DNA from: an uncultured cyanobacterium | GTDB taxonomy: Bacteria > Cyanobacteriota > Cyanobacteriia > Leptolyngbyales > Leptolyngbyaceae | Assembly: GCA_963766075.1 (NCBI GenBank) | Contig: CAVYAN010000072.1 | Location: 32,001-96,000 of the forward strand | DNA: 64,000 nucleotides | Reading direction: 5' to 3' | In this document: positions 1 to 64,000 of the stretch, piece after piece | How positions within the stretch are numbered: position 1 is the stretch's first letter | Layout: every line of letters begins with the position of its first letter | Made by a program: the position numbers and the translations under genes | Notes under the pieces: generated by a model | What the model was told of the DNA's origin: nothing | What the model saw: only the letters and a program-made list of their open reading frames with translations | The model's database searches: none

Positions 1-801
1 GGCGTCATCAAACTCATCGAGAGCACCCACCGAGAAGGGGTCGGACAGGGCATCTTCTTCAGTCTGCAGGTAGGTCGTCGCACCTAGGGGGGGGATGGGC
101 GCTGCGTCCTCAAAATTCGGGGTAGAGATCGCCTCACCGTTACCATTGCCCGAACTGAACTGATCCAGCGCAAAGGGATCGGCAAAGGGACCGGATTCAT
201 CAATATCGCCGATGGAGAAAGAGTCACCGCTAATGGCAAAGGGATCGGCAAACTCGTCATAGCTGGGAGAGGCGCTGGCATCCGACCTAAACCCGTCGGT
301 CAGCGGGTTGAAATTCAGGGCTTCATCGGTTGGATGAGTCGCGATCGCCCCAGAATCAGAGTTTTGCCAAGAATCAGTTGCGGATGGGAAATCCAGGAAG
401 TCTTGGGCAGCAAAATCCTCCGGCTCGGAGAAATCATACGCGGCAGAACCAGATGAATCGGCCACGCCATTCTCAGAAACACTCAAGTCAGAAGCTATCC
501 GATCTGCCGTGCCCTGAGCCCCGCCCTGAGAAGGGCCCATATATTCCAGTCCCTCATTGGCATAGCGTAGAAGCTCCGCATCGCTCGTCAAACCCAGCAA
601 CTGCTGATACTGCTCGCGGGCAATGTCATACTGCTGCAGTCCGTAGCAGTAAATATGACCTCGCAGGAGACAGGCACTGGGATCAGTGGGATAATCCTGA
701 ATCAGACGGTCAACAATTTCAGCGGCATCTTCGTAGTTGCCTTGAATGTATGCCTTTTGCGCATGTTGATAGCCCTGTGCGTATTCAGTACCTGATGCCA
801 T
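1..801 (-). CDS. pilJ: Methyl-accepting chemotaxis protein (PilJ/HmpD-like), N-terminal TPR-like region; runs off the left edge of the window
   Basis: Not in the ORF track because it has no stop in the window. Manual translation from ATG at 801 gives MASGTEYAQGYQHAQKAYIQGNYEDAAEIVDRLIQDYPTDPSACLLRGHIYCYGLQQYDIAREQY, then an acidic linker. It lies directly after cheW in the PatA-CheY-CheW-MCP order. Confidence 0.85.
   Translation of the reverse strand, partial: MASGTEYAQGYQHAQKAYIQGNYEDAAEIVDRLIQDYPTDPSACLLRGHIYCYGLQQYDIAREQYQQLLGLTSDAELLRYANEGLEYMGPSQGGAQGTADRIASDLSVSENGVADSSGSAAYDFSEPEDFAAQDFLDFPSATDSWQNSDSGAIATHPTDEALNFNPLTDGFRSDASASPSYDEFADPFAISGDSFSIGDIDESGPFADPFALDQFSSGNGNGEAISTPNFEDAAPIPPLGATTYLQTEEDALSDPFSVGALDEFDDA
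341..348. repeat. HIP1 octamer GCGATCGC (one example; many copies across the window)
   Basis: Further copies at 2512, in cyaC, in wzc and in the lasso genes; characteristic of cyanobacterial genomes. Confidence 0.95.
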
Positions 802-961
802 TTGCCTTCTCCCAGTTGAGTTTTGAGTGCTGTAGCCTCGACTGCGTAGAGGTTTCGCTAATTTTGGATTGATAGATTTCGACTCTAGATCTACAATATC
901 TTCGTCACTCGTGTCTCAGTTTTACTGTCAATTTCTATTTTTTTCACGATTTCTTTCTCTC

Positions 962-1495
962 CTAGGCTGCCCAACGTGCAGACCGCAGAATCGAAATCTG
1001 ATCCAGCAGACGAAGAAATTTGTTGGGTTGGTTCTCCATCACCCATTCCCCGCGCAGAAAGGGCGCAACACTATCCGGCACACTGGAAGACATGTGATGG
1101 ATTTCCTCAACATCAAGCCAATCCATGCCCATAATCCGATCAACGGCTAGTCCGAGCATAATGTCTTGGTCCTCCACGGCAATGACCGGCACCTCGGGGC
1201 GATCAGTATTAAGGGGAGTAACGTCCCCCAGAAATTGCCCCAAATCCGCGACCCAGACTACGCGACCTCGGACATTTAAGGTTCCCAAAAGCAGCGGAGA
1301 AACATTGGGGATAGGGGTAATTCGGTCAGGAGAGGGGGAAATAACTTCCCGAATTCCAGTCGCAGGCAGCGCAAACTCACTCCCCGAAGAAATATAGAAG
1401 CGCAAATGCAACTCACCTTCAGGGCTTTCCAATTCCTGAAATTCTGGGGCTTGGTCTTGGCCTCTGCCCGTTAAGAAGTCTGGATTTCCCACCAT
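962..1495 (-). CDS. pilI: CheW-like adaptor (PilI/HmpC)
   Basis: CheW motifs ITPIPNV..LLGTLNVRGRVVWVADL and GLAVDRI; position in the taxis operon. Confidence 0.92.
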   Translation of the reverse strand: MVGNPDFLTGRGQDQAPEFQELESPEGELHLRFYISSGSEFALPATGIREVISPSPDRITPIPNVSPLLLGTLNVRGRVVWVADLGQFLGDVTPLNTDRPEVPVIAVEDQDIMLGLAVDRIMGMDWLDVEEIHHMSSSVPDSVAPFLRGEWVMENQPNKFLRLLDQISILRSARWAA

Positions 1496-1503
1496 AATAA
1501 TCT

Positions 1504-1869
1504 CTAACCTCGAAGCAGTTGTTTGACGGTACCCACCAATTCCGTGGGCTGGAAGGGTTTAGCAATATAGGCATCAGCACCTTGCTTCATGCCCCAGTAG
1601 CGATCAAACTCCTCACCTTTGGAAGAGCACATGACGACGGGGACATTTTGCGTCTTGGGGTCGGATTTGAGGCGACGACAGACTTCATAGCCGTTCATGC
1701 GGGGCATGACAATGTCTAACACCACGAGATCCGGAGGATGTCCTTGGATTTGTTCTAACGCCTCAACGCCATCAGTCGCGATGGAAACATCCAGACCACT
1801 GCCCTTTAAGAGGTCGGTGATCATTTCCCGTTGGGTAACACTATCTTCCACGACTAGAACTGTACTCAT
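1504..1869 (-). CDS. pilH: CheY-like single-domain response regulator (PilH/HmpB)
   Basis: Receiver domain: VVEDS, LDIVMPRMNGYEVCR, KPF. Confidence 0.93.
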   Translation of the reverse strand: MSTVLVVEDSVTQREMITDLLKGSGLDVSIATDGVEALEQIQGHPPDLVVLDIVMPRMNGYEVCRRLKSDPKTQNVPVVMCSSKGEEFDRYWGMKQGADAYIAKPFQPTELVGTVKQLLRG

Positions 1870-1950
1870 AATCCCTTTACCTGCTTTCCGACTGACACGT
1901 TAACGGGAAGCTCCCAACGCTACTCACCTTAAATAAGGTACCCTCAATTC

Positions 1951-3246
1951 CTAATTAAATGTTGTTGGCAATGGCGAAGTTGCTGTGGACCTCTCAATTT
2001 CTCCTTGATCTTCTTCTATCTCATCTTGCCCAGTTTTATCCAAAATTTCTGGAGGGAGGCTTTGCTGAACGACGCCGGGGCCGATATATTTTTCGACCAG
2101 GGTTAATAGTTCCGTGGCCCCGAAGGGCTTGGTGAGGTAGTCTGTGGCACCCACGATGCGGGCCCGAACGCGGTCGATAAAGCCGTCGCGCCCAGTCAGC
2201 ATGACAATGGGGATTTGGCGGAAAGCCGTAGATTCTCGGAGCATGGCGCACAGTTGATAGCCATCGAGTTCAGGCATAGAAATATCACAGAGGATCAGGT
2301 CAGGTTTGATCTGAAACACTTGACTGAGGGCGTCTAGGGGATTTTCCAGCGTCCAGATTTCGTAGCTTTGGGATTGCAAGATTTGGGCGATGGTCTCCCG
2401 GATGGTGCGACCGTCATCAATACAGACAATGCGCGAGGTTCGGGTGGTTTGCCATCGGTCAAATTCCTTGATGGAGTAGGGCTTGCCGACGACGATCGCA
2501 TCAACGAGAGCGCGATCGCCCATTTGAATAATGCTTTGTTGGACATAGGGATAGATGGCCCGGGCCACCGTCAAAATATCGCGATTGAGGTAACGAGAAA
2601 TTTGGCGGATAGAGGTTTTGGCATCGGCATAGCGATCGAGGGCATTGAAGGTGGTTGCGGCGATCGCCTCTTTCAGCGCAGCGGGGTGGGCGATCGCGGG
2701 GCATTGATCAGGAGACTGGATCAGCGGATAAAACTGCTTCCACTCCTGGACTTGTTTCACCGTTTGGGCCAACAGGGGACTAATCTCCACGGTCGTTAGT
2801 TGAGGGGCAAGGGCAGAACTCAACTCAAACACAAAGGTCCCCTGATGCAGACTGAGCAAGTCAAACAGGGTTTCTTGAACCATGCCCTCGATCATGGCCC
2901 GTCCCTGGGCAGGAGTGAGAAGCTGTTTCTCTAAAAGCGTCCAGAGCGCATCGTATTCCGGCAGCGTGGAGGCAATAGTGGCCACCTCCAAATCATTCAG
3001 CGCCTTCTCCGCCTTGTATCGCCGCAAGTAATCAGACAACCGAGCCAGATGCGTGCTCTTGTCAGTGGCGTAAATAATTTGACCATTCAAGAAAAAAACC
3101 AGCCAAAAGTGGCGCACGCCCGGAGTCGATCCAACACCGCCTGCAGCCATTGGATAAGCCTCCACAAAAAGCTCACCAGTCCGCTGCCCTAGCTCAATGA
3201 GCTGGAAAATACTACGGATATCGATTTCGGATAGCTTTCCCTGCAT
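1951..3246 (-). CDS. pilG: PatA-family response regulator (PilG/HmpA-like)
   Basis: PATAN-type N-terminus (MQGKLSEIDIRSIFQLIELGQRTGEL) plus C-terminal receiver (CIDD, CDISMP, KPF). Confidence 0.88.
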   Translation of the reverse strand: MQGKLSEIDIRSIFQLIELGQRTGELFVEAYPMAAGGVGSTPGVRHFWLVFFLNGQIIYATDKSTHLARLSDYLRRYKAEKALNDLEVATIASTLPEYDALWTLLEKQLLTPAQGRAMIEGMVQETLFDLLSLHQGTFVFELSSALAPQLTTVEISPLLAQTVKQVQEWKQFYPLIQSPDQCPAIAHPAALKEAIAATTFNALDRYADAKTSIRQISRYLNRDILTVARAIYPYVQQSIIQMGDRALVDAIVVGKPYSIKEFDRWQTTRTSRIVCIDDGRTIRETIAQILQSQSYEIWTLENPLDALSQVFQIKPDLILCDISMPELDGYQLCAMLRESTAFRQIPIVMLTGRDGFIDRVRARIVGATDYLTKPFGATELLTLVEKYIGPGVVQQSLPPEILDKTGQDEIEEDQGEIERSTATSPLPTTFN

Positions 3247-4075
3247 TCCACTCCGGCTCTAGAACTGGCAACCGACTCGACATTAAGCTCTCAGGCGATC
3301 AACGATTTTATGTTTTCGCAATGTTACTAAAACTTTACTTGGAACGGTTGGCAGCCCCCAACAAGTTGACGTTCCTTTGAATGATGCACTCAGTTATCCC
3401 GGATTTCTGCAGAATACACAGCCTGATCCAAGTTTGACGGCAACCTTGCCATACCCCCTTTATACTCCTACACCTAATTCAGAGGAAATAATTTCTGAAG
3501 ATTTCCTGATAATCAGAATGGATCAGCTCGTCATGCTGGCGGCATCGGGTTTGCAGAAAAGCCAGAGCAACCACTCTGACTGCAAAATCCTCCTGAAGAA
3601 AGCAGGAACAGTTCGACTGAATTCTGAGCTGCCGCGTCCAGAACTCTGGATGAGCATCCAGAAATTCCTCTCATTTCTGCGGCACTGTCTCATAATAGGG
3701 AAGCATCGGCAATTCCTGTCTACCCGAACTCGCGGGCTAGGATAGGAGACACCTTAGTCTTCAATCAGATTTTCTACCTCTCAGGTTTTATGCATTTATG
3801 GGCCCATGGGGCAGCCGGTTAACGCTAGGAAGCTAGAAAAGTCAGATTGGAGTGGGGGTAATTATCCGTGAACGTTGCGCTGAACTGTCAGGCTGAATAC
3901 ACTAGATTCTAATGACAATCGGGACTTGGGTCATGGAATAGTGGGATGGACTCATGGTGGGGCTTTGGTCACAGCAAAGCTAGGATTTGAACCAGAGCGA
4001 TTTGCAAGTAATAAATTTGAAGACTTGAATTTGAAGACTTGAAACAGAGCACAGATACATAAGGGGATTGGCAGC

Positions 4076-5833
4076 GTGCTTTATCTAGCCGAAGTACAAA
4101 AGAAAAGTGGTGGATTGCTGGGTGGCGGCAAGGCAGAGATCAAACTGCTTGCCTGCCAGCGATCTGAGCAAAGCTGGAGTGCTGTGCCGGGGGATGAATC
4201 TCTGCCAGCCGATGAAGCGAATGATTACGCCTCAGGGGCCTTGGTGCTAGTTGACTTGACTAATAATAAGCAAGTGCGGAATGTGCAGCCCGCTGCCCGA
4301 CAACTGGTCAGTATCCTACAGAATTTTTCTCGATTACAAGAAAAATCAAAGATTCAGGAAGAGGAAATTGAACAGTGGAAGGAGTCGTTGACTTACCAAA
4401 GCCATGCCCTGGAGCAGCGTGGCAGAGATTTGGAGGCGCGACAGGAACAACTCCAGCAAATGGAGTCCGACTTGGAGCAATTGGAGCAACAGCGACAGGA
4501 ACTCCAACTTGAACGGGAACAGATTGCCCAGCAGCAGACTGAGTACGCGCGCAATCGTGAGGAGCTAGACGGTGCGTGGAACCACTTGCGCGGGGAGATG
4601 CGGCGGTTAGAAGAACGGCAGTCAGAGATTCAGCAGTCGGCTGTCTTAGGGGATGAAGAGGCGCAGCAGGTCCAGAATCTACTGAACCGGTTGACAACCG
4701 TGACGCCATCCGTAGGCGTATTGCGCGAGCATGTGACGGTGCTGTTGGAGATTCTGAACCTCAAGCAAGGCATCTTAACCCAGCATTGGCAAACGCTGGA
4801 GCAGCAGCAGGTGACCGCACAGCAGATGCAGGGCGAAGTGGACCACCAAGTCCAGGATTTGCAGCAGCGTTGGCAGGACTGGCACCAGGCCCAGGAGAAC
4901 TTGGATCAGGCGAAGTCGGCGGTTCAGGTGCAAGCAGGGGTGTTGAATTTGAAGCAAGAGCAGGCGCACATGCTGGGGATACGGCTTCAGAATCAGGAAG
5001 AGTTATATCAGCAGATTTCTCGCTTGGCGGGGGCAGGAGATTCTTTCAAGTTGGAGCATCCGCTGGATGTTAGCGCCCTAGAAAAAATGCCGATTGATGA
5101 ATTGCAACGGGTGGCCAATGACTTGGAGCAGGATTTAAAAAAGCTGTCCCAGTTTGTGGCCAGTCAGGAGGAAGAACTCGCGGCTAAGCAGCAGGAATTG
5201 GATGAGTTGGCCGCCAAGATTCAAGCGGCGAATGAGTTCGATCGCATGAATCTGGAAAACGAACTGGCGGATGAGCGGGATGGCTACCAAATGCTGAATG
5301 AAACGCTGGTGGGTCAGCGACGGAGCCTGCGGGAACGCGAGGGGATTGTCCATACGCACCAGTCAATTTTGAATCGCCGTCAGGGCTACGCTGAACTGCC
5401 CAATCCGGATGGCGGGGTTGACTTGAGTCCCGTAATTAGTTTATTAGAGGCCCAACGCCAGCAGTATGCGGCAGATCTCCAGAATTTGGCAGATCAACTG
5501 GAACAGATGGCCGCAGCCATGCAGCAAGAGCAGACAACAATTGCCCATCGGGCGCTGGAACAGGAGCAACGGCGGCAAGAGTTGAAGCAAATGGAGCAAA
5601 CCCTAGTGGAGCGGCGCGATGTCGCAGCGCAGACCTGGGGCAAAATCAGTTTGTATCAGGAAATGCTGCAACCCGTACAGGATCAGGTGGATGCACTGCG
5701 ACATCGGATTGAAGGCTTGTCTGATGCCATGTCACAGGTGCAGGAGTCCGGGGATCATCAGATGCAGGCGATCGCTGAGATGCGCCAAGTGCTCATCAGC
5801 TTAACGGGCACAGCGGAGCTGGCTGTATCCTAG
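4076..5833 (+). CDS. hmpF: Pilus motility/taxis coiled-coil protein HmpF
   Basis: N-terminus MLYLAEVQKK..GGGKAEIKLLACQR, long Q/E-rich coiled coil, divergent from the hmp/pil operon. Confidence 0.9.
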   Translation: MLYLAEVQKKSGGLLGGGKAEIKLLACQRSEQSWSAVPGDESLPADEANDYASGALVLVDLTNNKQVRNVQPAARQLVSILQNFSRLQEKSKIQEEEIEQWKESLTYQSHALEQRGRDLEARQEQLQQMESDLEQLEQQRQELQLEREQIAQQQTEYARNREELDGAWNHLRGEMRRLEERQSEIQQSAVLGDEEAQQVQNLLNRLTTVTPSVGVLREHVTVLLEILNLKQGILTQHWQTLEQQQVTAQQMQGEVDHQVQDLQQRWQDWHQAQENLDQAKSAVQVQAGVLNLKQEQAHMLGIRLQNQEELYQQISRLAGAGDSFKLEHPLDVSALEKMPIDELQRVANDLEQDLKKLSQFVASQEEELAAKQQELDELAAKIQAANEFDRMNLENELADERDGYQMLNETLVGQRRSLREREGIVHTHQSILNRRQGYAELPNPDGGVDLSPVISLLEAQRQQYAADLQNLADQLEQMAAAMQQEQTTIAHRALEQEQRRQELKQMEQTLVERRDVAAQTWGKISLYQEMLQPVQDQVDALRHRIEGLSDAMSQVQESGDHQMQAIAEMRQVLISLTGTAELAVS

Positions 5834-5915
5834 GCGCTGGCTGTATCCTAGGCGCTGGCTGTATCTTAGACGCTGACAAGTTGACAAATATCTTAGGCGC
5901 TATATCTTAGGTGCT
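5818..5915. repeat. 18-bp tandem repeat GCTGGCTGTATCCTAGGC x3 spanning the hmpF stop, followed by degenerate ATATCTTAGG(C/T)GCT x2
   Basis: Directly visible; units start at 5818, 5836 and 5854, the third with 2 mismatches. Confidence 0.9.
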
Positions 5916-5924
5916 GATTGTGTC

Positions 5925-6971
5925 TCAAGCGATGTCCTGCTCATTTTTTCCCAGTGAAGTGACGGTCTGGGGCAAGGGAGTTAAAACAATCCACCCTTTT
6001 TCAAGCTGAGCAACAGTCCCGCCGGGGAAGGGATCGGTTTGCGATCGCTGCGGTGCATGAATTAAAGCAACGACTTTTTCGATGTGGTCAAAATTGGGAG
6101 CAATGGGTAATGCTGCCTGGAGAAACTGCCGGATCGTCCGACGCTGCAGGGCCAGAGGCGCACTTTGTAACAAAGCTTGATTGAGTCCCCCCTGACTGGG
6201 ATGGGTAGCCTGAATAAACAGTTGGGTGGCCTGGGCCTCTAGATAGGCCACATCGGCTTGTAGCAGCTCCGCGGTGCGAGCAAGGGCCAATTCGGCATTG
6301 GGGTTAAAATGGTCCTTAAGATATGGCAGCAGTTCCTGCCGGACACGGTTGCGGGCATAGGTGAGGTCTTGGTTCGTCGCGTCATCCCAAACGGGCAGAT
6401 GATGATCCCGGCAAAATTGGAACGTAGTACAGCGGGACGTGGCCAGCAGGGGACGAATGAGGTGAATCTCTGGGGCCAGGGAACGATGCCAAGAGAGCGC
6501 TTGGAGGCCGTCGGCTCCACTACCCCGCAGCAGATTGTACAAGAGAGTTTCAGCCCGATCGCTGGCCGTGTGTCCTGTCGTGACATAGGGACAGCCTGCA
6601 GCTTGCGCCATTTCTGTCAGAGCTTGGTAGCGCCATAGGCGGGCTGCGGCTTCGCTGGTACCAATCCCCGCCGCCGTGCGTTCATGGTAAGGCAGTTGCC
6701 AGGATTGGGCCAACTGGCGGATATGGTCGGCATTAGCGGCGGCATCGATGCGCCAATTGTGGTTGCAGTGGGCGATCGCCAGGGTCCACCCCCATTTGGG
6801 CTGTAAATCCCGCAAGACTTGGATCAAACACAAAGAATCCTGCCCGCCGGAAACCGCCACCAGCAAAGAGGCTGTCGGTGGAATGAGGTGGCGATGTTTG
6901 AGGGTGTGATGCAGGTGCGCGTGCAAAGGCGTCCAGCCATTAGGCGCATCCCCTCCTGGGTTATTCTTCAT
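5925..6971 (-). CDS. tilS: tRNA(Ile)-lysidine synthetase
   Basis: PP-loop AVSGGQDS, HCNHNWR, EAAARLWRY, TGHTASDRAET, RPLL, RNRVR. Confidence 0.95.
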   Translation of the reverse strand: MKNNPGGDAPNGWTPLHAHLHHTLKHRHLIPPTASLLVAVSGGQDSLCLIQVLRDLQPKWGWTLAIAHCNHNWRIDAAANADHIRQLAQSWQLPYHERTAAGIGTSEAAARLWRYQALTEMAQAAGCPYVTTGHTASDRAETLLYNLLRGSGADGLQALSWHRSLAPEIHLIRPLLATSRCTTFQFCRDHHLPVWDDATNQDLTYARNRVRQELLPYLKDHFNPNAELALARTAELLQADVAYLEAQATQLFIQATHPSQGGLNQALLQSAPLALQRRTIRQFLQAALPIAPNFDHIEKVVALIHAPQRSQTDPFPGGTVAQLEKGWIVLTPLPQTVTSLGKNEQDIA

Positions 6972-7071
6972 CCTTTTCGGTCTTGCTGCTGCCTAAAATT
7001 GCCCCCGGCAAACTATTCACCACTTTATATATTCATAATTAAAAAATATATGGTCACAACAATAAAATAAA

Positions 7072-7899
7072 TTATTGATATCGCTCCAGAAAGTCCAAAG
7101 CCTGATTCCGAAGTTCGTAGTATTCCTTGGATTCTCGCAGTTCATGGCGATCGCGCGGACGAGGCAACGGAATGTCCAAAATTTGACCAATCGTCGCACT
7201 GGGGCCATTGGTCATCATCACCACCCGGTCAGACATAAAGATCGCTTCATCCACATCGTGGGTAATCATCATCACCGCTTGGGGATGATGTCCCCAAATT
7301 TCGAGGACATCCTGTTGCAATTTCGGACGAGTCAAAGCATCCAACGCCCCAAAGGGTTCATCCAGCAGGAGCATTTTAGGACGGGTGGCCAAGGCGCGTG
7401 CCACCCCCACCCGTTGCTTCATGCCGCCCGAAAGTTCGTGGGGATATTTATCGGCAGCAGTCGTTAGCTTCACCATGTCGATGTGCTCATTCACGATCGA
7501 GATCTTGTCGGCCTGCCTAGCAGTTTTGAACACTTCATCCACTGCCATGCGGATGTTTTCTCGGACGGTGAGCCAAGGCAGTAAGGCATAGCCTTGAAAC
7601 ACCATCATCCGCTCCGCTCCGGGTTTGCGAATGGGTTTACCCTCTAACGTGACTAAACCCGACGTGGCTTTCTCTAGTCCTGCAACAATGCGCATTAGGG
7701 TTGATTTGCCACAACCGGAGTGACCGATGACCGAGACATATTCCTGCTTGCCGATCGTCATGTCAATGCCATCCAGCACGACAAACTGACTGCCATCTGG
7801 TTTTGGATAAGCCTTCACGACCTGTTCAATCGTGAGAAAAGACTCAGTCTTAGATGGATAAAAGCTATTGGGATTGACCGACGGCATCGAGGGCATCAT
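7072..7899 (-). CDS. NrtD/CmpD-like ABC transporter ATP-binding subunit
   Basis: Walker A GHSGCGKST, LSGGMKQR, LLLDEPFGALDALTR, ITHDVDEA. Confidence 0.92.
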   Translation of the reverse strand: MMPSMPSVNPNSFYPSKTESFLTIEQVVKAYPKPDGSQFVVLDGIDMTIGKQEYVSVIGHSGCGKSTLMRIVAGLEKATSGLVTLEGKPIRKPGAERMMVFQGYALLPWLTVRENIRMAVDEVFKTARQADKISIVNEHIDMVKLTTAADKYPHELSGGMKQRVGVARALATRPKMLLLDEPFGALDALTRPKLQQDVLEIWGHHPQAVMMITHDVDEAIFMSDRVVMMTNGPSATIGQILDIPLPRPRDRHELRESKEYYELRNQALDFLERYQ

Positions 7900-7930
7900 C
7901 CACGTCTCCTGGTTTCAAAGATGGGTCAAC

Positions 7931-9325
7931 TTAGGCAAAGAAATAGGATTGGGGAGCGTTGGCGCGAATTTCAAAGCTTTTAAGATAGCCCACCGGATCG
8001 CTCGGATCAAAGGATTTGCCATCAATAAAAGCAGCGCTCGGCTCAACTTTGTGATTCTCCGACGGACACTGAATGCCCATCTCGGCAGCAATTTCTCGAT
8101 ACAAATCTGTTCTCCAGGCTTGATGGGCGATTTCATCCGCGTTTTTAGGAAACTCCGCGAGTTGCCCCCATCGAGTGGCCTGGGTCATCAGCCATAGGCT
8201 TTGCGACTGCCAAAGAAAAGTGGAGTGGTCATGGGGAATCGCTGAAGTGGGCATATCAAAGAAAAGAGTCGTCTCCGGACTATTGATCATGCGGGGTTGG
8301 CCGTCAAATCCGCCGTAGTTGAAGTTGCCCACAATTCCAGGTCGGGTAAATTTACCCTTTGCTCCAGTAAAAGAGCGTTGGGAAATGATCGTGGCAACCT
8401 CTTCACGATTGGCAGGGTTGCCGCAATATTGGCAGGCTTCGATCATCGCTTTGACCAGCGATCGATAGGTTTTGGGATAGTCCTGAATGAAAGATTCACG
8501 CACGGCTAAGAGGCGATCGGGATGCCCCCGCCAAATTTCCCGCCCTTGGATAAAAGTAAAACCAATCCCTTCGTTTCCTGAAATGGCTCGCGTATTCCAC
8601 GGCTCGGCCACCATGTAGGCTTGCATCGCTCCAATGCGGGTGTTGCTCACCATTTGGGGCGGCGGCGTAATAATGAGCCGCAGCTTGCTTAACGGGTCGA
8701 TGCCCACCGCCGCGAGCAAGTAGCGGACAAAGTACTCGTAAATCGCAGAACTCTGAACCACCGACCAAATGTGATCATCAAAGGGAGAGTTTTCCCAATA
8801 GCTGCGTAAATCGCGACCAAATGCCTCCAGATTACCACCATAGCTGTGCCAGGGTCTGATCCCACCCTCCCAGAGTTGGCGATTCATCGTGAGCGCGTTG
8901 CCGTGGCGGTGAATGGTCATCGCCGCACAGAGGGGAAAGTGCCGTGCTCCTTCTGCGCCGGTGCGGGCATTGGTGACCGCGCCAGAGACCACGGGCGAAG
9001 CATCCAATCGCCCAAAGATAATGCCGTCTCGGGAATTGCCCCAACTGGCTTCTCGACTGAGGGTGACGTTTAAGCCATATTTTCGGAAAAAGCCTTTTTC
9101 CCAAGCAACGGCAAACGGAGCACAGTCATTAACGGGAACGTAGCCAACCGTAAGGTTAGGCTTCTCTAGGCTGGCAGGGTCAATAATTGGCTTCACAGCG
9201 AGGGCTGCTTCTGGCAACCCCACTGGATTTCGAGAGAGTTGTGGGCTACAGCTCGAAAATGCGATCGCTGAAGCAGTAGTGCCTATCCCTTGCAGGAAGG
9301 CTCGCCTTGTCCGCGGTGTATTCAT
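7931..9325 (-). CDS. NrtA/CmpA-family substrate-binding lipoprotein (substrate unknown)
   Basis: Twin-Arg-like RRAFL and lipobox-like FSSC; GYVPVNDCAPF, EKGFFRKYGL, AEPWN, WRGHP motifs of the NrtA/CmpA family. Confidence 0.9.
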   Translation of the reverse strand: MNTPRTRRAFLQGIGTTASAIAFSSCSPQLSRNPVGLPEAALAVKPIIDPASLEKPNLTVGYVPVNDCAPFAVAWEKGFFRKYGLNVTLSREASWGNSRDGIIFGRLDASPVVSGAVTNARTGAEGARHFPLCAAMTIHRHGNALTMNRQLWEGGIRPWHSYGGNLEAFGRDLRSYWENSPFDDHIWSVVQSSAIYEYFVRYLLAAVGIDPLSKLRLIITPPPQMVSNTRIGAMQAYMVAEPWNTRAISGNEGIGFTFIQGREIWRGHPDRLLAVRESFIQDYPKTYRSLVKAMIEACQYCGNPANREEVATIISQRSFTGAKGKFTRPGIVGNFNYGGFDGQPRMINSPETTLFFDMPTSAIPHDHSTFLWQSQSLWLMTQATRWGQLAEFPKNADEIAHQAWRTDLYREIAAEMGIQCPSENHKVEPSAAFIDGKSFDPSDPVGYLKSFEIRANAPQSYFFA

Positions 9326-9340
9326 GGGAGTCTCCGAGGC

Positions 9341-10186
9341 TTAAGAGCGTGAAGGGCGGTGAGTCACGATTGTTTGTAATTTAGCAAGGGCATAGTCCAA
9401 AATCAGCCCCGTCAAGCCAATCACAAATACCGCTAAAAACACAGAACTCACATTCAAGCGGTTCCATTCATCCCAAACAAAAAAGCCAATACCAATGCCC
9501 CCGGTGAGCATTTCCACAGCAACAATCACTAACCAGGCGATACCCAAACTAATGCGCAAGCCTGTGAAAATGTAGGGCAAACTGGCGGGCAGTACAACCT
9601 TGATCAGTTGCTTCCAGCGGGGCATTTCTAAGACCTGCGCCACCTCTAGATAATCTTTGGGTACGTTGCTGACGCCTTCCGCCGTATTGATGATAGTGGA
9701 CCAGAGCGAGGTAATAAAAATCACGAAAATTGCCGAAGGCTCCGCTGCATTGAAAATCGCCAAGGCGATCGGTAACCACACCAGGGGAGAAACGGGCTTA
9801 AAGACCTGAATAATCGGATTCAGGGCTAACCAAGCATTGTGCGATAACCCAATCAAAAAACCAACGGGAATAGCCACCACGGCCCCTAGCAAAAAGCCAA
9901 TGCAAACTCGGCGTAAGCTGGCCAACAACAGCCACCCAAGACCAATATCGCCAGGACCGCGATGATAAAACGGATGTAAAATAAAATCTAAATTCTTGAC
10001 GAGTGCTTCGGGTGGCGTGGGCATCATTTCATGCCGAAAGAGGGCAATCAGCCACCAAACCGCAATCACACCGGCGAACCCAGCCATGGGCAGTAGGATA
10101 TTGGCTCTAAATAAGCCTCGAAAATGCCTCATAGGCGAAGTGCTGCCATGCAGAATCGGACTCATCAAAATCATGAGCGATCGCAC
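9341..10186 (-). CDS. NrtB/CmpB-like ABC permease (true start possibly 10132)
   Basis: SLRRV..GF, PVSPLVWLP, IFTGLRISLGIAWLVIVAVEML. Confidence 0.9.
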   Translation of the reverse strand: MRSLMILMSPILHGSTSPMRHFRGLFRANILLPMAGFAGVIAVWWLIALFRHEMMPTPPEALVKNLDFILHPFYHRGPGDIGLGWLLLASLRRVCIGFLLGAVVAIPVGFLIGLSHNAWLALNPIIQVFKPVSPLVWLPIALAIFNAAEPSAIFVIFITSLWSTIINTAEGVSNVPKDYLEVAQVLEMPRWKQLIKVVLPASLPYIFTGLRISLGIAWLVIVAVEMLTGGIGIGFFVWDEWNRLNVSSVFLAVFVIGLTGLILDYALAKLQTIVTHRPSRS

Positions 10187-10298
10187 CTTGTTTCAAAATG
10201 GACTGACGCAACTGAGAGTCCAAATAAGAATCCTGTTGAAACCGGTGCCATCTGTTAAAAACGTTAGGACATGCCTTAGCCTTTAAAGATCGCGCCAT
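10107..10298 (-). CDS. Putative 63-aa protein immediately downstream of the riboswitch (or a frameshifted N-terminal extension of the permease)
   Basis: ATG preceded by GAGGGAAG at the 3' end of the riboswitch; no recognisable family. Confidence 0.35.
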   Translation of the reverse strand: MARSLKAKACPNVFNRWHRFQQDSYLDSQLRQSILKQGAIAHDFDESDSAWQHFAYEAFSRLI

Positions 10299-10304
10299 AA
10301 CAGT

Positions 10305-10472
10305 CTTCCCTCAATGCCGACGAGGTTAGCTGACGGGCTAGGACTGAGAGATGTCCTTTTTCAGCATGTCACTCTGAAAATTCGCCCCCGTGAGCTTAAA
10401 GAGCTTGGTTCCCCCGCTTTTCGTTTCATCTTGCGCAGCGATACACACTGAAGAACGAAAATTAAGCTGACT
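10305..10472 (-). ncRNA. c-di-AMP riboswitch (ydaO/yuaA class)
   Basis: The minus strand carries the family hallmarks in order: GCTTAAT ... GCGGGGGAACCA ... GGGGCGAAT ... AGGA ... CTCTCAGTCCTAGCCCGTCAGCTAACCTCGTCGGC ... TGAGGG. It sits in the 5' leader of the ABC operon. Confidence 0.88.
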
Positions 10473-10597
10473 TAACTCAGATTTAAAGGAGGATATCACT
10501 ATCATTTCAGCGCTGTCAACACCTAAATTATCGATACCTAAACCCCTGTGCAGGCTAGAGCGAACCTATACCGACTCAATACTGACTAGAAATATGC

Positions 10598-11026
10598 CTA
10601 ATAATCGTCTTCCTTGCCATACACATCGTCATAGCGGGGGCTATCGATGCGATCAGGACGACTATCTAGGCGAGTGTCCGGGCGAGTGTCCGGTCTACCC
10701 TCTGGGCGGCGATCTTCCCGCTCTCGCCGATCCTCTCGGCGCATATTCAACAGCTTGGGCGTCCGCTCTTCCGGCGCAAACTCCAAGCGGATCCGGACCC
10801 GGCCCCGTTGCCAACCCTGGGTACTGAAGCGCAGAGCCTCGCAGTCTAGCCCATCACTAAACCAGCCTTCATTGTCTTCAGTCCAGTCTTGCTCGCGATC
10901 GCTAACGGCCTGGGCCAAAGCATCCAAAAACTCACCGACTTTAAAGGTGGGATTAGGCATCAGCACCCGCCCGACGCTGATAAAAAGAACTTCATCGTTA
11001 TCCAGCGGTTGAAATTGATCGTTCAT
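10598..11026 (-). CDS. KGK-domain protein
   Basis: GWFSDGLDCEALRF..QGWQRGRVRIRLEF is the KGK-domain pattern; R/D-rich repeat tail. Confidence 0.8.
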   Translation of the reverse strand: MNDQFQPLDNDEVLFISVGRVLMPNPTFKVGEFLDALAQAVSDREQDWTEDNEGWFSDGLDCEALRFSTQGWQRGRVRIRLEFAPEERTPKLLNMRREDRREREDRRPEGRPDTRPDTRLDSRPDRIDSPRYDDVYGKEDDY

Positions 11027-11140
11027 TCGTTCCGTCCTTGATTGGTCACAGGCCCTTAGTCATTGGCTATCCAGGATGGGACATGGGTCACAGAATGCTG
11101 CCCCTGACGCCTGTCCCATCACTCAGCAGCCCATGACGCT

Positions 11141-12156
11141 CTAGAGAAACCATCCGTAGCTATGTAAACCTTTGCCTAGTAGGTTAACACCCAAGTAGCA
11201 AATCCAAACGACCAGGAAGCCCGCAGCAGCCAGCAGAGCGGGGCGACGACCTTGCCAACCCTTAGTAATCCGAGCATGGAGATAGGCCGCAAACACAAGC
11301 CAAGTGATCAACGCCCACGTCTCTTTGGGATCCCAGCTCCAGTAGGAGCCCCATGCTTCGTTGGCCCAGACCGCCCCAGCAATAATACCAATGGTTAGCA
11401 GCGGAAAGCCCAAGCCGATAATGCGGTAGCTGATGTTATCGAGGGTATCAGCAAGGCTGAGCCGCTGCGGGGAGAGCGCAGCGGTGGCAACAACAGGCAT
11501 TTCGAGCACAGCGGTGCCCCCACCGGCACTCGGGAGGGTGGAACCAGCGGCAGCAGCGGGCATTCCTGCGTCCTGCGGAGATCCGGCCTGGTGCAATTTA
11601 TAGGCTTTGTCCCGATAGGCACCCGTACCGATAGAACTGCCCTTGAGTTCAATAGACTGGCCTCGGGTAACCACCAGAAACGCGATCGCCAACAAGGCCC
11701 CGACCATGAGGGTGGCATAGCTGAGCATCATGACACTGACATGCATCATCAGCCAGTTCGACTTAAGGGCGGGAACTAGCGGTTCGGATGCCTGCATATC
11801 TGTGGGCAAGGTCAGGGTTGCAAAGGCGGTGATGCCCATCGCGACAGGAGCCGTAACAGCACCGACCAAGCGGCTCTGGCTCATAGTTTCAGCCACAAAG
11901 TGGATGGCCGTAATGCCCCAGGTGAGAAAAAACAAAGACTCGTAGAGGTTACTCAGGGGGAAATACCCCGCATCGAGCCATCGAGCCCCAGAAGAGCCGT
12001 AATGCAAAGGTTGGCGATCGCCATGCCCACCGTGCCCAGGGCTGAGAGATAAGGTATGCGGGGAAAGGCGGTGCTAATCCAGTAGGCCAACATAGTGGCA
12101 AACAGGACCGCAAAGGCCGCATTATCCAAAACACTTTGGAGTCTAACCAAATTCAT
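11141..12156 (-). CDS. ccsA: Cytochrome c biogenesis protein CcsA/CcsB; 1-base frameshift at about 11986-11989 (probably a sequencing error)
   Basis: Track ORFs 11953..12156 and 11141..12007 join as ...[21 protein letters not shown] if one G is added to a G4 run; WWD motif [20 protein letters not shown]. Confidence 0.92.
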
Positions 12157-12277
12157 ACCGTTGCTCTCCCGACAGGTAACGACTCATTCTAAAGGCTGTC
12201 CTTCCTATCCTACGCTTGTTGTGGGGTGTTATGGGGAATTTGCCGGATTGATCCCTAAGCCAGGTGCAAAGGCTGCG

Positions 12278-13690
12278 CTACAGCCGACTGCCAATGGGCA
12301 ACTCGCCCCGCATCGCGGTTTTGCGGCTTTCAAAGACTTGCAGCACGCCGTCCGTAATCGTGTGGACTACCGTGCAATCGCAGCGGGCCAAAAATGCTTC
12401 CGTTTCCAACTCCCCCGCGAAAAAATCCTTGGCATAGCCCAGTAGGCGACGCGCTTCAGCAAACCCAATGGATTTAATAATAAAGGTCGCCACCGGAGAA
12501 TTTTTAATGTCGTAGGACGATGATTGACTGCGGCCTTTTTCTAGCAATCCGAGAACCTCGTACTCTAGCGGGGTAGCCGGCGGAATTTTCATCTCCACGT
12601 TAGGCAAAAAATTCTCCAACTGCGCGACGGATCGCCCTAAAAATGGCAATTCCCCCATCATGGTAGCCAGGGGAATATCCGGACCAATGCGCCGCGCCAA
12701 CGCTTCAATCACGGCAATGGATAACAGCTTACTCCCCAGATACAGGCGGGCAACCTCCAAATTTTTCTGGGTTCTCGCAATCAGAAGACGATAGTGGCTG
12801 GCCGGGGGCTCATTCTGAAATTGCTGAAACACCGTCTCTGGACTTAGCAAATGCATAAATCCTTCCATTTTTTGTAGCGACTCACGATAGCCATGCACGG
12901 TATAGGAGTTGGCATTCTTGAGGTCGTGGTTCGTTTCGGGCAGTAAGTTCCAAGTATTGTCCAGAAAATCAGCAGAATTGGGATAGGCAAAGTTTTCCAC
13001 ATCCCGATTAGCCAGTCGGACCGATCGCCGCACCACTTCTTGCAGGTCGGCTTCGGTCCAGCCAAAGCCGAATATGACATTGGTTTTGGCAAGATTCTGA
13101 TAGCGGCGATCGCTGGGACTTTCCCCCGCCGCCGAGACCGCCCGAAAGGGAATCGTCGCCTCGATACAGGCCGCAATTTGTGCGATCGTCGGGGGCGACA
13201 GCACCATTTCCAAGGACTTAGCAGCAATCATCGCGCTCAAGAACTCGTTCTGTCCAGCCGTCGGCAGCAGTGCTTGCCCTTCAAAAAACCCAAAAATCTG
13301 CTCCACCATCTCAAACATGGGAAACATCGGCGCATCTGAGATTTCTGATTTTTCCCGAATCACCAGCAGTCCATTGGCTTCTTTCACAAAGGCCGCAATA
13401 AACCGACTGATGTTCACACTGATGCCCTGATCCACCTGCACATACACAATGTCGTGAAACAGCGCCGCTAAAACCTCGATCGCATCACCGCTTTCACCCA
13501 CCTCAAAAATATGTTCCGGCGTATGAAAGTACCGCCACGGACCCGTCATGGTTTGAATAATGAGATCAGCAATCCGCTCCAGCGACTCCCGCTGTAAGGT
13601 ACCGCCTAACTGCTGCACCGCCCACTCTACCCGCTCCAAACAGCGGTTCTGATACTCCCTGAGCCGTTGATCTGGATCCACCCCATTCAT
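12278..13690 (-). CDS. Hypothetical protein with an HD-like metal-binding signature
   Basis: Long ORF (track 12278..13750; likely ATG at 13690, MNGVDPDQ) with RYFHTPEH ... LAALFHDIVY and a later RD. Confidence 0.7.
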   Translation of the reverse strand: MNGVDPDQRLREYQNRCLERVEWAVQQLGGTLQRESLERIADLIIQTMTGPWRYFHTPEHIFEVGESGDAIEVLAALFHDIVYVQVDQGISVNISRFIAAFVKEANGLLVIREKSEISDAPMFPMFEMVEQIFGFFEGQALLPTAGQNEFLSAMIAAKSLEMVLSPPTIAQIAACIEATIPFRAVSAAGESPSDRRYQNLAKTNVIFGFGWTEADLQEVVRRSVRLANRDVENFAYPNSADFLDNTWNLLPETNHDLKNANSYTVHGYRESLQKMEGFMHLLSPETVFQQFQNEPPASHYRLLIARTQKNLEVARLYLGSKLLSIAVIEALARRIGPDIPLATMMGELPFLGRSVAQLENFLPNVEMKIPPATPLEYEVLGLLEKGRSQSSSYDIKNSPVATFIIKSIGFAEARRLLGYAKDFFAGELETEAFLARCDCTVVHTITDGVLQVFESRKTAMRGELPIGSRL

Positions 13691-13962
13691 TACCAAACGC
13701 TCCACTTTGCACAGAGGAATTTTGCACCAATGGCCTTGCACCGATCGCACCCTACCAATCAGGCGACGCTGCAGGCATTAAACTGAAGATAGTTGCAAGA
13801 TTAATTGCACTGAGGATAATTCAGGTTACGGTGCATCCTAGCAAGATCATTTCTCCGATGGGACAACGCTGGATACGATTTGAAGGGTTAGCCGCCTTTC
13901 CCGTGAAAATCGGGAGCTCGGGATGTATGCAGGAATCTATACAGAAAACGGGCCAGAGCGCT

Positions 13963-14660
13963 TTAAATCATCATCCGCTCTAGGGCATGGGGATCAGGAA
14001 TTAGGAGAATATCGCGATCGCGCAGGATCAAATTTTTCTTTTCTAGCTTGCTGAGCACCCGCGTCACCGTTTCTCGCGCCAATCCGCTCAAACTGCTCAA
14101 CTCGCGATGGGGCAGATTAGGAATTTCGGTCCCCTGCGGCCCCTTTTTACCCTGCCCATCCGCTAAAAACAGCAGCACATCCGCCACTCGCGACGTACTA
14201 TCCGACTCCCGCAGCCGCAGCCGCCGATTGACTGGCGTAAGCGCCGTGCCATAAGTGGTGCCAGCCGAATCCCCGCCTTGGCCTCCACCTGTAGCAACTG
14301 CACAAAATCCTGAGAAGGCATATTGCCAATCACGGTCGGCACTAGCGTAATGACATCCGTAGAGCGCGGCACTTCATCAAGGGGAGCCATTTCCCCAAAT
14401 AATTCACCTTTACCCAGAATGTTGAACGTAACTTCTTTACCTTCTAAGTTGTAGGTGCGAATTTTCACCCAGCCGTTCAGAATGAAATAAACAGAGCTAC
14501 CCCAATCGTTCTCCAGAAGAATAACCTGGTTAGCCGGATGGCTGCGCAGCACGACATTGGATGTGACCTTATCCACAACCGAGTCTGGCAACCCCTCGAA
14601 AAAGGGCGCAGATCGAATCGATAAATCAGCGGTGGTGTCTTTCAGGCTGTATCCTTCCAT
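13963..14660 (-). CDS. crp: Crp/Fnr-family (cAMP receptor-like) transcriptional regulator; 1-base frameshift at about 14232
   Basis: cNMP domain FGEMAPLDEVPRSTDV in 14163..14660 and HTH LSSLSGLARETVTRVLSKL in 13963..14187. Adding one G restores RRLRQVNRRLRLRESDSTSRVAD. Confidence 0.88.
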
Positions 14661-14975
14661 TGCACTGACCGGAATAAACTCCCGAATTAGAATAAATGCG
14701 GCTGAATCACTATCATAGTGGATCGCCGTGACCCCGACTGATTATGCCAAATTAGACCAGAGCATACCGGAATATTAGACTAGAAACCGCGCGAAAGTTC
14801 CACGGAATCCTGAGCATTCTGCCTACGCCCAGCCTGAATCATTAAAACAATCCGTAGGCCCAGCTAAACCCGTTAAATTTCTGAGGTTTTGTCGTTTTTT
14901 TAATTCCCGTGACGTACACTTTGTGCGTATTACTGACATCTCAGCCTTCTCTCTCACTACTTAGGGGTCCGACCC

Positions 14976-17795
14976 GTGACTGCTCCCCAGGAACAACTCC
15001 AAGTCCTCATTTCTGAAATCGATGGCGTTTTGCAAAAGACAACATCCCGTCTGCCATGGGTTCTGTCCGGCGATGCCAGCCAGCAGCGTAAGATCTTGGA
15101 GCGCGTGCGGAATCACTTGGTGGCCCTACACAAACAAATCGGAGCGGAAACCCGCGATCGCCCCGGGATTACCCCAGGGGATCTGATGACCTATGACATC
15201 TACTATCAGCCCGCCGCAGGACCGCCCACCGCAGGGCAGCCCGTCCTGGGACAGCCCCAATTACCACCGAGCCTGCCCGCCGCCCTAGCATCACAACAAA
15301 TGGTTCAACTGCTGCGACAGGAAATGGTGCAGTGGCAAACCACCCTGGTTCAGCCCCTACAGGCAGAACTAGCCACCCTACGCCAACAGCGGGAAACCCT
15401 CCAAGCCGAAGTGCGGCAGTTAGAAAGGCAACTCGAAATACAGCGGCAAAACGCACTTCTGCAACAGCAAGCCTCCTTCCAACACACACTCTTGCACCAG
15501 CAAGCCAGCCTCCAGCCCACGCTGCACGATTTTCTCCAAGCGTGGATGGGTCGCCTACAGGAAAGCCTTTCCCAACAAATTTCCCAACAAATTAATCAAA
15601 GCTTCCAGGGGCAGGCCCCTTTAGCCCTATCGGCAGGGACCAGTCCAGACCCACTCCAACTCTCCAATCTCCAACTCTCTAATTTAGAGGCATCGCTTCG
15701 CCTCGTTTTTGAATCGCTCCAGCGGGACGTCAAAGCCTACCAGGACTCCCTTGCCCAAGGACTGAATCGGTTGTACGGCCTGGGACAGCAAAGTGAGGGC
15801 ATCGTGAGTGCGCTGCTGGGCCAGATGGCTCAGCAAATCGAGTCAACTGCTGCGATTGAGAACCAATCGGCGGTTCAGTCCTCAATCATCCCAAAAGCAG
15901 CGATCCCAGATCCCGCAATCCCAGGTCCCGCAATCCCCAGAGCACCTCTAGGGGGCACATGGCCCCCGATTGCGGCCCCCCTTCCCGAGCCTGCCCACAA
16001 AGATATTGAAAAATCTGTTGACGAATCTGTTGATGAATCGTCTGATCAATCTTCTGGACCCTCTGCTCAAACAACTCCACCTAGCCCATCTTCTCAACCG
16101 AATTCATCTCAACCTAATTCATCGCCTCAACCTGAGCCAGTTCCTGCCTCGCCGCCACAATATGCGGCATTCCCCTATCCAGGAAGTGAAGTACCATCAA
16201 TGGCCACGCCCAGGGCAGCCACCGAGCCCATTGATGCCGCCATTGATGACTGGATTCGTGACACAGGAGCCGACCAGGCAACCCAGGCCGCTTTACCCCC
16301 AGAATTTACAGACCTAAATCTCGCAGAATTGAGCCTCAGCCAGTTAGAAGCTCAGGAGATTGACCATCTGCTCGCTTCGGAAATTTCGCCACCGGTGGCA
16401 CCTTTAGACACTCCTATACCGAGTATTGCGGCCAGTAGCGCGACAGTGATGAGTCTACCAAGCGAGTCCACGGCTGAATTGGATGACTTCTACCACAGCC
16501 TATTTGGCTCTGCTGGAACCGAGCCTCCGACGGTGCCAACATCAGACTCCTTGATCACCGCGCCAAATTTACCCACATCGGAGTTACCCACATCGGCCAA
16601 ACGCGACCACATCACTTCCCTGACTGATTTGTTTGCCGATGTCCCCCCCTTGTCCACGGGCAACAACGATGACAGCGGCATAGCGCTAGCGGATCACCCC
16701 GCCCTCAGCTTTGATGCTGATGGATCACCCCCTGTCGATCGTGAACCAACGCATCAGCCCGAGGAATTCTTTATTCCGGCCTCTCCCGAAGAAACACTCT
16801 TGCCCAGCACCACCCCAGAGCCGGGAAGTGATCTGGATCTAGAGCTGGATGAAATTACCTTCAGTAGCTTAAGTGAGGATCTCTTCAATCTAGAACGAGA
16901 ATCTGGATCAGCACAGCCCTTTCCAGAGCCTTTTCTCCATTCCGGTGGAAGGGTCCATTCCGGTGAAAGAGCCTCATCACCTCAGGCGAATTCACCTGCG
17001 TCAGACCTTCCAGAGCTAGAGGACTGGGGCAATTTAGAGCTGGATGATTTTACTGAGGTAATCGCGGCAAACTTGGAAGAGCAGCGATCACCGAGCCGAT
17101 TCTCCCCAGCCCTGGATGACCTAGACAGCCTGTTTACAGAGGTGAGGCCCAGTAGTCCTCCCCCGCAGTCCACCCTATTGGCAGTAAATGCCGCAGCACC
17201 AGATGCCGCAGCACCAGAGGAAGTATTGACTGGTTTCGCCCAGGGAGCAGCCGCAACGGAAAGTAATCCAGTTCAGGCAAACCCCCTCGAGACGTCTTTT
17301 ACCTTCGCTGATATCGCAGCGCTCTTTGCCGATGCGCCCCCAGTAAGTCCCCCGTCAGCCAGCCCCTTACCTGCCACAGATGACTTACTGGCTAACGATC
17401 TAATCGCCAACAATTTAATCGCGCACGACTTGACCTCCGTCAACGTCACGCCAGCCAGTTCCACACCCGCTACTCCCACGCCAGCTAGCGTCGCACCCGC
17501 TAACTTCACGGTAGAGCGCCTCAATGATTTATTTGTGGAAGTGCCCACGCTGGATACCAGCGTCCCGCACGAAGCGGCCCTGACTCCAAATAGCCCAGCG
17601 CAAGACATCCCAGTGCAAGATGTCCCAGCGCAAGGCATCAGTAATTTCCAGAATGTTCCTATGAATTTTACCCTCGATCAAATTGGGAACTTGTACCTCG
17701 AAGTCCCAACCACGGCCCCGCCCCAGACTGGCACCCCTGATGCCAGACTCATCAAGGGAGACGGAATAGACAATTCCGATGATCCCGCTTCGTGA
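14976..17795 (+). CDS. Hypothetical 939-aa protein: N-terminal coiled coil plus an acidic Pro/Ser-rich disordered tail with repeated LF-x-[DE]-VP motifs
   Basis: Uninterrupted 2.8-kb ORF; Q/L-rich heptads in the first 300 aa or so; low-complexity tail. Confidence 0.8.
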   Translation: MTAPQEQLQVLISEIDGVLQKTTSRLPWVLSGDASQQRKILERVRNHLVALHKQIGAETRDRPGITPGDLMTYDIYYQPAAGPPTAGQPVLGQPQLPPSLPAALASQQMVQLLRQEMVQWQTTLVQPLQAELATLRQQRETLQAEVRQLERQLEIQRQNALLQQQASFQHTLLHQQASLQPTLHDFLQAWMGRLQESLSQQISQQINQSFQGQAPLALSAGTSPDPLQLSNLQLSNLEASLRLVFESLQRDVKAYQDSLAQGLNRLYGLGQQSEGIVSALLGQMAQQIESTAAIENQSAVQSSIIPKAAIPDPAIPGPAIPRAPLGGTWPPIAAPLPEPAHKDIEKSVDESVDESSDQSSGPSAQTTPPSPSSQPNSSQPNSSPQPEPVPASPPQYAAFPYPGSEVPSMATPRAATEPIDAAIDDWIRDTGADQATQAALPPEFTDLNLAELSLSQLEAQEIDHLLASEISPPVAPLDTPIPSIAASSATVMSLPSESTAELDDFYHSLFGSAGTEPPTVPTSDSLITAPNLPTSELPTSAKRDHITSLTDLFADVPPLSTGNNDDSGIALADHPALSFDADGSPPVDREPTHQPEEFFIPASPEETLLPSTTPEPGSDLDLELDEITFSSLSEDLFNLERESGSAQPFPEPFLHSGGRVHSGERASSPQANSPASDLPELEDWGNLELDDFTEVIAANLEEQRSPSRFSPALDDLDSLFTEVRPSSPPPQSTLLAVNAAAPDAAAPEEVLTGFAQGAAATESNPVQANPLETSFTFADIAALFADAPPVSPPSASPLPATDDLLANDLIANNLIAHDLTSVNVTPASSTPATPTPASVAPANFTVERLNDLFVEVPTLDTSVPHEAALTPNSPAQDIPVQDVPAQGISNFQNVPMNFTLDQIGNLYLEVPTTAPPQTGTPDARLIKGDGIDNSDDPAS

Positions 17796-19396
17796 GTTGG
17801 TATCTTGGCCTAGATCTGAACGCGGCAGGACCCTCTGCCACACTGTTGCATCGGCAAACTCGAATGGTCTACCCCCTGATGTGGCCCGCAGGGGAATTAG
17901 CCCTAGGAACTCGGAGCGCCCTAGGGGATCAGCCCCAGGTGAACTGGGCGTGGCAACATCGGGGTTTGAAACAAGGGATTCCGGGGGATGATGCCCGATC
18001 GCCGCAATTGCACTACGCCCAGGATCATTGGATATCACTTTCGACCCTGCGCCAGCAACTCGCGCAGCAATTGTTGCAGATCCCAATGATGCGCGCGACT
18101 GCCGCTCTGCCCCTCCCCCTATCCGGTATTCTCAAAAACCTTCGGGGGGTAGTTTTGGGTATACCAGGGGAAGGATCCGATTGCTACTGTTTCAATCTCC
18201 GGGAAGCCGTTCTGGAAGCAAATCTCGTCCAGAGTCCGGACCAAATCTTTTTTGTGGAAACAGCGATCGCGGCATGGCTCGGAGGCCAGCCCCCTATCGC
18301 GCCGCTACCCCCTCACACCCCATTACCCAGTCACACCCCATGGCCCAGCGACGCCAAGCACCCCAGCCACACCTTTGTCATTCACACAAACCCGGCAACC
18401 ACAGAATTGGGAGTCATCGCACTACCACTGGGAATAGAGGAGGTGGACTCTGCCCAGCGGCACTTGCTGAGTTTTGCCTATGGAGACATGGCGATGGCAC
18501 AGGATATTTTGTGTCAAATGTTTTATGGAGCGCTATCGCACCCCGATCTAGGCGTCGCCTCACTGCCCGTGCCGGGGCAGCCGGATGTCGTGATCCGCGA
18601 TCGCCTCCAGCAACGCCTCCAGAGTACGCTCCTAGGGCGCAGTTTATTGCAGATGGCAACCACACTCCACCAGGCATTTCGCCAACCCGGCGCACTGGAC
18701 TTTCACATTCACGGGGAAACCCGCACAGTGTACCCCGAAGACTTTAACCAAGCGGTATTGCAACCCTATCTGCAACGAATAAATTCAGCAATCAACCGAG
18801 TCATGGCACAAGCCAATCTCATTCCGAGCGAGATCCAGCAGGTGATTTGCAGTGGCGAGATCGCGAGCCAGGAAACAATTTCCCACTGGATGCAGAAAAA
18901 ATTTCCCACCGCTAGCCCCATTTGCCTACCGGTGGGCACAACGAACAGAGGCACAACGAACATCGCTACCGGCTTGGCCCGATTGCCCCTCTATCCACAA
19001 CTGTTTCGCACACAGCCACATCAGTACAGTAATTTGTTTTTAACCAAGGAAATTTTGACGGCATTGCCTACAAGGCCACTCTCTCTGGCAGACATTCTTA
19101 AAACCCTAGAACAGCGCGGCATCAATACAGTCCTCTGCCAGAACGCAATTTTGCGCCTACTGGAAGGACATTTACCCACGGGGCTGACCTCTGCACCAGA
19201 AGACGTAGCCTTGATTACGGATGGGGGAAAGGCATCGGTTGCAGCGGAACCTATCGCAGGGTTTATTAAAGTAGATAACCAGTATCAGATCCACCGGGAG
19301 GCGGGCGATCGCCTGCAAAGCCACCTCACCGCCCTCTTGACCCAAACGCACCAAACCCTGGCCGAACCGCTAACCTTGGCCAACCTGCAAGAATGA
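17792..19396 (+). CDS. Degenerate Hsp70/actin-fold protein
   Basis: WYLGLDL (phosphate-1 remnant), NLREAVLEANL...FVETAIAA, IQQVICSG, NIATGLA. Start overlaps the upstream stop (GTGA). Confidence 0.7.
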   Translation: MSWYLGLDLNAAGPSATLLHRQTRMVYPLMWPAGELALGTRSALGDQPQVNWAWQHRGLKQGIPGDDARSPQLHYAQDHWISLSTLRQQLAQQLLQIPMMRATAALPLPLSGILKNLRGVVLGIPGEGSDCYCFNLREAVLEANLVQSPDQIFFVETAIAAWLGGQPPIAPLPPHTPLPSHTPWPSDAKHPSHTFVIHTNPATTELGVIALPLGIEEVDSAQRHLLSFAYGDMAMAQDILCQMFYGALSHPDLGVASLPVPGQPDVVIRDRLQQRLQSTLLGRSLLQMATTLHQAFRQPGALDFHIHGETRTVYPEDFNQAVLQPYLQRINSAINRVMAQANLIPSEIQQVICSGEIASQETISHWMQKKFPTASPICLPVGTTNRGTTNIATGLARLPLYPQLFRTQPHQYSNLFLTKEILTALPTRPLSLADILKTLEQRGINTVLCQNAILRLLEGHLPTGLTSAPEDVALITDGGKASVAAEPIAGFIKVDNQYQIHREAGDRLQSHLTALLTQTHQTLAEPLTLANLQE

Positions 19397-19587
19397 ATCC
19401 ATCGCAATCAGGGGTAAAAAATTCTGCTTCATCCGTCCCATTCTCTCTAAATTGCAACGGAATCCTGACACAATCCAGAAGTGATCCTGAAATGTTGCTG
19501 TGGCTCTTGAGTGCTGACGGTATCCCTATGTCAGAATGTAAAGGGTTTTTTCAACCTCCATCAAGAACATTGACATAGGCGCAAACA

Positions 19588-21648
19588 ATGGAACTGATAT
19601 ACCAGTATGCCTGGCTGATTCCAGTCTTACCGCTTCTGGGCGCGATGATTGTCGGCATCGGACTGATTTCGTTTAATAAGGCTACTAACGGACTCCGACA
19701 GGTCAACTCAATTTTCATCGTGTCGTTGATCGGTACGGCCATGGTCCTGTCCTTCGCAATTCTGTGGAGTCAGTTTCAAGGACACGCACCCTACACTCAT
19801 ATGATTGAGTGGGCTTCCGCCGGGGACTTTCACCTCAGCATGGGCTATACCGTGGATCATCTAACCGCGCTCATGCTGGTGATTGTCACCACTGTGGCGT
19901 TCTTAGTGATGATCTACACCGATGGCTACATGGCCCACGATCCCAGCTATGTCAGGTTTTATGCCTACCTCAGCTTGTTTAGCTCTTCCATGCTGGGCCT
20001 AGTGGTCAGTCCTAATTTGGTCCAGGTGTATGTGTTCTGGGAACTGGTGGGCATGTGTTCCTACCTGCTGATTGGATTTTGGTATGAGCGCAAGTCCGCC
20101 GCCGATGCTTGCCAAAAAGCGTTTGTGACTAACCGCGTCGGCGACTTTGGTTTGCTGCTGGGTATTTTGGGGCTGTACTGGGCCACGCAAAGCTTTGATT
20201 TTGTGACCATGGGCGATCGCCTGCAAGAATTAGTGCAAACGGGAGCCATTAGCGGCGGCTTGGCCGCACTGTTTGCGGTCCTCGTTTTTCTAGGACCTGT
20301 GGCCAAGTCGGCCCAGTTCCCCCTGCACGTTTGGCTACCGGATGCCATGGAAGGGCCAACGCCCATTTCAGCGCTGATTCACGCCGCCACCATGGTGGCC
20401 GCCGGGGTATTTCTCATTGCCCGGATGTTCCCCGTATTTGAGCACATTCCCGTGGCAATGAACGTGATCGCTTGGACAGGCGCAATTACAGCCTTCATTG
20501 GTGCAACCATCGCCATTACCCAAAACGACATCAAGAAAGGACTGGCCTACTCCACCATGTCCCAACTGGGCTATATGGTGATGGCGATGGGCGTCGGCTC
20601 CTACAGTGCTGGGATGTTTCACTTGATGACCCATGCCTATTTCAAGGCCATGCTGTTCCTGGGTTCCGGCTCCGTAATTCACGGAATGGAAGCGGCGGTG
20701 GGCCATAATCCCGCCTATGCCCAAGATATGCGACTGATGGGCGGTTTGCGCAAGTACATGCCCGTGACCGCCGCGACCTTCCTGATCGGGACCCTGGCAA
20801 TTTGCGGCATTCCGCCCTTTGCTGGGTTCTGGTCCAAGGATGAAATTTTGGGGCTGGCTTTCCAGTCGAATCCAGTCCTATGGCTGATTGGCTGGCTGAC
20901 GGCGGGGATCACGGCATTCTATATGTTCCGCATGTATTTCTCTACCTTTGAAGGGGAGTTCCGGGGCACAAATGCTGCCATCAATGAAAAAATTCGGATT
21001 GAGCAACTGCAATTGGCAGGGCTTTCAATGGGGCCAGGGGCAATGAGCTCTAAAGAACTGGTCTCAGAAGCCGATCATGATGCATCGGCCCACGCTGAAC
21101 ACCATAGTCATTCTCCCCATGAGTCGCCGATCACGATGACCTTGCCGCTGCTGGTTCTGGCCGTCCCATCAATGCTAATTGGCTTGGTGGGTACGCCCTT
21201 TGCTAACTACTTCGAGGCGTTCATCCATGCGCCGGGAGAGGTCGTGGAGCACGAAGCGGTGAACCTGACGGAGTTCCTGATTATGGGGGGCAATTCTGTC
21301 GGGATCGCGCTGATTGGGATTACCCTGGCCTCTCTGATGTATTTGCGGGGCAAGATTGATCCCAGCGCGATCGCCAACAAAATTCCAGCGCTGTACCAAC
21401 TGTCCAAAAACAAGTGGTACTTCGATGCCATTTACAACAATGTCTTTGTCCTGGGCAGTCGCCGTCTCGCCCGACAAGTGCTGGAAGTGGACTACAAGGT
21501 GGTGGATGGTGTGGTTAACCTCACAGGATTGGCAACGCTGCTGTCTGGGGAAGCCCTGAAATACTTCGAGAATGGCCGCGCCCAGTTCTATGCGCTGATT
21601 GTGTTTGCAGCGGTGCTGGGATTGGTGATCTTTTCCGGGGTCAGTTAA
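19588..21648 (+). CDS. ndhF1: NAD(P)H-quinone oxidoreductase subunit 5 (NdhF1)
   Basis: FWELVGMCSYLLIGFW, KSAQFPLHVWLPDAMEGPTPISALIHAATMV. Confidence 0.97.
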   Translation: MELIYQYAWLIPVLPLLGAMIVGIGLISFNKATNGLRQVNSIFIVSLIGTAMVLSFAILWSQFQGHAPYTHMIEWASAGDFHLSMGYTVDHLTALMLVIVTTVAFLVMIYTDGYMAHDPSYVRFYAYLSLFSSSMLGLVVSPNLVQVYVFWELVGMCSYLLIGFWYERKSAADACQKAFVTNRVGDFGLLLGILGLYWATQSFDFVTMGDRLQELVQTGAISGGLAALFAVLVFLGPVAKSAQFPLHVWLPDAMEGPTPISALIHAATMVAAGVFLIARMFPVFEHIPVAMNVIAWTGAITAFIGATIAITQNDIKKGLAYSTMSQLGYMVMAMGVGSYSAGMFHLMTHAYFKAMLFLGSGSVIHGMEAAVGHNPAYAQDMRLMGGLRKYMPVTAATFLIGTLAICGIPPFAGFWSKDEILGLAFQSNPVLWLIGWLTAGITAFYMFRMYFSTFEGEFRGTNAAINEKIRIEQLQLAGLSMGPGAMSSKELVSEADHDASAHAEHHSHSPHESPITMTLPLLVLAVPSMLIGLVGTPFANYFEAFIHAPGEVVEHEAVNLTEFLIMGGNSVGIALIGITLASLMYLRGKIDPSAIANKIPALYQLSKNKWYFDAIYNNVFVLGSRRLARQVLEVDYKVVDGVVNLTGLATLLSGEALKYFENGRAQFYALIVFAAVLGLVIFSGVS

Positions 21649-21698
21649 AGCCCCACGCCTGCTCAAACTAACACCGCGTTAGGCCACAACGGCTGGGA

Positions 21699-21748
21699 CA
21701 ACGGCTGGGAATTGATGAGTCTCTGGGGCTCTCAGTTCCCAGCCGTTG
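21699..21748 (+). terminator. Long stem-loop after ndhF1 (left arm preceded by a 12-bp duplicate)
   Basis: CAACGGCTGGGA ... TCCCAGCCGTTG inverted repeat. Confidence 0.55.
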
Positions 21749-22014
21749 CTATTCAGTCGGCCCCGATCGCCCCAATTGTAACGGGATCGTTACGGAAGGC
21801 AAGCTATCTTCGTTAAAAAGTTGTGAGTTCTGGGGCGATCGCCCCGATTCAGTCGATACAATCCCTAGCAAGCGATCGCGTTATGCCTCCTAAGGATTTG
21901 ACTGAATTTTGACTAAACTCTGGCCCGCCTTGCTAAAGTCTGCTGAAGACAGGTTGATCTGACGTCAAACCTGCTCCTCATTCTCGATTAACCACATTAC
22001 TATCGACAGCGAAC

Positions 22015-23610
22015 ATGCTAGATGCCAACTTTCCGTGGCTGACGACCACCATCCTCTTGCCAATCGTCGCCGCTCTCTTCATTCCCTTCATTCCCGACAA
22101 AGATGGCAAAACGATTCGCTGGTACGCCCTAGTAGTGGGGCTGATCGATTTTGCCATCCTGGTCTACGGGTTCTACAGCCAGTACGACTTTTCCAGCGCC
22201 GAACTGCAAATGGTGGAAAGCTACACCTGGATTCCCCAACTCGACCTGAAGTGGTCCGTGGGAGCCGATGGTTTGTCCATGCCGCTAATTTTGTTGACCG
22301 GGTTTATTACCACCCTGGCAACCCTAGCCGCTTGGCCCGTTACTCTGAAGCCGCGATTCTTCTACTTTCTGCTCCTAGCCATGTATGGCGGGCAAATTGC
22401 CGTCTTTGCGGTACAGGACATGCTGCTGTTCTTCATGGTGTGGGAATTGGAACTGATTCCCGTTTACCTGCTGCTCGCCATCTGGGGTGGGAAGAAGCGT
22501 CAATACGCCGCCACTAAGTTTATTCTTTATACAGCGGGTGGATCGCTGTTCATTCTTCTCGCCGCCCTGTCCATGGCCTTCTATGGCGATACGATCACCT
22601 TTGACATGCATGCCCTAATGCAAAAGGACTTCCCCCTCACCTTCCAACTGTGGATGTATGGAGCCTTCCTAATTGCCTATGCGGTCAAACTTCCGATCAT
22701 TCCCCTACACACCTGGCTACCCGATGCCCACGGCGAAGCCACTGCGCCTGTACATATGCTGCTGGCAGGCATTTTGCTGAAAATGGGCGGCTACGCCATG
22801 ATTCGGATGAATGTGGAGATGCTGCCAGCAGCCCACGGCGTGGTCGCTCCCGTACTCGTGATTTTCGGAGTGGTAAATATTATCTATGCCGCCCTCACGT
22901 CCTTTGCCCAGCGTAACTTGAAGCGCAAAATTGCCTACTCCTCCATTTCTCACATGGGATTTGTCCTCTTGGGCATGGCCTCATTTACCGACCTGGGCCT
23001 AAGCGGTGCGGTACTGCAAATGGTTTCCCATGGACTGATTGGAGCCAGCCTATTTTTCCTGGTGGGGGCTACCTACGATCGCACCCACACCCTGATGCTG
23101 GACGAAATGGGCGGCATTGGTAAAAAAATGCCCCGAATCTTCTCCATGTTTACCGCCTGCTCCCTGGCCTCCCTGGCCCTGCCCGGAATGAGCGGCTTTG
23201 TAGCAGAGCTGATGGTGTTTGTCGGCTTTGCCACCAGTGATGCTTATTCCTTCTCCTTCAAGCTCCTGGTCGTACTGCTGGCAGCGGTGGGTGTGATTCT
23301 GACCCCCATTTACCTCCTGTCCATGCTGCGGGAAATCTTCTATGGACCAGAGAATAAGGAACTCACGTCTCACGAGGAACTGGTCGATGCGGAACCCCGA
23401 GAGGTGTTTATCATTGCCACGCTGTTGATTCCGATCATTGGCATCGGGCTTTATCCCAAGCTACTGACGCAGATTTACGACGCTAAGACGGTGCAGCTCA
23501 CGGCGCGGTTGCGGGATGAACTGCCGGTAGTCGCCCACAAATCCCCGCCAGACTCCCTAGCCCAGGGCTTTCACGACCACGTGAAGACCGCTCCGGCACT
23601 GGGAACGTAA
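22015..23610 (+). CDS. ndhD1: NAD(P)H-quinone oxidoreductase subunit 4 (NdhD1)
   Basis: [37 protein letters not shown]; adjacent to ndhF1. Confidence 0.93.
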
Positions 23611-23847
23611 AGCAGCAATACGGCATAGACAGGTTAGCCGAAAATCTGTGATCAAGCGCAGTCGAGCTTGGTGACTATAAAACCCCAGTCTTAGATGGAG
23701 TCCATTCACATTTCCTAACTGAGTTATTAAGTAATCTGGTTACTCAGTGAAGGTTTATCGCCAATTTCAATATACTGGGGAAATTATGTTGCACTTGCAA
23801 AACCCTCAAGTATAATCACTGCAATCATCGAGAGGTTTCTTAGGACC

Positions 23848-24126
23848 ATGAATAAGGGCGAATTAATTGATCAAATTGCCGCAAAGGCAGATGTCACCAA
23901 AAAAGATGCCGATGCCATTCTTTCCGCAATGTTGGATGTGATCCTAGAAGCCGTAGCGGGCGGTGATAAAGTGACTCTGGTTGGTTTTGGGACCTTTGAA
24001 GCCCGCGATCGCCAAGCCCGCGAAGGGCGTAATCCTTCCACAGGAGAACCCATTAAGATCCCGGCAACGCGAGTGCCTGCCTTCAGCGCTGGCAAGCTCT
24101 TCAAAGAAAAGGTCGTGGAAGGTTAG
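23848..24126 (+). CDS. hup: DNA-binding protein HU
   Basis: MNKGELI, LVGFGTF, REGRNPSTGE, VPAFSAGK. Confidence 0.96.
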   Translation: MNKGELIDQIAAKADVTKKDADAILSAMLDVILEAVAGGDKVTLVGFGTFEARDRQAREGRNPSTGEPIKIPATRVPAFSAGKLFKEKVVEG

Positions 24127-24174
24127 TTAGGTTTGAAAGGTTAGTTAGGTTTGAAAGGTTAGTTAGGTTTGAAA
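24121..24174. repeat. Perfect 18-bp tandem repeat GGTTAGTTAGGTTTGAAA x3 including the HU stop codon
   Basis: Directly visible. Confidence 0.95.
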
Positions 24175-24180
24175 ACGTTC

Positions 24181-24218
24181 AGCAGGCAGTCTCACACGAT
24201 GTAGGCTGCCTGCTTTTT
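24181..24218 (+). terminator. Rho-independent terminator of HU
   Basis: AGCAGGCAGTCT ... AGGCTGCCTGCT stem followed by a T-tract. Confidence 0.75.
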
Positions 24219-24351
24219 CTTGGGGATTCGGCAAAAACTTGCGCCTGTCAAGCCTATCTAGTCACTCTGCACACTGATCACCACACAACAGCGAGGCTTG
24301 CAGTCAATCAACGGAGAACTAAGGCGATTTCCGACAAGTAATATACCTGCT

Positions 24352-24431
24352 GCTGGCTACCCTGCGGGAAGCGAACTACGGCTCAGCCAGCGAGAGATTG
24401 CTCCCTTCAACTTCGCTCAGGGAGCAATCTC
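24352..24431. repeat. Small dispersed/palindromic repeat composite (TACCCTGCGGGAAGCGAACTA core plus a CCCTTCAACTTCGCTCAGGG hairpin)
   Basis: A near-identical 21-nt core recurs at 58325; GAGATTGCTCCCT ... AGGGAGCAATCTC hairpin. Confidence 0.7.
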
Positions 24432-24459
24432 GGTCGGTATAATTTTTCCTAGAAATCGC

Positions 24460-26826
24460 CTAATCCAGACGATCCAGGGGCGTTAATTTAGGGTCAACGA
24501 TTTTTTGGCCAACGCCTGGAAACTTGACGGCAATGCAGATTTTGTTACCCGCCCCAAAAATATGGGTAACTTGGCCCTGGCCAAAGGCTTTGTGGACGAC
24601 GCGATCGCCCACAGCCCAGTCGCTTGCATGGGCATTTGGAGCCGTACTCGCCTCGGAATTATTCCGCTTTTTGAATTCCGAGGAGGCTTTAGTCCAACGA
24701 CTCGGGATCGCCGACGCAGCATTGCTTTCCAGAAGTTCCTTGGGCAACTCGCCTAAAAACAGCGAAGGACTGGCCGGTTCCCGTGAGCCATACAGCCGCC
24801 GCTCCCGCGCGTAGGAAATGAACAGACGCTCCTGCGCCCGCGTGATCCCCACATAGCACAGACGGCGTTCCTCTTCCATTGCGGCAGGATCATCGAGGGA
24901 GCGGTAACTGGGGAACAAACCCTGCTCCAGGCCCACGAGAAACACCACCGGAAACTCCAACCCCTTCGAGGCATGGAGCGTCATTAAAGAAACCTTATCG
25001 TCGCTTTCATCCAAGTTATCCAAATCCGACGCTAGGGAAGCATTAGATAAAAAGCCCAGCAGACTGGGATCTTCGGGATTGGTTTCCTCAAACTCTAGAA
25101 TAGCGCTGTAGAGTTCTTCAACATTCTTAGCCCGATCGTCAGCCTCATCAGTCCCCTGCGATCGCAAATCCACGAGATAACTGGTTTCTTCCAGGATACC
25201 CTGCAAAATTTCATGGCCAGCAGCATGCTCCACCTGTTGCCGCCACTTGTGCAGCATGTGGGAAAACCCCAGCACCGATTTTGCCGATCGCCCGGACAAA
25301 CTCCGAACCGACGTTTCATCCATCAGAATGTTCCACAACGGCTGATTCAGTTCCTGGGAGGCTTTCACCAGATTATCAATCGTCGCCTTACCAATCCCGC
25401 GGCGGGGCGTGTTGATCACCCGCAGGAGGCTGACCGTATCCGCTGGATTGGCGATCGCCCGCAAATAGCCCAGCACATCCTTGACTTCTTTGCGATCATA
25501 GAACCGTAAGCCGCCCACAATTTTGTAGTTTGCGCCCACCTCCGATCGCCGCAACGCCTCCTCGATAGCCCGCGATTGCGCATTCGTCCGATACAAAATC
25601 GCGAAATTCTTCCAGCTTAGCTCTGGATGCTCATGGATCAACCGGCAAATCTGCCGCGCTACAAAATCACCTTCTCCAATCTCATCATCCGCTCGCTGCA
25701 AATAAATGGACTCCCCCGCCCCCCGCGTCGGCTTGAGCACCTTATCAATCCGCTCGGTATTATTCTCGATCAGATGATTAGCCACCTGGAGAATATTTTC
25801 TGTCGAGCGGTAATTCTCCTCTAACTTCACCATCGTGCGGGTGTCATCATCGGGCAGGCCATCGCCAAAATCTTTTTGGAAGCCCATCAAAATCGTAAAA
25901 TCCGCCGCCCGAAAAGAATAAATGGACTGATCCGCATCCCCCACCACAAACACCGATCGATAATCCCATGCCTCAAAGGTTTTGGGATTGGCCCCATTGG
26001 TCACCAACAAATTAATCAGATCGTATTGGGTGCGGTTAGTATCTTGATATTCATCCACCAACACATGCCGGAATCGCTTGTGCCAGTAGGCGCGAACATC
26101 CGCATTTTGGCGAAAGAGCTGAACTGGGATCAGCAACAAATCATCAAAATCCAGGGCATTGTTTGCAGCTAGAGCCGTTTGATAGAGACTGTAGACGTTG
26201 GCAATGACCCGCCCCCGATAATTGGGCTGATCCTGCTCGTAGCCTTGGGGCGATAAACCCTGATTTTTCGCCGTGCTGATGGCATAACGCACGGAGCGGG
26301 GATCAAATTTTTTGTCGTCAAGATTAAGCTGATTGACCACAATATCTTTGATCAGGCTCTGCACATCCGAATCATCAAAAATCGAGAAGTTACGATCCCA
26401 TTTCCGACCGCTTTCATCCTGGAATTTCTCAATATCTAGCCGCAGCATTCGAGCACAGAGCGCATGGAACGTGCCAATCCACAGGTCTTTGGTGATGGTT
26501 TTGTAGACCTGGGACTTGAGCTTGGTTTGCTCGTAGGGTTCTAGCAAATCAAAGGGCTTACTGTATTGGTGCTGGGCTTGGCGATCGCAAAACAACCGCT
26601 CAATCCGCTCCTTCATTTCCCGCGCCGCCTTATTTGTAAAAGTCACCGCCAGAATATTTTCTGGATCGACTTTATGAGTCAGCACAAGGTTGGCAATTCG
26701 ATAGGTCAACGCTCGCGTTTTGCCGGATCCTGCCCCCGCCACTACCAACAGCGGCCCACAGTAATGCTCCACCGCCTGCCGTTGGGACGTATTAAGATGG
26801 CTGAGAAATTCAATCGTCTGAGTCAT
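24460..26826 (-). CDS. pcrA: ATP-dependent DNA helicase PcrA/UvrD
   Basis: AGAGSGKT, TFTNKAA, VDEYQDTN, VGDADQSIYSFR, LEENYRST, HASKGLEF, EERRLCYVGITRA. Confidence 0.96.
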   Translation of the reverse strand: MTQTIEFLSHLNTSQRQAVEHYCGPLLVVAGAGSGKTRALTYRIANLVLTHKVDPENILAVTFTNKAAREMKERIERLFCDRQAQHQYSKPFDLLEPYEQTKLKSQVYKTITKDLWIGTFHALCARMLRLDIEKFQDESGRKWDRNFSIFDDSDVQSLIKDIVVNQLNLDDKKFDPRSVRYAISTAKNQGLSPQGYEQDQPNYRGRVIANVYSLYQTALAANNALDFDDLLLIPVQLFRQNADVRAYWHKRFRHVLVDEYQDTNRTQYDLINLLVTNGANPKTFEAWDYRSVFVVGDADQSIYSFRAADFTILMGFQKDFGDGLPDDDTRTMVKLEENYRSTENILQVANHLIENNTERIDKVLKPTRGAGESIYLQRADDEIGEGDFVARQICRLIHEHPELSWKNFAILYRTNAQSRAIEEALRRSEVGANYKIVGGLRFYDRKEVKDVLGYLRAIANPADTVSLLRVINTPRRGIGKATIDNLVKASQELNQPLWNILMDETSVRSLSGRSAKSVLGFSHMLHKWRQQVEHAAGHEILQGILEETSYLVDLRSQGTDEADDRAKNVEELYSAILEFEETNPEDPSLLGFLSNASLASDLDNLDESDDKVSLMTLHASKGLEFPVVFLVGLEQGLFPSYRSLDDPAAMEEERRLCYVGITRAQERLFISYARERRLYGSREPASPSLFLGELPKELLESNAASAIPSRWTKASSEFKKRNNSEASTAPNAHASDWAVGDRVVHKAFGQGQVTHIFGAGNKICIAVKFPGVGQKIVDPKLTPLDRLD

Positions 26827-26971
26827 TTAAAGCCTGATACAACTGGGAACATCGGACGCAAGCCACACGACAGTCACTTGTAGATAAGGATATCCTATCT
26901 AGTCAAGATCCTGTATATCCCACTGACAAATTCCCGAATTGCTTGGCAACCCCAGAGCACCCCGGCCATCC

Positions 26972-27018
26972 AAAAAGGGAGTGGAAATCGGGCCACTGCG
27001 CCCACATTTCCACTCCCT
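26972..27018 (-). terminator. Rho-independent terminator downstream of metK
   Basis: AGGGAGTGGAAAT ... ATTTCCACTCCCT stem with a T-tract on the minus strand. Confidence 0.75.
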
Positions 27019-27151
27019 CTTTAAGGATTGAAGCCTTGTTGGTCCTCTGGAGCATCAGGATTGTCCCCTGGAATCAAGCAGTCATTTTTCCGGCTTGCCA
27101 TCAAAACGACCGACCGGGCCGAACCCATGCTGCACCCCCAGCAATCCTGGA

Positions 27152-28411
27152 CTAGCGCGTTACCACCACAGTTTCCGCGATCGCCGTTTTCAGCACGGCG
27201 GCCTTGTCTGTTTGTTCCCAAGGAAGATCCAGATCGGTGCGGCCAAAATGCCCGTAGGCCGCAACATCTTGATAGAATCGACCCGCCCGCTCCGACGGCA
27301 GATGGCGCAGCCCAAAGGCTTGAATAATGCCAGCAGGCCGGAGGTCAAAGTGCTGTTGGGTCAGTTCCAGGAGGAGATCATCGGACACTTTACCGGTGCC
27401 AAACGTTTCTACCAAAATACTGACGGGACGTGCCACCCCAATCGCATAGCTCAACTGAACTTCACAACGCTCAGCCAACCCCGCAGCCACAATGTTTTTC
27501 GCCACATGGCGGGCCGCATAAGCGGCACTGCGATCCACCTTGGTTGGGTCCTTACCTGAAAAAGCCCCACCACCGTGGCGAGAATAGCCCCCATAGGTAT
27601 CAACGATGATTTTTCGTCCGGTTAATCCAGAATCCCCTTGAGGTCCACCAATGACAAACTTGCCCGTGGGATTGACCAAGAAACGAGTTTTGTCATCCGG
27701 CTTAACATCAATATCCGCAAAGATCGGCAGGACCACCAACGACCACAGATCCTCCCGAATCTTAGCTTGCACCGCCGCATCGTCACTAATGTCGCCAATG
27801 GTCGGAGCATGCTGGGTCGAAACGAGGATGGTGTCAATGCCAACCGGGCGGTTATCTTCATACAGGACCGTGACCTGGGTTTTGCCATCGGGACGCAGAT
27901 AGGGCAGTTGTCCGGTCTTCCGCACCGCCGCCAGACGCCGCGACACCCGATGGGCTAAGCTAATCGGCAGAGGCATCAGTTCCGGCGTTTCATTACAGGC
28001 ATAGCCAAACATCAATCCCTGGTCGCCAGCCCCGATCGCATCCAGCGCCTCTTCGCTCAAGGCTTCACGCGCTTCATGGGCCGTATTCACCCCTTGGGCA
28101 ATGTCGGGGGATTGGGCATCGAGGGCCACCAGCACCGCGCAGCTATTGGCAGAAAAGCCGCTATCGGCACCGGTATAGCCAATTTCTGTGATTTTTTGGC
28201 GCGCCAAGTCAATATAATTTACCTGGGCCTTGGTGGTGATTTCTCCGGTAATCAGAACTAGCCCGGTATTCACTACGACTTCGGCAGCAACCCGACTCAT
28301 CGGATCCTCTGCCAACAGCGCGTCCAGAATCGTATCGGAAATTTGGTCACAAATCTTATCAGGGTGACCTTCCGTCACCGATTCAGAAGTAAAAAAATAG
28401 CGACGGGACAA
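27152..28411 (-). CDS. metK: S-adenosylmethionine synthetase
   Basis: [35 protein letters not shown]. Confidence 0.98.
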
Positions 28412-28754
28412 TGGGAGGGCCTCCTCGTTTCAGCTAGGGCAGGGGGTACTTACAAAAGACTGCGATCGTAACGCTCAGCGCAAGTACGTTGAACAGTATC
28501 AGCACCGTTGGGATGCAGCGGGGTAACGTCTGGTTCAATCATCCCCGGGGGTTCGACCGCCGCCGACTAGACTGCGGGTAGAGTAACTTAACCGCAGCTT
28601 AAGATACTCCCGTAATTCTACCCGGCATCTGCATCTCCTAGGCGAAGGAATCATCAAGAAACAGTAGAATGCTGTACGCCGATCGCGATCGCACCTTTAT
28701 AAAGTCTATAAAATCACTGATAAAGCCACCTAAAGTCACCCGATGGCATGGCAC

Positions 28755-29489
28755 TCACGCCTCTACAACCTGGATCGACTCAAAATTAGGAATGACAACA
28801 TCGGCTCCCTGGAATTGAATCGACCCTTCCCAATCCACACCCACAATCCCCGCAGCGCCAGCGGCTCGGGCCATGGCCACATCAGCATTAGAGTCTCCAA
28901 TTGCCAAGACTGTGCGGGGAGTCAAGCCCATAGCGGAGCACGCCTGCTGAAACAACACAGGATCAGGCTTACTAATAGCACCACTGCCCATGGTCATTTG
29001 GATATAGGGACTCAGGCTGTACCGCTGCACAAAATCCTGCACATTCACCGTACTATCCGAAGACAAGATGCCGAGCTTGATCGGGGTCGCGGAGAGAGAT
29101 TGCAGCAATGGCAGCACGCCAGCAAACAAGGGGGTATGGTCAGCTTTACGCGGAAAGATTTGATCGGCTTCCGCAAAAGCCGCCCGCACCAGACTGAGCG
29201 ACTCCATCCAATCCCGCCCGGTTTCCGCCACATAGGCAGCAGCAGCAACCTCATTTTCGCGACGGGTGCCCACAGCCATCAGTCCAGCGAGATTGAAGCG
29301 ATCGCCCACAAAACCAAAGGCCATAAGTAACGGTTCCTGCACCCCCGGAATCTGGGCATCAATCAGCCGCGCTCGCTTTTGGCCCAAAATTCGCAGGTAC
29401 TCCTGAGAATTGGCCAGGGTGCCATCTTTATCGAAGATCACCGCTTGGATATTCGAGAAAATCTTTCCACCGCATCGAATCGTCACCAT
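28755..29489 (-). CDS. HAD-superfamily hydrolase
   Basis: FDKDGTL, KPDP, IGDSNADV. Confidence 0.9.
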   Translation of the reverse strand: MVTIRCGGKIFSNIQAVIFDKDGTLANSQEYLRILGQKRARLIDAQIPGVQEPLLMAFGFVGDRFNLAGLMAVGTRRENEVAAAAYVAETGRDWMESLSLVRAAFAEADQIFPRKADHTPLFAGVLPLLQSLSATPIKLGILSSDSTVNVQDFVQRYSLSPYIQMTMGSGAISKPDPVLFQQACSAMGLTPRTVLAIGDSNADVAMARAAGAAGIVGVDWEGSIQFQGADVVIPNFESIQVVEA

Positions 29490-29533
29490 GCGATCGCTCT
29501 CCAGTTGAGTTCAGCCATAAACAGTTCAGCCAT

Positions 29534-29559
29534 AAAAAAAGAGGGATTCTTCCCTCTTT
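29534..29559 (-). terminator. Terminator after rps1
   Basis: AAAGAGGGA-TTCT-TCCCTCTTT hairpin with a T7 tract on the minus strand. Confidence 0.65.
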
Positions 29560-29589
29560 AATCCTAAAAAGCAACAGGTTTTCAGTTCC

Positions 29590-30576
29590 CTAGTCTTCCA
29601 CTGCCGAGGGCAAGTCTTCCTCAAGCACAGTCGGCATTTCCGGCTCCGGTGCTAAAGTCATACTCTTGGCCTCCTGCTGGGCCAGAACCTGCTCACGATA
29701 CTTCGCAGCCATTTCTTCCGCCTTATCGTAAACCACCTGAGGATTCTTCACCATGTCACCGGGTTCCGGCTCCAACTGCTTGGTGGACAAGGAAATCCGT
29801 CCCCGCTCAGCATCCAGGTCAATAATCATCACCTTGACCTCATCGTTCACATTGAACACGCTGTGGGGCGTATCGATGTGATCATGAGAAATTTCAGAGA
29901 TGTGCAGCAGACCACTGACACCGCCAATGTCGATAAAGGCACCGTAGGGCTTGATTCCGCGCACATTGCCAATCACAACTTCGCCCACTTCCAGGCGATT
30001 CATCTTGCGTTCTACCAAGGCACGACGATGGCTGAGGACCAAGCGATTACGCTCTTCGTCCACTTCTAAGAACTTCAGGGGCAGCTCTTCACCCACCAAT
30101 TCTTCCTTAGGCTTACGGGTGCTGATGTGAGAACCTGGAATAAATCCTCGCAATCCCTCAATCCGCACCAGCGCGCCCCCTCGGTTGGTCGCAAACACCA
30201 ACGAACGCACCGTAGCGTCTTCTGCCTGCAACTGGCGCACCCGCTCCCAGGCCCGCATATACTCGATGCGACGAATGGACAGGGTGAGCTGCCCGTCTTC
30301 GTTCTCATCCGCCAGGATGAAAAACTCACGGGTTTCGTTGGACTGGAGCACCTCTTCAGGGGTGTCAATCCGATTAATCGACATTTCTTGAATGGGGATA
30401 TAGGCGGCGGTTTTCGCGCCGATGTCAATCAGAGCGCCCCTTGGCTCCAAACTAAATACGGTGCCTGCCACGACATCACCTGGGCTGAAGTGATAGTCGT
30501 ACTTATCTAGCAGTGCGGCAAAATCTTCGTGGGTGAAGCCAATGTCTAATGTAGCTGTGGTGTCCTGATTGACCAT
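29590..30576 (-). CDS. rpsA: 30S ribosomal protein S1 (cyanobacterial three-S1-domain type)
   Basis: Three S1 repeats (GALIDIGAK, GLRGFIPGSH, YGAFIDIGGVSGLLHISEIS). Confidence 0.95.
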   Translation of the reverse strand: MVNQDTTATLDIGFTHEDFAALLDKYDYHFSPGDVVAGTVFSLEPRGALIDIGAKTAAYIPIQEMSINRIDTPEEVLQSNETREFFILADENEDGQLTLSIRRIEYMRAWERVRQLQAEDATVRSLVFATNRGGALVRIEGLRGFIPGSHISTRKPKEELVGEELPLKFLEVDEERNRLVLSHRRALVERKMNRLEVGEVVIGNVRGIKPYGAFIDIGGVSGLLHISEISHDHIDTPHSVFNVNDEVKVMIIDLDAERGRISLSTKQLEPEPGDMVKNPQVVYDKAEEMAAKYREQVLAQQEAKSMTLAPEPEMPTVLEEDLPSAVED

Positions 30577-30825
30577 GCGAATGTTTCCTAGTGATCTCCG
30601 TTAAGGTTGCCTCCTGTCGATGTACGGACGCAAAAATGCTGCCTACACCTACGTTTCTCCGACGAAGGAGAATGGATGAATGGAAGGGGAACTCGACGTT
30701 CGGAATAGTAATCATAACGCAACATGCGGTGCTTAGCACAACTGTTTTGCGATCGCGATCGTCACGACGAGATTTTCATCCCTGCGGTTAAAAATAAACC
30801 TAGCTCGGCCTGCAATGCACCACCG

Positions 30826-31353
30826 CTAGTGAATTGGATCAGCCGCTGTATAGTTGCTCTGAGGTGCCGTTGTGGGAGGCAGGCCATTGGGAGGCAGGCC
30901 ATTCTGGGGCTGCAACTGATTCAGGGTGTCAATGAAATCGCTGAAACCCTGGAATTTACGATAGACCGAGGCAAAGCGCACATAGGCCACCTCACTGAGC
31001 AGGCGAAGATGCTGTAGAACCAAGTCACCAATTTCGCTACTAGTGACTTCTTTGAGCGATCGCTGCTGCAGCTCGGCTTCAATTTCATCCACTAAAGAGT
31101 CCAACTTATTGGCAGGAACACCGGTTTTTTCACAAGCCAGGACAATACCGCGCAGCAGCTTAGATCGGTCAAAGGACTGGCGATCGCCATCGCGCTTAAT
31201 CACACTAATTGGCACAAACTCAATCCGTTCATAGGTCGTAAAGCGACGGGCACATTGGAGGCATTCCCGTCTTCTCCGAATGCTTTGACCCGCTTCTGCT
31301 GACCGCGATTCAAGAACACGACTATCTGTGCATTGGCAGAAAGGACACCGCAT
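30826..31353 (-). CDS. nrdR: Transcriptional repressor NrdR
   Basis: [32 protein letters not shown] cone, [10 protein letters not shown]. Confidence 0.96.
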
Positions 31354-32201
31354 ATCGGCAAGAGTCTCCCACGGAAGAACTAAATGTTAGAACGACGACG
31401 AACAAAAGGCTAATGGGAAGCAATTCCAGGAAGACAATTCCGCCACCAAGCTGAACCATTTAGGCTTCAAAGCCCCTGAGACTTTAAGACCCCTTAGGCT
31501 GCCAGCCCCCTAGGCTTCAAGGATTGTCTCGGCAATCAGCAATTTCCTCAATCGGCAATTTAGTATGCACGACATGGAGGAGTTTACCGCATTAATCGAA
31601 TTATTTTATCTTGCCCTGAGAACCTGTGTCGGTTCGGTCGCCCCAGTCGTAAAAATTTATATTCCGTAACTTTTGCAGTTAACTTCTTTATCGTCCCTTC
31701 GCAGATTGAAGCCACCGAGTGTTAGGGATGCAGCGGCTTCAGGCTGGGTGGGGATTTCTAGAGGCAGAATTTTCCTAGGCGGTTATGAACGGTGTAGCGT
31801 TAGCCCGCTGTGTTCCGGGGGCAACCTGAAACAAGGTAAGTCCGTGGATTCTGTTATTTCGGAGAGGGTTCTCCGTATATTCCAACACATGCATACGAGT
31901 TCCACCCCTGCGGCTAGATTGGCTAAATTCTTTGCAGTTCAGGCAATAGACCCGACAGGACTAGGAATCGTTACACGTGCCGCCAGTATCCATTCTGAAC
32001 TTGGGGAAGTATCCGGGGAATGGGCAGATTGCCTATCTCTAGGATCATTCATCGAGTGTCAAGGCGCGACTTCGGGCCCCTGTGATCCACAGGAACCTCA
32101 AGGCGACAGCCCCCTAACCTCCCACCGTTGATTTCAAGAGCAATCCATTGATTCTTCAGTCACGTGTTCATTCAAGTGCCCATCCAGCAGGAGAGCGGTG
32201 C

Positions 32202-35200
32202 ATGAAAGTGTCCTCCAACCTCAAGCCCAAAATTCTGGTCGTCGATGACGAACCCGATAATTTGGACTTGCTATATCGAACTTTCCACCGCGAATTTAAA
32301 GTCCTTCGAGCAGAAAATGGTCCCGCAGCCCTGGACATTCTGGCGAATGAAGGGGATATCGCTGTGATCATTTCTGACCAGCGGATGCCGATGATGAGCG
32401 GCACAGAATTTTTGAGTCTGACGGCGACCCAGTATCCGGACATTATTCGGATTATTTTGACGGGCTATACCGATGTGGAAGATTTAGTTGAGGCGATCAA
32501 CTCGGGAAAAGTCTTCAAATACGTAACCAAGCCCTGGGACGACGACGAGCTTAAGGGCGTGGTGCGGCAGGCCGTGGATACCCACAACGTCTTGAAGGCG
32601 CGGACACGGGAACTGCGGCGATCGCTGCGCCAAGAATCTCTGCTCAATACCGTCACCAACAGCATTCGCAGTGCCCTCAGCTATGACCAGATCTTGCAAA
32701 CCATTGGCGAATCGGTTGGCCAGATGCTGGAAGTGAGCGCCTGTGTCGTTTGTCCGTTTCAAAATGGGCAAATGGGCGATCAATGGTTCGTCTACCTCAA
32801 CCCACAGGAACCACAGCCCACCGGGACATTGCTGAATACCCTCAAGCTGACCCTGGCCCAAACCGTCTGGGAAACCCGCCATGTGCAAGCGATTTTAGAC
32901 GTCAAAACCGACGATCGCCTCCAAGGCGATACCAGTAGCGCCCAGCGCCGTCGCCAAGCCTACGAGCAAGCCAACATTGCTTCTAGCCTGATTGTGCCTT
33001 TAATCTGTCAACAGGAATTAATTGCAGTGCTAGCCCTGCATCAGCGCCATACGCTACGCCTATGGCAGGATGAAGAGGTTCAACTCATGGATATGGTGGC
33101 CGACCAAGCGGCCCTCGCCTTGTCCCAAGCCCACGCCTATGAACAAGTGCGAGCACTGGCCAAACGGGAAGTGTTGATCAACACCATCACAACCGCGATT
33201 CGCTCCAGCTTGGATCCCCAAGATATTTTTGCCGCAATTACCCAGCAGTTGGGACAAGCCCTGCATGTGGACGGTTGTGCCCTGTCGCTGTGGACCGGTG
33301 AAGATGAGTATGTGCAGTGTGTCGGATTGCATGATTCCAGTCAGCCGGAGCCAGCAATCCTGGCGGCCACTGTGGAGGGCCAGGTTTGGCAAGCCACGGA
33401 TACCCCCTTTGATCCACCAAGCGGCGCGAATCAAACGGATCAAACGGATCAACAGATAGAAGATTTAGCGATCGCCGACCCGCGATCGCTGCCTCAATCG
33501 CGGGTGCCCATCGCCGGAAACCCTGTGCTGAAGCACCTCATGGATTCTCAGCAGCCCGTCGTACTGAACGATATGAGTGAGTATCCTGAGCTAGATGGTC
33601 CCGAACAACCCTTCCGCTCGAAATCTCAGGCGCTGTTGGTGGTGCCGCTCATCTCCGACGGCAAGATTATTGGCAGTATTTCTTTGAGGCAAAATAAATC
33701 ACCTCGGTTCTGGAAACTGGCAGAAATTGAATTAGCCCAAGCGGTGGCGGCCCAAGCGGCGATCGCCGTGCAACAGTCCCGCCTGTATCAAACGACCCGG
33801 CTGCAAGCTGAACAACTCTTGGCCTTGGACCGCCAAAAAACGGAGTTCTTTCAGAACATTAGCCACGAATTTCGGACGCCTCTAACACTCACCCTAGGTC
33901 CGTTGGAATCGGCAGTGGCGCAGCAGCAAGGACTCTCCTATGAGCAGTCGATGATTGCGCTGCGGAATTCGCGGCGCTTGCTGCGGCTGGTCAACCAACT
34001 GCTAGACCTGCAACGACTGGATGCGGGCCGCATGCAAGCCGTCTTCCGACCCTGCGACTTAGTCGATTTTGTCAGTCAAACTGTGGATGCCTTCCGGACC
34101 TATTGCGAAAAGAAAGGGATCCTTCTGAAAACGGATTTACAGCCCTGTCCTACGGTGTATCTGGACCTAGAGCGATTCGATAAAGTGCTGTACAACCTGC
34201 TGTCGAATGCGATGAAGTTCACACCAGACGATGGGTGCATTACCGTCACCTTGGCGGCAGTGGGCGATCGCTGTCTAATCCAGGTGATCGATACCGGGAT
34301 CGGCATTCGGGAGGATCAGCTCCCCCTGCTGTTCCAACGGTTTCGGCAGGCGGAAGGGTCGGCCAGCCGCAGCTACGAAGGCACGGGACTGGGACTGGCC
34401 TTGGTCAAGGAGCTGGTAGAACTGCACAACGGCACAGTGGATGTGACCTCGACCTACGGCTCCGGTACCACATTCACCGTCTCTCTGCCCAGCGGCTCCG
34501 AACATTTGACCGAGGAGCAAATTATTCCGGAGCAGGCAGAGGTGCAACCGTTGAGAGCAGCGGTAGAGTTGGCCGATTTAGAAATGGAGTTACAGGACAA
34601 TCAGGAAACAGCGGACACTGACGAGATTGGCCAGCCCAATGCCCCTGGGGACGGGGAGCACAAGGCCGCGAAAATTTTGATTGTGGACGATAATCCCGAC
34701 CTGCGGGTCTATCTTTCCAGCATTTTGCGCACCAAGGGGTACCAAGTGTGGACAGCGCGGAATGGGGCAGAGGGCTTGCAACGGGCATTGGAGCATCATC
34801 CCCAGTTAATCATCACGGATTTAATGATGCCCAAGGTTTCGGGATTGGACTTAATCCGGATGATTCGGGAGGATGAGGCACTCCAGGGCACGCCCGTGGT
34901 GCTGCTCACGGCCAAGGCAGACGAAGATACGCGGATTGATGGGGTGGAACAGGGCGCAGATGCCTATTTATCGAAGCCGTTTAGCGATCGCGAATTGTTG
35001 GCGGAGGTCCATAATCTGTTGGCGCTGAAGGCCAATGAGCAGCGGGTAGCGGAACTGAACACCTACCTCACCGAATCCGTCCTGAAACGATTTTTGCCCG
35101 CTTCGTTGGTCCAGCGGGCCGCCAAGGGCGATTTATCCCTCGATTTACGTCCGGAACCGCGCCTGCTGACGGTACTGTTTACCGACATTATTGGGTTTAC

Positions 35201-35717
35201 CCAGTTGTCGAACACGCTGCGATCGCGTCGAGTGGCGGAATTGCTGAACGAGTATCTGGCCGAGATGACCCAAGTGATTTTTACCAATGGCGGCACCATC
35301 GACAAGTTTATGGGGGATGCGATTTTGGCGCTGTTTGGCGCTCCGGAGGAATTGAACCCCAACGAGCAGGTCCGACGAGCCGTCCAAACCGCGCGCCAAA
35401 TGCGGCGATCGCTCAATTTACTGAACCAGCGCTGGCAAGAACAGGGCATTGGCCCCGTGCAGTTCCGCTGTGGCATCCATCAGGGCACAGCAGTGGTAGG
35501 GATGTTTGGCGGTGCAGAGCGATCGGACTATACGGCGATTGGTCCCAGCGTGAATATTGCCTCGCGGATTCAGGCCGTGGCAGAACCCGATACGATTTTG
35601 GTATCGGCGGCGGTGGCAGATTATCTTGCTGAGGACGAGATTACCAAGTTCAGTCCGCTACAACTGAAGGGCGTGGATGAAACGGTGCTGACATTTGCCG
35701 TGAGGCCGGAGTTGTAA
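32202..35717 (+). CDS. cyaC: Multidomain adenylate cyclase CyaC (REC-GAF-GAF-HisKA-HATPase-REC-cyclase)
   Basis: Receiver SDQRMP, two GAF domains, SHEFRTPLT, GTGLGL, second receiver, class III cyclase FTDIIGFT/IDKFMGDA/VNIASR. ATG at 32202 follows AGGAG. Confidence 0.92.
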   Translation: MKVSSNLKPKILVVDDEPDNLDLLYRTFHREFKVLRAENGPAALDILANEGDIAVIISDQRMPMMSGTEFLSLTATQYPDIIRIILTGYTDVEDLVEAINSGKVFKYVTKPWDDDELKGVVRQAVDTHNVLKARTRELRRSLRQESLLNTVTNSIRSALSYDQILQTIGESVGQMLEVSACVVCPFQNGQMGDQWFVYLNPQEPQPTGTLLNTLKLTLAQTVWETRHVQAILDVKTDDRLQGDTSSAQRRRQAYEQANIASSLIVPLICQQELIAVLALHQRHTLRLWQDEEVQLMDMVADQAALALSQAHAYEQVRALAKREVLINTITTAIRSSLDPQDIFAAITQQLGQALHVDGCALSLWTGEDEYVQCVGLHDSSQPEPAILAATVEGQVWQATDTPFDPPSGANQTDQTDQQIEDLAIADPRSLPQSRVPIAGNPVLKHLMDSQQPVVLNDMSEYPELDGPEQPFRSKSQALLVVPLISDGKIIGSISLRQNKSPRFWKLAEIELAQAVAAQAAIAVQQSRLYQTTRLQAEQLLALDRQKTEFFQNISHEFRTPLTLTLGPLESAVAQQQGLSYEQSMIALRNSRRLLRLVNQLLDLQRLDAGRMQAVFRPCDLVDFVSQTVDAFRTYCEKKGILLKTDLQPCPTVYLDLERFDKVLYNLLSNAMKFTPDDGCITVTLAAVGDRCLIQVIDTGIGIREDQLPLLFQRFRQAEGSASRSYEGTGLGLALVKELVELHNGTVDVTSTYGSGTTFTVSLPSGSEHLTEEQIIPEQAEVQPLRAAVELADLEMELQDNQETADTDEIGQPNAPGDGEHKAAKILIVDDNPDLRVYLSSILRTKGYQVWTARNGAEGLQRALEHHPQLIITDLMMPKVSGLDLIRMIREDEALQGTPVVLLTAKADEDTRIDGVEQGADAYLSKPFSDRELLAEVHNLLALKANEQRVAELNTYLTESVLKRFLPASLVQRAAKGDLSLDLRPEPRLLTVLFTDIIGFTQLSNTLRSRRVAELLNEYLAEMTQVIFTNGGTIDKFMGDAILALFGAPEELNPNEQVRRAVQTARQMRRSLNLLNQRWQEQGIGPVQFRCGIHQGTAVVGMFGGAERSDYTAIGPSVNIASRIQAVAEPDTILVSAAVADYLAEDEITKFSPLQLKGVDETVLTFAVRPEL

Positions 35718-35837
35718 CAGACCGAAATCATGGGACCAATAGGACCGGCGTGACTTTTTAGGATGTACAGATTAGAGCGAGCAGACGGAGCATACTGACA
35801 AACAGACGGAACATACTATAGTTGTACAATTTGGCAG

Positions 35838-36302
35838 ATGGGTTCTGGGACCATGAGTACAACTGTGACAGCGCGGGTAACGAACGAAACGGAAACGACG
35901 GCTGATCTAACGCTCTGGCTGACGGCGGAGGAACGGACGCGATCGCGCCATCGCTTTGCCACTGCCGAAGGAGAGGTGGTGCATTTGCAGTTGCCCCGAG
36001 GTACGGTGTTGCAGGACGGAGACCTCTTGCGATCGGAGCCGGAAAATCGGATCGTGCGGGTGGTGGCCAAGCCCGAACCCGTGCTCACGGTGACGGCGGA
36101 TTCGGCGCTGACCCTCTTGCAAGCAGCGTATCACCTGGGCAATCGGCATGTGCCCTTAGAAATTACTGTGGCCTATTTGCGCCTATCCCCCGATCCCGTA
36201 CTGAAGGATTTACTGGAGCATCGCGGCTTGCAGGTGATGGAAGAGATTCAGCCCTTTGACCCGGAGACAGGGGCCTATGGGGGTGGCCATGGCCACGGGT
36301 AA
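35838..36302 (+). CDS. ureE: Urease accessory protein UreE
   Basis: [31 protein letters not shown], His tail. Confidence 0.94.
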
Positions 36303-36421
36303 CCCTACCCGGTTTAGATTTTAGATTGACGATTTTGGATTTTGGGCGTCCGTTCCCAGCGCGTTGGCCTCCGCGCGCCATCCAAGAACCTTGAAGATTT
36401 TACATTGATGCAGGATCAGGT

Positions 36422-37105
36422 ATGCAGGATCAGGTGCTGTTAAGGCTCTTGCAGTTGGCGAGTTCGGCCTTGCCGATCGGGGCGTATAGTTACTCCGAAG
36501 GGTTGGAGGCCGTTATTGAAGCGGGACAGATGCCCACAGGAGCGATCTTGCAGGAGTGGTTGACCCAGGAGTTGAACGTTGGGGCGATGCGGACGGAGGC
36601 AGCGATTTTGGCGCGGGGCTATAGGGCAGTGGAACGGGAGGACTGGCTGGATTTGATTGCCTGGAATCAAAAGCTGTCGGCCTTACGAGAGGCCGAGGAA
36701 ATGCGATCGCAAAGTTGGCAGATGGGGCGATCGCTGCTGCGGCTTTTTCTCGATTTGGAACCGCAGTGCTTGGATAGTGATCTGGTGACCACGCTACAGG
36801 CTGACGGGTGCAATGGGGCGATCGCCTTTAGCTTAGTGGCAGCCCAGTGGCATCTGGGCGTGCAATCCACCGTCTTGGGATATTTACACAGTTGGGCCAC
36901 CAATTTAGTAGGCGCAGGGATTAAGCTGATTCCCCTGGGCCAAACCGCAGGGCAACGGCTATTGCTCGATCTGCATCCTGTGATCGCCGCCGCCGCCGCC
37001 GAGGCATTAGTGCTGCCAGAGGAGCAATTTGGCAGTTGTGGTTGGGGCTTAGCACTGGCGAGCATGGCCCACGAGACCCAATACAGTCGGCTCTTTCGGA
37101 GCTAA
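36422..37105 (+). CDS. ureF: Urease accessory protein UreF
   Basis: LPIGAYSYSEGLE, PLGQTAGQ, HETQYSRLFRS. Confidence 0.95.
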   Translation: MQDQVLLRLLQLASSALPIGAYSYSEGLEAVIEAGQMPTGAILQEWLTQELNVGAMRTEAAILARGYRAVEREDWLDLIAWNQKLSALREAEEMRSQSWQMGRSLLRLFLDLEPQCLDSDLVTTLQADGCNGAIAFSLVAAQWHLGVQSTVLGYLHSWATNLVGAGIKLIPLGQTAGQRLLLDLHPVIAAAAAEALVLPEEQFGSCGWGLALASMAHETQYSRLFRS

Positions 37106-37249
37106 GGTTCCTCAATACTACAGGGAAATCCTGATTTAAATCTGGATGTCTAGTCGAGACGTTGAACTGGACGATAAGCACGGTAAGCTGGAAGGCAAAG
37201 TTGGTGATAAAACCGCAATCAAACCTATGACAAACACCTGTGACGACTT

Positions 37250-37852
37250 ATGACGAATACAGTGCGCATTGGGGTGGCGGGTCCGGTGGGTTCAGGAAAA
37301 ACGGCGTTGGTGGATGCGCTGTGTAAGGCGCTGCGGCAGGACTATAACCTGGCGGTAGTGACCAATGATATTTACACCCAAGAAGATGCCCAGTTTTTGG
37401 TGCAGAGTCAGGCGTTGACCGGCGATCGCATTGTGGGCGTGGAAACGGGGGGATGCCCCCATACGGCGATTCGGGAAGATGCCTCCATGAATTTGGCGGC
37501 GATCGAAAGTTTGGAACAACGGTTTCCCGGTCTAGATCTGATCTTTGTGGAAAGTGGTGGTGACAATCTGGCGGCCACCTTTAGTCCGGAATTGGTAGAC
37601 CTAACAATTTATGTAATTGATGTGGCCGGGGGCGACAAGATTCCCCGGAAAGGTGGGCCAGGAATTACGAAATCGGATTTGTTAGTGATTAATAAAACTG
37701 ACCTAGCGCCCTACGTGGGCGCAGATTTGGCCGTAATGGATCGGGATGCCCAGAAAATGCGGGGCGAGAAGCCCTTTGTGTTTACCAATCTAAAGACCCA
37801 AGCGGGACTGCCGGATGTGGTGCGTTTCGTGCAAAATTTCCACTCTACATAA
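37250..37852 (+). CDS. ureG: Urease accessory GTPase UreG
   Basis: [26 protein letters not shown]. Confidence 0.97.
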
Positions 37853-38036
37853 CGGGTTTGCAGCCGTTTGGCGACAGGGAAACTACGGATAGAGCGATCA
37901 CCCGATTCTAGGGTCAAGTGGGGAGCTATTTCTTCTGCCCAAGAAGATTTCAGCCTGAGATGCAGGTTCAAACCGGGCAATCCTCGCCCATACAGGAATT
38001 ATACTGAGTCGAGTTCCGAGGATCGAAATGGGAAAT

Positions 38037-38078
38037 TGTATAGACAGTTACATTTTTTCGATGAATTCACGCCATAAT
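38037..38078 (+). promoter_or_regulatory. NtcA box and -10 element of the urt promoter
   Basis: TGTA-TAGACAGT-TACA (GTA-N8-TAC) with CATAAT 21 nt after the TAC, upstream of urtA, a known NtcA target in cyanobacteria. Confidence 0.8.
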
Positions 38079-38148
38079 ACTCAGAGTTATCACCGAGAAC
38101 ATGTCATGGTTTTCGGACTCATTCTTTAGTGGGGAGCGCAACGTTCTA

Positions 38149-39468
38149 ATGTCAAATCAGTTTAATCGACGTGAGTTCATCTTGTTTGGGACTGCTGCGG
38201 CTGGGAGCATTCTCCTGAAGTCCTGCGCCAGTGCTCCAACCCCCAGCGGTTCTCCGGAGGCGTCCCCCTCTGCTTCTGCCTCCCCCGCAGCAGGCGGTGG
38301 CAACACCATCAAGGTGGGGATTTTGCATTCCTTGAGCGGCACCATGGCAATCTCTGAAAAGAGCGTGGTCGATGCCGAGAACTTGGCGATCGAAGAAATT
38401 AACAAAGCCGGCGGTGTTCTAGGCAAGCAAATCGAAGCAATCACCGAAGATGGTGCATCGGATTGGCCCACCTTTAACGAAAAGGCGAAGAAGCTCATTG
38501 ATCAAGATAAGGTCGTCACGGTGTTTGGCTGCTGGACTTCTGCTAGCCGCAAGGCCGTGTTGCCTACCTTTGAATCGAAAAACCACATGCTGTGGTACCC
38601 CGTCCAATACGAGGGTCAAGAATGCTCGAAGAATGTCTTTTACACTGGTGCCGCTCCCAACCAGCAAATTGAGCCCTCTGTAGACTGGCTGCTGGAAAAA
38701 TATAAGGGCAAGCCCTTCTTCTTGGTGGGTTCTGACTATGTCTTCCCCCGCACAGCTAACACTATCATCAAGGCTCAGCTCGCGGCTAAAGGCGGCAAGG
38801 TAGTTGGAGAAGATTACATCCCCTTGGGCAGTACTGAAGTTACCCCCATCATCTCCAAAATCAAGGCCGCATTGCCCGATGGCGGTGTGATTTATAACAG
38901 CTTGAATGGTGACAGTAACGTAGCGCTGTTTAAGCAAATGCAAGGTGCGGGCTTGGGTCCCGATAAGTATCCGTCCATGTCCGTGTCAATTGCCGAAGAA
39001 GAAGTGAAGGCGATCGGTGTGGAATACTTGAAGGGCCACTATGCCGCGTGGAACTACTTCCAAACCGTAGAGAGTCCTGAAAGCAAGAAGTTCGTCGAAG
39101 CCTTCAAAGCCAAATACGGTGCGGATCGGGTTGTGAACGATCCCATGGAAGCGGCCTACATCATGGTGTACCTGTGGAAGCAAGCCGTGGAAAAAGCCAA
39201 AACCTACGAGGATCTAGAAAAGGTGCGCATGGCGGCCCTGGGACAAACCTTTGCGGCTCCGGAAGGAGAGGTAACCTTGGAAAATAATCACCACTTGGCA
39301 AAGGTGGTGCGGATTGGCCAAGTGCGGGAAGATGGGCTGTTTAACATCGTTTATGACAGCAAAAAGGCTGTTAAGCCTGTGCCCTGGAACCAGTACGTTG
39401 CAGAAACCAAGGGCTTCTCTTGTGATTGGTCTGACCCTGCCAAGGGCGGCAAATACAAGGTGAGCTAG
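38149..39468 (+). CDS. urtA: Urea ABC transporter substrate-binding protein UrtA (track start 38101)
   Basis: RREF signal and lipobox, GILHSLSGTMAISE, FGCWTSASRK, YPVQYEG. Confidence 0.96.
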   Translation: MSNQFNRREFILFGTAAAGSILLKSCASAPTPSGSPEASPSASASPAAGGGNTIKVGILHSLSGTMAISEKSVVDAENLAIEEINKAGGVLGKQIEAITEDGASDWPTFNEKAKKLIDQDKVVTVFGCWTSASRKAVLPTFESKNHMLWYPVQYEGQECSKNVFYTGAAPNQQIEPSVDWLLEKYKGKPFFLVGSDYVFPRTANTIIKAQLAAKGGKVVGEDYIPLGSTEVTPIISKIKAALPDGGVIYNSLNGDSNVALFKQMQGAGLGPDKYPSMSVSIAEEEVKAIGVEYLKGHYAAWNYFQTVESPESKKFVEAFKAKYGADRVVNDPMEAAYIMVYLWKQAVEKAKTYEDLEKVRMAALGQTFAAPEGEVTLENNHHLAKVVRIGQVREDGLFNIVYDSKKAVKPVPWNQYVAETKGFSCDWSDPAKGGKYKVS

Positions 39469-39492
39469 GATTCACGAGTCCGGTTACAGAGT

Positions 39493-39535
39493 GATAGCTC
39501 TGCGATTTCTGATGAAATCGCAGAGTTCGGCTATC
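39493..39535 (+). terminator. Stem-loop after urtA (partial terminator or mRNA stabiliser)
   Basis: CTCTGCGATTTC-TGAT-GAAATCGCAGAG inverted repeat. Confidence 0.55.
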
Positions 39536-39895
39536 TATAATCAGTCGCTAGACGCTCTGTGAATTACCGCTGAGATTCCTCTAGTTTCGCCATCCCACAA
39601 GGTGCTTCAAGCTGAATATTTTCAGAGCTACATTTTCAGAGCTAGAAGTTGGGAACTAATACGTTTAGAAGCCGTTTAAAAGCTTGTAATTTAGGCGTTT
39701 GTAATAGAGCCTTTCATTTTAAGCTTTCATGATGGCTCCGCAAACATTTTCAGGCGAATCTGAGTGGTATCCTGGCTGGTATAGTTGGTTGTGAAAATCC
39801 GATTATAATTTTGTTCGCAACGGCTATTGGTTCGGTGAGTTTTTAGTTTCCCAACTCGATGGTTTTCGGTTTCCTAACTTAAGGGGGATCTCGCA

Positions 39896-41047
39896 TTGTC
39901 TGCATTATTAGAATCCCTGTTTGGTGGACTCAGTATCGGGTCAGTATTGCTACTGTCAGCGCTTGGCCTAGCAATTGTGTTCGGACTGATGGGCGTGATT
40001 AATATGGCCCACGGTGAGTTGATGATGCTGGGCGCTTACACAACGTTTTTGGTGCAGAATGCCTTGAAGAAAACGCCGCTGTCAGAGATTTATATCTTTG
40101 TGGCATTGATTGCGGCCTTTTTGGTGACGGCAGCGATCGGCATTCTTTTAGAGAAATTGGTGGTGCGACATCTGTACGGCAGGCCACTGGAAACCCTTTT
40201 GGCGACTTGGGGTGTGAGTTTGATCCTGCAGCAGTTTGTCCGAAGTGTTGGCTGGCAAATGGTGGTGGGGGTGGGTTTATTTTCTGCACTCTTTTTTGGC
40301 GGATCCTGGCTGTTGGCCAAGCGCCCCAATTTTGAACGGATTCGTGCCCTAGCGACGCCCGCTCTGTTTGTCTTGTCGGGGGCGATCGCTCTCGTTGTTT
40401 CTAATGTTTTGGGAACGACCTATAAGCTCGCTTTTACGCGACCCTGGTTTGGGACTCAGGGTGTGGATGTGACCGCGCCGAAATGGCTGCGAGGCGGCCT
40501 GCCGTTGGGGACTTACCAGCTTCCCTATACACGCCTCTTTATTATTTTGTTGACCATTGCCTGCGTCTTGGGGGTCTATTGGTTTCTGAATAAAACACCC
40601 TGGGGTCTGCGAATTCGCTCTGTAACGCAAAATCGATCAATGAGTGCCTGTTTGGGCATTCCAACGAAACAGGTGGATGCCCTTACCTTTGCCATTGGCT
40701 CCGGGCTGGCGGGTGTAGCCGGATGTGCGGTCGCGCTGTTGGGGTCGGTAAGTTCCAATACCGGACAAGCCTATATCGTGGATACGTTTATGGTGGTCGT
40801 GGTTGGTGGCGTGGGCAAGCTGGTGGGCAGCATCGTGGCAGCTAGTGTGATTGGCACCTTGACCTATGTGATTGGCTCCAATACGTTGGGACCACTGGTG
40901 GGATTTAGTGATTTCCTCAAGAGCTTTTTTGAGTTTTTTGCTTCGACGCCAATGGCAAAGGTGATGATTTTTACCTTTATTGTGATTTTTCTACAGTTTC
41001 GTCCAGCAGGACTGTTTCCTCAACGGGGAAGAACTGCGGAGAATTGA
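39896..41047 (+). CDS. urtB: Urea ABC transporter permease UrtB
   Basis: GLMGVINMAHGE, RPLETLLATWG, FRPAGLFP. Confidence 0.95.
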   Translation: MSALLESLFGGLSIGSVLLLSALGLAIVFGLMGVINMAHGELMMLGAYTTFLVQNALKKTPLSEIYIFVALIAAFLVTAAIGILLEKLVVRHLYGRPLETLLATWGVSLILQQFVRSVGWQMVVGVGLFSALFFGGSWLLAKRPNFERIRALATPALFVLSGAIALVVSNVLGTTYKLAFTRPWFGTQGVDVTAPKWLRGGLPLGTYQLPYTRLFIILLTIACVLGVYWFLNKTPWGLRIRSVTQNRSMSACLGIPTKQVDALTFAIGSGLAGVAGCAVALLGSVSSNTGQAYIVDTFMVVVVGGVGKLVGSIVAASVIGTLTYVIGSNTLGPLVGFSDFLKSFFEFFASTPMAKVMIFTFIVIFLQFRPAGLFPQRGRTAEN

Positions 41048-41108
41048 TCCAGGGGCGATGCTCCGAGATTGATGCGTTGATTAGGACTGGAATCCTTGCA
41101 GAGGCAGT

Positions 41109-42308
41109 ATGGTAGAAACAGTGGGGGTTGAGGATCAGGTGAGTCGTGGGGGCAAACGGCGGCGATCGCTGGCGATGGAAGTCGCTATTGTCGTTGGCTT
41201 GGCGCTGATTTTTCTGTTTGTGATTCCAGGAATTTTGGCGGCCACGGGTCAAGGGGTCCGAATTAATCAGCTAGGGCGATTTTTGGCCTTGGGCATTGTC
41301 GCCTTGGGCATCGATTTGATTTGGGGCTACACAGGAATGTTGAGCCTGGGGCACGGCGTATTTTTTGCCCTGGGTGGCTATGCCTTGGCCATGTATTTGT
41401 CGTTGCAGTTGCCTGCTGGACAAATACCAGAATTCTTTAACCTGTACGGGGTGACGGAGTTGCCGCTGTTTTGGCAGCCGTTTTACTCACTGCCCTTCAC
41501 GGCGCTGGCAATCTTTGTGATTCCGACGGTGGTGGCAGGCTTATTGGGCTACCTTGTGTTTCGCAACCGCATTCGGGGCGTCTATTTCTCGATCCTGACC
41601 CAGGCTTCACTGATCGTATTTTTCAACTTTTTTAATGGTCAGCAAAAGTTGATTAATGGCACCAACGGCCTGAAGACGGATACGGCCACCTTCCTGGGCA
41701 CCCAGGTAGCGGATCCGAAAATTCAGACTTTGTTTTATGGATTGAGCGTTTTGTTTCTGGTGGGCAGCTATGCGCTTTGTCGGTGGCTGACCAGTGGCCG
41801 ACTGGGACGTATTCTCGTTGCCATTCGCGATGATGAACCCCGGCTGCGGTTTTCGGGCTACAACCCCACCTGGTATAAAGTATTCGTATTTGCGATATCA
41901 GCAGGGTTGGCAGGCATTGCCGGTGCCCTCTTTACGGTACAGTCCGGCATCATTACTCCCAGTTCGTCGATGAGTGTGGCGGCTTCGATTGAAATGGTGA
42001 TTTGGGTGGCAGTAGGCGGACGCGGTACTTTAGTAGGGGCAATTCTGGGGACACTGCTGGTAAACTTTGCGCGGACGCTGTTGAGTGAAAAGTTTCCGGA
42101 AATTTGGCTGTTTTTCCAGGGCATGTTGTTCTTAGTGGTCGTGACGGTTTTGCCAGAGGGCATCCTCGGCTGGTTCCGGACAGAAGGCAAAGAGTGGCTG
42201 CGATCGCTGTCTCGCCGCCGTCGAATTTCAACTTATCCCAGTTTAGAAGAAGATTTGGATGTGCAGTATGAGCGCGAAACTGTTGGAAATCGAGAATCTG
42301 ACGGTTGA
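41109..42308 (+). CDS. urtC: Urea ABC transporter permease UrtC
   Basis: DLIWGYTGMLSLGHG, GVYFSILTQA, WVAVGGRGTL. Confidence 0.95.
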   Translation: MVETVGVEDQVSRGGKRRRSLAMEVAIVVGLALIFLFVIPGILAATGQGVRINQLGRFLALGIVALGIDLIWGYTGMLSLGHGVFFALGGYALAMYLSLQLPAGQIPEFFNLYGVTELPLFWQPFYSLPFTALAIFVIPTVVAGLLGYLVFRNRIRGVYFSILTQASLIVFFNFFNGQQKLINGTNGLKTDTATFLGTQVADPKIQTLFYGLSVLFLVGSYALCRWLTSGRLGRILVAIRDDEPRLRFSGYNPTWYKVFVFAISAGLAGIAGALFTVQSGIITPSSSMSVAASIEMVIWVAVGGRGTLVGAILGTLLVNFARTLLSEKFPEIWLFFQGMLFLVVVTVLPEGILGWFRTEGKEWLRSLSRRRRISTYPSLEEDLDVQYERETVGNRESDG

Positions 42309-43017
42309 TTTTGGCGGTTTTCGGGCCATTAATAACCTCAACTTCAGTCTGGATGAAGGCGAGTTGCGGGTGGTCATTGGTCCCAATGGAGCTGGCAAAA
42401 CCACCTTTATGGATGTAATCACGGGTAAAACAAAACCGACCCAGGGACGGGTCACGTTTAAGGGTAAGAACCTGCTGCCCTATGCGGAGTATCAAATCGC
42501 CCAGATGGGGATTGGCCGCAAGTTTCAAACGCCACGCGTGTATTTGAAGCTCACGCCTCGGGAGAACTTAGAACTTTCCTGTGCTAAACCCAAAAATGTG
42601 GTGTCCTCTCTACTGGGGCACGCTTCCACTGCGGAGCGGCGGACTGTCTCCGGGCTTCTGGAAACCATTGGGTTAGAAACCCGAGCAGATATTCCTGCCG
42701 AATTACTGTCCCACGGCGAAAAGCAGCGTTTGGAAATTGGCATGTTAGTGGCCCAGTCTCCGGATTTGCTGCTGGTGGATGAACCTGTGGCTGGCCTCAC
42801 GGATGAAGAAACGGAGAAAGTGGGAAACCTACTCCTGGCCCTGGCGGAAAGCCACGCCATTATGGTGATCGAACACGATATGGAGTTTGTCCGCCAAATT
42901 GCCCAGCAGGTGACCGTGTTGCATCAAGGCACGGTGCTGTGTGAAGGCACAATGGACGAGGTGCAGAGCGATCCCCGGGTGATCGAAGTGTATCTGGGCA
43001 GTGAGGAGGAAGAATAG
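42268..43017 (+). CDS. urtD: Urea ABC transporter ATP-binding protein UrtD (track start 42259)
   Basis: GPNGAGKTT, LSHGEKQRLEIG, DEPVAG, IEHDM. Confidence 0.95.
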   Translation: MSAKLLEIENLTVDFGGFRAINNLNFSLDEGELRVVIGPNGAGKTTFMDVITGKTKPTQGRVTFKGKNLLPYAEYQIAQMGIGRKFQTPRVYLKLTPRENLELSCAKPKNVVSSLLGHASTAERRTVSGLLETIGLETRADIPAELLSHGEKQRLEIGMLVAQSPDLLLVDEPVAGLTDEETEKVGNLLLALAESHAIMVIEHDMEFVRQIAQQVTVLHQGTVLCEGTMDEVQSDPRVIEVYLGSEEEE

Positions 43018-43160
43018 CCTATTTCCCCCTGGGCATCTTTCCGGGGCATTTCTCCGGAGGATCTCTCCGAGGTATTCCACTGGAAATCTTGCTCAAAATC
43101 AATGCGCTAAGCTAGAGATAGTCTTCTATGCAAATCCATCTAGGATTTGAGGCAGGTTTT

Positions 43161-43433
43161 ATGAGTAGTCACGCGATCGGTCACCCGTTAGTTTGTAATC
43201 AACACTCGTTTTCAGAGGGTTGGAATGACGGCTGGGCAGGGCGAGATGCCGCCTTTCCCGAATGGGGCGACTATATGAGAGGCTGGCAGAAGGGCCACAC
43301 TGGACTTCTGCGATCGCAGATCAAAGAGCAGGAATTTCGGGTAGCCGACAATTTTCAGAATACCGCTAGCACTTCACTGCTGGGCAATTCGATTCACAGG
43401 CCAATTGTTCAAACTTCAACTACTACACCCTAA
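43161..43433 (+). CDS. Small hypothetical protein between urtD and urtE (track start 43128)
   Basis: Fills the 437-nt urtD-urtE gap on the same strand; GAGGCAGG precedes the ATG; repeated GW-x-x-G motifs. Confidence 0.45.
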   Translation: MSSHAIGHPLVCNQHSFSEGWNDGWAGRDAAFPEWGDYMRGWQKGHTGLLRSQIKEQEFRVADNFQNTASTSLLGNSIHRPIVQTSTTTP

Positions 43434-43454
43434 CTAAAACAGCGGATTTACACC

Positions 43455-44213
43455 ATGAGTGTCGCGAATGGGGCGATCGCCCACCAACCTTTGGCTACGG
43501 ATGTTCTGCCCATGCTGGAAATTTTGGGGCTGAATGTTTATTACGGTGAAAGTCATATTCTGCGGGATGTGGACTTAAGTGTGGCCCCAGGGAAAATGGT
43601 GTGCTTGATTGGGCGCAATGGGGTGGGCAAAACCACCTTGCTCAAAAGCTTGATGGGCTTACTCAGTCCGCGCAGTGGTGAGATCCGCCTTCAGGGTGAG
43701 GTCATTACGCGGCGATCGCCGGATCAGCGGGCGCGTTCTGGCATTGGCTATGTGCCCCAAGGTCGCGAAGTGATTCCCCGGCTGACCGTGAAGGAAAATC
43801 TGCTGCTGGGCTGGGAAGCTCTGGGCAAAAACCGCCCCAAGGGCCAAGAGATTCCAGAGGAAATTTTTGATCTGTTCCCGGTGCTGAAAACTATGCTGTG
43901 GCGCATGGGCGGGGACTTGAGCGGTGGGCAACAGCAGCAGTTGGCGATCGCTCGCGCGATGATGGGCCGCCCGCGCTTGCTCGTACTGGATGAGCCGACG
44001 GAAGGCATTCAACCCTCGATCATTCTTGAAATTGAAGCAGCGGTGCAGCGGATCGCCCGCGAGACAGGAATTTCGGTATTGCTGGTAGAACAGCATTTGC
44101 ACTTTGTCCGCAAAGCTGATTGGTACTACGCCATGCAAAAAGGCGGCATTGTGGCCTCTGGACCGACCCGCGAACTCAGCAATGAAGTGATTCAGCGGTT
44201 TTTGGCGGTTTAG
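43455..44213 (+). CDS. urtE: Urea ABC transporter ATP-binding protein UrtE
   Basis: GRNGVGKTT, YVPQGRE, LSGGQQQQLAIAR, DEPTEGIQPS. Confidence 0.95.
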   Translation: MSVANGAIAHQPLATDVLPMLEILGLNVYYGESHILRDVDLSVAPGKMVCLIGRNGVGKTTLLKSLMGLLSPRSGEIRLQGEVITRRSPDQRARSGIGYVPQGREVIPRLTVKENLLLGWEALGKNRPKGQEIPEEIFDLFPVLKTMLWRMGGDLSGGQQQQLAIARAMMGRPRLLVLDEPTEGIQPSIILEIEAAVQRIARETGISVLLVEQHLHFVRKADWYYAMQKGGIVASGPTRELSNEVIQRFLAV

Positions 44214-44295
44214 GAATCCGTATGCCGCGATCGCCATCCCCAAACGCCACCGACAAATATATCCCTTGCCTCAACAACGCTAACTCAGAAAACAC

Positions 44296-44416
44296 AAAAA
44301 ACGCTGTACCGCATCAGTCGCGGTACAGCATTTTTCTATGCTCAATTTTTCTATGCCCAAGCATGGGCCACCCGATCCCATCCACCCGATAGCGCTAACG
44401 TATCGGGTGGATGGGA
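44296..44416. terminator. Two hairpins between the convergent urtE and phosphatase genes
   Basis: GCTGTACCGC..GCGGTACAGC flanked by A and T tracts; TCCCATCCACCCGATA..TATCGGGTGGATGGGA. Confidence 0.7.
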
Positions 44417-44429
44417 GGTTGTGCGTTCA

Positions 44430-47400
44430 TTAGGCAGTGACAAACTGGCTGCTAGTAATCGTATTGGCAGACACGGCCTTAATCGTTGCTAGCAGATCGG
44501 TACCCGCACTAATCGTAGTATCCAAACCGCTTTGAGCAATGGTAAGACCGCTGAAGGTCAAACCCGTGCCTAACCGGAAGCGATCGCCCGCCCCAAACCC
44601 GGTGCTAATGGTGACAAAACCAGTGCCGGAATTGAGTCCGAAAATGTCGCTCCCATTACCCGCAAACACCGTATCAATTCCCGTTCCGGTATTAATCACA
44701 TTGCTGCCTCCACCCGTGTAGATAGTGTCATCGCCAGCACCACTATTGATGATGTCATTTCCACTACCCGCAACGATCAAATCACTACCCGCTCCTGTGG
44801 TAACGGTGTTGTTCCCTTCTCCGGCATAGATTTGGTTGTTACCGTTGCCTAGAGCGATCTCATCATTGCCGTTGCCAGTCAATACCAGATTGTTGCCGTT
44901 GCCCGCCAAGATTCGATTATTGCCGTCACCCGCATAGAAGGTATTGTTACCGCCAGCACCATCCATGAGGTTGTTCCCATTGCCCGCAAACAATGTATCG
45001 TTGCCATCACCAGCCCGCAAGGTGTTATTGCCTTCCCCCGCAAAGAAGCGATCATCGCCACCCAAACCCAAGATGGTGTCATCGCCATTGTCGCCAAACA
45101 GAGTATCACTACTCGCGGTACCGCGATTGCCCGTGAGTTTGGCATTCACTTCAAACTGGCTAAGGATGCGGGGGGTGCGGCTGGTAATGGCTGCCGGATT
45201 CGCCAACAGTTCCGCTTCCGTGTAGGCATCAATCCCGTAGGTGGTAACGGTGAGTTTTGAGTGGCTTGATCGATATCAAACTCAGACCAACTGTAGCTAT
45301 GTCCAACAAAGTAGTCACCCTGCAACAGCTTGGCATCAATCAGGCCATTCGCCTGGGGCAAATTATCATCTAACCCCAGTGGATCAAAGCCCAGGGGCTT
45401 CAGTAAGGTGTTATTCACCGCCTGCTTGACGAAATCATCTTTATCGTTGGCGATGTTGTCTGTATCGGGGGCGATCCGCAGGGAATCGTAGAGCGCCTTT
45501 AACTGCGGATTGGTAGCCGTGAACAAATTCGCCAGGAATGCTCCGGTCGGCTGTTCGTAGGCCACTGCCCCAGTGGTGATTTCAAAGACGCTGGTGGCAA
45601 TTTGTGGCCCAAAGGGCACTTCCTGATACGTCAGATTGTTGACAAAGGTGGTGTGCACATCTGCGGCTACAAAGACCACATTGGTGAGTTTGTTGTCGTT
45701 GATGAACTTCAACAGTTCCGTACGCTCCGCATTGTAGCCCTCAAAGGCATCGGTGTTGATGCCGGGGAAGATGTTTTGGATAGGCTCGGGCACCATCACA
45801 AATTTCCAACTGATGCCATTCCGTTCGGCTGTCAGCAGGTCCTGCTTCAGATCTTCAAGCTGAATTTTGCCCAGCAGGGTACGACCGGGGGCAAAAGTTT
45901 GCACCAAAACGTTCCCAACTTGCTGTGGATTGGTGAAATCCGTTGGGCCTGGAATTTCTGCATCCCGGAAGGAGCGGGTATCCAGAATAAACGTGGCCGC
46001 GTCATTGCCATAGGTGTTGTAGCGGTAGATTTTGCGCTCACCCGCGGTGCGCGGATCGCCGGTATTCCCGTAGAAGTCATTCCGAATCGGATTGTATTCC
46101 TGAAAGGCTTGGAGACCATTCTCAAACAACGCCGTGTCATTAATTAAACGACCGGGGGTGCTGTCCTTAAAGCGCGGGTCAGAGGCCGCTAACTCACCAC
46201 CCGCAAAGTCATTGGTGACTTCATGGTCATCAAAGGTAACCAAAACAGAGGTTGAAGCCCGCAAGTCCGCCCACGTGTTTTGACCAAAGCGATCGCTATA
46301 GACTTCAATGTGCTTCGCCCGATATTCATCCAAGGTTTCTGCTTGGGCCTTCGGCAACCCAGTGGCAGGATCCAGCAGGCCGGGAGAGGCATCATCGGCA
46401 TAAATGGTATCGCCGTGCTCCACAAAGAACTTAAGGTTGCGATCGTCCGCATTGGAGATGGCTGGATAGGGAGCCAGTTCACCGCGCCAGTCACCGGAAA
46501 CACCGAACCGTAAACCCGTTTGGGTCCCGATCGCCGCTGCCGTGCTAAATTTCCCAACTTCGCTATCCTGGGCCGCATCCGTCACCCGATAGAAATATTG
46601 CGTATTGGGTTGCAAGCCATTGACTTCCACCTTTACGGGTTGCAGCGGATTGGTGACAGTGGCGGTGGCGGTCCCAGCAATCGTCTTGAAGCTGGCATCG
46701 GTGGAGTATTCAAACGTCACCCCTCCCGTAAAGTTGCTGCGAGCCCACAGGACCGTCGAAGTTTGGGTAGTATCGCCACTGGCAATGCCGTTCAGTAAGG
46801 ATTGAGCTTGGGGCGTGCGGGGATTGTAGCTGCGGGTATCAATATTCAACGGATTTGGAAACGCGTTGGCAATGTTTTCCCAGGGCACAAACTTAAAGTT
46901 GGTATTGATGTTTTCACCCTCCAGAATCTGGGCAGGCAGGTTGCTGCCATCTTGGGTGACAAACAAGCCAAAGGGAAAGTTCGGGCCGAGAGGCAGGTTA
47001 ATCACATCGGCCCCATCGGATTCCTGGACACCGTCAATGCTGCCGTTAGGACCCACCGCAAACTGTCCCAAGTAAGCGTTGTTGCCTTCGCGACTGTAGA
47101 CCGCAAAGGTGTTGTCGCCCTGACTGGAAGCCAACAGGTAGCCTGTGCCGTTGGGTCCATAGTAGATCGTCAATCCTTCCACATCATCGGTCAGGCGGTT
47201 GCCCCCCAGGGTACGCACGCGGTCAATCAGCGTCCCAGTACTACCGCCATTGGGTTCCGCGAAATACTTCCAGATGCCCACATTTTCTTGCCCAATGTAA
47301 AGGAAGCCCGTTTCCTGATCCACGACCATGCCCTCAAGCTGGGGATCGGTGGTAGTCGGTGCGTTGGGGGGAATAGGCACCGTAAAGGCGCGTACTCGCT

Positions 47401-50385
47401 CGGCCCCAATCGTGCCGTTCCCCGCGTCCATTAAGCGGTACTGTGCCACATCCCCGGTTTGCCGCCGGTTGACAAAGGCATAGTAGTCGCCCGTGACGGG
47501 ACTGCGGTATAGGGCAGTGCCGTAGGCGCTGCGGGTTGACGTGGAATAGGGTGGGTTGAAGGGGGCCGCCTGGAACAGGGTGCCCAGGCTGGGGCTGGTG
47601 ATGTCCACTAGGTACTTGCCATCGGTGGCATTGGGATTGATCTTGAAGATCACCAGTTTGTCGTTGTTGCGATCGCTCGCAACGGCAATGTCAATGGCCT
47701 GCCCACCTAACTTAAACCCGTACTGCAAGTCCACATTGTTGTAGCGAACGCTGACGGGGTTGACCGTCTGCAAGCCGGGATTGATGGTCTGCAACAACTC
47801 GCCCGCCAGGTTATAGACCTGCAGACCGCCATTCTTGATCGCCGTGACCACCAAACTGTTAGCCGGGTTAGTCGCATTGACGTAAATCGCCGGATCATCA
47901 GAATCGGCCCGTTGGCTAAAGGGCAAGGTGGAATCATCCAGGTTGGCCTTGTTGGTTTCCAGCGCCGGAGCGATCGTGGGTATAAATCAGCGCCCAAGGC
48001 CAAAATTTGGGTAAACTGGGTGGCGCTAAAGTTGTTGTCACTCACCAGCACAATCGATTGACGACCATCCGCTAGTTTGGGGCCAAATTCGATGCCTTCA
48101 ACGTTATCTAAACCAGTGCTCAGTTTGAGATCATCCAAGTTCAGCACAAGGCGCTTTTGCACCGGTTGGATAGCAGCACGTTCAGCCGAGGTCAGGCGAG
48201 TGAGCGAGTCGTACGCGCTAATGTCAGTCGCCCCTTGCAGGCTGATTTCGTAAATCCGAATTGTGTTACCTTTGCCAACGGCAAACGATCGCTCCAAGGC
48301 TAAAAATGTGCCTCGGTTATCCAGCGCCAACAGATCGACTAGGCCGTTATCGGCAGACCCCGTGACCGGATCCGGCGCTTTGGCGATCGCTGCCACAGGG
48401 TAGAGATATTCTTTCTCAGGCTGCCCAGTCACCAAGTTGTATTGGATGATTCGCGCTGCGCTACCACTGGTGAGCGTCGAAATCGGTCCATCCTGGAACA
48501 AGGCACTTTCTGTTGCCGAATACAGGGTCTTTTGGTCGGGCGTAATCGTTAAGCTCTCGAAGGCTAAGTTATTGCGGACTCCAGCCATTTGCAAGTCGCC
48601 AGAATCTACCACACCATTCCCATTTGTGTCTTGAACCTTGGGCAAAAACTTAGTGGGCAAGGCCAGAGTGCGAATTTCCTGGCCCGTGGTTAGATTGAAT
48701 TCTTTAATGAACGGATTGGTGACGCGGGTCGCGCCCAAATCGGGGCGAACTTCCCCTTCCGAAGACACAAAGACAGTCCCATTCTGGGTTAATGCAATGT
48801 CTTCGGGATCCAGGCTAAAGCGAGGAAAGGTATTGCCATTGGTATCCTTCAACGTCGTCACGCCCGTGAAGGTCGCACCATTAGTCCCCAAGGTCGCTGG
48901 GTTTGCCGTGAAGGTATAGAAGCGGGCAGGGGCAATATCGGAGCGATCGTCGGAAATCGCATAGTATTGGTTCTTCACAGCATCATAGGTAACGCCCGAC
49001 AGGCCCCCCAGGGGAGTAGGTGCACCATTGACACTGCCAGCAGTTCCCGCAGGAATAGTGCCCGTGGGAATTACAGTCTGTCCCAAAAAGCCGGGGGTGC
49101 CGACAACCGTTTTGCCTGCTTCAGTTGCACCAACCTGGATATCCGCATAGACCAAACGGTGATCGGAGCTGGGATAGCCGTTCAAGAACGTTGGCGCAAA
49201 GGTCCCCACAGGCGTAAACGTGGGATCGGTATTCAATGGCCAAAACACGCGGGAATTGGTAATTGTCAGGTCCGTGGAGGGCAGCACATAATCTGCCCGC
49301 AGGTTACCCGGCGTGGTATCGGCAAAGTCAGCGGTATCAAACGCTGGGTTGCCCGTCTGGGTGGCATTAGCTCCTCCCTGCAAAGCATTTTGCTGCGGCC
49401 CGCCAAGGCTGGTTGGAATAAAATTGGTGTTGATGTTGGGACTTTGCAGGAGTTGCAGCACGGCCCGATTGTAGCTGTCACCATCGTAGGGATCGGCATT
49501 TTGATCGCCCATGATCACAAAGCTGGCCCCCGCCGCTAAACCGCCCAGGTTGCCTTTGTCGTCGTAAATGTAGCTGCCTTGGCCGGGGGCAACGTAGTCT
49601 GCCCAAAAGCGAATTTCATCGGCGTTGCGCTTGCCGTTGCGATCTTCCGTTCCATCAAAGACGGGCGGCGTGGGATGGCTCACCAGCGCATGTACCGTCT
49701 GGCCATTGATTTGAATCGGCACATCCCAATGGCTCTTGGAGGAGAGGCGCAAAATCGCCTGCTCTTCTGTAGAGTAAAAGCCACCGAGGTTTTCATTCAC
49801 GGGGGTCGCGGGGTTATCCAACGTAGGGTCATTGGTTAGCAAATTTCCCGGCATATCCTTCCACAGAAAATTCTGGAAGGTCCGGATATTGGCCACGTCA
49901 ATCGGATACTTTGACAGCAGCACCAGGCCAAACTGTCCGGGGAAATTGCCAAACCCAAAGGCATCGTCGCCATAGCCCGCTGCCCCAATGCCATCCGTCA
50001 CCGTGGTGACCGTCGCCCCGTTGTTGTTGAGGTCAAAACCCGTGGGAATCCCAGTATTTGAGGGGGCGATGTAGAAGTAGGGATAGCTAACCGGAGCCGC
50101 ACCATTTTGGGCGATCGCCAAAAAGTTCTGCTGAAACAGACGAACAGCCTCGGCAGGATTGGCGGCAAAAAAGTCAAACTCGTTAATCAGCAGGACATCG
50201 GGGTTGGCCCGTTGAATGATTTCGGCCACATTTCTGACCTGTTGCACCCGCACGGCCTGCGAAATAGTCGTGCCCCGGCTGTCGGGAATGGCGGGATTAG
50301 AGAAATCATTGATGATTTGCCCCACCGCATTGCGGTTAAGGGAGGCATTAAATTGAGAGAACCGAACGGTAGTGGTAGTAACCAT
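44430..50385 (-). CDS. Multidomain secreted phosphatase (EEP + phytase-like/esterase + beta-propeller phytase + PhoD + RTX Ca-binding repeats), about 1985 aa; two 1-base frameshifts (about 47983 and 45256)
   Basis: Track ORFs 47707..50385, 45146..47926 and 44430..45206 join as ADL[I]PTIAPALETN and TQ[K]LTVTTYGIDAY. Motifs: EEP SHPTPPVFDG/GDQNAD/SSDHRLV; phytase-like GGLSG/SDDR/NLAFESL/SDNNF; phytase DDPAIY/NNVDL/EGMVVD/DVEGL/SSQGDN; PhoD GDTIYAD/DDHEVTND/LDTR/ADVH; GxGND repeats. Confidence 0.88.
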
Positions 50386-50783
50386 GGGGGCTTTTAGGTG
50401 AGATTAGTTTGAAAATCCCACGCCAACTTTAAGGGCTGTCTAACGTGCTCTTAAGCTCCAAAAACGCTCCGGAAACCTCATCATTTCTTAATCCATATGA
50501 AGCAGAGATGAATTATTTATTTACTAGACAATACAAACAATAACATTTAATTATTTTTGTTAAATATATTTAAATCAACTGTGTTTTTCTCCGCACAATG
50601 GTCCGTTTTGGCGGAGGTAGGCCCCCCTAGCCCTTCTCCCAATAAACTTTTTGCGAGAAATTGCTGAAGAAAGGGGTGTCGATGATGAAGGTGGGTTAAA
50701 GAACAAGCAAGCCATCCTGAGCAACCCCGCAGATTCCCGTAAGAACGAACAGAGCAAGTTATGCTGCAAATCAGGAGGGCAAT

Positions 50784-51227
50784 TTGACAACGGTAACTTT
50801 GCAAAGACGGTGTGACCGAAATCGCAAGCGATCGCAGCGGCGGGCCATAAATTGCCCGATTCATGGCTGTTCTCTACACAGCGTGAGCCAGAAGCATCGA
50901 TTATTCCTGGATCAGGCCATGCAATTGCAGCAACGGGGTGTCAGTCGCCGCAATGCCCTCATGCTGATTGCCACCCAAACCACCGTAGCCTTAAACGATG
51001 AGTGGCTCGAAGCGTTTTGGTGCGAGCAATGCCAATCGACCGAATGGTTTCATGTCCACAAAGTGGGGGCACGTGATTATCAACTCTCTCTCGCGCCATC
51101 CCCGCTATGGCAACAGGTCATGGGAGTGGTGGACCCCCGTGGCAACCCGTCAGTCGGTGAGTTTACTCGCAGACAGTCGCGCATGGTGGGGTATGGCGGC
51201 GTGAAAGACTTTAGGTTTGTCAGATGA
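50784..51227 (+). CDS. Hypothetical protein with a putative Zn site (CPIH...CEQC) heading the EPS locus
   Basis: ORF with CxxH and CxxC pairs and an Arg-rich N-terminus; AGGAGG precedes the start. Confidence 0.7.
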   Translation: MTTVTLQRRCDRNRKRSQRRAINCPIHGCSLHSVSQKHRLFLDQAMQLQQRGVSRRNALMLIATQTTVALNDEWLEAFWCEQCQSTEWFHVHKVGARDYQLSLAPSPLWQQVMGVVDPRGNPSVGEFTRRQSRMVGYGGVKDFRFVR

Positions 51228-51320
51228 GTCAGGAACTTCTTCGAGGTTTCTCAGTCAGCTTTGCAGGGGTGCGTTCAATGAGTTGCTCAATCAACATCAT
51301 CAATGGATTAATCCCTAACC

Positions 51321-52754
51321 ATGGTACCTCTAACGTTACAGGCTACGTATCCGCGCGATGTGCGATCGCCCGCCTTTGGCCAACTGGGCAAAGCGGTTTC
51401 CATGAAAGGAATGCGGGTGATTGCTTTGCTAGCACTGGACATTTTCTCGCTGTGTCTAGCAGAACTCATTTCAGGACTGTTGGGAACACCTTGGTCAACA
51501 TCTTGGTCGATGCCGAGTCATCTCCTAGCCGTGTTGTTTCCCATGCTCAGCATTCAAGTCACGCTGCTGATCGCCGGTAGTTTTTATAAGCCTGGAGAAG
51601 CATGGCGAGACTATACCGGCGTGGCGAAGTCTCTGACCCTCGGCGCAATTTTACTGCTGTTGTTTCTCTATTTTGATCATCCCAGTCAACTGATTTCGCG
51701 ATCGCAGTTCCTTTGGTTTTGGATCTTGAGTATTGCCTTGGTCCTGACCGGACGCTTCTGCATCAACTGTGGGATCAACCAATTACGCCAACGGGGATAC
51801 GCCCGCTACGCTGTCTTCTTGATTGCCGACGCGGAGCACCGGGAGCGATCGGTGGATATCATTCAATGCCGGAATCAGTATCACTTGGCAGGCACCAGTG
51901 GCGCAGCGGCACTCGACGCCGATCAGCAGGAAACCACCCTAGAACACCTGCGGCAACTGGGAGTGGCGGAGGTCTTTGTGTCCTGGAGCGCGATTCAAGA
52001 TCGCCTGTATTTGTGCTGGCAGTTTCAGGCTGCCGGGATCCAACTTCATGTGATTCCCGACAATCTCGATACGCTGTTGCAAAGCTCAACTTCGTGGGCC
52101 TTAAGCACACCACCCACGCTAAGTTTTACGCCGCAATTGATTACCAACAGTGATTTTTGGATTAAGCGCATCTTGGACTTCTGTGGGGCGCTGTTGATAT
52201 TGACGATTTTCTCACCCCTGTATGGGCTGATTGCGTTATTGGTTAAGTTAGATTCTCCAGGGGCCGTGTTTTATCGCCAAACGCGCATTGGCCTGCATGG
52301 CCAACCTTTCCAAGTCTGGAAGTTTCGCACCATGGTCACCAATGCCGATCAACTGCAAGCGAACCTAGAAGCCCAAAACGAATCCAAAGATGGCATCTTA
52401 TTCAAATTAAAGTCTGATCCACGAATTACGCGGGTGGGGAAGTGGCTGCGGCAATATAGCCTGGATGAATTGCCCCAGATCGTGAATGTACTGCTAGGCG
52501 AAATGAGTTTCGTCGGGCCTCGGCCCTTGCCGGTGCGCGATGTTGAGAAGTTTTCCCAGCACCATTTTGTCCGACATCAAGTATTGCCAGGAATTACTGG
52601 ACTTTGGCAGGTTTCCGGGCGATCAGATATTATTAACTTTGAGGATGTGATTCAGTTGGATTTGACTTATATCCAAAATTGGTCACTGTGGTTAGATTTA
52701 CGCATCTGCCTGCAAACAGTTAAGGTCGTATTACAGAAGACCGGGGCCTACTAG
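51321..52754 (+). CDS. Priming glycosyltransferase (WcaJ/WbaP-type polyprenyl glycosylphosphotransferase)
   Basis: N-terminal TM helices; KFRTM, DPRITRVGKWLRQYSLDELPQ, MSFVGPRP, PGITGLWQVSGR. Confidence 0.93.
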   Translation: MVPLTLQATYPRDVRSPAFGQLGKAVSMKGMRVIALLALDIFSLCLAELISGLLGTPWSTSWSMPSHLLAVLFPMLSIQVTLLIAGSFYKPGEAWRDYTGVAKSLTLGAILLLLFLYFDHPSQLISRSQFLWFWILSIALVLTGRFCINCGINQLRQRGYARYAVFLIADAEHRERSVDIIQCRNQYHLAGTSGAAALDADQQETTLEHLRQLGVAEVFVSWSAIQDRLYLCWQFQAAGIQLHVIPDNLDTLLQSSTSWALSTPPTLSFTPQLITNSDFWIKRILDFCGALLILTIFSPLYGLIALLVKLDSPGAVFYRQTRIGLHGQPFQVWKFRTMVTNADQLQANLEAQNESKDGILFKLKSDPRITRVGKWLRQYSLDELPQIVNVLLGEMSFVGPRPLPVRDVEKFSQHHFVRHQVLPGITGLWQVSGRSDIINFEDVIQLDLTYIQNWSLWLDLRICLQTVKVVLQKTGAY

Positions 52755-53100
52755 ATGTCTAAAGAGCATGTCTAAAGAGCCCGCATCTACCGGATCGGGG
52801 CTGGGGGATGGCCCCTTGCCGCTCCTGCCCAATACCACTACGCGCATAGGGTTCCCCTCGTCCCGTCTCTGCCAAAAGACATTCCCACAGCACGCGCCCA
52901 AAGCATTCTCTGAGTTCATCCCTGGATTGAGTTCATTTCTGCATTAAGTGTATTCCTGGATTGGGTTTATTCCTAGATTGATTGGCCATCGGCATCGCCC
53001 GTCGCCATCGCTGGAAGCACGCAATCTACAGGCTTGTCAGCCCATCGGAAATCAACTCAATCTATCGCCTAGTCCACATTATCGCCATTCAGCCAATATC

Positions 53101-54666
53101 ATGACAGATTCAACTGATTGCACTCCAAGGCTTCCCAGTGACGCGATGATGACCGCGCCCACCGAGACCAGTCCTGCGCCTGAGCAGCTTGCCGTCCCGC
53201 TCAATCTTGAGGGCACACCCGACTCTCGGGCGATCGCCCAGGATTTTCTGGAACACTATGAATCCTTTGTCGATGGGGCTCATGATCATTGGCTGTCTTG
53301 GCAAACACCGCCCTTCTACGTGGAGGATACCCCGGTCACCGAATCGCGGGTCTGGGCTAAGGCGGGCGTAGCGGGCATGGTGGGGCTAGCTGCCATGACT
53401 GCCGCCAGTGTGCTGCTGCCACAGGATACCGTGTCCGCGATCGCCCAAGTGCCCCAAAAGCTCCCCTCGCCTGCGGTCGCACCGAATTCTGCGACCTCCT
53501 CACCCCAAGTGGCACTGCCCGCCCTACCGAGCATAACGGCGATCGCCCCCGCCGAAGTCCTGCCGCAGGTTTCGTCTTTCACCGCCACAGCCGCAGACCC
53601 CGCCCCAACATTGACCATTCCGGCAGTAAGCAGTCCAGCAATTCGCTCCCCCTGGCCCGCTGGACAAGTTATTGGGCAGCAACCGTCTGGTGTGGCACAG
53701 GCGGGCCTGCCCCAGGCTCAATTCGCCTTAACAAAATTACCGCAGCTCGCATTACCCAAAATCAACTTACCTCAGATTCAATCGTCACAAATTCAGTCGT
53801 CACAGATTGAGTCAACAAAGATTGAGTCAACAAAGATTGAATCAACAAAGATTAAATCAACAAAGATTGAATCGTCACAGGCCAATCTATCGTCGGTACA
53901 ATTACCACAGCCTGAATCGTTCCAGAGAAAATCATCCCTAGGCGAATCATCCACAACAGCATCACCACAGCCGGCATTATTACGGGAGATAGGTGCCCCC
54001 TTGACCATTGGCACTCCCCAAGCCATGCCATCGACAGAATGGTCACCAGGAAGCGGCCTCAATGCCATCCAAAGTCCTTCGTCGGCAGAGCCTGAGCCCA
54101 CCACCACCTTCCACCCCCCAGCAGAGCCGAGTACTGAAAAACAGCCAACGCTGGCTGCACCGGGGGCCTCCGGGGTGTTGCCACAGCCCAGCACACCCGT
54201 TGTTCCTGAGTTCACCGAAACCCACCTAAATCAAACGGGGAATCCGTCTTTGGCCGCAATCAAACTGCCGGGAGTGTTCTCAATCAATCCATCGCCACAG
54301 GTCCATCAGGCGATCGCCACGGCCCAGACGTTGCAAGACTTCCTGAAACTATCCCAGAAAATCCCCGAAAACGCCCAGGCGGTGCTATCGCTGACGCCCC
54401 AAGCAGCGCTAGCTGTACCCAATGCGCCGATGGTAGCGAATCTACCTGCCACCGGTGAGCAGAGCGGCCCCCAGGATCAGACAGGATCCCAGAATCAGAC
54501 CCCAGCCACTGAGCACTCTCTACCGTCATTCCAGGTCTTTCGATTGCCAGCCACCTTATATCAAAAAGCCTGGATCGCGCTAACGCAGACCAATGGCCAA
54601 GCCGCTGTACCCACGCATGGCTTCATCGACTATCAAGAACGAGCCATTGTTTTGCCCTCTCTCTAA
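53101..54666 (+). CDS. Hypothetical single-TM Pro/Ser/Thr-rich protein in the EPS locus (track start 52948)
   Basis: Long ORF; hydrophobic segment AGVAGMVGLAAMTAASVLL; low-complexity body; compact C-terminus PTHGFIDYQERAIVLP. Confidence 0.7.
   Translation: MTDSTDCTPRLPSDAMMTAPTETSPAPEQLAVPLNLEGTPDSRAIAQDFLEHYESFVDGAHDHWLSWQTPPFYVEDTPVTESRVWAKAGVAGMVGLAAMTAASVLLPQDTVSAIAQVPQKLPSPAVAPNSATSSPQVALPALPSITAIAPAEVLPQVSSFTATAADPAPTLTIPAVSSPAIRSPWPAGQVIGQQPSGVAQAGLPQAQFALTKLPQLALPKINLPQIQSSQIQSSQIESTKIESTKIESTKIKSTKIESSQANLSSVQLPQPESFQRKSSLGESSTTASPQPALLREIGAPLTIGTPQAMPSTEWSPGSGLNAIQSPSSAEPEPTTTFHPPAEPSTEKQPTLAAPGASGVLPQPSTPVVPEFTETHLNQTGNPSLAAIKLPGVFSINPSPQVHQAIATAQTLQDFLKLSQKIPENAQAVLSLTPQAALAVPNAPMVANLPATGEQSGPQDQTGSQNQTPATEHSLPSFQVFRLPATLYQKAWIALTQTNGQAAVPTHGFIDYQERAIVLPSL
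53776..53880 (+). repeat. In-frame 15-bp tandem repeat x7 encoding IQSSQ/IESTK units
   Basis: ATT(C/G/A)A(A/G)TC(G/A)(T/A)CA(C/A)A(A/G) units directly visible. Confidence 0.9.
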
Positions 54667-54712
54667 ATCACCCTGAATCCTACCATCACATCTCACCACC
54701 CGGACTACGCCC

Positions 54713-56884
54713 ATGGATACTACTGACTTCTCAGAAGAATTAAATTTTGGCAAATACTGGCTCGTGCTCAAACGGCGTTGGCTGCTGATTGCATTGATTT
54801 CCGGCACGACGTTAGGATTGGCCACGGTCTGGACCCTCCGACAACCTCCCATTTACGAAGCAACAGGGAAATTGTTATTTAAAGCCAACAAAACCTCCAA
54901 CCTGATTGGGATTCAGGCCGATTCCGGCAAACTGGAAGCCCTGACCCAAAAAGGCGATCCGCTGAGCACAGAAGCGGAAATTTTGCGATCGCAGCCGATC
55001 ATCGAAGCCGCCCTAAAAGGGTCAAATTTGCGCAATTCCCGAGGCCAACGCCTAGATCCAAAGGCTGTAGCGGGTAGACTCAGCGTTAAGCCAGTTGTGG
55101 GCACCGATATTTTACAAGTTAACTACACAGCCAATGATGCCCAATTGGCGGCAGCGGTGATTAATCAAGTTATGAAGGCGTATCTCAACAACAATGTTGT
55201 GGTCAATCGAGCCGAAGCCGTCGCCGCCCGAAAGTTTATTATCGATCAATTGCCCGCTACGGAAGCGGCGGTCAATCGGGCTGAAGCTAATCTACGGCAG
55301 TTTAAAGAAGCTAATGGCATTGTGGTGCTCGATCAAGAAGCGATCGCTTCAGTCCAAGGACTATCAGCCCTCGACAAAGAAATCACCACAGCCCGAGCGG
55401 CCCTCGGCAAAGCCAATGCCCAAACCTCGGCCCTGCGTAGCCAAGTGGGAATGGATGCCCGCACTGCCCTAACCCTGAATTCTTTAAACCAGTCTGACGG
55501 CGTTCAAAAAGCACTCACCGAGTGGCAGTTGGTGCAGTCGCAACTGGCTAAACAAAAGACGCTGTACCGTGATGGCTATCCAGTGGTGTCGCAGTTACAG
55601 CGACAAGAAGCTGCTGCCAAGTCTGTTTTACAGGATCGGGTCGCTGGCATTGTGGGGCAGAATATCACGGTCGATCCCGGCAGTCTCCAATTGGGCACCA
55701 CGCGTCAAGAACTCGTCCTTTCCCTGGCGCAGGCGGAGACCGAGCGGTTGGGGTTAGCCAATACCCTAGATTCCCTGACCCAATCCCAGGCGACCTTTGC
55801 GGCGCGATCGCAAAGTATTCCGGCCTTAGAAAAAACCCAGCGACAACTCGAACGAAAACTCGATGCCGCCCAAACCACCTACAAAACGCTCTTGACCAAA
55901 CTCCAAGAGGTCCAAGTCACGGAAAATCAAACCATTGGCAATGCCCGAATTGTGGCCACTGCCGATGTTCCCGAATTTCCGATTGGGCCGAAGGTGTTGA
56001 TTAATTTGCTAGCGGGCGGGATCGTGGGCGTGCTATTGGGCATATCCGCCGCGTTTCTGCTGGACTATGCGGATCAGTCTGTTAAAACCTTGGGTGAAGC
56101 CAAAACGCTGTTTCCTTATCCCTTATTGGGGGTGATTCCGACGATCGCCACCGCGAGCAAAGCAGCAACGGCCTCCGCCATGCCCCAATTGGTCACCCGC
56201 GATCGCCCCGATTTCGGGGCACAGGAAGCCTACCAAATGCTCCAGGCCAATTTACGCTTCTTGACCTCCGATCAGCCTTTGCGAGCGATCGTCGTCACCA
56301 GTACCATGCGTCAGGAAGGCAAGTCCACCGTAGCTGCCAACTTAGCCACCGCCATGGCCCAGGGACAACGGCGGGTACTGTTGGTGGATGCCGATTTGCG
56401 GCATCCCTGCCAGCACCATGTTTGGGATATCAATAATTTGATTGGCCTGAGCAATGTGATTGTAGGTCAAGTTGAATTCACACGAGCCATCCAGTCCGTA
56501 ACCTCCCATTTGGATGTGCTATCAGCAGGGGTCACGCCCCCCAATCCCATTGCCTTACTCGATTCCCAGCGGATGGCCAGCTTGATTGCCACAGCAGTGG
56601 AACAGTATGACTTTGTGATTTTGGATGCCCCGGCGTTATCGGGCACGGCAGATGCCACAGTCCTCAATAAAATGACCGATGGCAGTTTGCTGGTGGTGCG
56701 CCCCGGAGCCATCCAGGCCAGTGCTGGCAAAACGGCCATCCAGTTTCTAGCCCAGTCCGGCCAAACGGTGTTAGGCATGGTGATTAATCATTTTGATGTG
56801 CGAAAAGAACCCGATAGCTATTTCTACTACACCCAAGAGCAACAATTGCAGACTCCAGTCAGTGCTGATGCCGTGAATGGGTAG
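54713..56884 (+). CDS. wzc: Polysaccharide co-polymerase / BY-kinase (Wzc/GumC)
   Basis: Two TM segments around a coiled coil; EGKST, VDADLRHP, ILDAP, C-terminal Tyr cluster SYFYY. Confidence 0.93.
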   Translation: MDTTDFSEELNFGKYWLVLKRRWLLIALISGTTLGLATVWTLRQPPIYEATGKLLFKANKTSNLIGIQADSGKLEALTQKGDPLSTEAEILRSQPIIEAALKGSNLRNSRGQRLDPKAVAGRLSVKPVVGTDILQVNYTANDAQLAAAVINQVMKAYLNNNVVVNRAEAVAARKFIIDQLPATEAAVNRAEANLRQFKEANGIVVLDQEAIASVQGLSALDKEITTARAALGKANAQTSALRSQVGMDARTALTLNSLNQSDGVQKALTEWQLVQSQLAKQKTLYRDGYPVVSQLQRQEAAAKSVLQDRVAGIVGQNITVDPGSLQLGTTRQELVLSLAQAETERLGLANTLDSLTQSQATFAARSQSIPALEKTQRQLERKLDAAQTTYKTLLTKLQEVQVTENQTIGNARIVATADVPEFPIGPKVLINLLAGGIVGVLLGISAAFLLDYADQSVKTLGEAKTLFPYPLLGVIPTIATASKAATASAMPQLVTRDRPDFGAQEAYQMLQANLRFLTSDQPLRAIVVTSTMRQEGKSTVAANLATAMAQGQRRVLLVDADLRHPCQHHVWDINNLIGLSNVIVGQVEFTRAIQSVTSHLDVLSAGVTPPNPIALLDSQRMASLIATAVEQYDFVILDAPALSGTADATVLNKMTDGSLLVVRPGAIQASAGKTAIQFLAQSGQTVLGMVINHFDVRKEPDSYFYYTQEQQLQTPVSADAVNG

Positions 56885-56958
56885 TTTTGCTTGCTGATTC
56901 AATGGGTTGTTAAGGAGCTTGGTTATTCAGGAGTTGGGTTGTTAAGGAGCAAAGGTTA

Positions 56959-58011
56959 ATGGTCAAGACAAAGCAATTTTTAAGTTCGGCGTGGGCGATC
57001 GCCGTTGTTCTCGGCGCAACGGCGATTTGTCCGCCGCCAGCCCAGGCCGTCACCCTGGAGCAGCCGTCACCAAAGACGATCTATTCCGGTTACCTGCTGG
57101 GTGCAGGAGATCAAATTGAAATCTCGGTCCCTGGCTACCAGGATTTTACCGGACCCCGCGTGATTCTACCCGATGGCACGATTTCCTTACCGGTGATCGG
57201 CTCGGTGATGGCCATTGATCGCACGTCTGATCAATTAGCGAAGGACCTTCAGGCGAAATTAGGATCATTTTTAGTGGATCCGATCGTCACTGTCAGCTTG
57301 TCTACGTTACGTCCCGTAGTGGTGAATGTAGCGGGAGAAGTGCAACGTCCAGGCCCACTTCAGCTTCGGAGCCTGACCACGACTACGTTTAAGACCTCGG
57401 GCAGTAGTGTGACCAGTGGACTGGAGGGCGTGCCCACACTCAGCTCAGCTCTCACGGAAGCGGGCGGTGTGACCCGCAATGCTGACATTCGTCAGGTAAT
57501 ATTGCGGCGTACCCTCCCCGGAGGGCAGACCACCAGCGTGACGGTGAATCTGTGGGATGCAATTTGGTCTGACAAGCAACCCGAAGATCTGGTGCTGCGG
57601 GCGGGCGATGCCATTTATGTTCCCAAGTTACCCGAGGGCGCGGTCTTCGATCGCCGATTGCTGGCGCGATCGCGCTTGGCCCCGGCCACGGTGCGGGTGC
57701 GCGTCGTCGGCGAAGTCAACCGACCGGGAGAACTGCTGATTTCACCGGACAGTACCTTATCGAGTGCGATCGCCAATGCGGGCGGTTTTACCAAGGATGC
57801 TAGACCCAGGGAAGTGCGGTTAGTGCGGCTGAATGACCAGGGGCAAATCGATACGCAGGCAATTGATTTAACCCGCCTCAATGACACGCTCCAGGTCCAG
57901 GAAGGAGATGTCCTGGTTGTCCCGGAGAAAGGGCGATCGTCCTTCCTGCGGGTGTTAGGTCAGGTGTTGAGTCCCGTCGGCAGTTTGCTGAATATTATCC
58001 GGGGTTTCTGA
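56959..58011 (+). CDS. wza: Polysaccharide export protein (Wza-like; Poly_export and SLBB domains)
   Basis: YLLGAGDQI, PDGTISLPVIG, V.GEV.RPG and AGG SLBB repeats. Confidence 0.9.
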   Translation: MVKTKQFLSSAWAIAVVLGATAICPPPAQAVTLEQPSPKTIYSGYLLGAGDQIEISVPGYQDFTGPRVILPDGTISLPVIGSVMAIDRTSDQLAKDLQAKLGSFLVDPIVTVSLSTLRPVVVNVAGEVQRPGPLQLRSLTTTTFKTSGSSVTSGLEGVPTLSSALTEAGGVTRNADIRQVILRRTLPGGQTTSVTVNLWDAIWSDKQPEDLVLRAGDAIYVPKLPEGAVFDRRLLARSRLAPATVRVRVVGEVNRPGELLISPDSTLSSAIANAGGFTKDARPREVRLVRLNDQGQIDTQAIDLTRLNDTLQVQEGDVLVVPEKGRSSFLRVLGQVLSPVGSLLNIIRGF

Positions 58012-58320
58012 TCGGCGAGGCCCTTTCCCCAGAGCTTCAGGTCTCTCGTCAACGCTCAATCCACCCCTCGGCATTCGGCGCGGGGAAGACTTGATATTTT
58101 CAATTTTTCCGCCAAGGAAATAGTCCGGACTATTGCGTGAAAATATACGGCAATGAGTTAGAACCCAAATCGGTTTAAAGCTTAGGTGAACTTCCGGAAG
58201 TTACCAAGATAGGGTGAAATCTATATACATAATGAACGTAATAGGGAACACCTTTTAACCGACGACAAAATAGCCAACAGCAAAAATAGAGAATTAACCT
58301 GGAATAGTTTTTCATGCACC

Positions 58321-58398
58321 CGGTTACCCTGCGGGAAGCAAGCTAAGACTCCACTCAACCCTAATTGTCCCAGTGGGCTGAGCGTAGTCGAAGCCCAC
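58321..58398. repeat. Second small dispersed repeat composite (TACCCTGCGGGAAGCAAGCTA plus the GTGGGCTGAGCGTAGTCGAAGCCCAC hairpin)
   Basis: The core matches 24358..24378 at 19 of 21 positions. Confidence 0.7.
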
Positions 58399-58609
58399 GA
58401 CAGGGTACCACTGCCAGATCTTTGTTTGCCCAGTTAATCGCTACCAATCCCTAGCCCGCAACCTGAAATTATCGATTAGACATCTACCCCAAAAGCGTAA
58501 CGCTGGACGCATTTTCACCCCGGCCTTGTCATTCTACTATCTTTCATTCCAGCCGACTATAGGGCTACACGATCGCAGAACGCTTCTCTTACTTCATTAG
58601 CACCTGGAA

Positions 58610-58924
58610 ATGAACCCGCTAACATCCAATTTTGAACTCTTAAAAACGGCTTCGGTGGTTGCATCCAGCGACCAGATTTCATCTGACTTGGGGGGCGAGT
58701 CTGTCATCCTCAATTTAAAGTCTGGCACCTATTTCGGCTTGAATGAAGTGGGCAGCCGGGTGTGGGAGCTGATTCAATCGCCCCGCCGCTTTGCCGACCT
58801 GTCCATGACGCTTTGCCATGAGTATCTAGTGGACTCTGAGGTTTGCGATCGCGACTTGATGACACTTTTACAAGAGCTGCATACAGCAGGCTTAATTCAG
58901 GTGAGTCATGGAGAAGCTACGTAG
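58610..58924 (+). CDS. Lasso peptide RRE (PqqD-family, B1 protein)
   Basis: DLGGESVILNLKSGTYFGLNEVGSRVWELI ... L..EY.V ... D...LL.EL...GLI. Confidence 0.92.
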   Translation: MNPLTSNFELLKTASVVASSDQISSDLGGESVILNLKSGTYFGLNEVGSRVWELIQSPRRFADLSMTLCHEYLVDSEVCDRDLMTLLQELHTAGLIQVSHGEAT

Positions 58925-59363
58925 AAAACTGCATCGGCTGCGGCAGATAGGCGGACACGGTGTCTGGCTATTGATGATGGCGTTTATCGTGCTGGGAGCC
59001 GTGCGATTGGGGCTTTGGCTGTTGCCCTTTCATCGGGTGCTGCGGGGGTGCGAGACAGTCAGCCAACTCTCGATTCTGCGCCGCCAAGCTTGCTTCGCGG
59101 TGGCCGATCTCATTTGGGCGGTGAATTGCAGCAGTCGCTACATGCCGGGTGGCGTGAAATGTCTAGCCCGCGCGTTAACCACAAAGGTACTGATGCAGCA
59201 GCAAGGGTATGTTCCAGAGTTGAAAATTGGTGTCCGCAAGAGCAGTCAAGGTCACCTAGAGGCCCATGCCTGGATTGACTATAACGGTCACATCGTGATG
59301 GGCAATGTAATGGATTTACCGCGCTATCTGCCGTTACCCTCGCTGGGAGGGATACAACCATGA
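58908..59363 (+). CDS. Lasso peptide leader protease (B2, transglutaminase-like)
   Basis: KCLARAL (catalytic Cys), LKIGV, AHAWID; overlaps both flanking genes. Confidence 0.92.
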   Translation: MEKLRRKLHRLRQIGGHGVWLLMMAFIVLGAVRLGLWLLPFHRVLRGCETVSQLSILRRQACFAVADLIWAVNCSSRYMPGGVKCLARALTTKVLMQQQGYVPELKIGVRKSSQGHLEAHAWIDYNGHIVMGNVMDLPRYLPLPSLGGIQP

Positions 59364-61379
59364 GTGGGATTGTTGGCTTTTATCACTTCAATCCGCCTCG
59401 CTTAAACCCGCCCGCGATCGCCACCAAGGCCCTGCAACACATGGTGGCAGCCCTAAAGCATCGGGGGCCAGATGGATCAGACGTCTGGCAATCGGGCGCA
59501 ATTGGGCTGGGGCATTGTCTGCTACGGACAACGCCCGAGTCTTTGGTGGAATCAATGCCCTATCACCACAACAATTTAGTCATCACCGCCGATGCCCGCA
59601 TTGACAATCGTGAAGAATTGCAGGTTCTTTTAGGGCTATCCCCGCAGTCCTTGGCAAAAATGCCCGATAGCCAGTTTATTTTAGCGGCCTATGAGAAATG
59701 GGGAACAGCCTGTCCCGAATATCTTTTGGGTGACTTTGCCTTTGCCATTTGGGATGGCGATCGGCAACAGCTTTTCTGTGCGCGGGATCACCTGGGGGTG
59801 AAGCCATTTTACTACTATGCCTCGCCTCAACTCTTTGTTTTTGCCTCAGAAATTAAAGCGCTATTTTGTTTGCCAGAAGTGCCCCGGCGGCTGAACGAAG
59901 TGCGGATGGGCGACTTTTTGGCCCTGAGTTTGGATGATCTGGTCCTGACCAGCTATCAAGATATTGTGCGGTTGCCGCCCGCCACTGGCATGATCGTGAA
60001 TGCAGCGGGTGTCCGACTGCAAACCTACTGGACGCTGGATCCCCAGCGGGAGTTGCGTCTAGACTCTGATGAAGCCTATGCCCAAACCTTTCGGCATATT
60101 TTTACTGAAGCGGTTCGCTGTCGGCTGCGGAGTGCGTTTCCCATCGGCAGTCACCTGAGCGGCGGCTTGGATTCGTCGTCGGTGGCCTGTGTGGCTCGTA
60201 ATCTGTTGCAGGCGGAGCAGCAACCATTGCATACGCTGTCTTTAATCTTTGACGCCGTGCCACAGTGTGATGAGCGTTCCTATATCAATACTGTGCTCGC
60301 CCAAGGCGGCATGATCCCCCACTTTATTCATGGCGATCAGTTCAGCGCTTTGTCCAATCTGGATGAAGTGTTTGAGTATGAAGATGAGGCCCTGCTGGGT
60401 CCGAGCCATAGCTATCCCTGGTATCTGAATCAGTTGGCCAGTCAACACAATTTGCGTGTCTGCTTAGATGGTTTCGATGGCGATACGGCGGTGGGACATG
60501 GCGTCCGACGGCTGACGGAATTGGCGCTGCACCTGCAATGGGAGACCTTTGCCCATGAAGCCCGCAGTGTGGCGATTCACTTTGCGGGGTTGGGAGCGTC
60601 GCCCCAGGGCTTACTCGTGAACCATGGGTTTCCAGCATTGCGGCAGTTTGCGCGGCGGGGGCAGTGGCTGAAGTTTGGGCGATCGCTGAATCAAATCCAC
60701 CGCCATTTCAACATTTCACGCAAGGCACTCCTGAAGGAATGCGGCCTCAAAGCCTTGATTCCCGCTGGGCTACAACGGCACTGGCAGCGGCGACAGACAT
60801 CATCCCCGGCCCGTCTTAGCCCCCTTGGCGAATCGGGCCTTTGCCAAGCGGATTGGCCTGGAGCAACGTCTGGGGAAATTGAACACCGCTGTCCCCATGA
60901 CCGTGCGCCAAGAGCAGTGGCAAGCCCTGACCCAGGGCTGCATGGCCTACACCCTGGAACAGGTCGATCAATTTGCCGCCCGGTTTGGAGTGGAAATGCG
61001 CCATCCGTTCATGGACAAGCGGCTAGTGGAGTTTTGCTTGGCGCTCCCGGCAGAGCAAAAGCTGTGCGACGGCTGGACGCGGATGATTATGCGGCGAGGG
61101 TTGGAGGGAATATTGCCGGAGGAAATTCAGTGGCGGGGCGGCAAAATGAATGCTACGCCTAACTTTGTGGATGGGTTGGTGAATCGCGATCGCCAGCTTC
61201 TGGACGCGGTCATGACGTCTAAACTGACGTATCTCCAGGATATGGCGGATTTAGAGGTCCTGACTGCGGCTTACCAGCGCATTACGGCTCAGTCCCCCGC
61301 TCCAGAGGCCGATCACATCCTGGTGTGGCAAGGGGCGAGTCTGGCCGCTTGGCTAGAGCATCACGACTCGATGTTCTAG
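59360..61379 (+). CDS. Lasso peptide isopeptide-forming cyclase (asparagine-synthetase-like); +1 frameshift in the C5 run at 60820-60824
   Basis: MSGIVG (Ser in place of the glutaminase Cys), HRGPDG, RDHLGVKP, LSGGLDSS, DGFDGD. Track ORF 60825..61379 supplies RHPFMDKRLVEF...LPEEIQWR..K. Confidence 0.9.
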
Positions 61380-61532
61380 GTCATGGGCTCAGGCGAGCGG
61401 GTTCAAGTTTCGGGGTGTATTTGGAGTGGATTCAGGGGTGGATCTGTAGGGTTTTCATTAGATTTAACCTCTGCCCATTCAACGACAATGGATTGACGAT
61501 AGCAATTTAAAAAGAAAAAAGAGGAAAAACCT

Positions 61533-61694
61533 ATGAAACCCTACAATCGGCCCCAACTGACGGTCTACGGCACGGCCAAAACGATCACGCAAGGGTTTGA
61601 TCACCACAATGATAAGGAGATGGCTCCGCTCGTGGCAGAAGCAATGCACGACCGCGACCACCGCCCCCGGAACGGTTCCTGCGATTTCGGTTGA
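61533..61694 (+). CDS. Lasso peptide precursor A1 (53 aa; absent from the ORF track)
   Basis: MKPYNRPQLTVYGTAKTITQ|GFDHHNDKEMAPLVAEAMHDRDHRPRNGSCDFG. YxxPxL leader, Thr at -2, Gly1, Asp7/Glu9 acceptors; GAGGA RBS. Confidence 0.85.
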   Translation: MKPYNRPQLTVYGTAKTITQGFDHHNDKEMAPLVAEAMHDRDHRPRNGSCDFG

Positions 61695-61844
61695 TGCGCG
61701 CTTGAAAAGTTGGGCAAGCACCCTTGGCAGGCCCAAATAAAGCATGGAAGCGATTCCTGTCTTGATCTGGGCCGTAAGTCCAATCAGAAAGGGGCACTAC
61801 CGGACCATGTTTGACATTCAATCTACGAAAATTAGGAGACTCCT

Positions 61845-62069
61845 ATGAAGAAGTACAAAAGTCCCCGGTTGGTGACCTACGGCAACGTAGAAACCTTAAC
61901 CCAAGCCAATGGAAACGGCTCAGCTAACGATTTCTTTATCTTTACGGGTGATATTACTGGTCAGGTTCCAGGCTCAACCTTTGGAGCATCTGGATCAGGT
62001 AACGTAAATGCAACACCACCTTCCATAAAAAATAGCCTGTTTCTAGCCTTAGAAGCGTTAATACGTTAG
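61845..62069 (+). CDS. Lasso peptide precursor A2 (74 aa)
   Basis: MKKYKSPRLVTYGNVETLTQ|ANGNGSANDFF... YxxPxL leader, Thr at -2, Asp9; AGGAG RBS. Confidence 0.88.
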   Translation: MKKYKSPRLVTYGNVETLTQANGNGSANDFFIFTGDITGQVPGSTFGASGSGNVNATPPSIKNSLFLALEALIR

Positions 62070-62425
62070 CGGATTGGAGGGTTATCTACGGATACACCCA
62101 AAACCAAGACCAGGGACCAATACATTGGGGTAGTTTGGGGGAGGCAATTGGCACTTGCCCCGTGCCAATTACTCAACGCCAGAGAGCCACTTTTATTGGT
62201 CCCTTTTCTCACTCCATTAGTTCTTTTCCAGCCTATTCTTTTCCACCCTATTGATTCTATTGAATCGCTCAGTCATTCGTTATCAACGTGCATTACAGAA
62301 GACGATGTAACACAGATGCTTTCCAAAATTGAAGCAAATAACACGAGGCCATGAACCTAATCCCTAGATAGTTTATTGAATCAAAACTCAATTCGACTTG
62401 TAACTTTATGTAAAACTAATAATCT

Positions 62426-63394
62426 ATGAAAATTTATCATGCCTATAACTTAGTGATTTATTCAGAGCTATCCATCCCAGAACTGACGCCCTATTCTGGA
62501 GCTTCATCAACGGATTGGCCTCGCCGATCCTCTGACGTGCTAGCCACTGATGTGCCCTTTGCACCCGATGCCGATGTCGTCATTCGCTTTGGCAATGTCC
62601 AGCGGGAAGCCGACCACTATGTTGACCCCACGCGAGACGATCCAAGCTACTTGTTTGTCCGTGAGGATGGCGTGGGCGCATTCTTTATCCGTCAAGGTTG
62701 TGAGATTGTGATTGACCCAGTGAAACATTTCGATGCGGGCTACCTGCGAACCTTGTTGCTGGGTCCGGTTTTTGCAATTTTGCTCCGGCAGCGGGGGCTG
62801 TTGGTACTGCATGCCAGCGCTGTCAAAATGGGTGACTGTGCCGTGGCGTTTCTAGGGGGATCGGGCTGGGGTAAATCAACCCTGGTGACGGCCTTTCACC
62901 AGCGGGGAAATACGGTGCTGACGGATGATGTAATGCCCTTGCAGATGGATGGAGGGTTGTCGCTGGTGCTGCCATCCTATCCCCAATTTAAATTGTGTCC
63001 GGATGCGGCAGCGTCCTTTGGCAAAGAAGAAGAACTGGTACCCATTTTTCAGGGCGCGGGCAAACTCGCCTACAGCATTACCGATGGATTTCAGCACACC
63101 CCACTGCCACTCCAGCACATTTATATTTTGGGCAAAGGCGATCGCCATGCCATTGTTCCTGTTGCCCCACAACTGGCATTTATGGAACTGGTGCAACACA
63201 CCCGGGCCATGATTAGCCTGACTCAAGCCCCATTTCTGGCCGCGCATTTTCAACTCTGTACCCAACTGGTGAAAACGGTTCCGGTTTCGCGCTTTATCCG
63301 CAGGCCCGCCCTGGAAGAGTTGCCCCGCCTGATGGACATGATCGAGGCGGATGTGGCGCAATCGGTAAAACCAGATTTGGTCGGAGTGCCCTAG
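62426..63394 (+). CDS. HPr-kinase-like kinase of the lasso cluster
   Basis: LVLHASAV, Walker A GGSGWGKST, LTDD. Confidence 0.85.
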   Translation: MKIYHAYNLVIYSELSIPELTPYSGASSTDWPRRSSDVLATDVPFAPDADVVIRFGNVQREADHYVDPTRDDPSYLFVREDGVGAFFIRQGCEIVIDPVKHFDAGYLRTLLLGPVFAILLRQRGLLVLHASAVKMGDCAVAFLGGSGWGKSTLVTAFHQRGNTVLTDDVMPLQMDGGLSLVLPSYPQFKLCPDAAASFGKEEELVPIFQGAGKLAYSITDGFQHTPLPLQHIYILGKGDRHAIVPVAPQLAFMELVQHTRAMISLTQAPFLAAHFQLCTQLVKTVPVSRFIRRPALEELPRLMDMIEADVAQSVKPDLVGVP

Positions 63395-63457
63395 GCATCG
63401 GCCCCAGATGCCCCTACCCCTCAATTCGCTTAGTTCACTCTCTAGAAGCCGCCCCCC

Positions 63458-64000
63458 GTGAACGCCACCCTCCGCCATGCCAAAACCATCCTCCGCCAGG
63501 GACACAACACTGGCTCCCTAATTTGGGCCGCTGCCCGCTACTGGAGCTGTGTCTGGGTGGGCCTATTGGTGATTCAAGGCATCCTGCCCGGAATGACCGT
63601 ATACCTAACGCGGCACGTCGTCGATAGCCTGGTCGGAGCCGTGGGTGCAGGCATCTCCTGGCACAGTATCCAATCGGTGCTGCTGCCCGCCAGTGTGATG
63701 GCTGGAGTCCTGGTTTTGCAGCAGGTGCTGGATGGCGTCAGCAGTTGGGTCAATACGGCCCAGTCGGAACTGATTCAAGACCATGTGAGCGATCTGATTC
63801 AGAAAAAATCCGTCGAAATTGACTTCTCTCGCTATGACAGCTCTGACTACTATGACCAGCTCGAACGGGCGCGGGGCGGAGCCGCAGGGCGATCGCTGGC
63901 CATGCTGGGCAATGTCGGGGGCATCGTGCAAAACAGCATTACTCTGCTCACCCTGGCCGCAATTTTATTGCCCTATGGCCTCTGGCTGCCGATCATTCTG
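63458..64000 (+). CDS. ABC exporter (fused permease/ATPase type), N-terminal part; runs off the right edge
   Basis: Open frame from GTG 63458 to the window end: LIWAAARYW...LLVIQGILP...YLTRHVVDSL...YYDQLERA, typical of exporters in kinase-type lasso clusters. Confidence 0.8.
   Translation, partial: MNATLRHAKTILRQGHNTGSLIWAAARYWSCVWVGLLVIQGILPGMTVYLTRHVVDSLVGAVGAGISWHSIQSVLLPASVMAGVLVLQQVLDGVSSWVNTAQSELIQDHVSDLIQKKSVEIDFSRYDSSDYYDQLERARGGAAGRSLAMLGNVGGIVQNSITLLTLAAILLPYGLWLPIIL

Follow-up and report, generated by a model that had tools for sequence, protein, structure and literature searches.

Lasso peptide genes with a predicted peptide kinase behind an exopolysaccharide export module in a Leptolyngbyaceae cyanobacterium

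Among described lasso peptide systems, the Bacillota clusters for pseudomycoidin (psm) and paeninodin (pade) are close to the locus analyzed here, as they combine a split B1/B2 pair, an HPrK-like kinase with an Asp-Asp motif and an ABC exporter and also encode an uncharacterised nucleotidyltransferase with a DxD motif (PMC6993621). According to the same account, the phosphorylated residue is the C-terminal Ser, and the addition of a hexose to the phospho-Ser of pseudomycoidin depends on PsmN. According to Popov et al. (2026; PMC13381572), paeninodins are confined to Bacillota; these authors report that capsule loci of Bacilli contain paeninodin and LPP clusters, note the co-upregulation of lasso and exopolysaccharide (EPS) genes in Paenibacillus and speculate on a role in biofilms. 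The co-localisation of lasso and capsule genes and the biofilm proposal are thus not new, being published for Bacilli; the scope of that article is Bacillota, with cyanobacteria represented by a single RRE row of its supplement. The role of kinase-type lasso peptides is presented there as an open question, the biofilm role having been left untested. A further relative is the bsf cluster of the Gram-negative Bradymonas sediminis, in which a kinase and a nucleotidyltransferase are present and BsfK modifies a non-terminal residue, Ser3 of the ring (PMC10368454). For cyanobacteria, a lasso system is defined in NCBIfam (NF033528, NF033535, NF033537), and a literature search returned no characterised product for it.

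In the current work, the term window indicates the whole stretch of 64,000 nucleotides that was analyzed, the lasso genes being located near its 3' end. Here, the second precursor (A2), the leader peptidase B2 and the cyclase score above the cut-offs of the NCBIfam cyanobacterial system, whereas the His-rich first precursor (A1) falls below that of NF033528. The order RRE-B2-cyclase-precursor-kinase-ABC exporter-nucleotidyltransferase is that of most cyanobacterial relatives, whereas co-orientation behind wza is a property of this copy only (0/78 related loci). The sequence-only reading had called the architecture paeninodin/pseudomycoidin-type, a label that holds for the split B1/B2, the HPrK-like kinase and the ABC exporter and fails for gene order, leader motif and C-terminal Ser. 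Membership of the paeninodin family was ruled out because a C-terminal Ser is absent; moreover, the leaders carry YxxP in place of the Trp motif that paeninodin RREs prefer, and the clade is cyanobacterial as opposed to the Bacillota range given for paeninodins (PMC13381572). The capsule-locus clusters of Bacilli share with the present locus an RRE, a kinase of HprK-like type, an NTP transferase as well as an exporter of MsbA-like type placed among polysaccharide genes; unlike what is described for them, a SipW-like peptidase is absent here and a cyclase is present (PMC13381572). In comparison with bsf (PMC10368454), Thr(-2) is kept here and the conserved Ser is situated in the tail, 12-35 residues past the ring.

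Gene content and order of the locus

Profile matches (TIGR03025, TIGR01007, Poly_export/SLBB, PqqD, NF033537, NF033535 and lasso_cyano) bore out the earlier listing of the genes, their order and their common strand: a priming glycosyltransferase, wzc, wza, RRE, B2, cyclase, two precursors, HPrK-like kinase and ABC exporter follow one another on the plus strand, with a PF14907 nucleotidyltransferase downstream of the exporter and beyond the window end (Table 1). An RRE, a transglutaminase-like B2 and an asparagine-synthetase-like cyclase are all present, as expected of a lasso peptide cluster, and Cys85 and His120 of B2 are presumably its catalytic residues.

Table 1. Features of the lasso/EPS region (window coordinates; window-equivalent positions beyond 64,000)
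Feature	Position	Strand	Evidence or remark
Cys/His-rich protein, 147 aa	50784..51227	+	no Pfam/NCBIfam family
Priming polyprenyl glycosylphosphotransferase, WcaJ/WbaP type	51321..52754	+	TIGR03025 390 bits (cut-off 295.6); PF02397
Pro/Ser/Gln-rich low-complexity protein, one predicted TM segment, start uncertain	52948..54666	+	no family
Wzc polysaccharide co-polymerase / tyrosine autokinase	54713..56884	+	TIGR01007 above cut-off; Wzz, GNVR
Wza/OPX polysaccharide export protein	56959..58011	+	PF02563 and SLBB
Dispersed repeat, ~150 nt, within wza-RRE gap	58293..58441	.	long copies on contigs C59, C40, C29, C5
Lasso RRE (B1, PqqD fold)	58610..58924	+	PF05402 above cut-off; NF033536 76.8 bits (cut-off 80)
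Lasso leader peptidase B2	58908..59363	+	NF033537 100 bits (cut-off 33); PF13471; Cys85 and His120 present
Lasso macrolactam cyclase C, frameshifted as assembled near 60797-60798	59360..61379	+	NF033535, two frames
Precursor A1, leader YxxPxL...T-Q, 33-aa His-rich core	61533..61694	+	NF033528 22.4 bits (cut-off 33)
Precursor A2, core Ala1...Asp9-F-F-I-F	61845..62069	+	NF033528 41.3 bits (cut-off 33)
HPrK-like peptide kinase, intact	62426..63394	+	His129, Walker A G-K-S 149-151, Asp167-Asp168
ABC exporter, N-terminal part	63458..64000	+	runs to 65339; frameshift near 64564
PF14907 nucleotidyltransferase, damaged	about 65399-67065	+	PF14907 match, DxD kept

The two parts had been described as abutting. 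They are adjacent and co-oriented, yet wza and RRE are separated by 598 nt (58011 to 58610) containing a dispersed repeat, whose ~40-nt core occurs at about 15 places and from which 52 nt are missing in a related strain. The longest related-strain contig over this gap covers 58034-58923, and none joins wza to RRE. When 57950-58700 and 61350-62480 were scanned for promoters and terminators, the counts were not above those of shuffled sequences. The suggestion that the lasso genes are long-resident holds, since HIP1 sites (8 in 8.4 kb versus 1.37 per kb genome-wide) and the GC3 of the enzyme genes (0.57-0.71 versus 0.60 +/- 0.06) are ordinary.

With regard to Wzx/Wzy-dependent EPS synthesis, the priming transferase, Wzc and Wza are present, and Wzx, Wzy and glycosyltransferases are absent from the locus. 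Extending the reading past position 64000, as had been proposed, recovered the nucleotidyltransferase and ruled out wzx, wzy or glycosyltransferase genes after the lasso genes on this contig. Other contigs of the same genome contain three wzx and five wzy-type matches, and in a sister locus (L180) wzx, wzy and glycosyltransferase genes immediately follow wzc. The 147-aa Cys/His-rich protein, present in 22/61 genomes and matching only hypothetical cyanobacterial clusters in the Atlas, is the product of a conserved gene that accompanies EPS/capsule loci in cyanobacteria, as at least 10 of 12 retrieved loci of its homologues lie among polysaccharide genes. For the Pro/Ser/Gln-rich protein, a homologue was absent from all retrieved related loci; part of its gene shows net in-frame indels in one related-strain contig.

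Precursors and modifying enzymes

Both precursors carry a YxxPxL leader and a Thr at position -2. In the A1 core, Gly1 is combined with Asp7/Glu9, and the sole Ser/Thr/Tyr residue is Ser29, within N-G-S-C-D (codon 61677-61679). The conserved tail residue of A2 is Ser31 (codon 61995-61997); the frame of its last ~17 residues is doubtful, one related contig having a 1-nt insertion after 62014. In an alignment of 42 precursors of the clade, the Y, P, G and T are invariant, the ring Asp/Glu is found in 42/42 cores and the tail Ser in 41/42 (Thr in the remaining one), and other core positions vary. The motif GSx[DN] occurs in 31/42 of these cores, versus a mean of 2.6 and a maximum of 9 in shuffled sequences. 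A1 ends in Gly and A2, as assembled in its doubtful frame, in Arg, and Ser-ending precursors make up 1/42 of the clade. As judged from this conservation, the internal tail Ser of G-S-x-D is likely the target of the kinase.

The kinase motif residues listed in Table 1 are invariant across 84 homologues. The fold is PEPCK/HPrK. The family profile matched HPr kinases in the PDB (E 2e-9), and a search of the PDB with the single sequence returned no match. Homologues encoded beside internal-motif precursors share 39-53% identity with this kinase (n=25), versus 31-39% for those beside C-terminal-Ser precursors (n=22).

A PDB search with the nucleotidyltransferase profile gave no match. The structural model of an intact homologue (from locus L082) has as its best fold matches the NMP-transferases MenT1 (Z 12.5), ANT(2'')-Ia (Z 11.3) and LnuA (Z 10.2), with a weak match to FKRP (Z 6.3, rmsd 3.9, 146 aligned), which had been compared because a LicD/FKRP-type phospho-transferase was a candidate identity. 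The phospho- or glyco-decoration proposed by the sequence-only reading is plausible, being predicted from the intact kinase motifs, the conserved target Ser and a putative PsmN-class enzyme; the latter is damaged in this assembly, so that this copy may no longer add the sugar.

Lasso genes beside EPS genes across cyanobacteria

Among 40 cyanobacterial lasso loci of at least 15 kb, wzc adjoins 18, versus 2.1% expected by chance, these counts being non-independent because 14 of the wzc-positive rows represent one orthologous locus. At least one named glycan gene was found at 25/40; conversely, 22/40 are without wzc and 15/40 without any named glycan gene. LanM/microviridin-type control loci had wzc in 1/15. 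In an unbiased 400-genome sample, wzc was found at 3/15 lasso loci, a share that does not differ from that of the other-RiPP control (Fisher p=0.60). The wzc genes that flank lasso genes fall into at least seven separate lineages, as read from FastTree trees (of cyclase and wzc) that gave long-branch warnings and are without a rooted test of origins. The wzc of the window forms a separate lineage, and lasso genes are absent from the retrieved flanks of 15/15 of its relatives. It had been anticipated that a lack of lasso enrichment beside EPS genes would speak against a link; strong enrichment was found, distributed over several separate wzc lineages.

One orthologous wzc slot, belonging to a single family and mostly from Nostocales as judged by record titles, contains the full cassette in 19/38 genomes, the nucleotidyltransferase alone in 3/38 (full-length and intact in all three) and neither in 16/38. 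The cassette in this slot lies on the strand opposite to the EPS operon, and is therefore not co-transcribed with it. Comparison of the nucleotidyltransferase with EPS context gave 13/16 versus 9/18 (p=0.08), a trend only. The link between lasso genes and EPS loci is real but facultative.

Competing explanations and predicted role

The facultative link is also compatible with an ordinary phosphorylated lasso peptide, acting as a signal or antagonist without a functional tie to the polymer, in which case EPS loci would be hotspots of cassette swapping, or the cyclase would descend from the asparagine-synthetase-like amidotransferases of EPS loci. This explanation is possible, if on balance doubtful. 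Gain and loss are patchy, with 14/401 genomes scoring above cut-off, and such patchiness is treated as typical of biological conflict genes in the discussion by Popov et al. (PMC13381572). The cyclase tree, to which the same warnings apply, shows 26 label changes; the orthologous slot also accepts other cassettes; many lasso loci have no EPS neighbours; and lower-scoring cyclase-family matches also lie near wzc (for example G116:C7, at about 8 kb). Against it stand the rarity of wzc beside LanM/microviridin-type loci, the retention of an intact nucleotidyltransferase alone in three slots, and independent placements in several phyla in which the RRE comes straight after the gene of a priming transferase or of a glycosyltransferase (L108, L118, L123, L125, L130, L136).

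It is unlikely that the cluster of this genome is a decaying relic without a product, although cyclase, exporter and nucleotidyltransferase are all broken as assembled. The two cyclase frames (59360-61162 and 60825-61379) correspond to NF033535 model positions 1-477 and 487-668, and the terminal branch of this cyclase is long (0.68 versus a median of 0.29, FastTree). The heavier damage is in the nucleotidyltransferase, where the frame changes about three times within ~130 nt near its 3' end, and which contains a diverged 347-nt tandem duplication bearing 26 differences across all codon positions. However, the assembly is indel-prone throughout the genome, with 11/96 conserved loci frameshifted (9/94 without cyclase and exporter) versus 0/66 control loci; the extra cyclase base is missing at the same place from low-depth related-strain contigs of three other runs, and that of the exporter from such a contig of one run. 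The 5' copy of the duplication is without coverage in the related-strain contigs of all four runs. Moreover, RRE, B2 and kinase show no breaks, and none of their invariant residues is missing.

A strong form of the sequence-only reading would make the peptide an obligatory glycan carrier or anchor, a peptide-Ser-phosphate-hexose on which the polysaccharide is built or tethered. Such a role would fit the known product chemistry, as hexose on phospho-Ser amounts to a phosphodiester-linked glycan stub (PMC6993621), and the weak fold match of the nucleotidyltransferase model to FKRP. It is nevertheless contradicted, because half of the orthologous EPS loci are without the cassette, and we rejected it as the best explanation, considering it very improbable: many genomes have that EPS operon in intact form and no lasso genes (e.g. 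L203, L220, L222), the locus has its own priming transferase, and NMP-transferases, not FKRP, are the best fold matches.

The explanation that we favour, tentatively, is a kinase/nucleotidyltransferase-type lasso set behind an EPS export module, which would produce peptides with a nine-residue ring and a phosphorylated internal tail Ser as an optional secreted EPS accessory. It is based on the parts and their order, the intact kinase, B2 and RRE motifs, the ring Asp9, the Ser of G-S-x-D in the tail and the recurrent location at EPS loci. Also in its favour, the orthologous wzc slot holds cyclases from different clades. By analogy with characterised relatives, the RRE would bind the YxxPxL leader, the kinase would phosphorylate Ser29 of A1 or Ser31 of A2, B2 would cleave after Thr(-2)-Gln, and the cyclase would close the ring between Gly1 and Glu9 (or Asp7) in A1 and between Ala1 and Asp9 in A2; the putative PsmN-class enzyme would then place a hexose on the phosphate, and the ABC pump would export the peptide. 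The genomic context suggests that the phospho(glyco)peptide may draw on the sugar-nucleotide supply of the locus and be either released into the sheath or capsule or anchored there; it would tune this layer while being dispensable for polymer synthesis. Rather a long shot is that lasso peptides of this cyanobacterial clade are covalent EPS substituents, the G-S-x-D Ser being phosphodiester-linked to a repeat-unit sugar by the PF14907 enzyme; the peptide would then be a swappable, protease-proof tag of the sheath, the tag of a given strain being set by the cassette slot of its wzc operon.

The copy in the window is a poor experimental model, since three of its genes are broken as assembled. What is new is that the predicted modification site is a Ser within the tail, where characterised cases have theirs at the C-terminus or in the ring, and that one orthologous wzc locus of cultured filamentous cyanobacteria offers a natural series with the full cassette, with the nucleotidyltransferase only or with nothing. 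Together, the predicted Ser site and this series make the question of the role of these peptides testable. The cassette is likely, as a prediction, a dispensable accessory of EPS loci; if the peptide were indeed tied to the polymer, this would add a new kind of capsule decoration in bacteria.

Gene content of the locus

All genes named in the sequence-only reading were recovered on the + strand and in the order stated there, and together constitute a genuine kinase-type lasso gene set (see Table), each lasso gene being single-copy in the genome; HIP1 density and GC3 are ordinary. The kinase had no match over cut-off in family scans; a profile of 84 homologues matched PDB entries of HPr kinases (E 1.8e-9), the kinase model (pLDDT 91.7) matches PEPCK/HPrK folds, and His129, G-K-S 149-151 and Asp167-168 are invariant across these homologues. 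The lasso product, its modification site and its role are inferred. The gene set belongs to the cyanobacterial lasso family known to databases and not to the paeninodin family, and by analogy would work like the pseudomycoidin pathway.

Features of the window and of comparison loci
Feature	Position	Strand	Match or remark
Large secreted protein gene	44430-50385	-	
Cys/His-rich ORF (147 aa)	50784-51227		
Priming transferase		+	TIGR03025, 390 bits
Pro-rich membrane protein	52948-54666	+	
Wzc		+	TIGR01007
Wza		+	PF02563
Dispersed repeat	58293-58441		
RRE		+	PF05402
B2		+	NF033537
Lasso cyclase		+	NF033535
Precursor A1		+	NF033528 lasso_cyano, 22.4 bits, below 33-bit cut-off
Precursor A2		+	NF033528 lasso_cyano, 41.3 bits, above 33-bit cut-off
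G250 precursor	L041:1162-1371		
Lone PF14907 nucleotidyltransferases next to wzc	L221:2830-3966, L226:2772-3908, L227:2924-4060		no other lasso gene

The sequence-only reading had suggested looking downstream for wzx, wzy and glycosyltransferase genes, and none is there: unrelated genes come after the nucleotidyltransferase, while wzx/wzy-type and glycosyltransferase genes sit on other contigs of the genome. The 598 nt between wza and the RRE gene contain a dispersed repeat of ~150 nt, inverted-pair copies of which occur on contig C29, with a ~40-nt core at about 15 places and a portion absent in a related strain; promoter and terminator scans gave counts no better than chance. The Cys/His-rich ORF is conserved and family-less; its homologues (L160-L171, L180, L181) open cyanobacterial EPS/capsule loci, of ABC (kps-like) as well as Wzy type, or lie close to their start, which makes it a candidate regulator or assembly factor. 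In the Pro-rich membrane protein, short tandem repeats of five residues occur, and none of the fetched loci encodes a homologue. The large secreted protein, which we take to comprise phosphatase/phytase-like and glycine-rich calcium-binding repeat segments, is split across three overlapping ORFs, probably by further assembly frameshifts.

Precursor peptides and a predicted phosphorylation site

In a FastTree phylogeny of 99 cyclase rows, the window cyclase (read through, with X at its break) falls on a long branch within a starred cyanobacterial clade of 33 rows. The precursor alignment (n=42, near-duplicates omitted) comprises the two window peptides, 39 encoded beside cyclases of this clade and one from a second locus of genome G144, the cyclase of which is absent from the tree. 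Only two core positions reach ≥90% conservation: position 9, which supplies the ring acid (Asp 41, Glu 1), and a hydroxyl residue of the tail (Ser 41, Thr 1), mostly within G-S-x-D; GSx[DN] occurs in 31 of the 42 cores, versus a mean of 2.6 and a maximum of 9 in 2000 shuffles, and a C-terminal Ser in one. Ser29 is the sole Ser/Thr/Tyr of the A1 core, and Ser31 of A2 aligns with the conserved tail Ser. Identity to the window kinase is 39-53% for kinases beside internal-motif precursors (n=25), 31-39% beside C-terminal-Ser precursors (n=22) and 25-44% for the remaining 29, a split which co-inheritance alone could explain. Based on these sequence patterns, the kinase is predicted to phosphorylate the internal tail Ser. 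Precedents are pseudomycoidin, modified at its C-terminal Ser, where one or two hexoses are added in a PsmN-dependent manner (PMC6993621; PMC11912497), and BsfA, modified at ring Ser3 (PMC10368454).

A tail pattern containing His is common to the G250 precursor and the atypical A1, suggesting a His-rich, perhaps metal-binding subtype. Near-identical 21-aa cores beside lasso cyclases at L054, L061, L134, L147 and L173 are devoid of Asp/Glu at 7-9, their first Asp being at 11-12, and may form a ring of unusual size or yield something other than a lasso peptide.

Association with exopolysaccharide genes

A cyclase over cut-off was present in 14 of 401 genomes of the phylum, and wzc lay within 10 kb in 3 of 15 lasso loci of this sample (source genome excluded; several contigs short); in G250, glycosyltransferases and a sulfotransferase are immediately upstream of the lasso genes. 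A wider search of genome contigs was based on the best 78 of 585 matches, of which 55 were cyanobacterial by title and 40 remained after removal of 15 loci <15 kb. Among these best matches, wzc accompanied 18 of the 40 cyanobacterial loci, and 25 of the 40 had one or more named glycan genes (non-cyanobacterial loci: 4/16 and 9/16). Chance proximity of wzc amounts to 2.1% per locus (89 wzc matches, 16 genomes), and in the same 16 genomes wzc was that close in 0/5 LanM and 1/10 microviridin-type loci. Relative to the 1/15 of these two classes, 18/40 (among the best 78 of 585 matches) gives p=0.01 and 3/15 (401-genome sample) p=0.60. In the wzc tree (pieces <600 aa omitted, long branches flagged), 14 lasso-adjacent rows form one orthologous clade, so that the counts are not independent, and the others represent at least six further lineages, including that of the window, Rhodothermales and Pleurocapsa.

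The orthologous wzc is present in 73 of 121 genomes of one family (f7), mostly Nostocales by title. Flanks were retrieved for 40 of 75 wzc matches, picked for contig room, and 38 remained after exclusion of two short ones; this sample may share genomes with the wider lasso sample, and genera recur. The slot beside wzc holds a lasso cassette in 19 of the 38, a full-length (379 aa) nucleotidyltransferase only in three, and no lasso gene in 16; in part of these wzc directly adjoins the operon, and in part different glycan cassettes are present. Seventeen of the 19 cassettes lie, on the strand opposite to the EPS operon, between wzc and a glycosyltransferase run, with or without a polytopic Wzy-like gene (PF04932 in 12% of one Atlas cluster, as a lead). 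Slot cyclases come from different clades and some loci bear two lasso clusters in tandem; pairs of different clusters, often internal-Ser plus C-terminal-Ser type, share one slot at L074, L083, L086, L097, L121, L127, L133 and L201.

The window is a case apart: its wzc groups with 15 relatives outside the slot clade, in whose fetched flanks lasso genes are absent, a sister locus having the order Zn-ORF, wzc, GT2, wzy, wzx. The lasso cassette occupies the position of the relatives' repeat-unit genes, and B2 was matched in just 4 of 36 genomes of the source genome's family.

The nucleotidyltransferase tends to accompany EPS context (13/16 against 9/18, p=0.08). Modelled on the intact homologue L082 (pLDDT 91.6), its fold has NMP-transferases as nearest matches (MenT1 at Z 12.5 with rmsd 2.9 over 180 aligned; ANT(2''), Z 11.3; LnuA, Z 10.2), with FKRP at Z 6.3, a result that neither shows nor excludes glycan ligation. 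The lone slot copies would be either deletion relics or enzymes serving the polymer itself. At L042, L048, L054, L087 and L134, which have no EPS neighbours, a PNP_UDP_1 phosphorylase replaces the nucleotidyltransferase after the ABC gene. A STAND-type NTPase (NB-ARC/NACHT), which may resemble XssQ, a regulator of sulfated EPS in Synechocystis, is close to lasso or EPS genes at L091, L122, L134 and L202.

Readings of the association

As assembled, the cyclase gene occupies two frames, the ABC exporter gene is likewise split 3' of the window end, and the following PF14907 nucleotidyltransferase gene has a 347-nt tandem part-duplication (26 differences between copies) and about three frame changes close to its 3' end, damage which, in this last gene, exceeds the background frameshift density. 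The breaks would fit a decaying relic in this genome. That background is itself high: 11 of 96 conserved loci, cyclase and exporter included, are frameshifted (12 in 119 kb, ~1 per 10 kb conserved coding sequence) versus 0 of 66 control loci, in an assembly 84.9% complete. The assembly being indel-prone, its broken genes are, without reads, not to be taken as pseudogenes. Contigs from other runs, X1, X2 and X4, have one base fewer at cyclase position 60797-60798, and X1 also where the exporter is broken, which leaves close relatives apparently intact at these two places; these contigs are single, of depth <5 and can be in error, with three concordant at the cyclase site. One related contig has the A2 tail shifted in frame after 62014. 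Decay is considered rather unlikely.

The sequence-only observation is confirmed in part, and its interpretation of a decorated peptide acting with the polymer is partly supported. Popov et al. 2026 (PMC13381572) places paeninodin-like and LPP clusters within Bacilli capsule loci, reports co-upregulation with an EPS gene, states cluster roles as unknown and the biofilm role as untested, and, in the parts covered, mentions cyanobacteria only in one RRE row; Zyubko et al. refer to a lasso cluster of Stanieria that is accompanied by a glycosyltransferase. A literature search, mostly of titles and abstract openings of non-subscription papers, returned nothing on a cyanobacterial lasso product, the G-S-x-D motif or the wzc slot. 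Empty slots and varied cyclases indicate polymer genes that are independent of the peptide, yet a slot repeatedly refilled. An obligatory primer of the polymer is very improbable given those empty slots, and a passenger in a variable locus, compatible with the same turnover, is a real though lesser possibility. Our preferred reading, held tentatively, is that the phospho(glyco)-lasso peptide would be an optional accessory of the exopolysaccharide.
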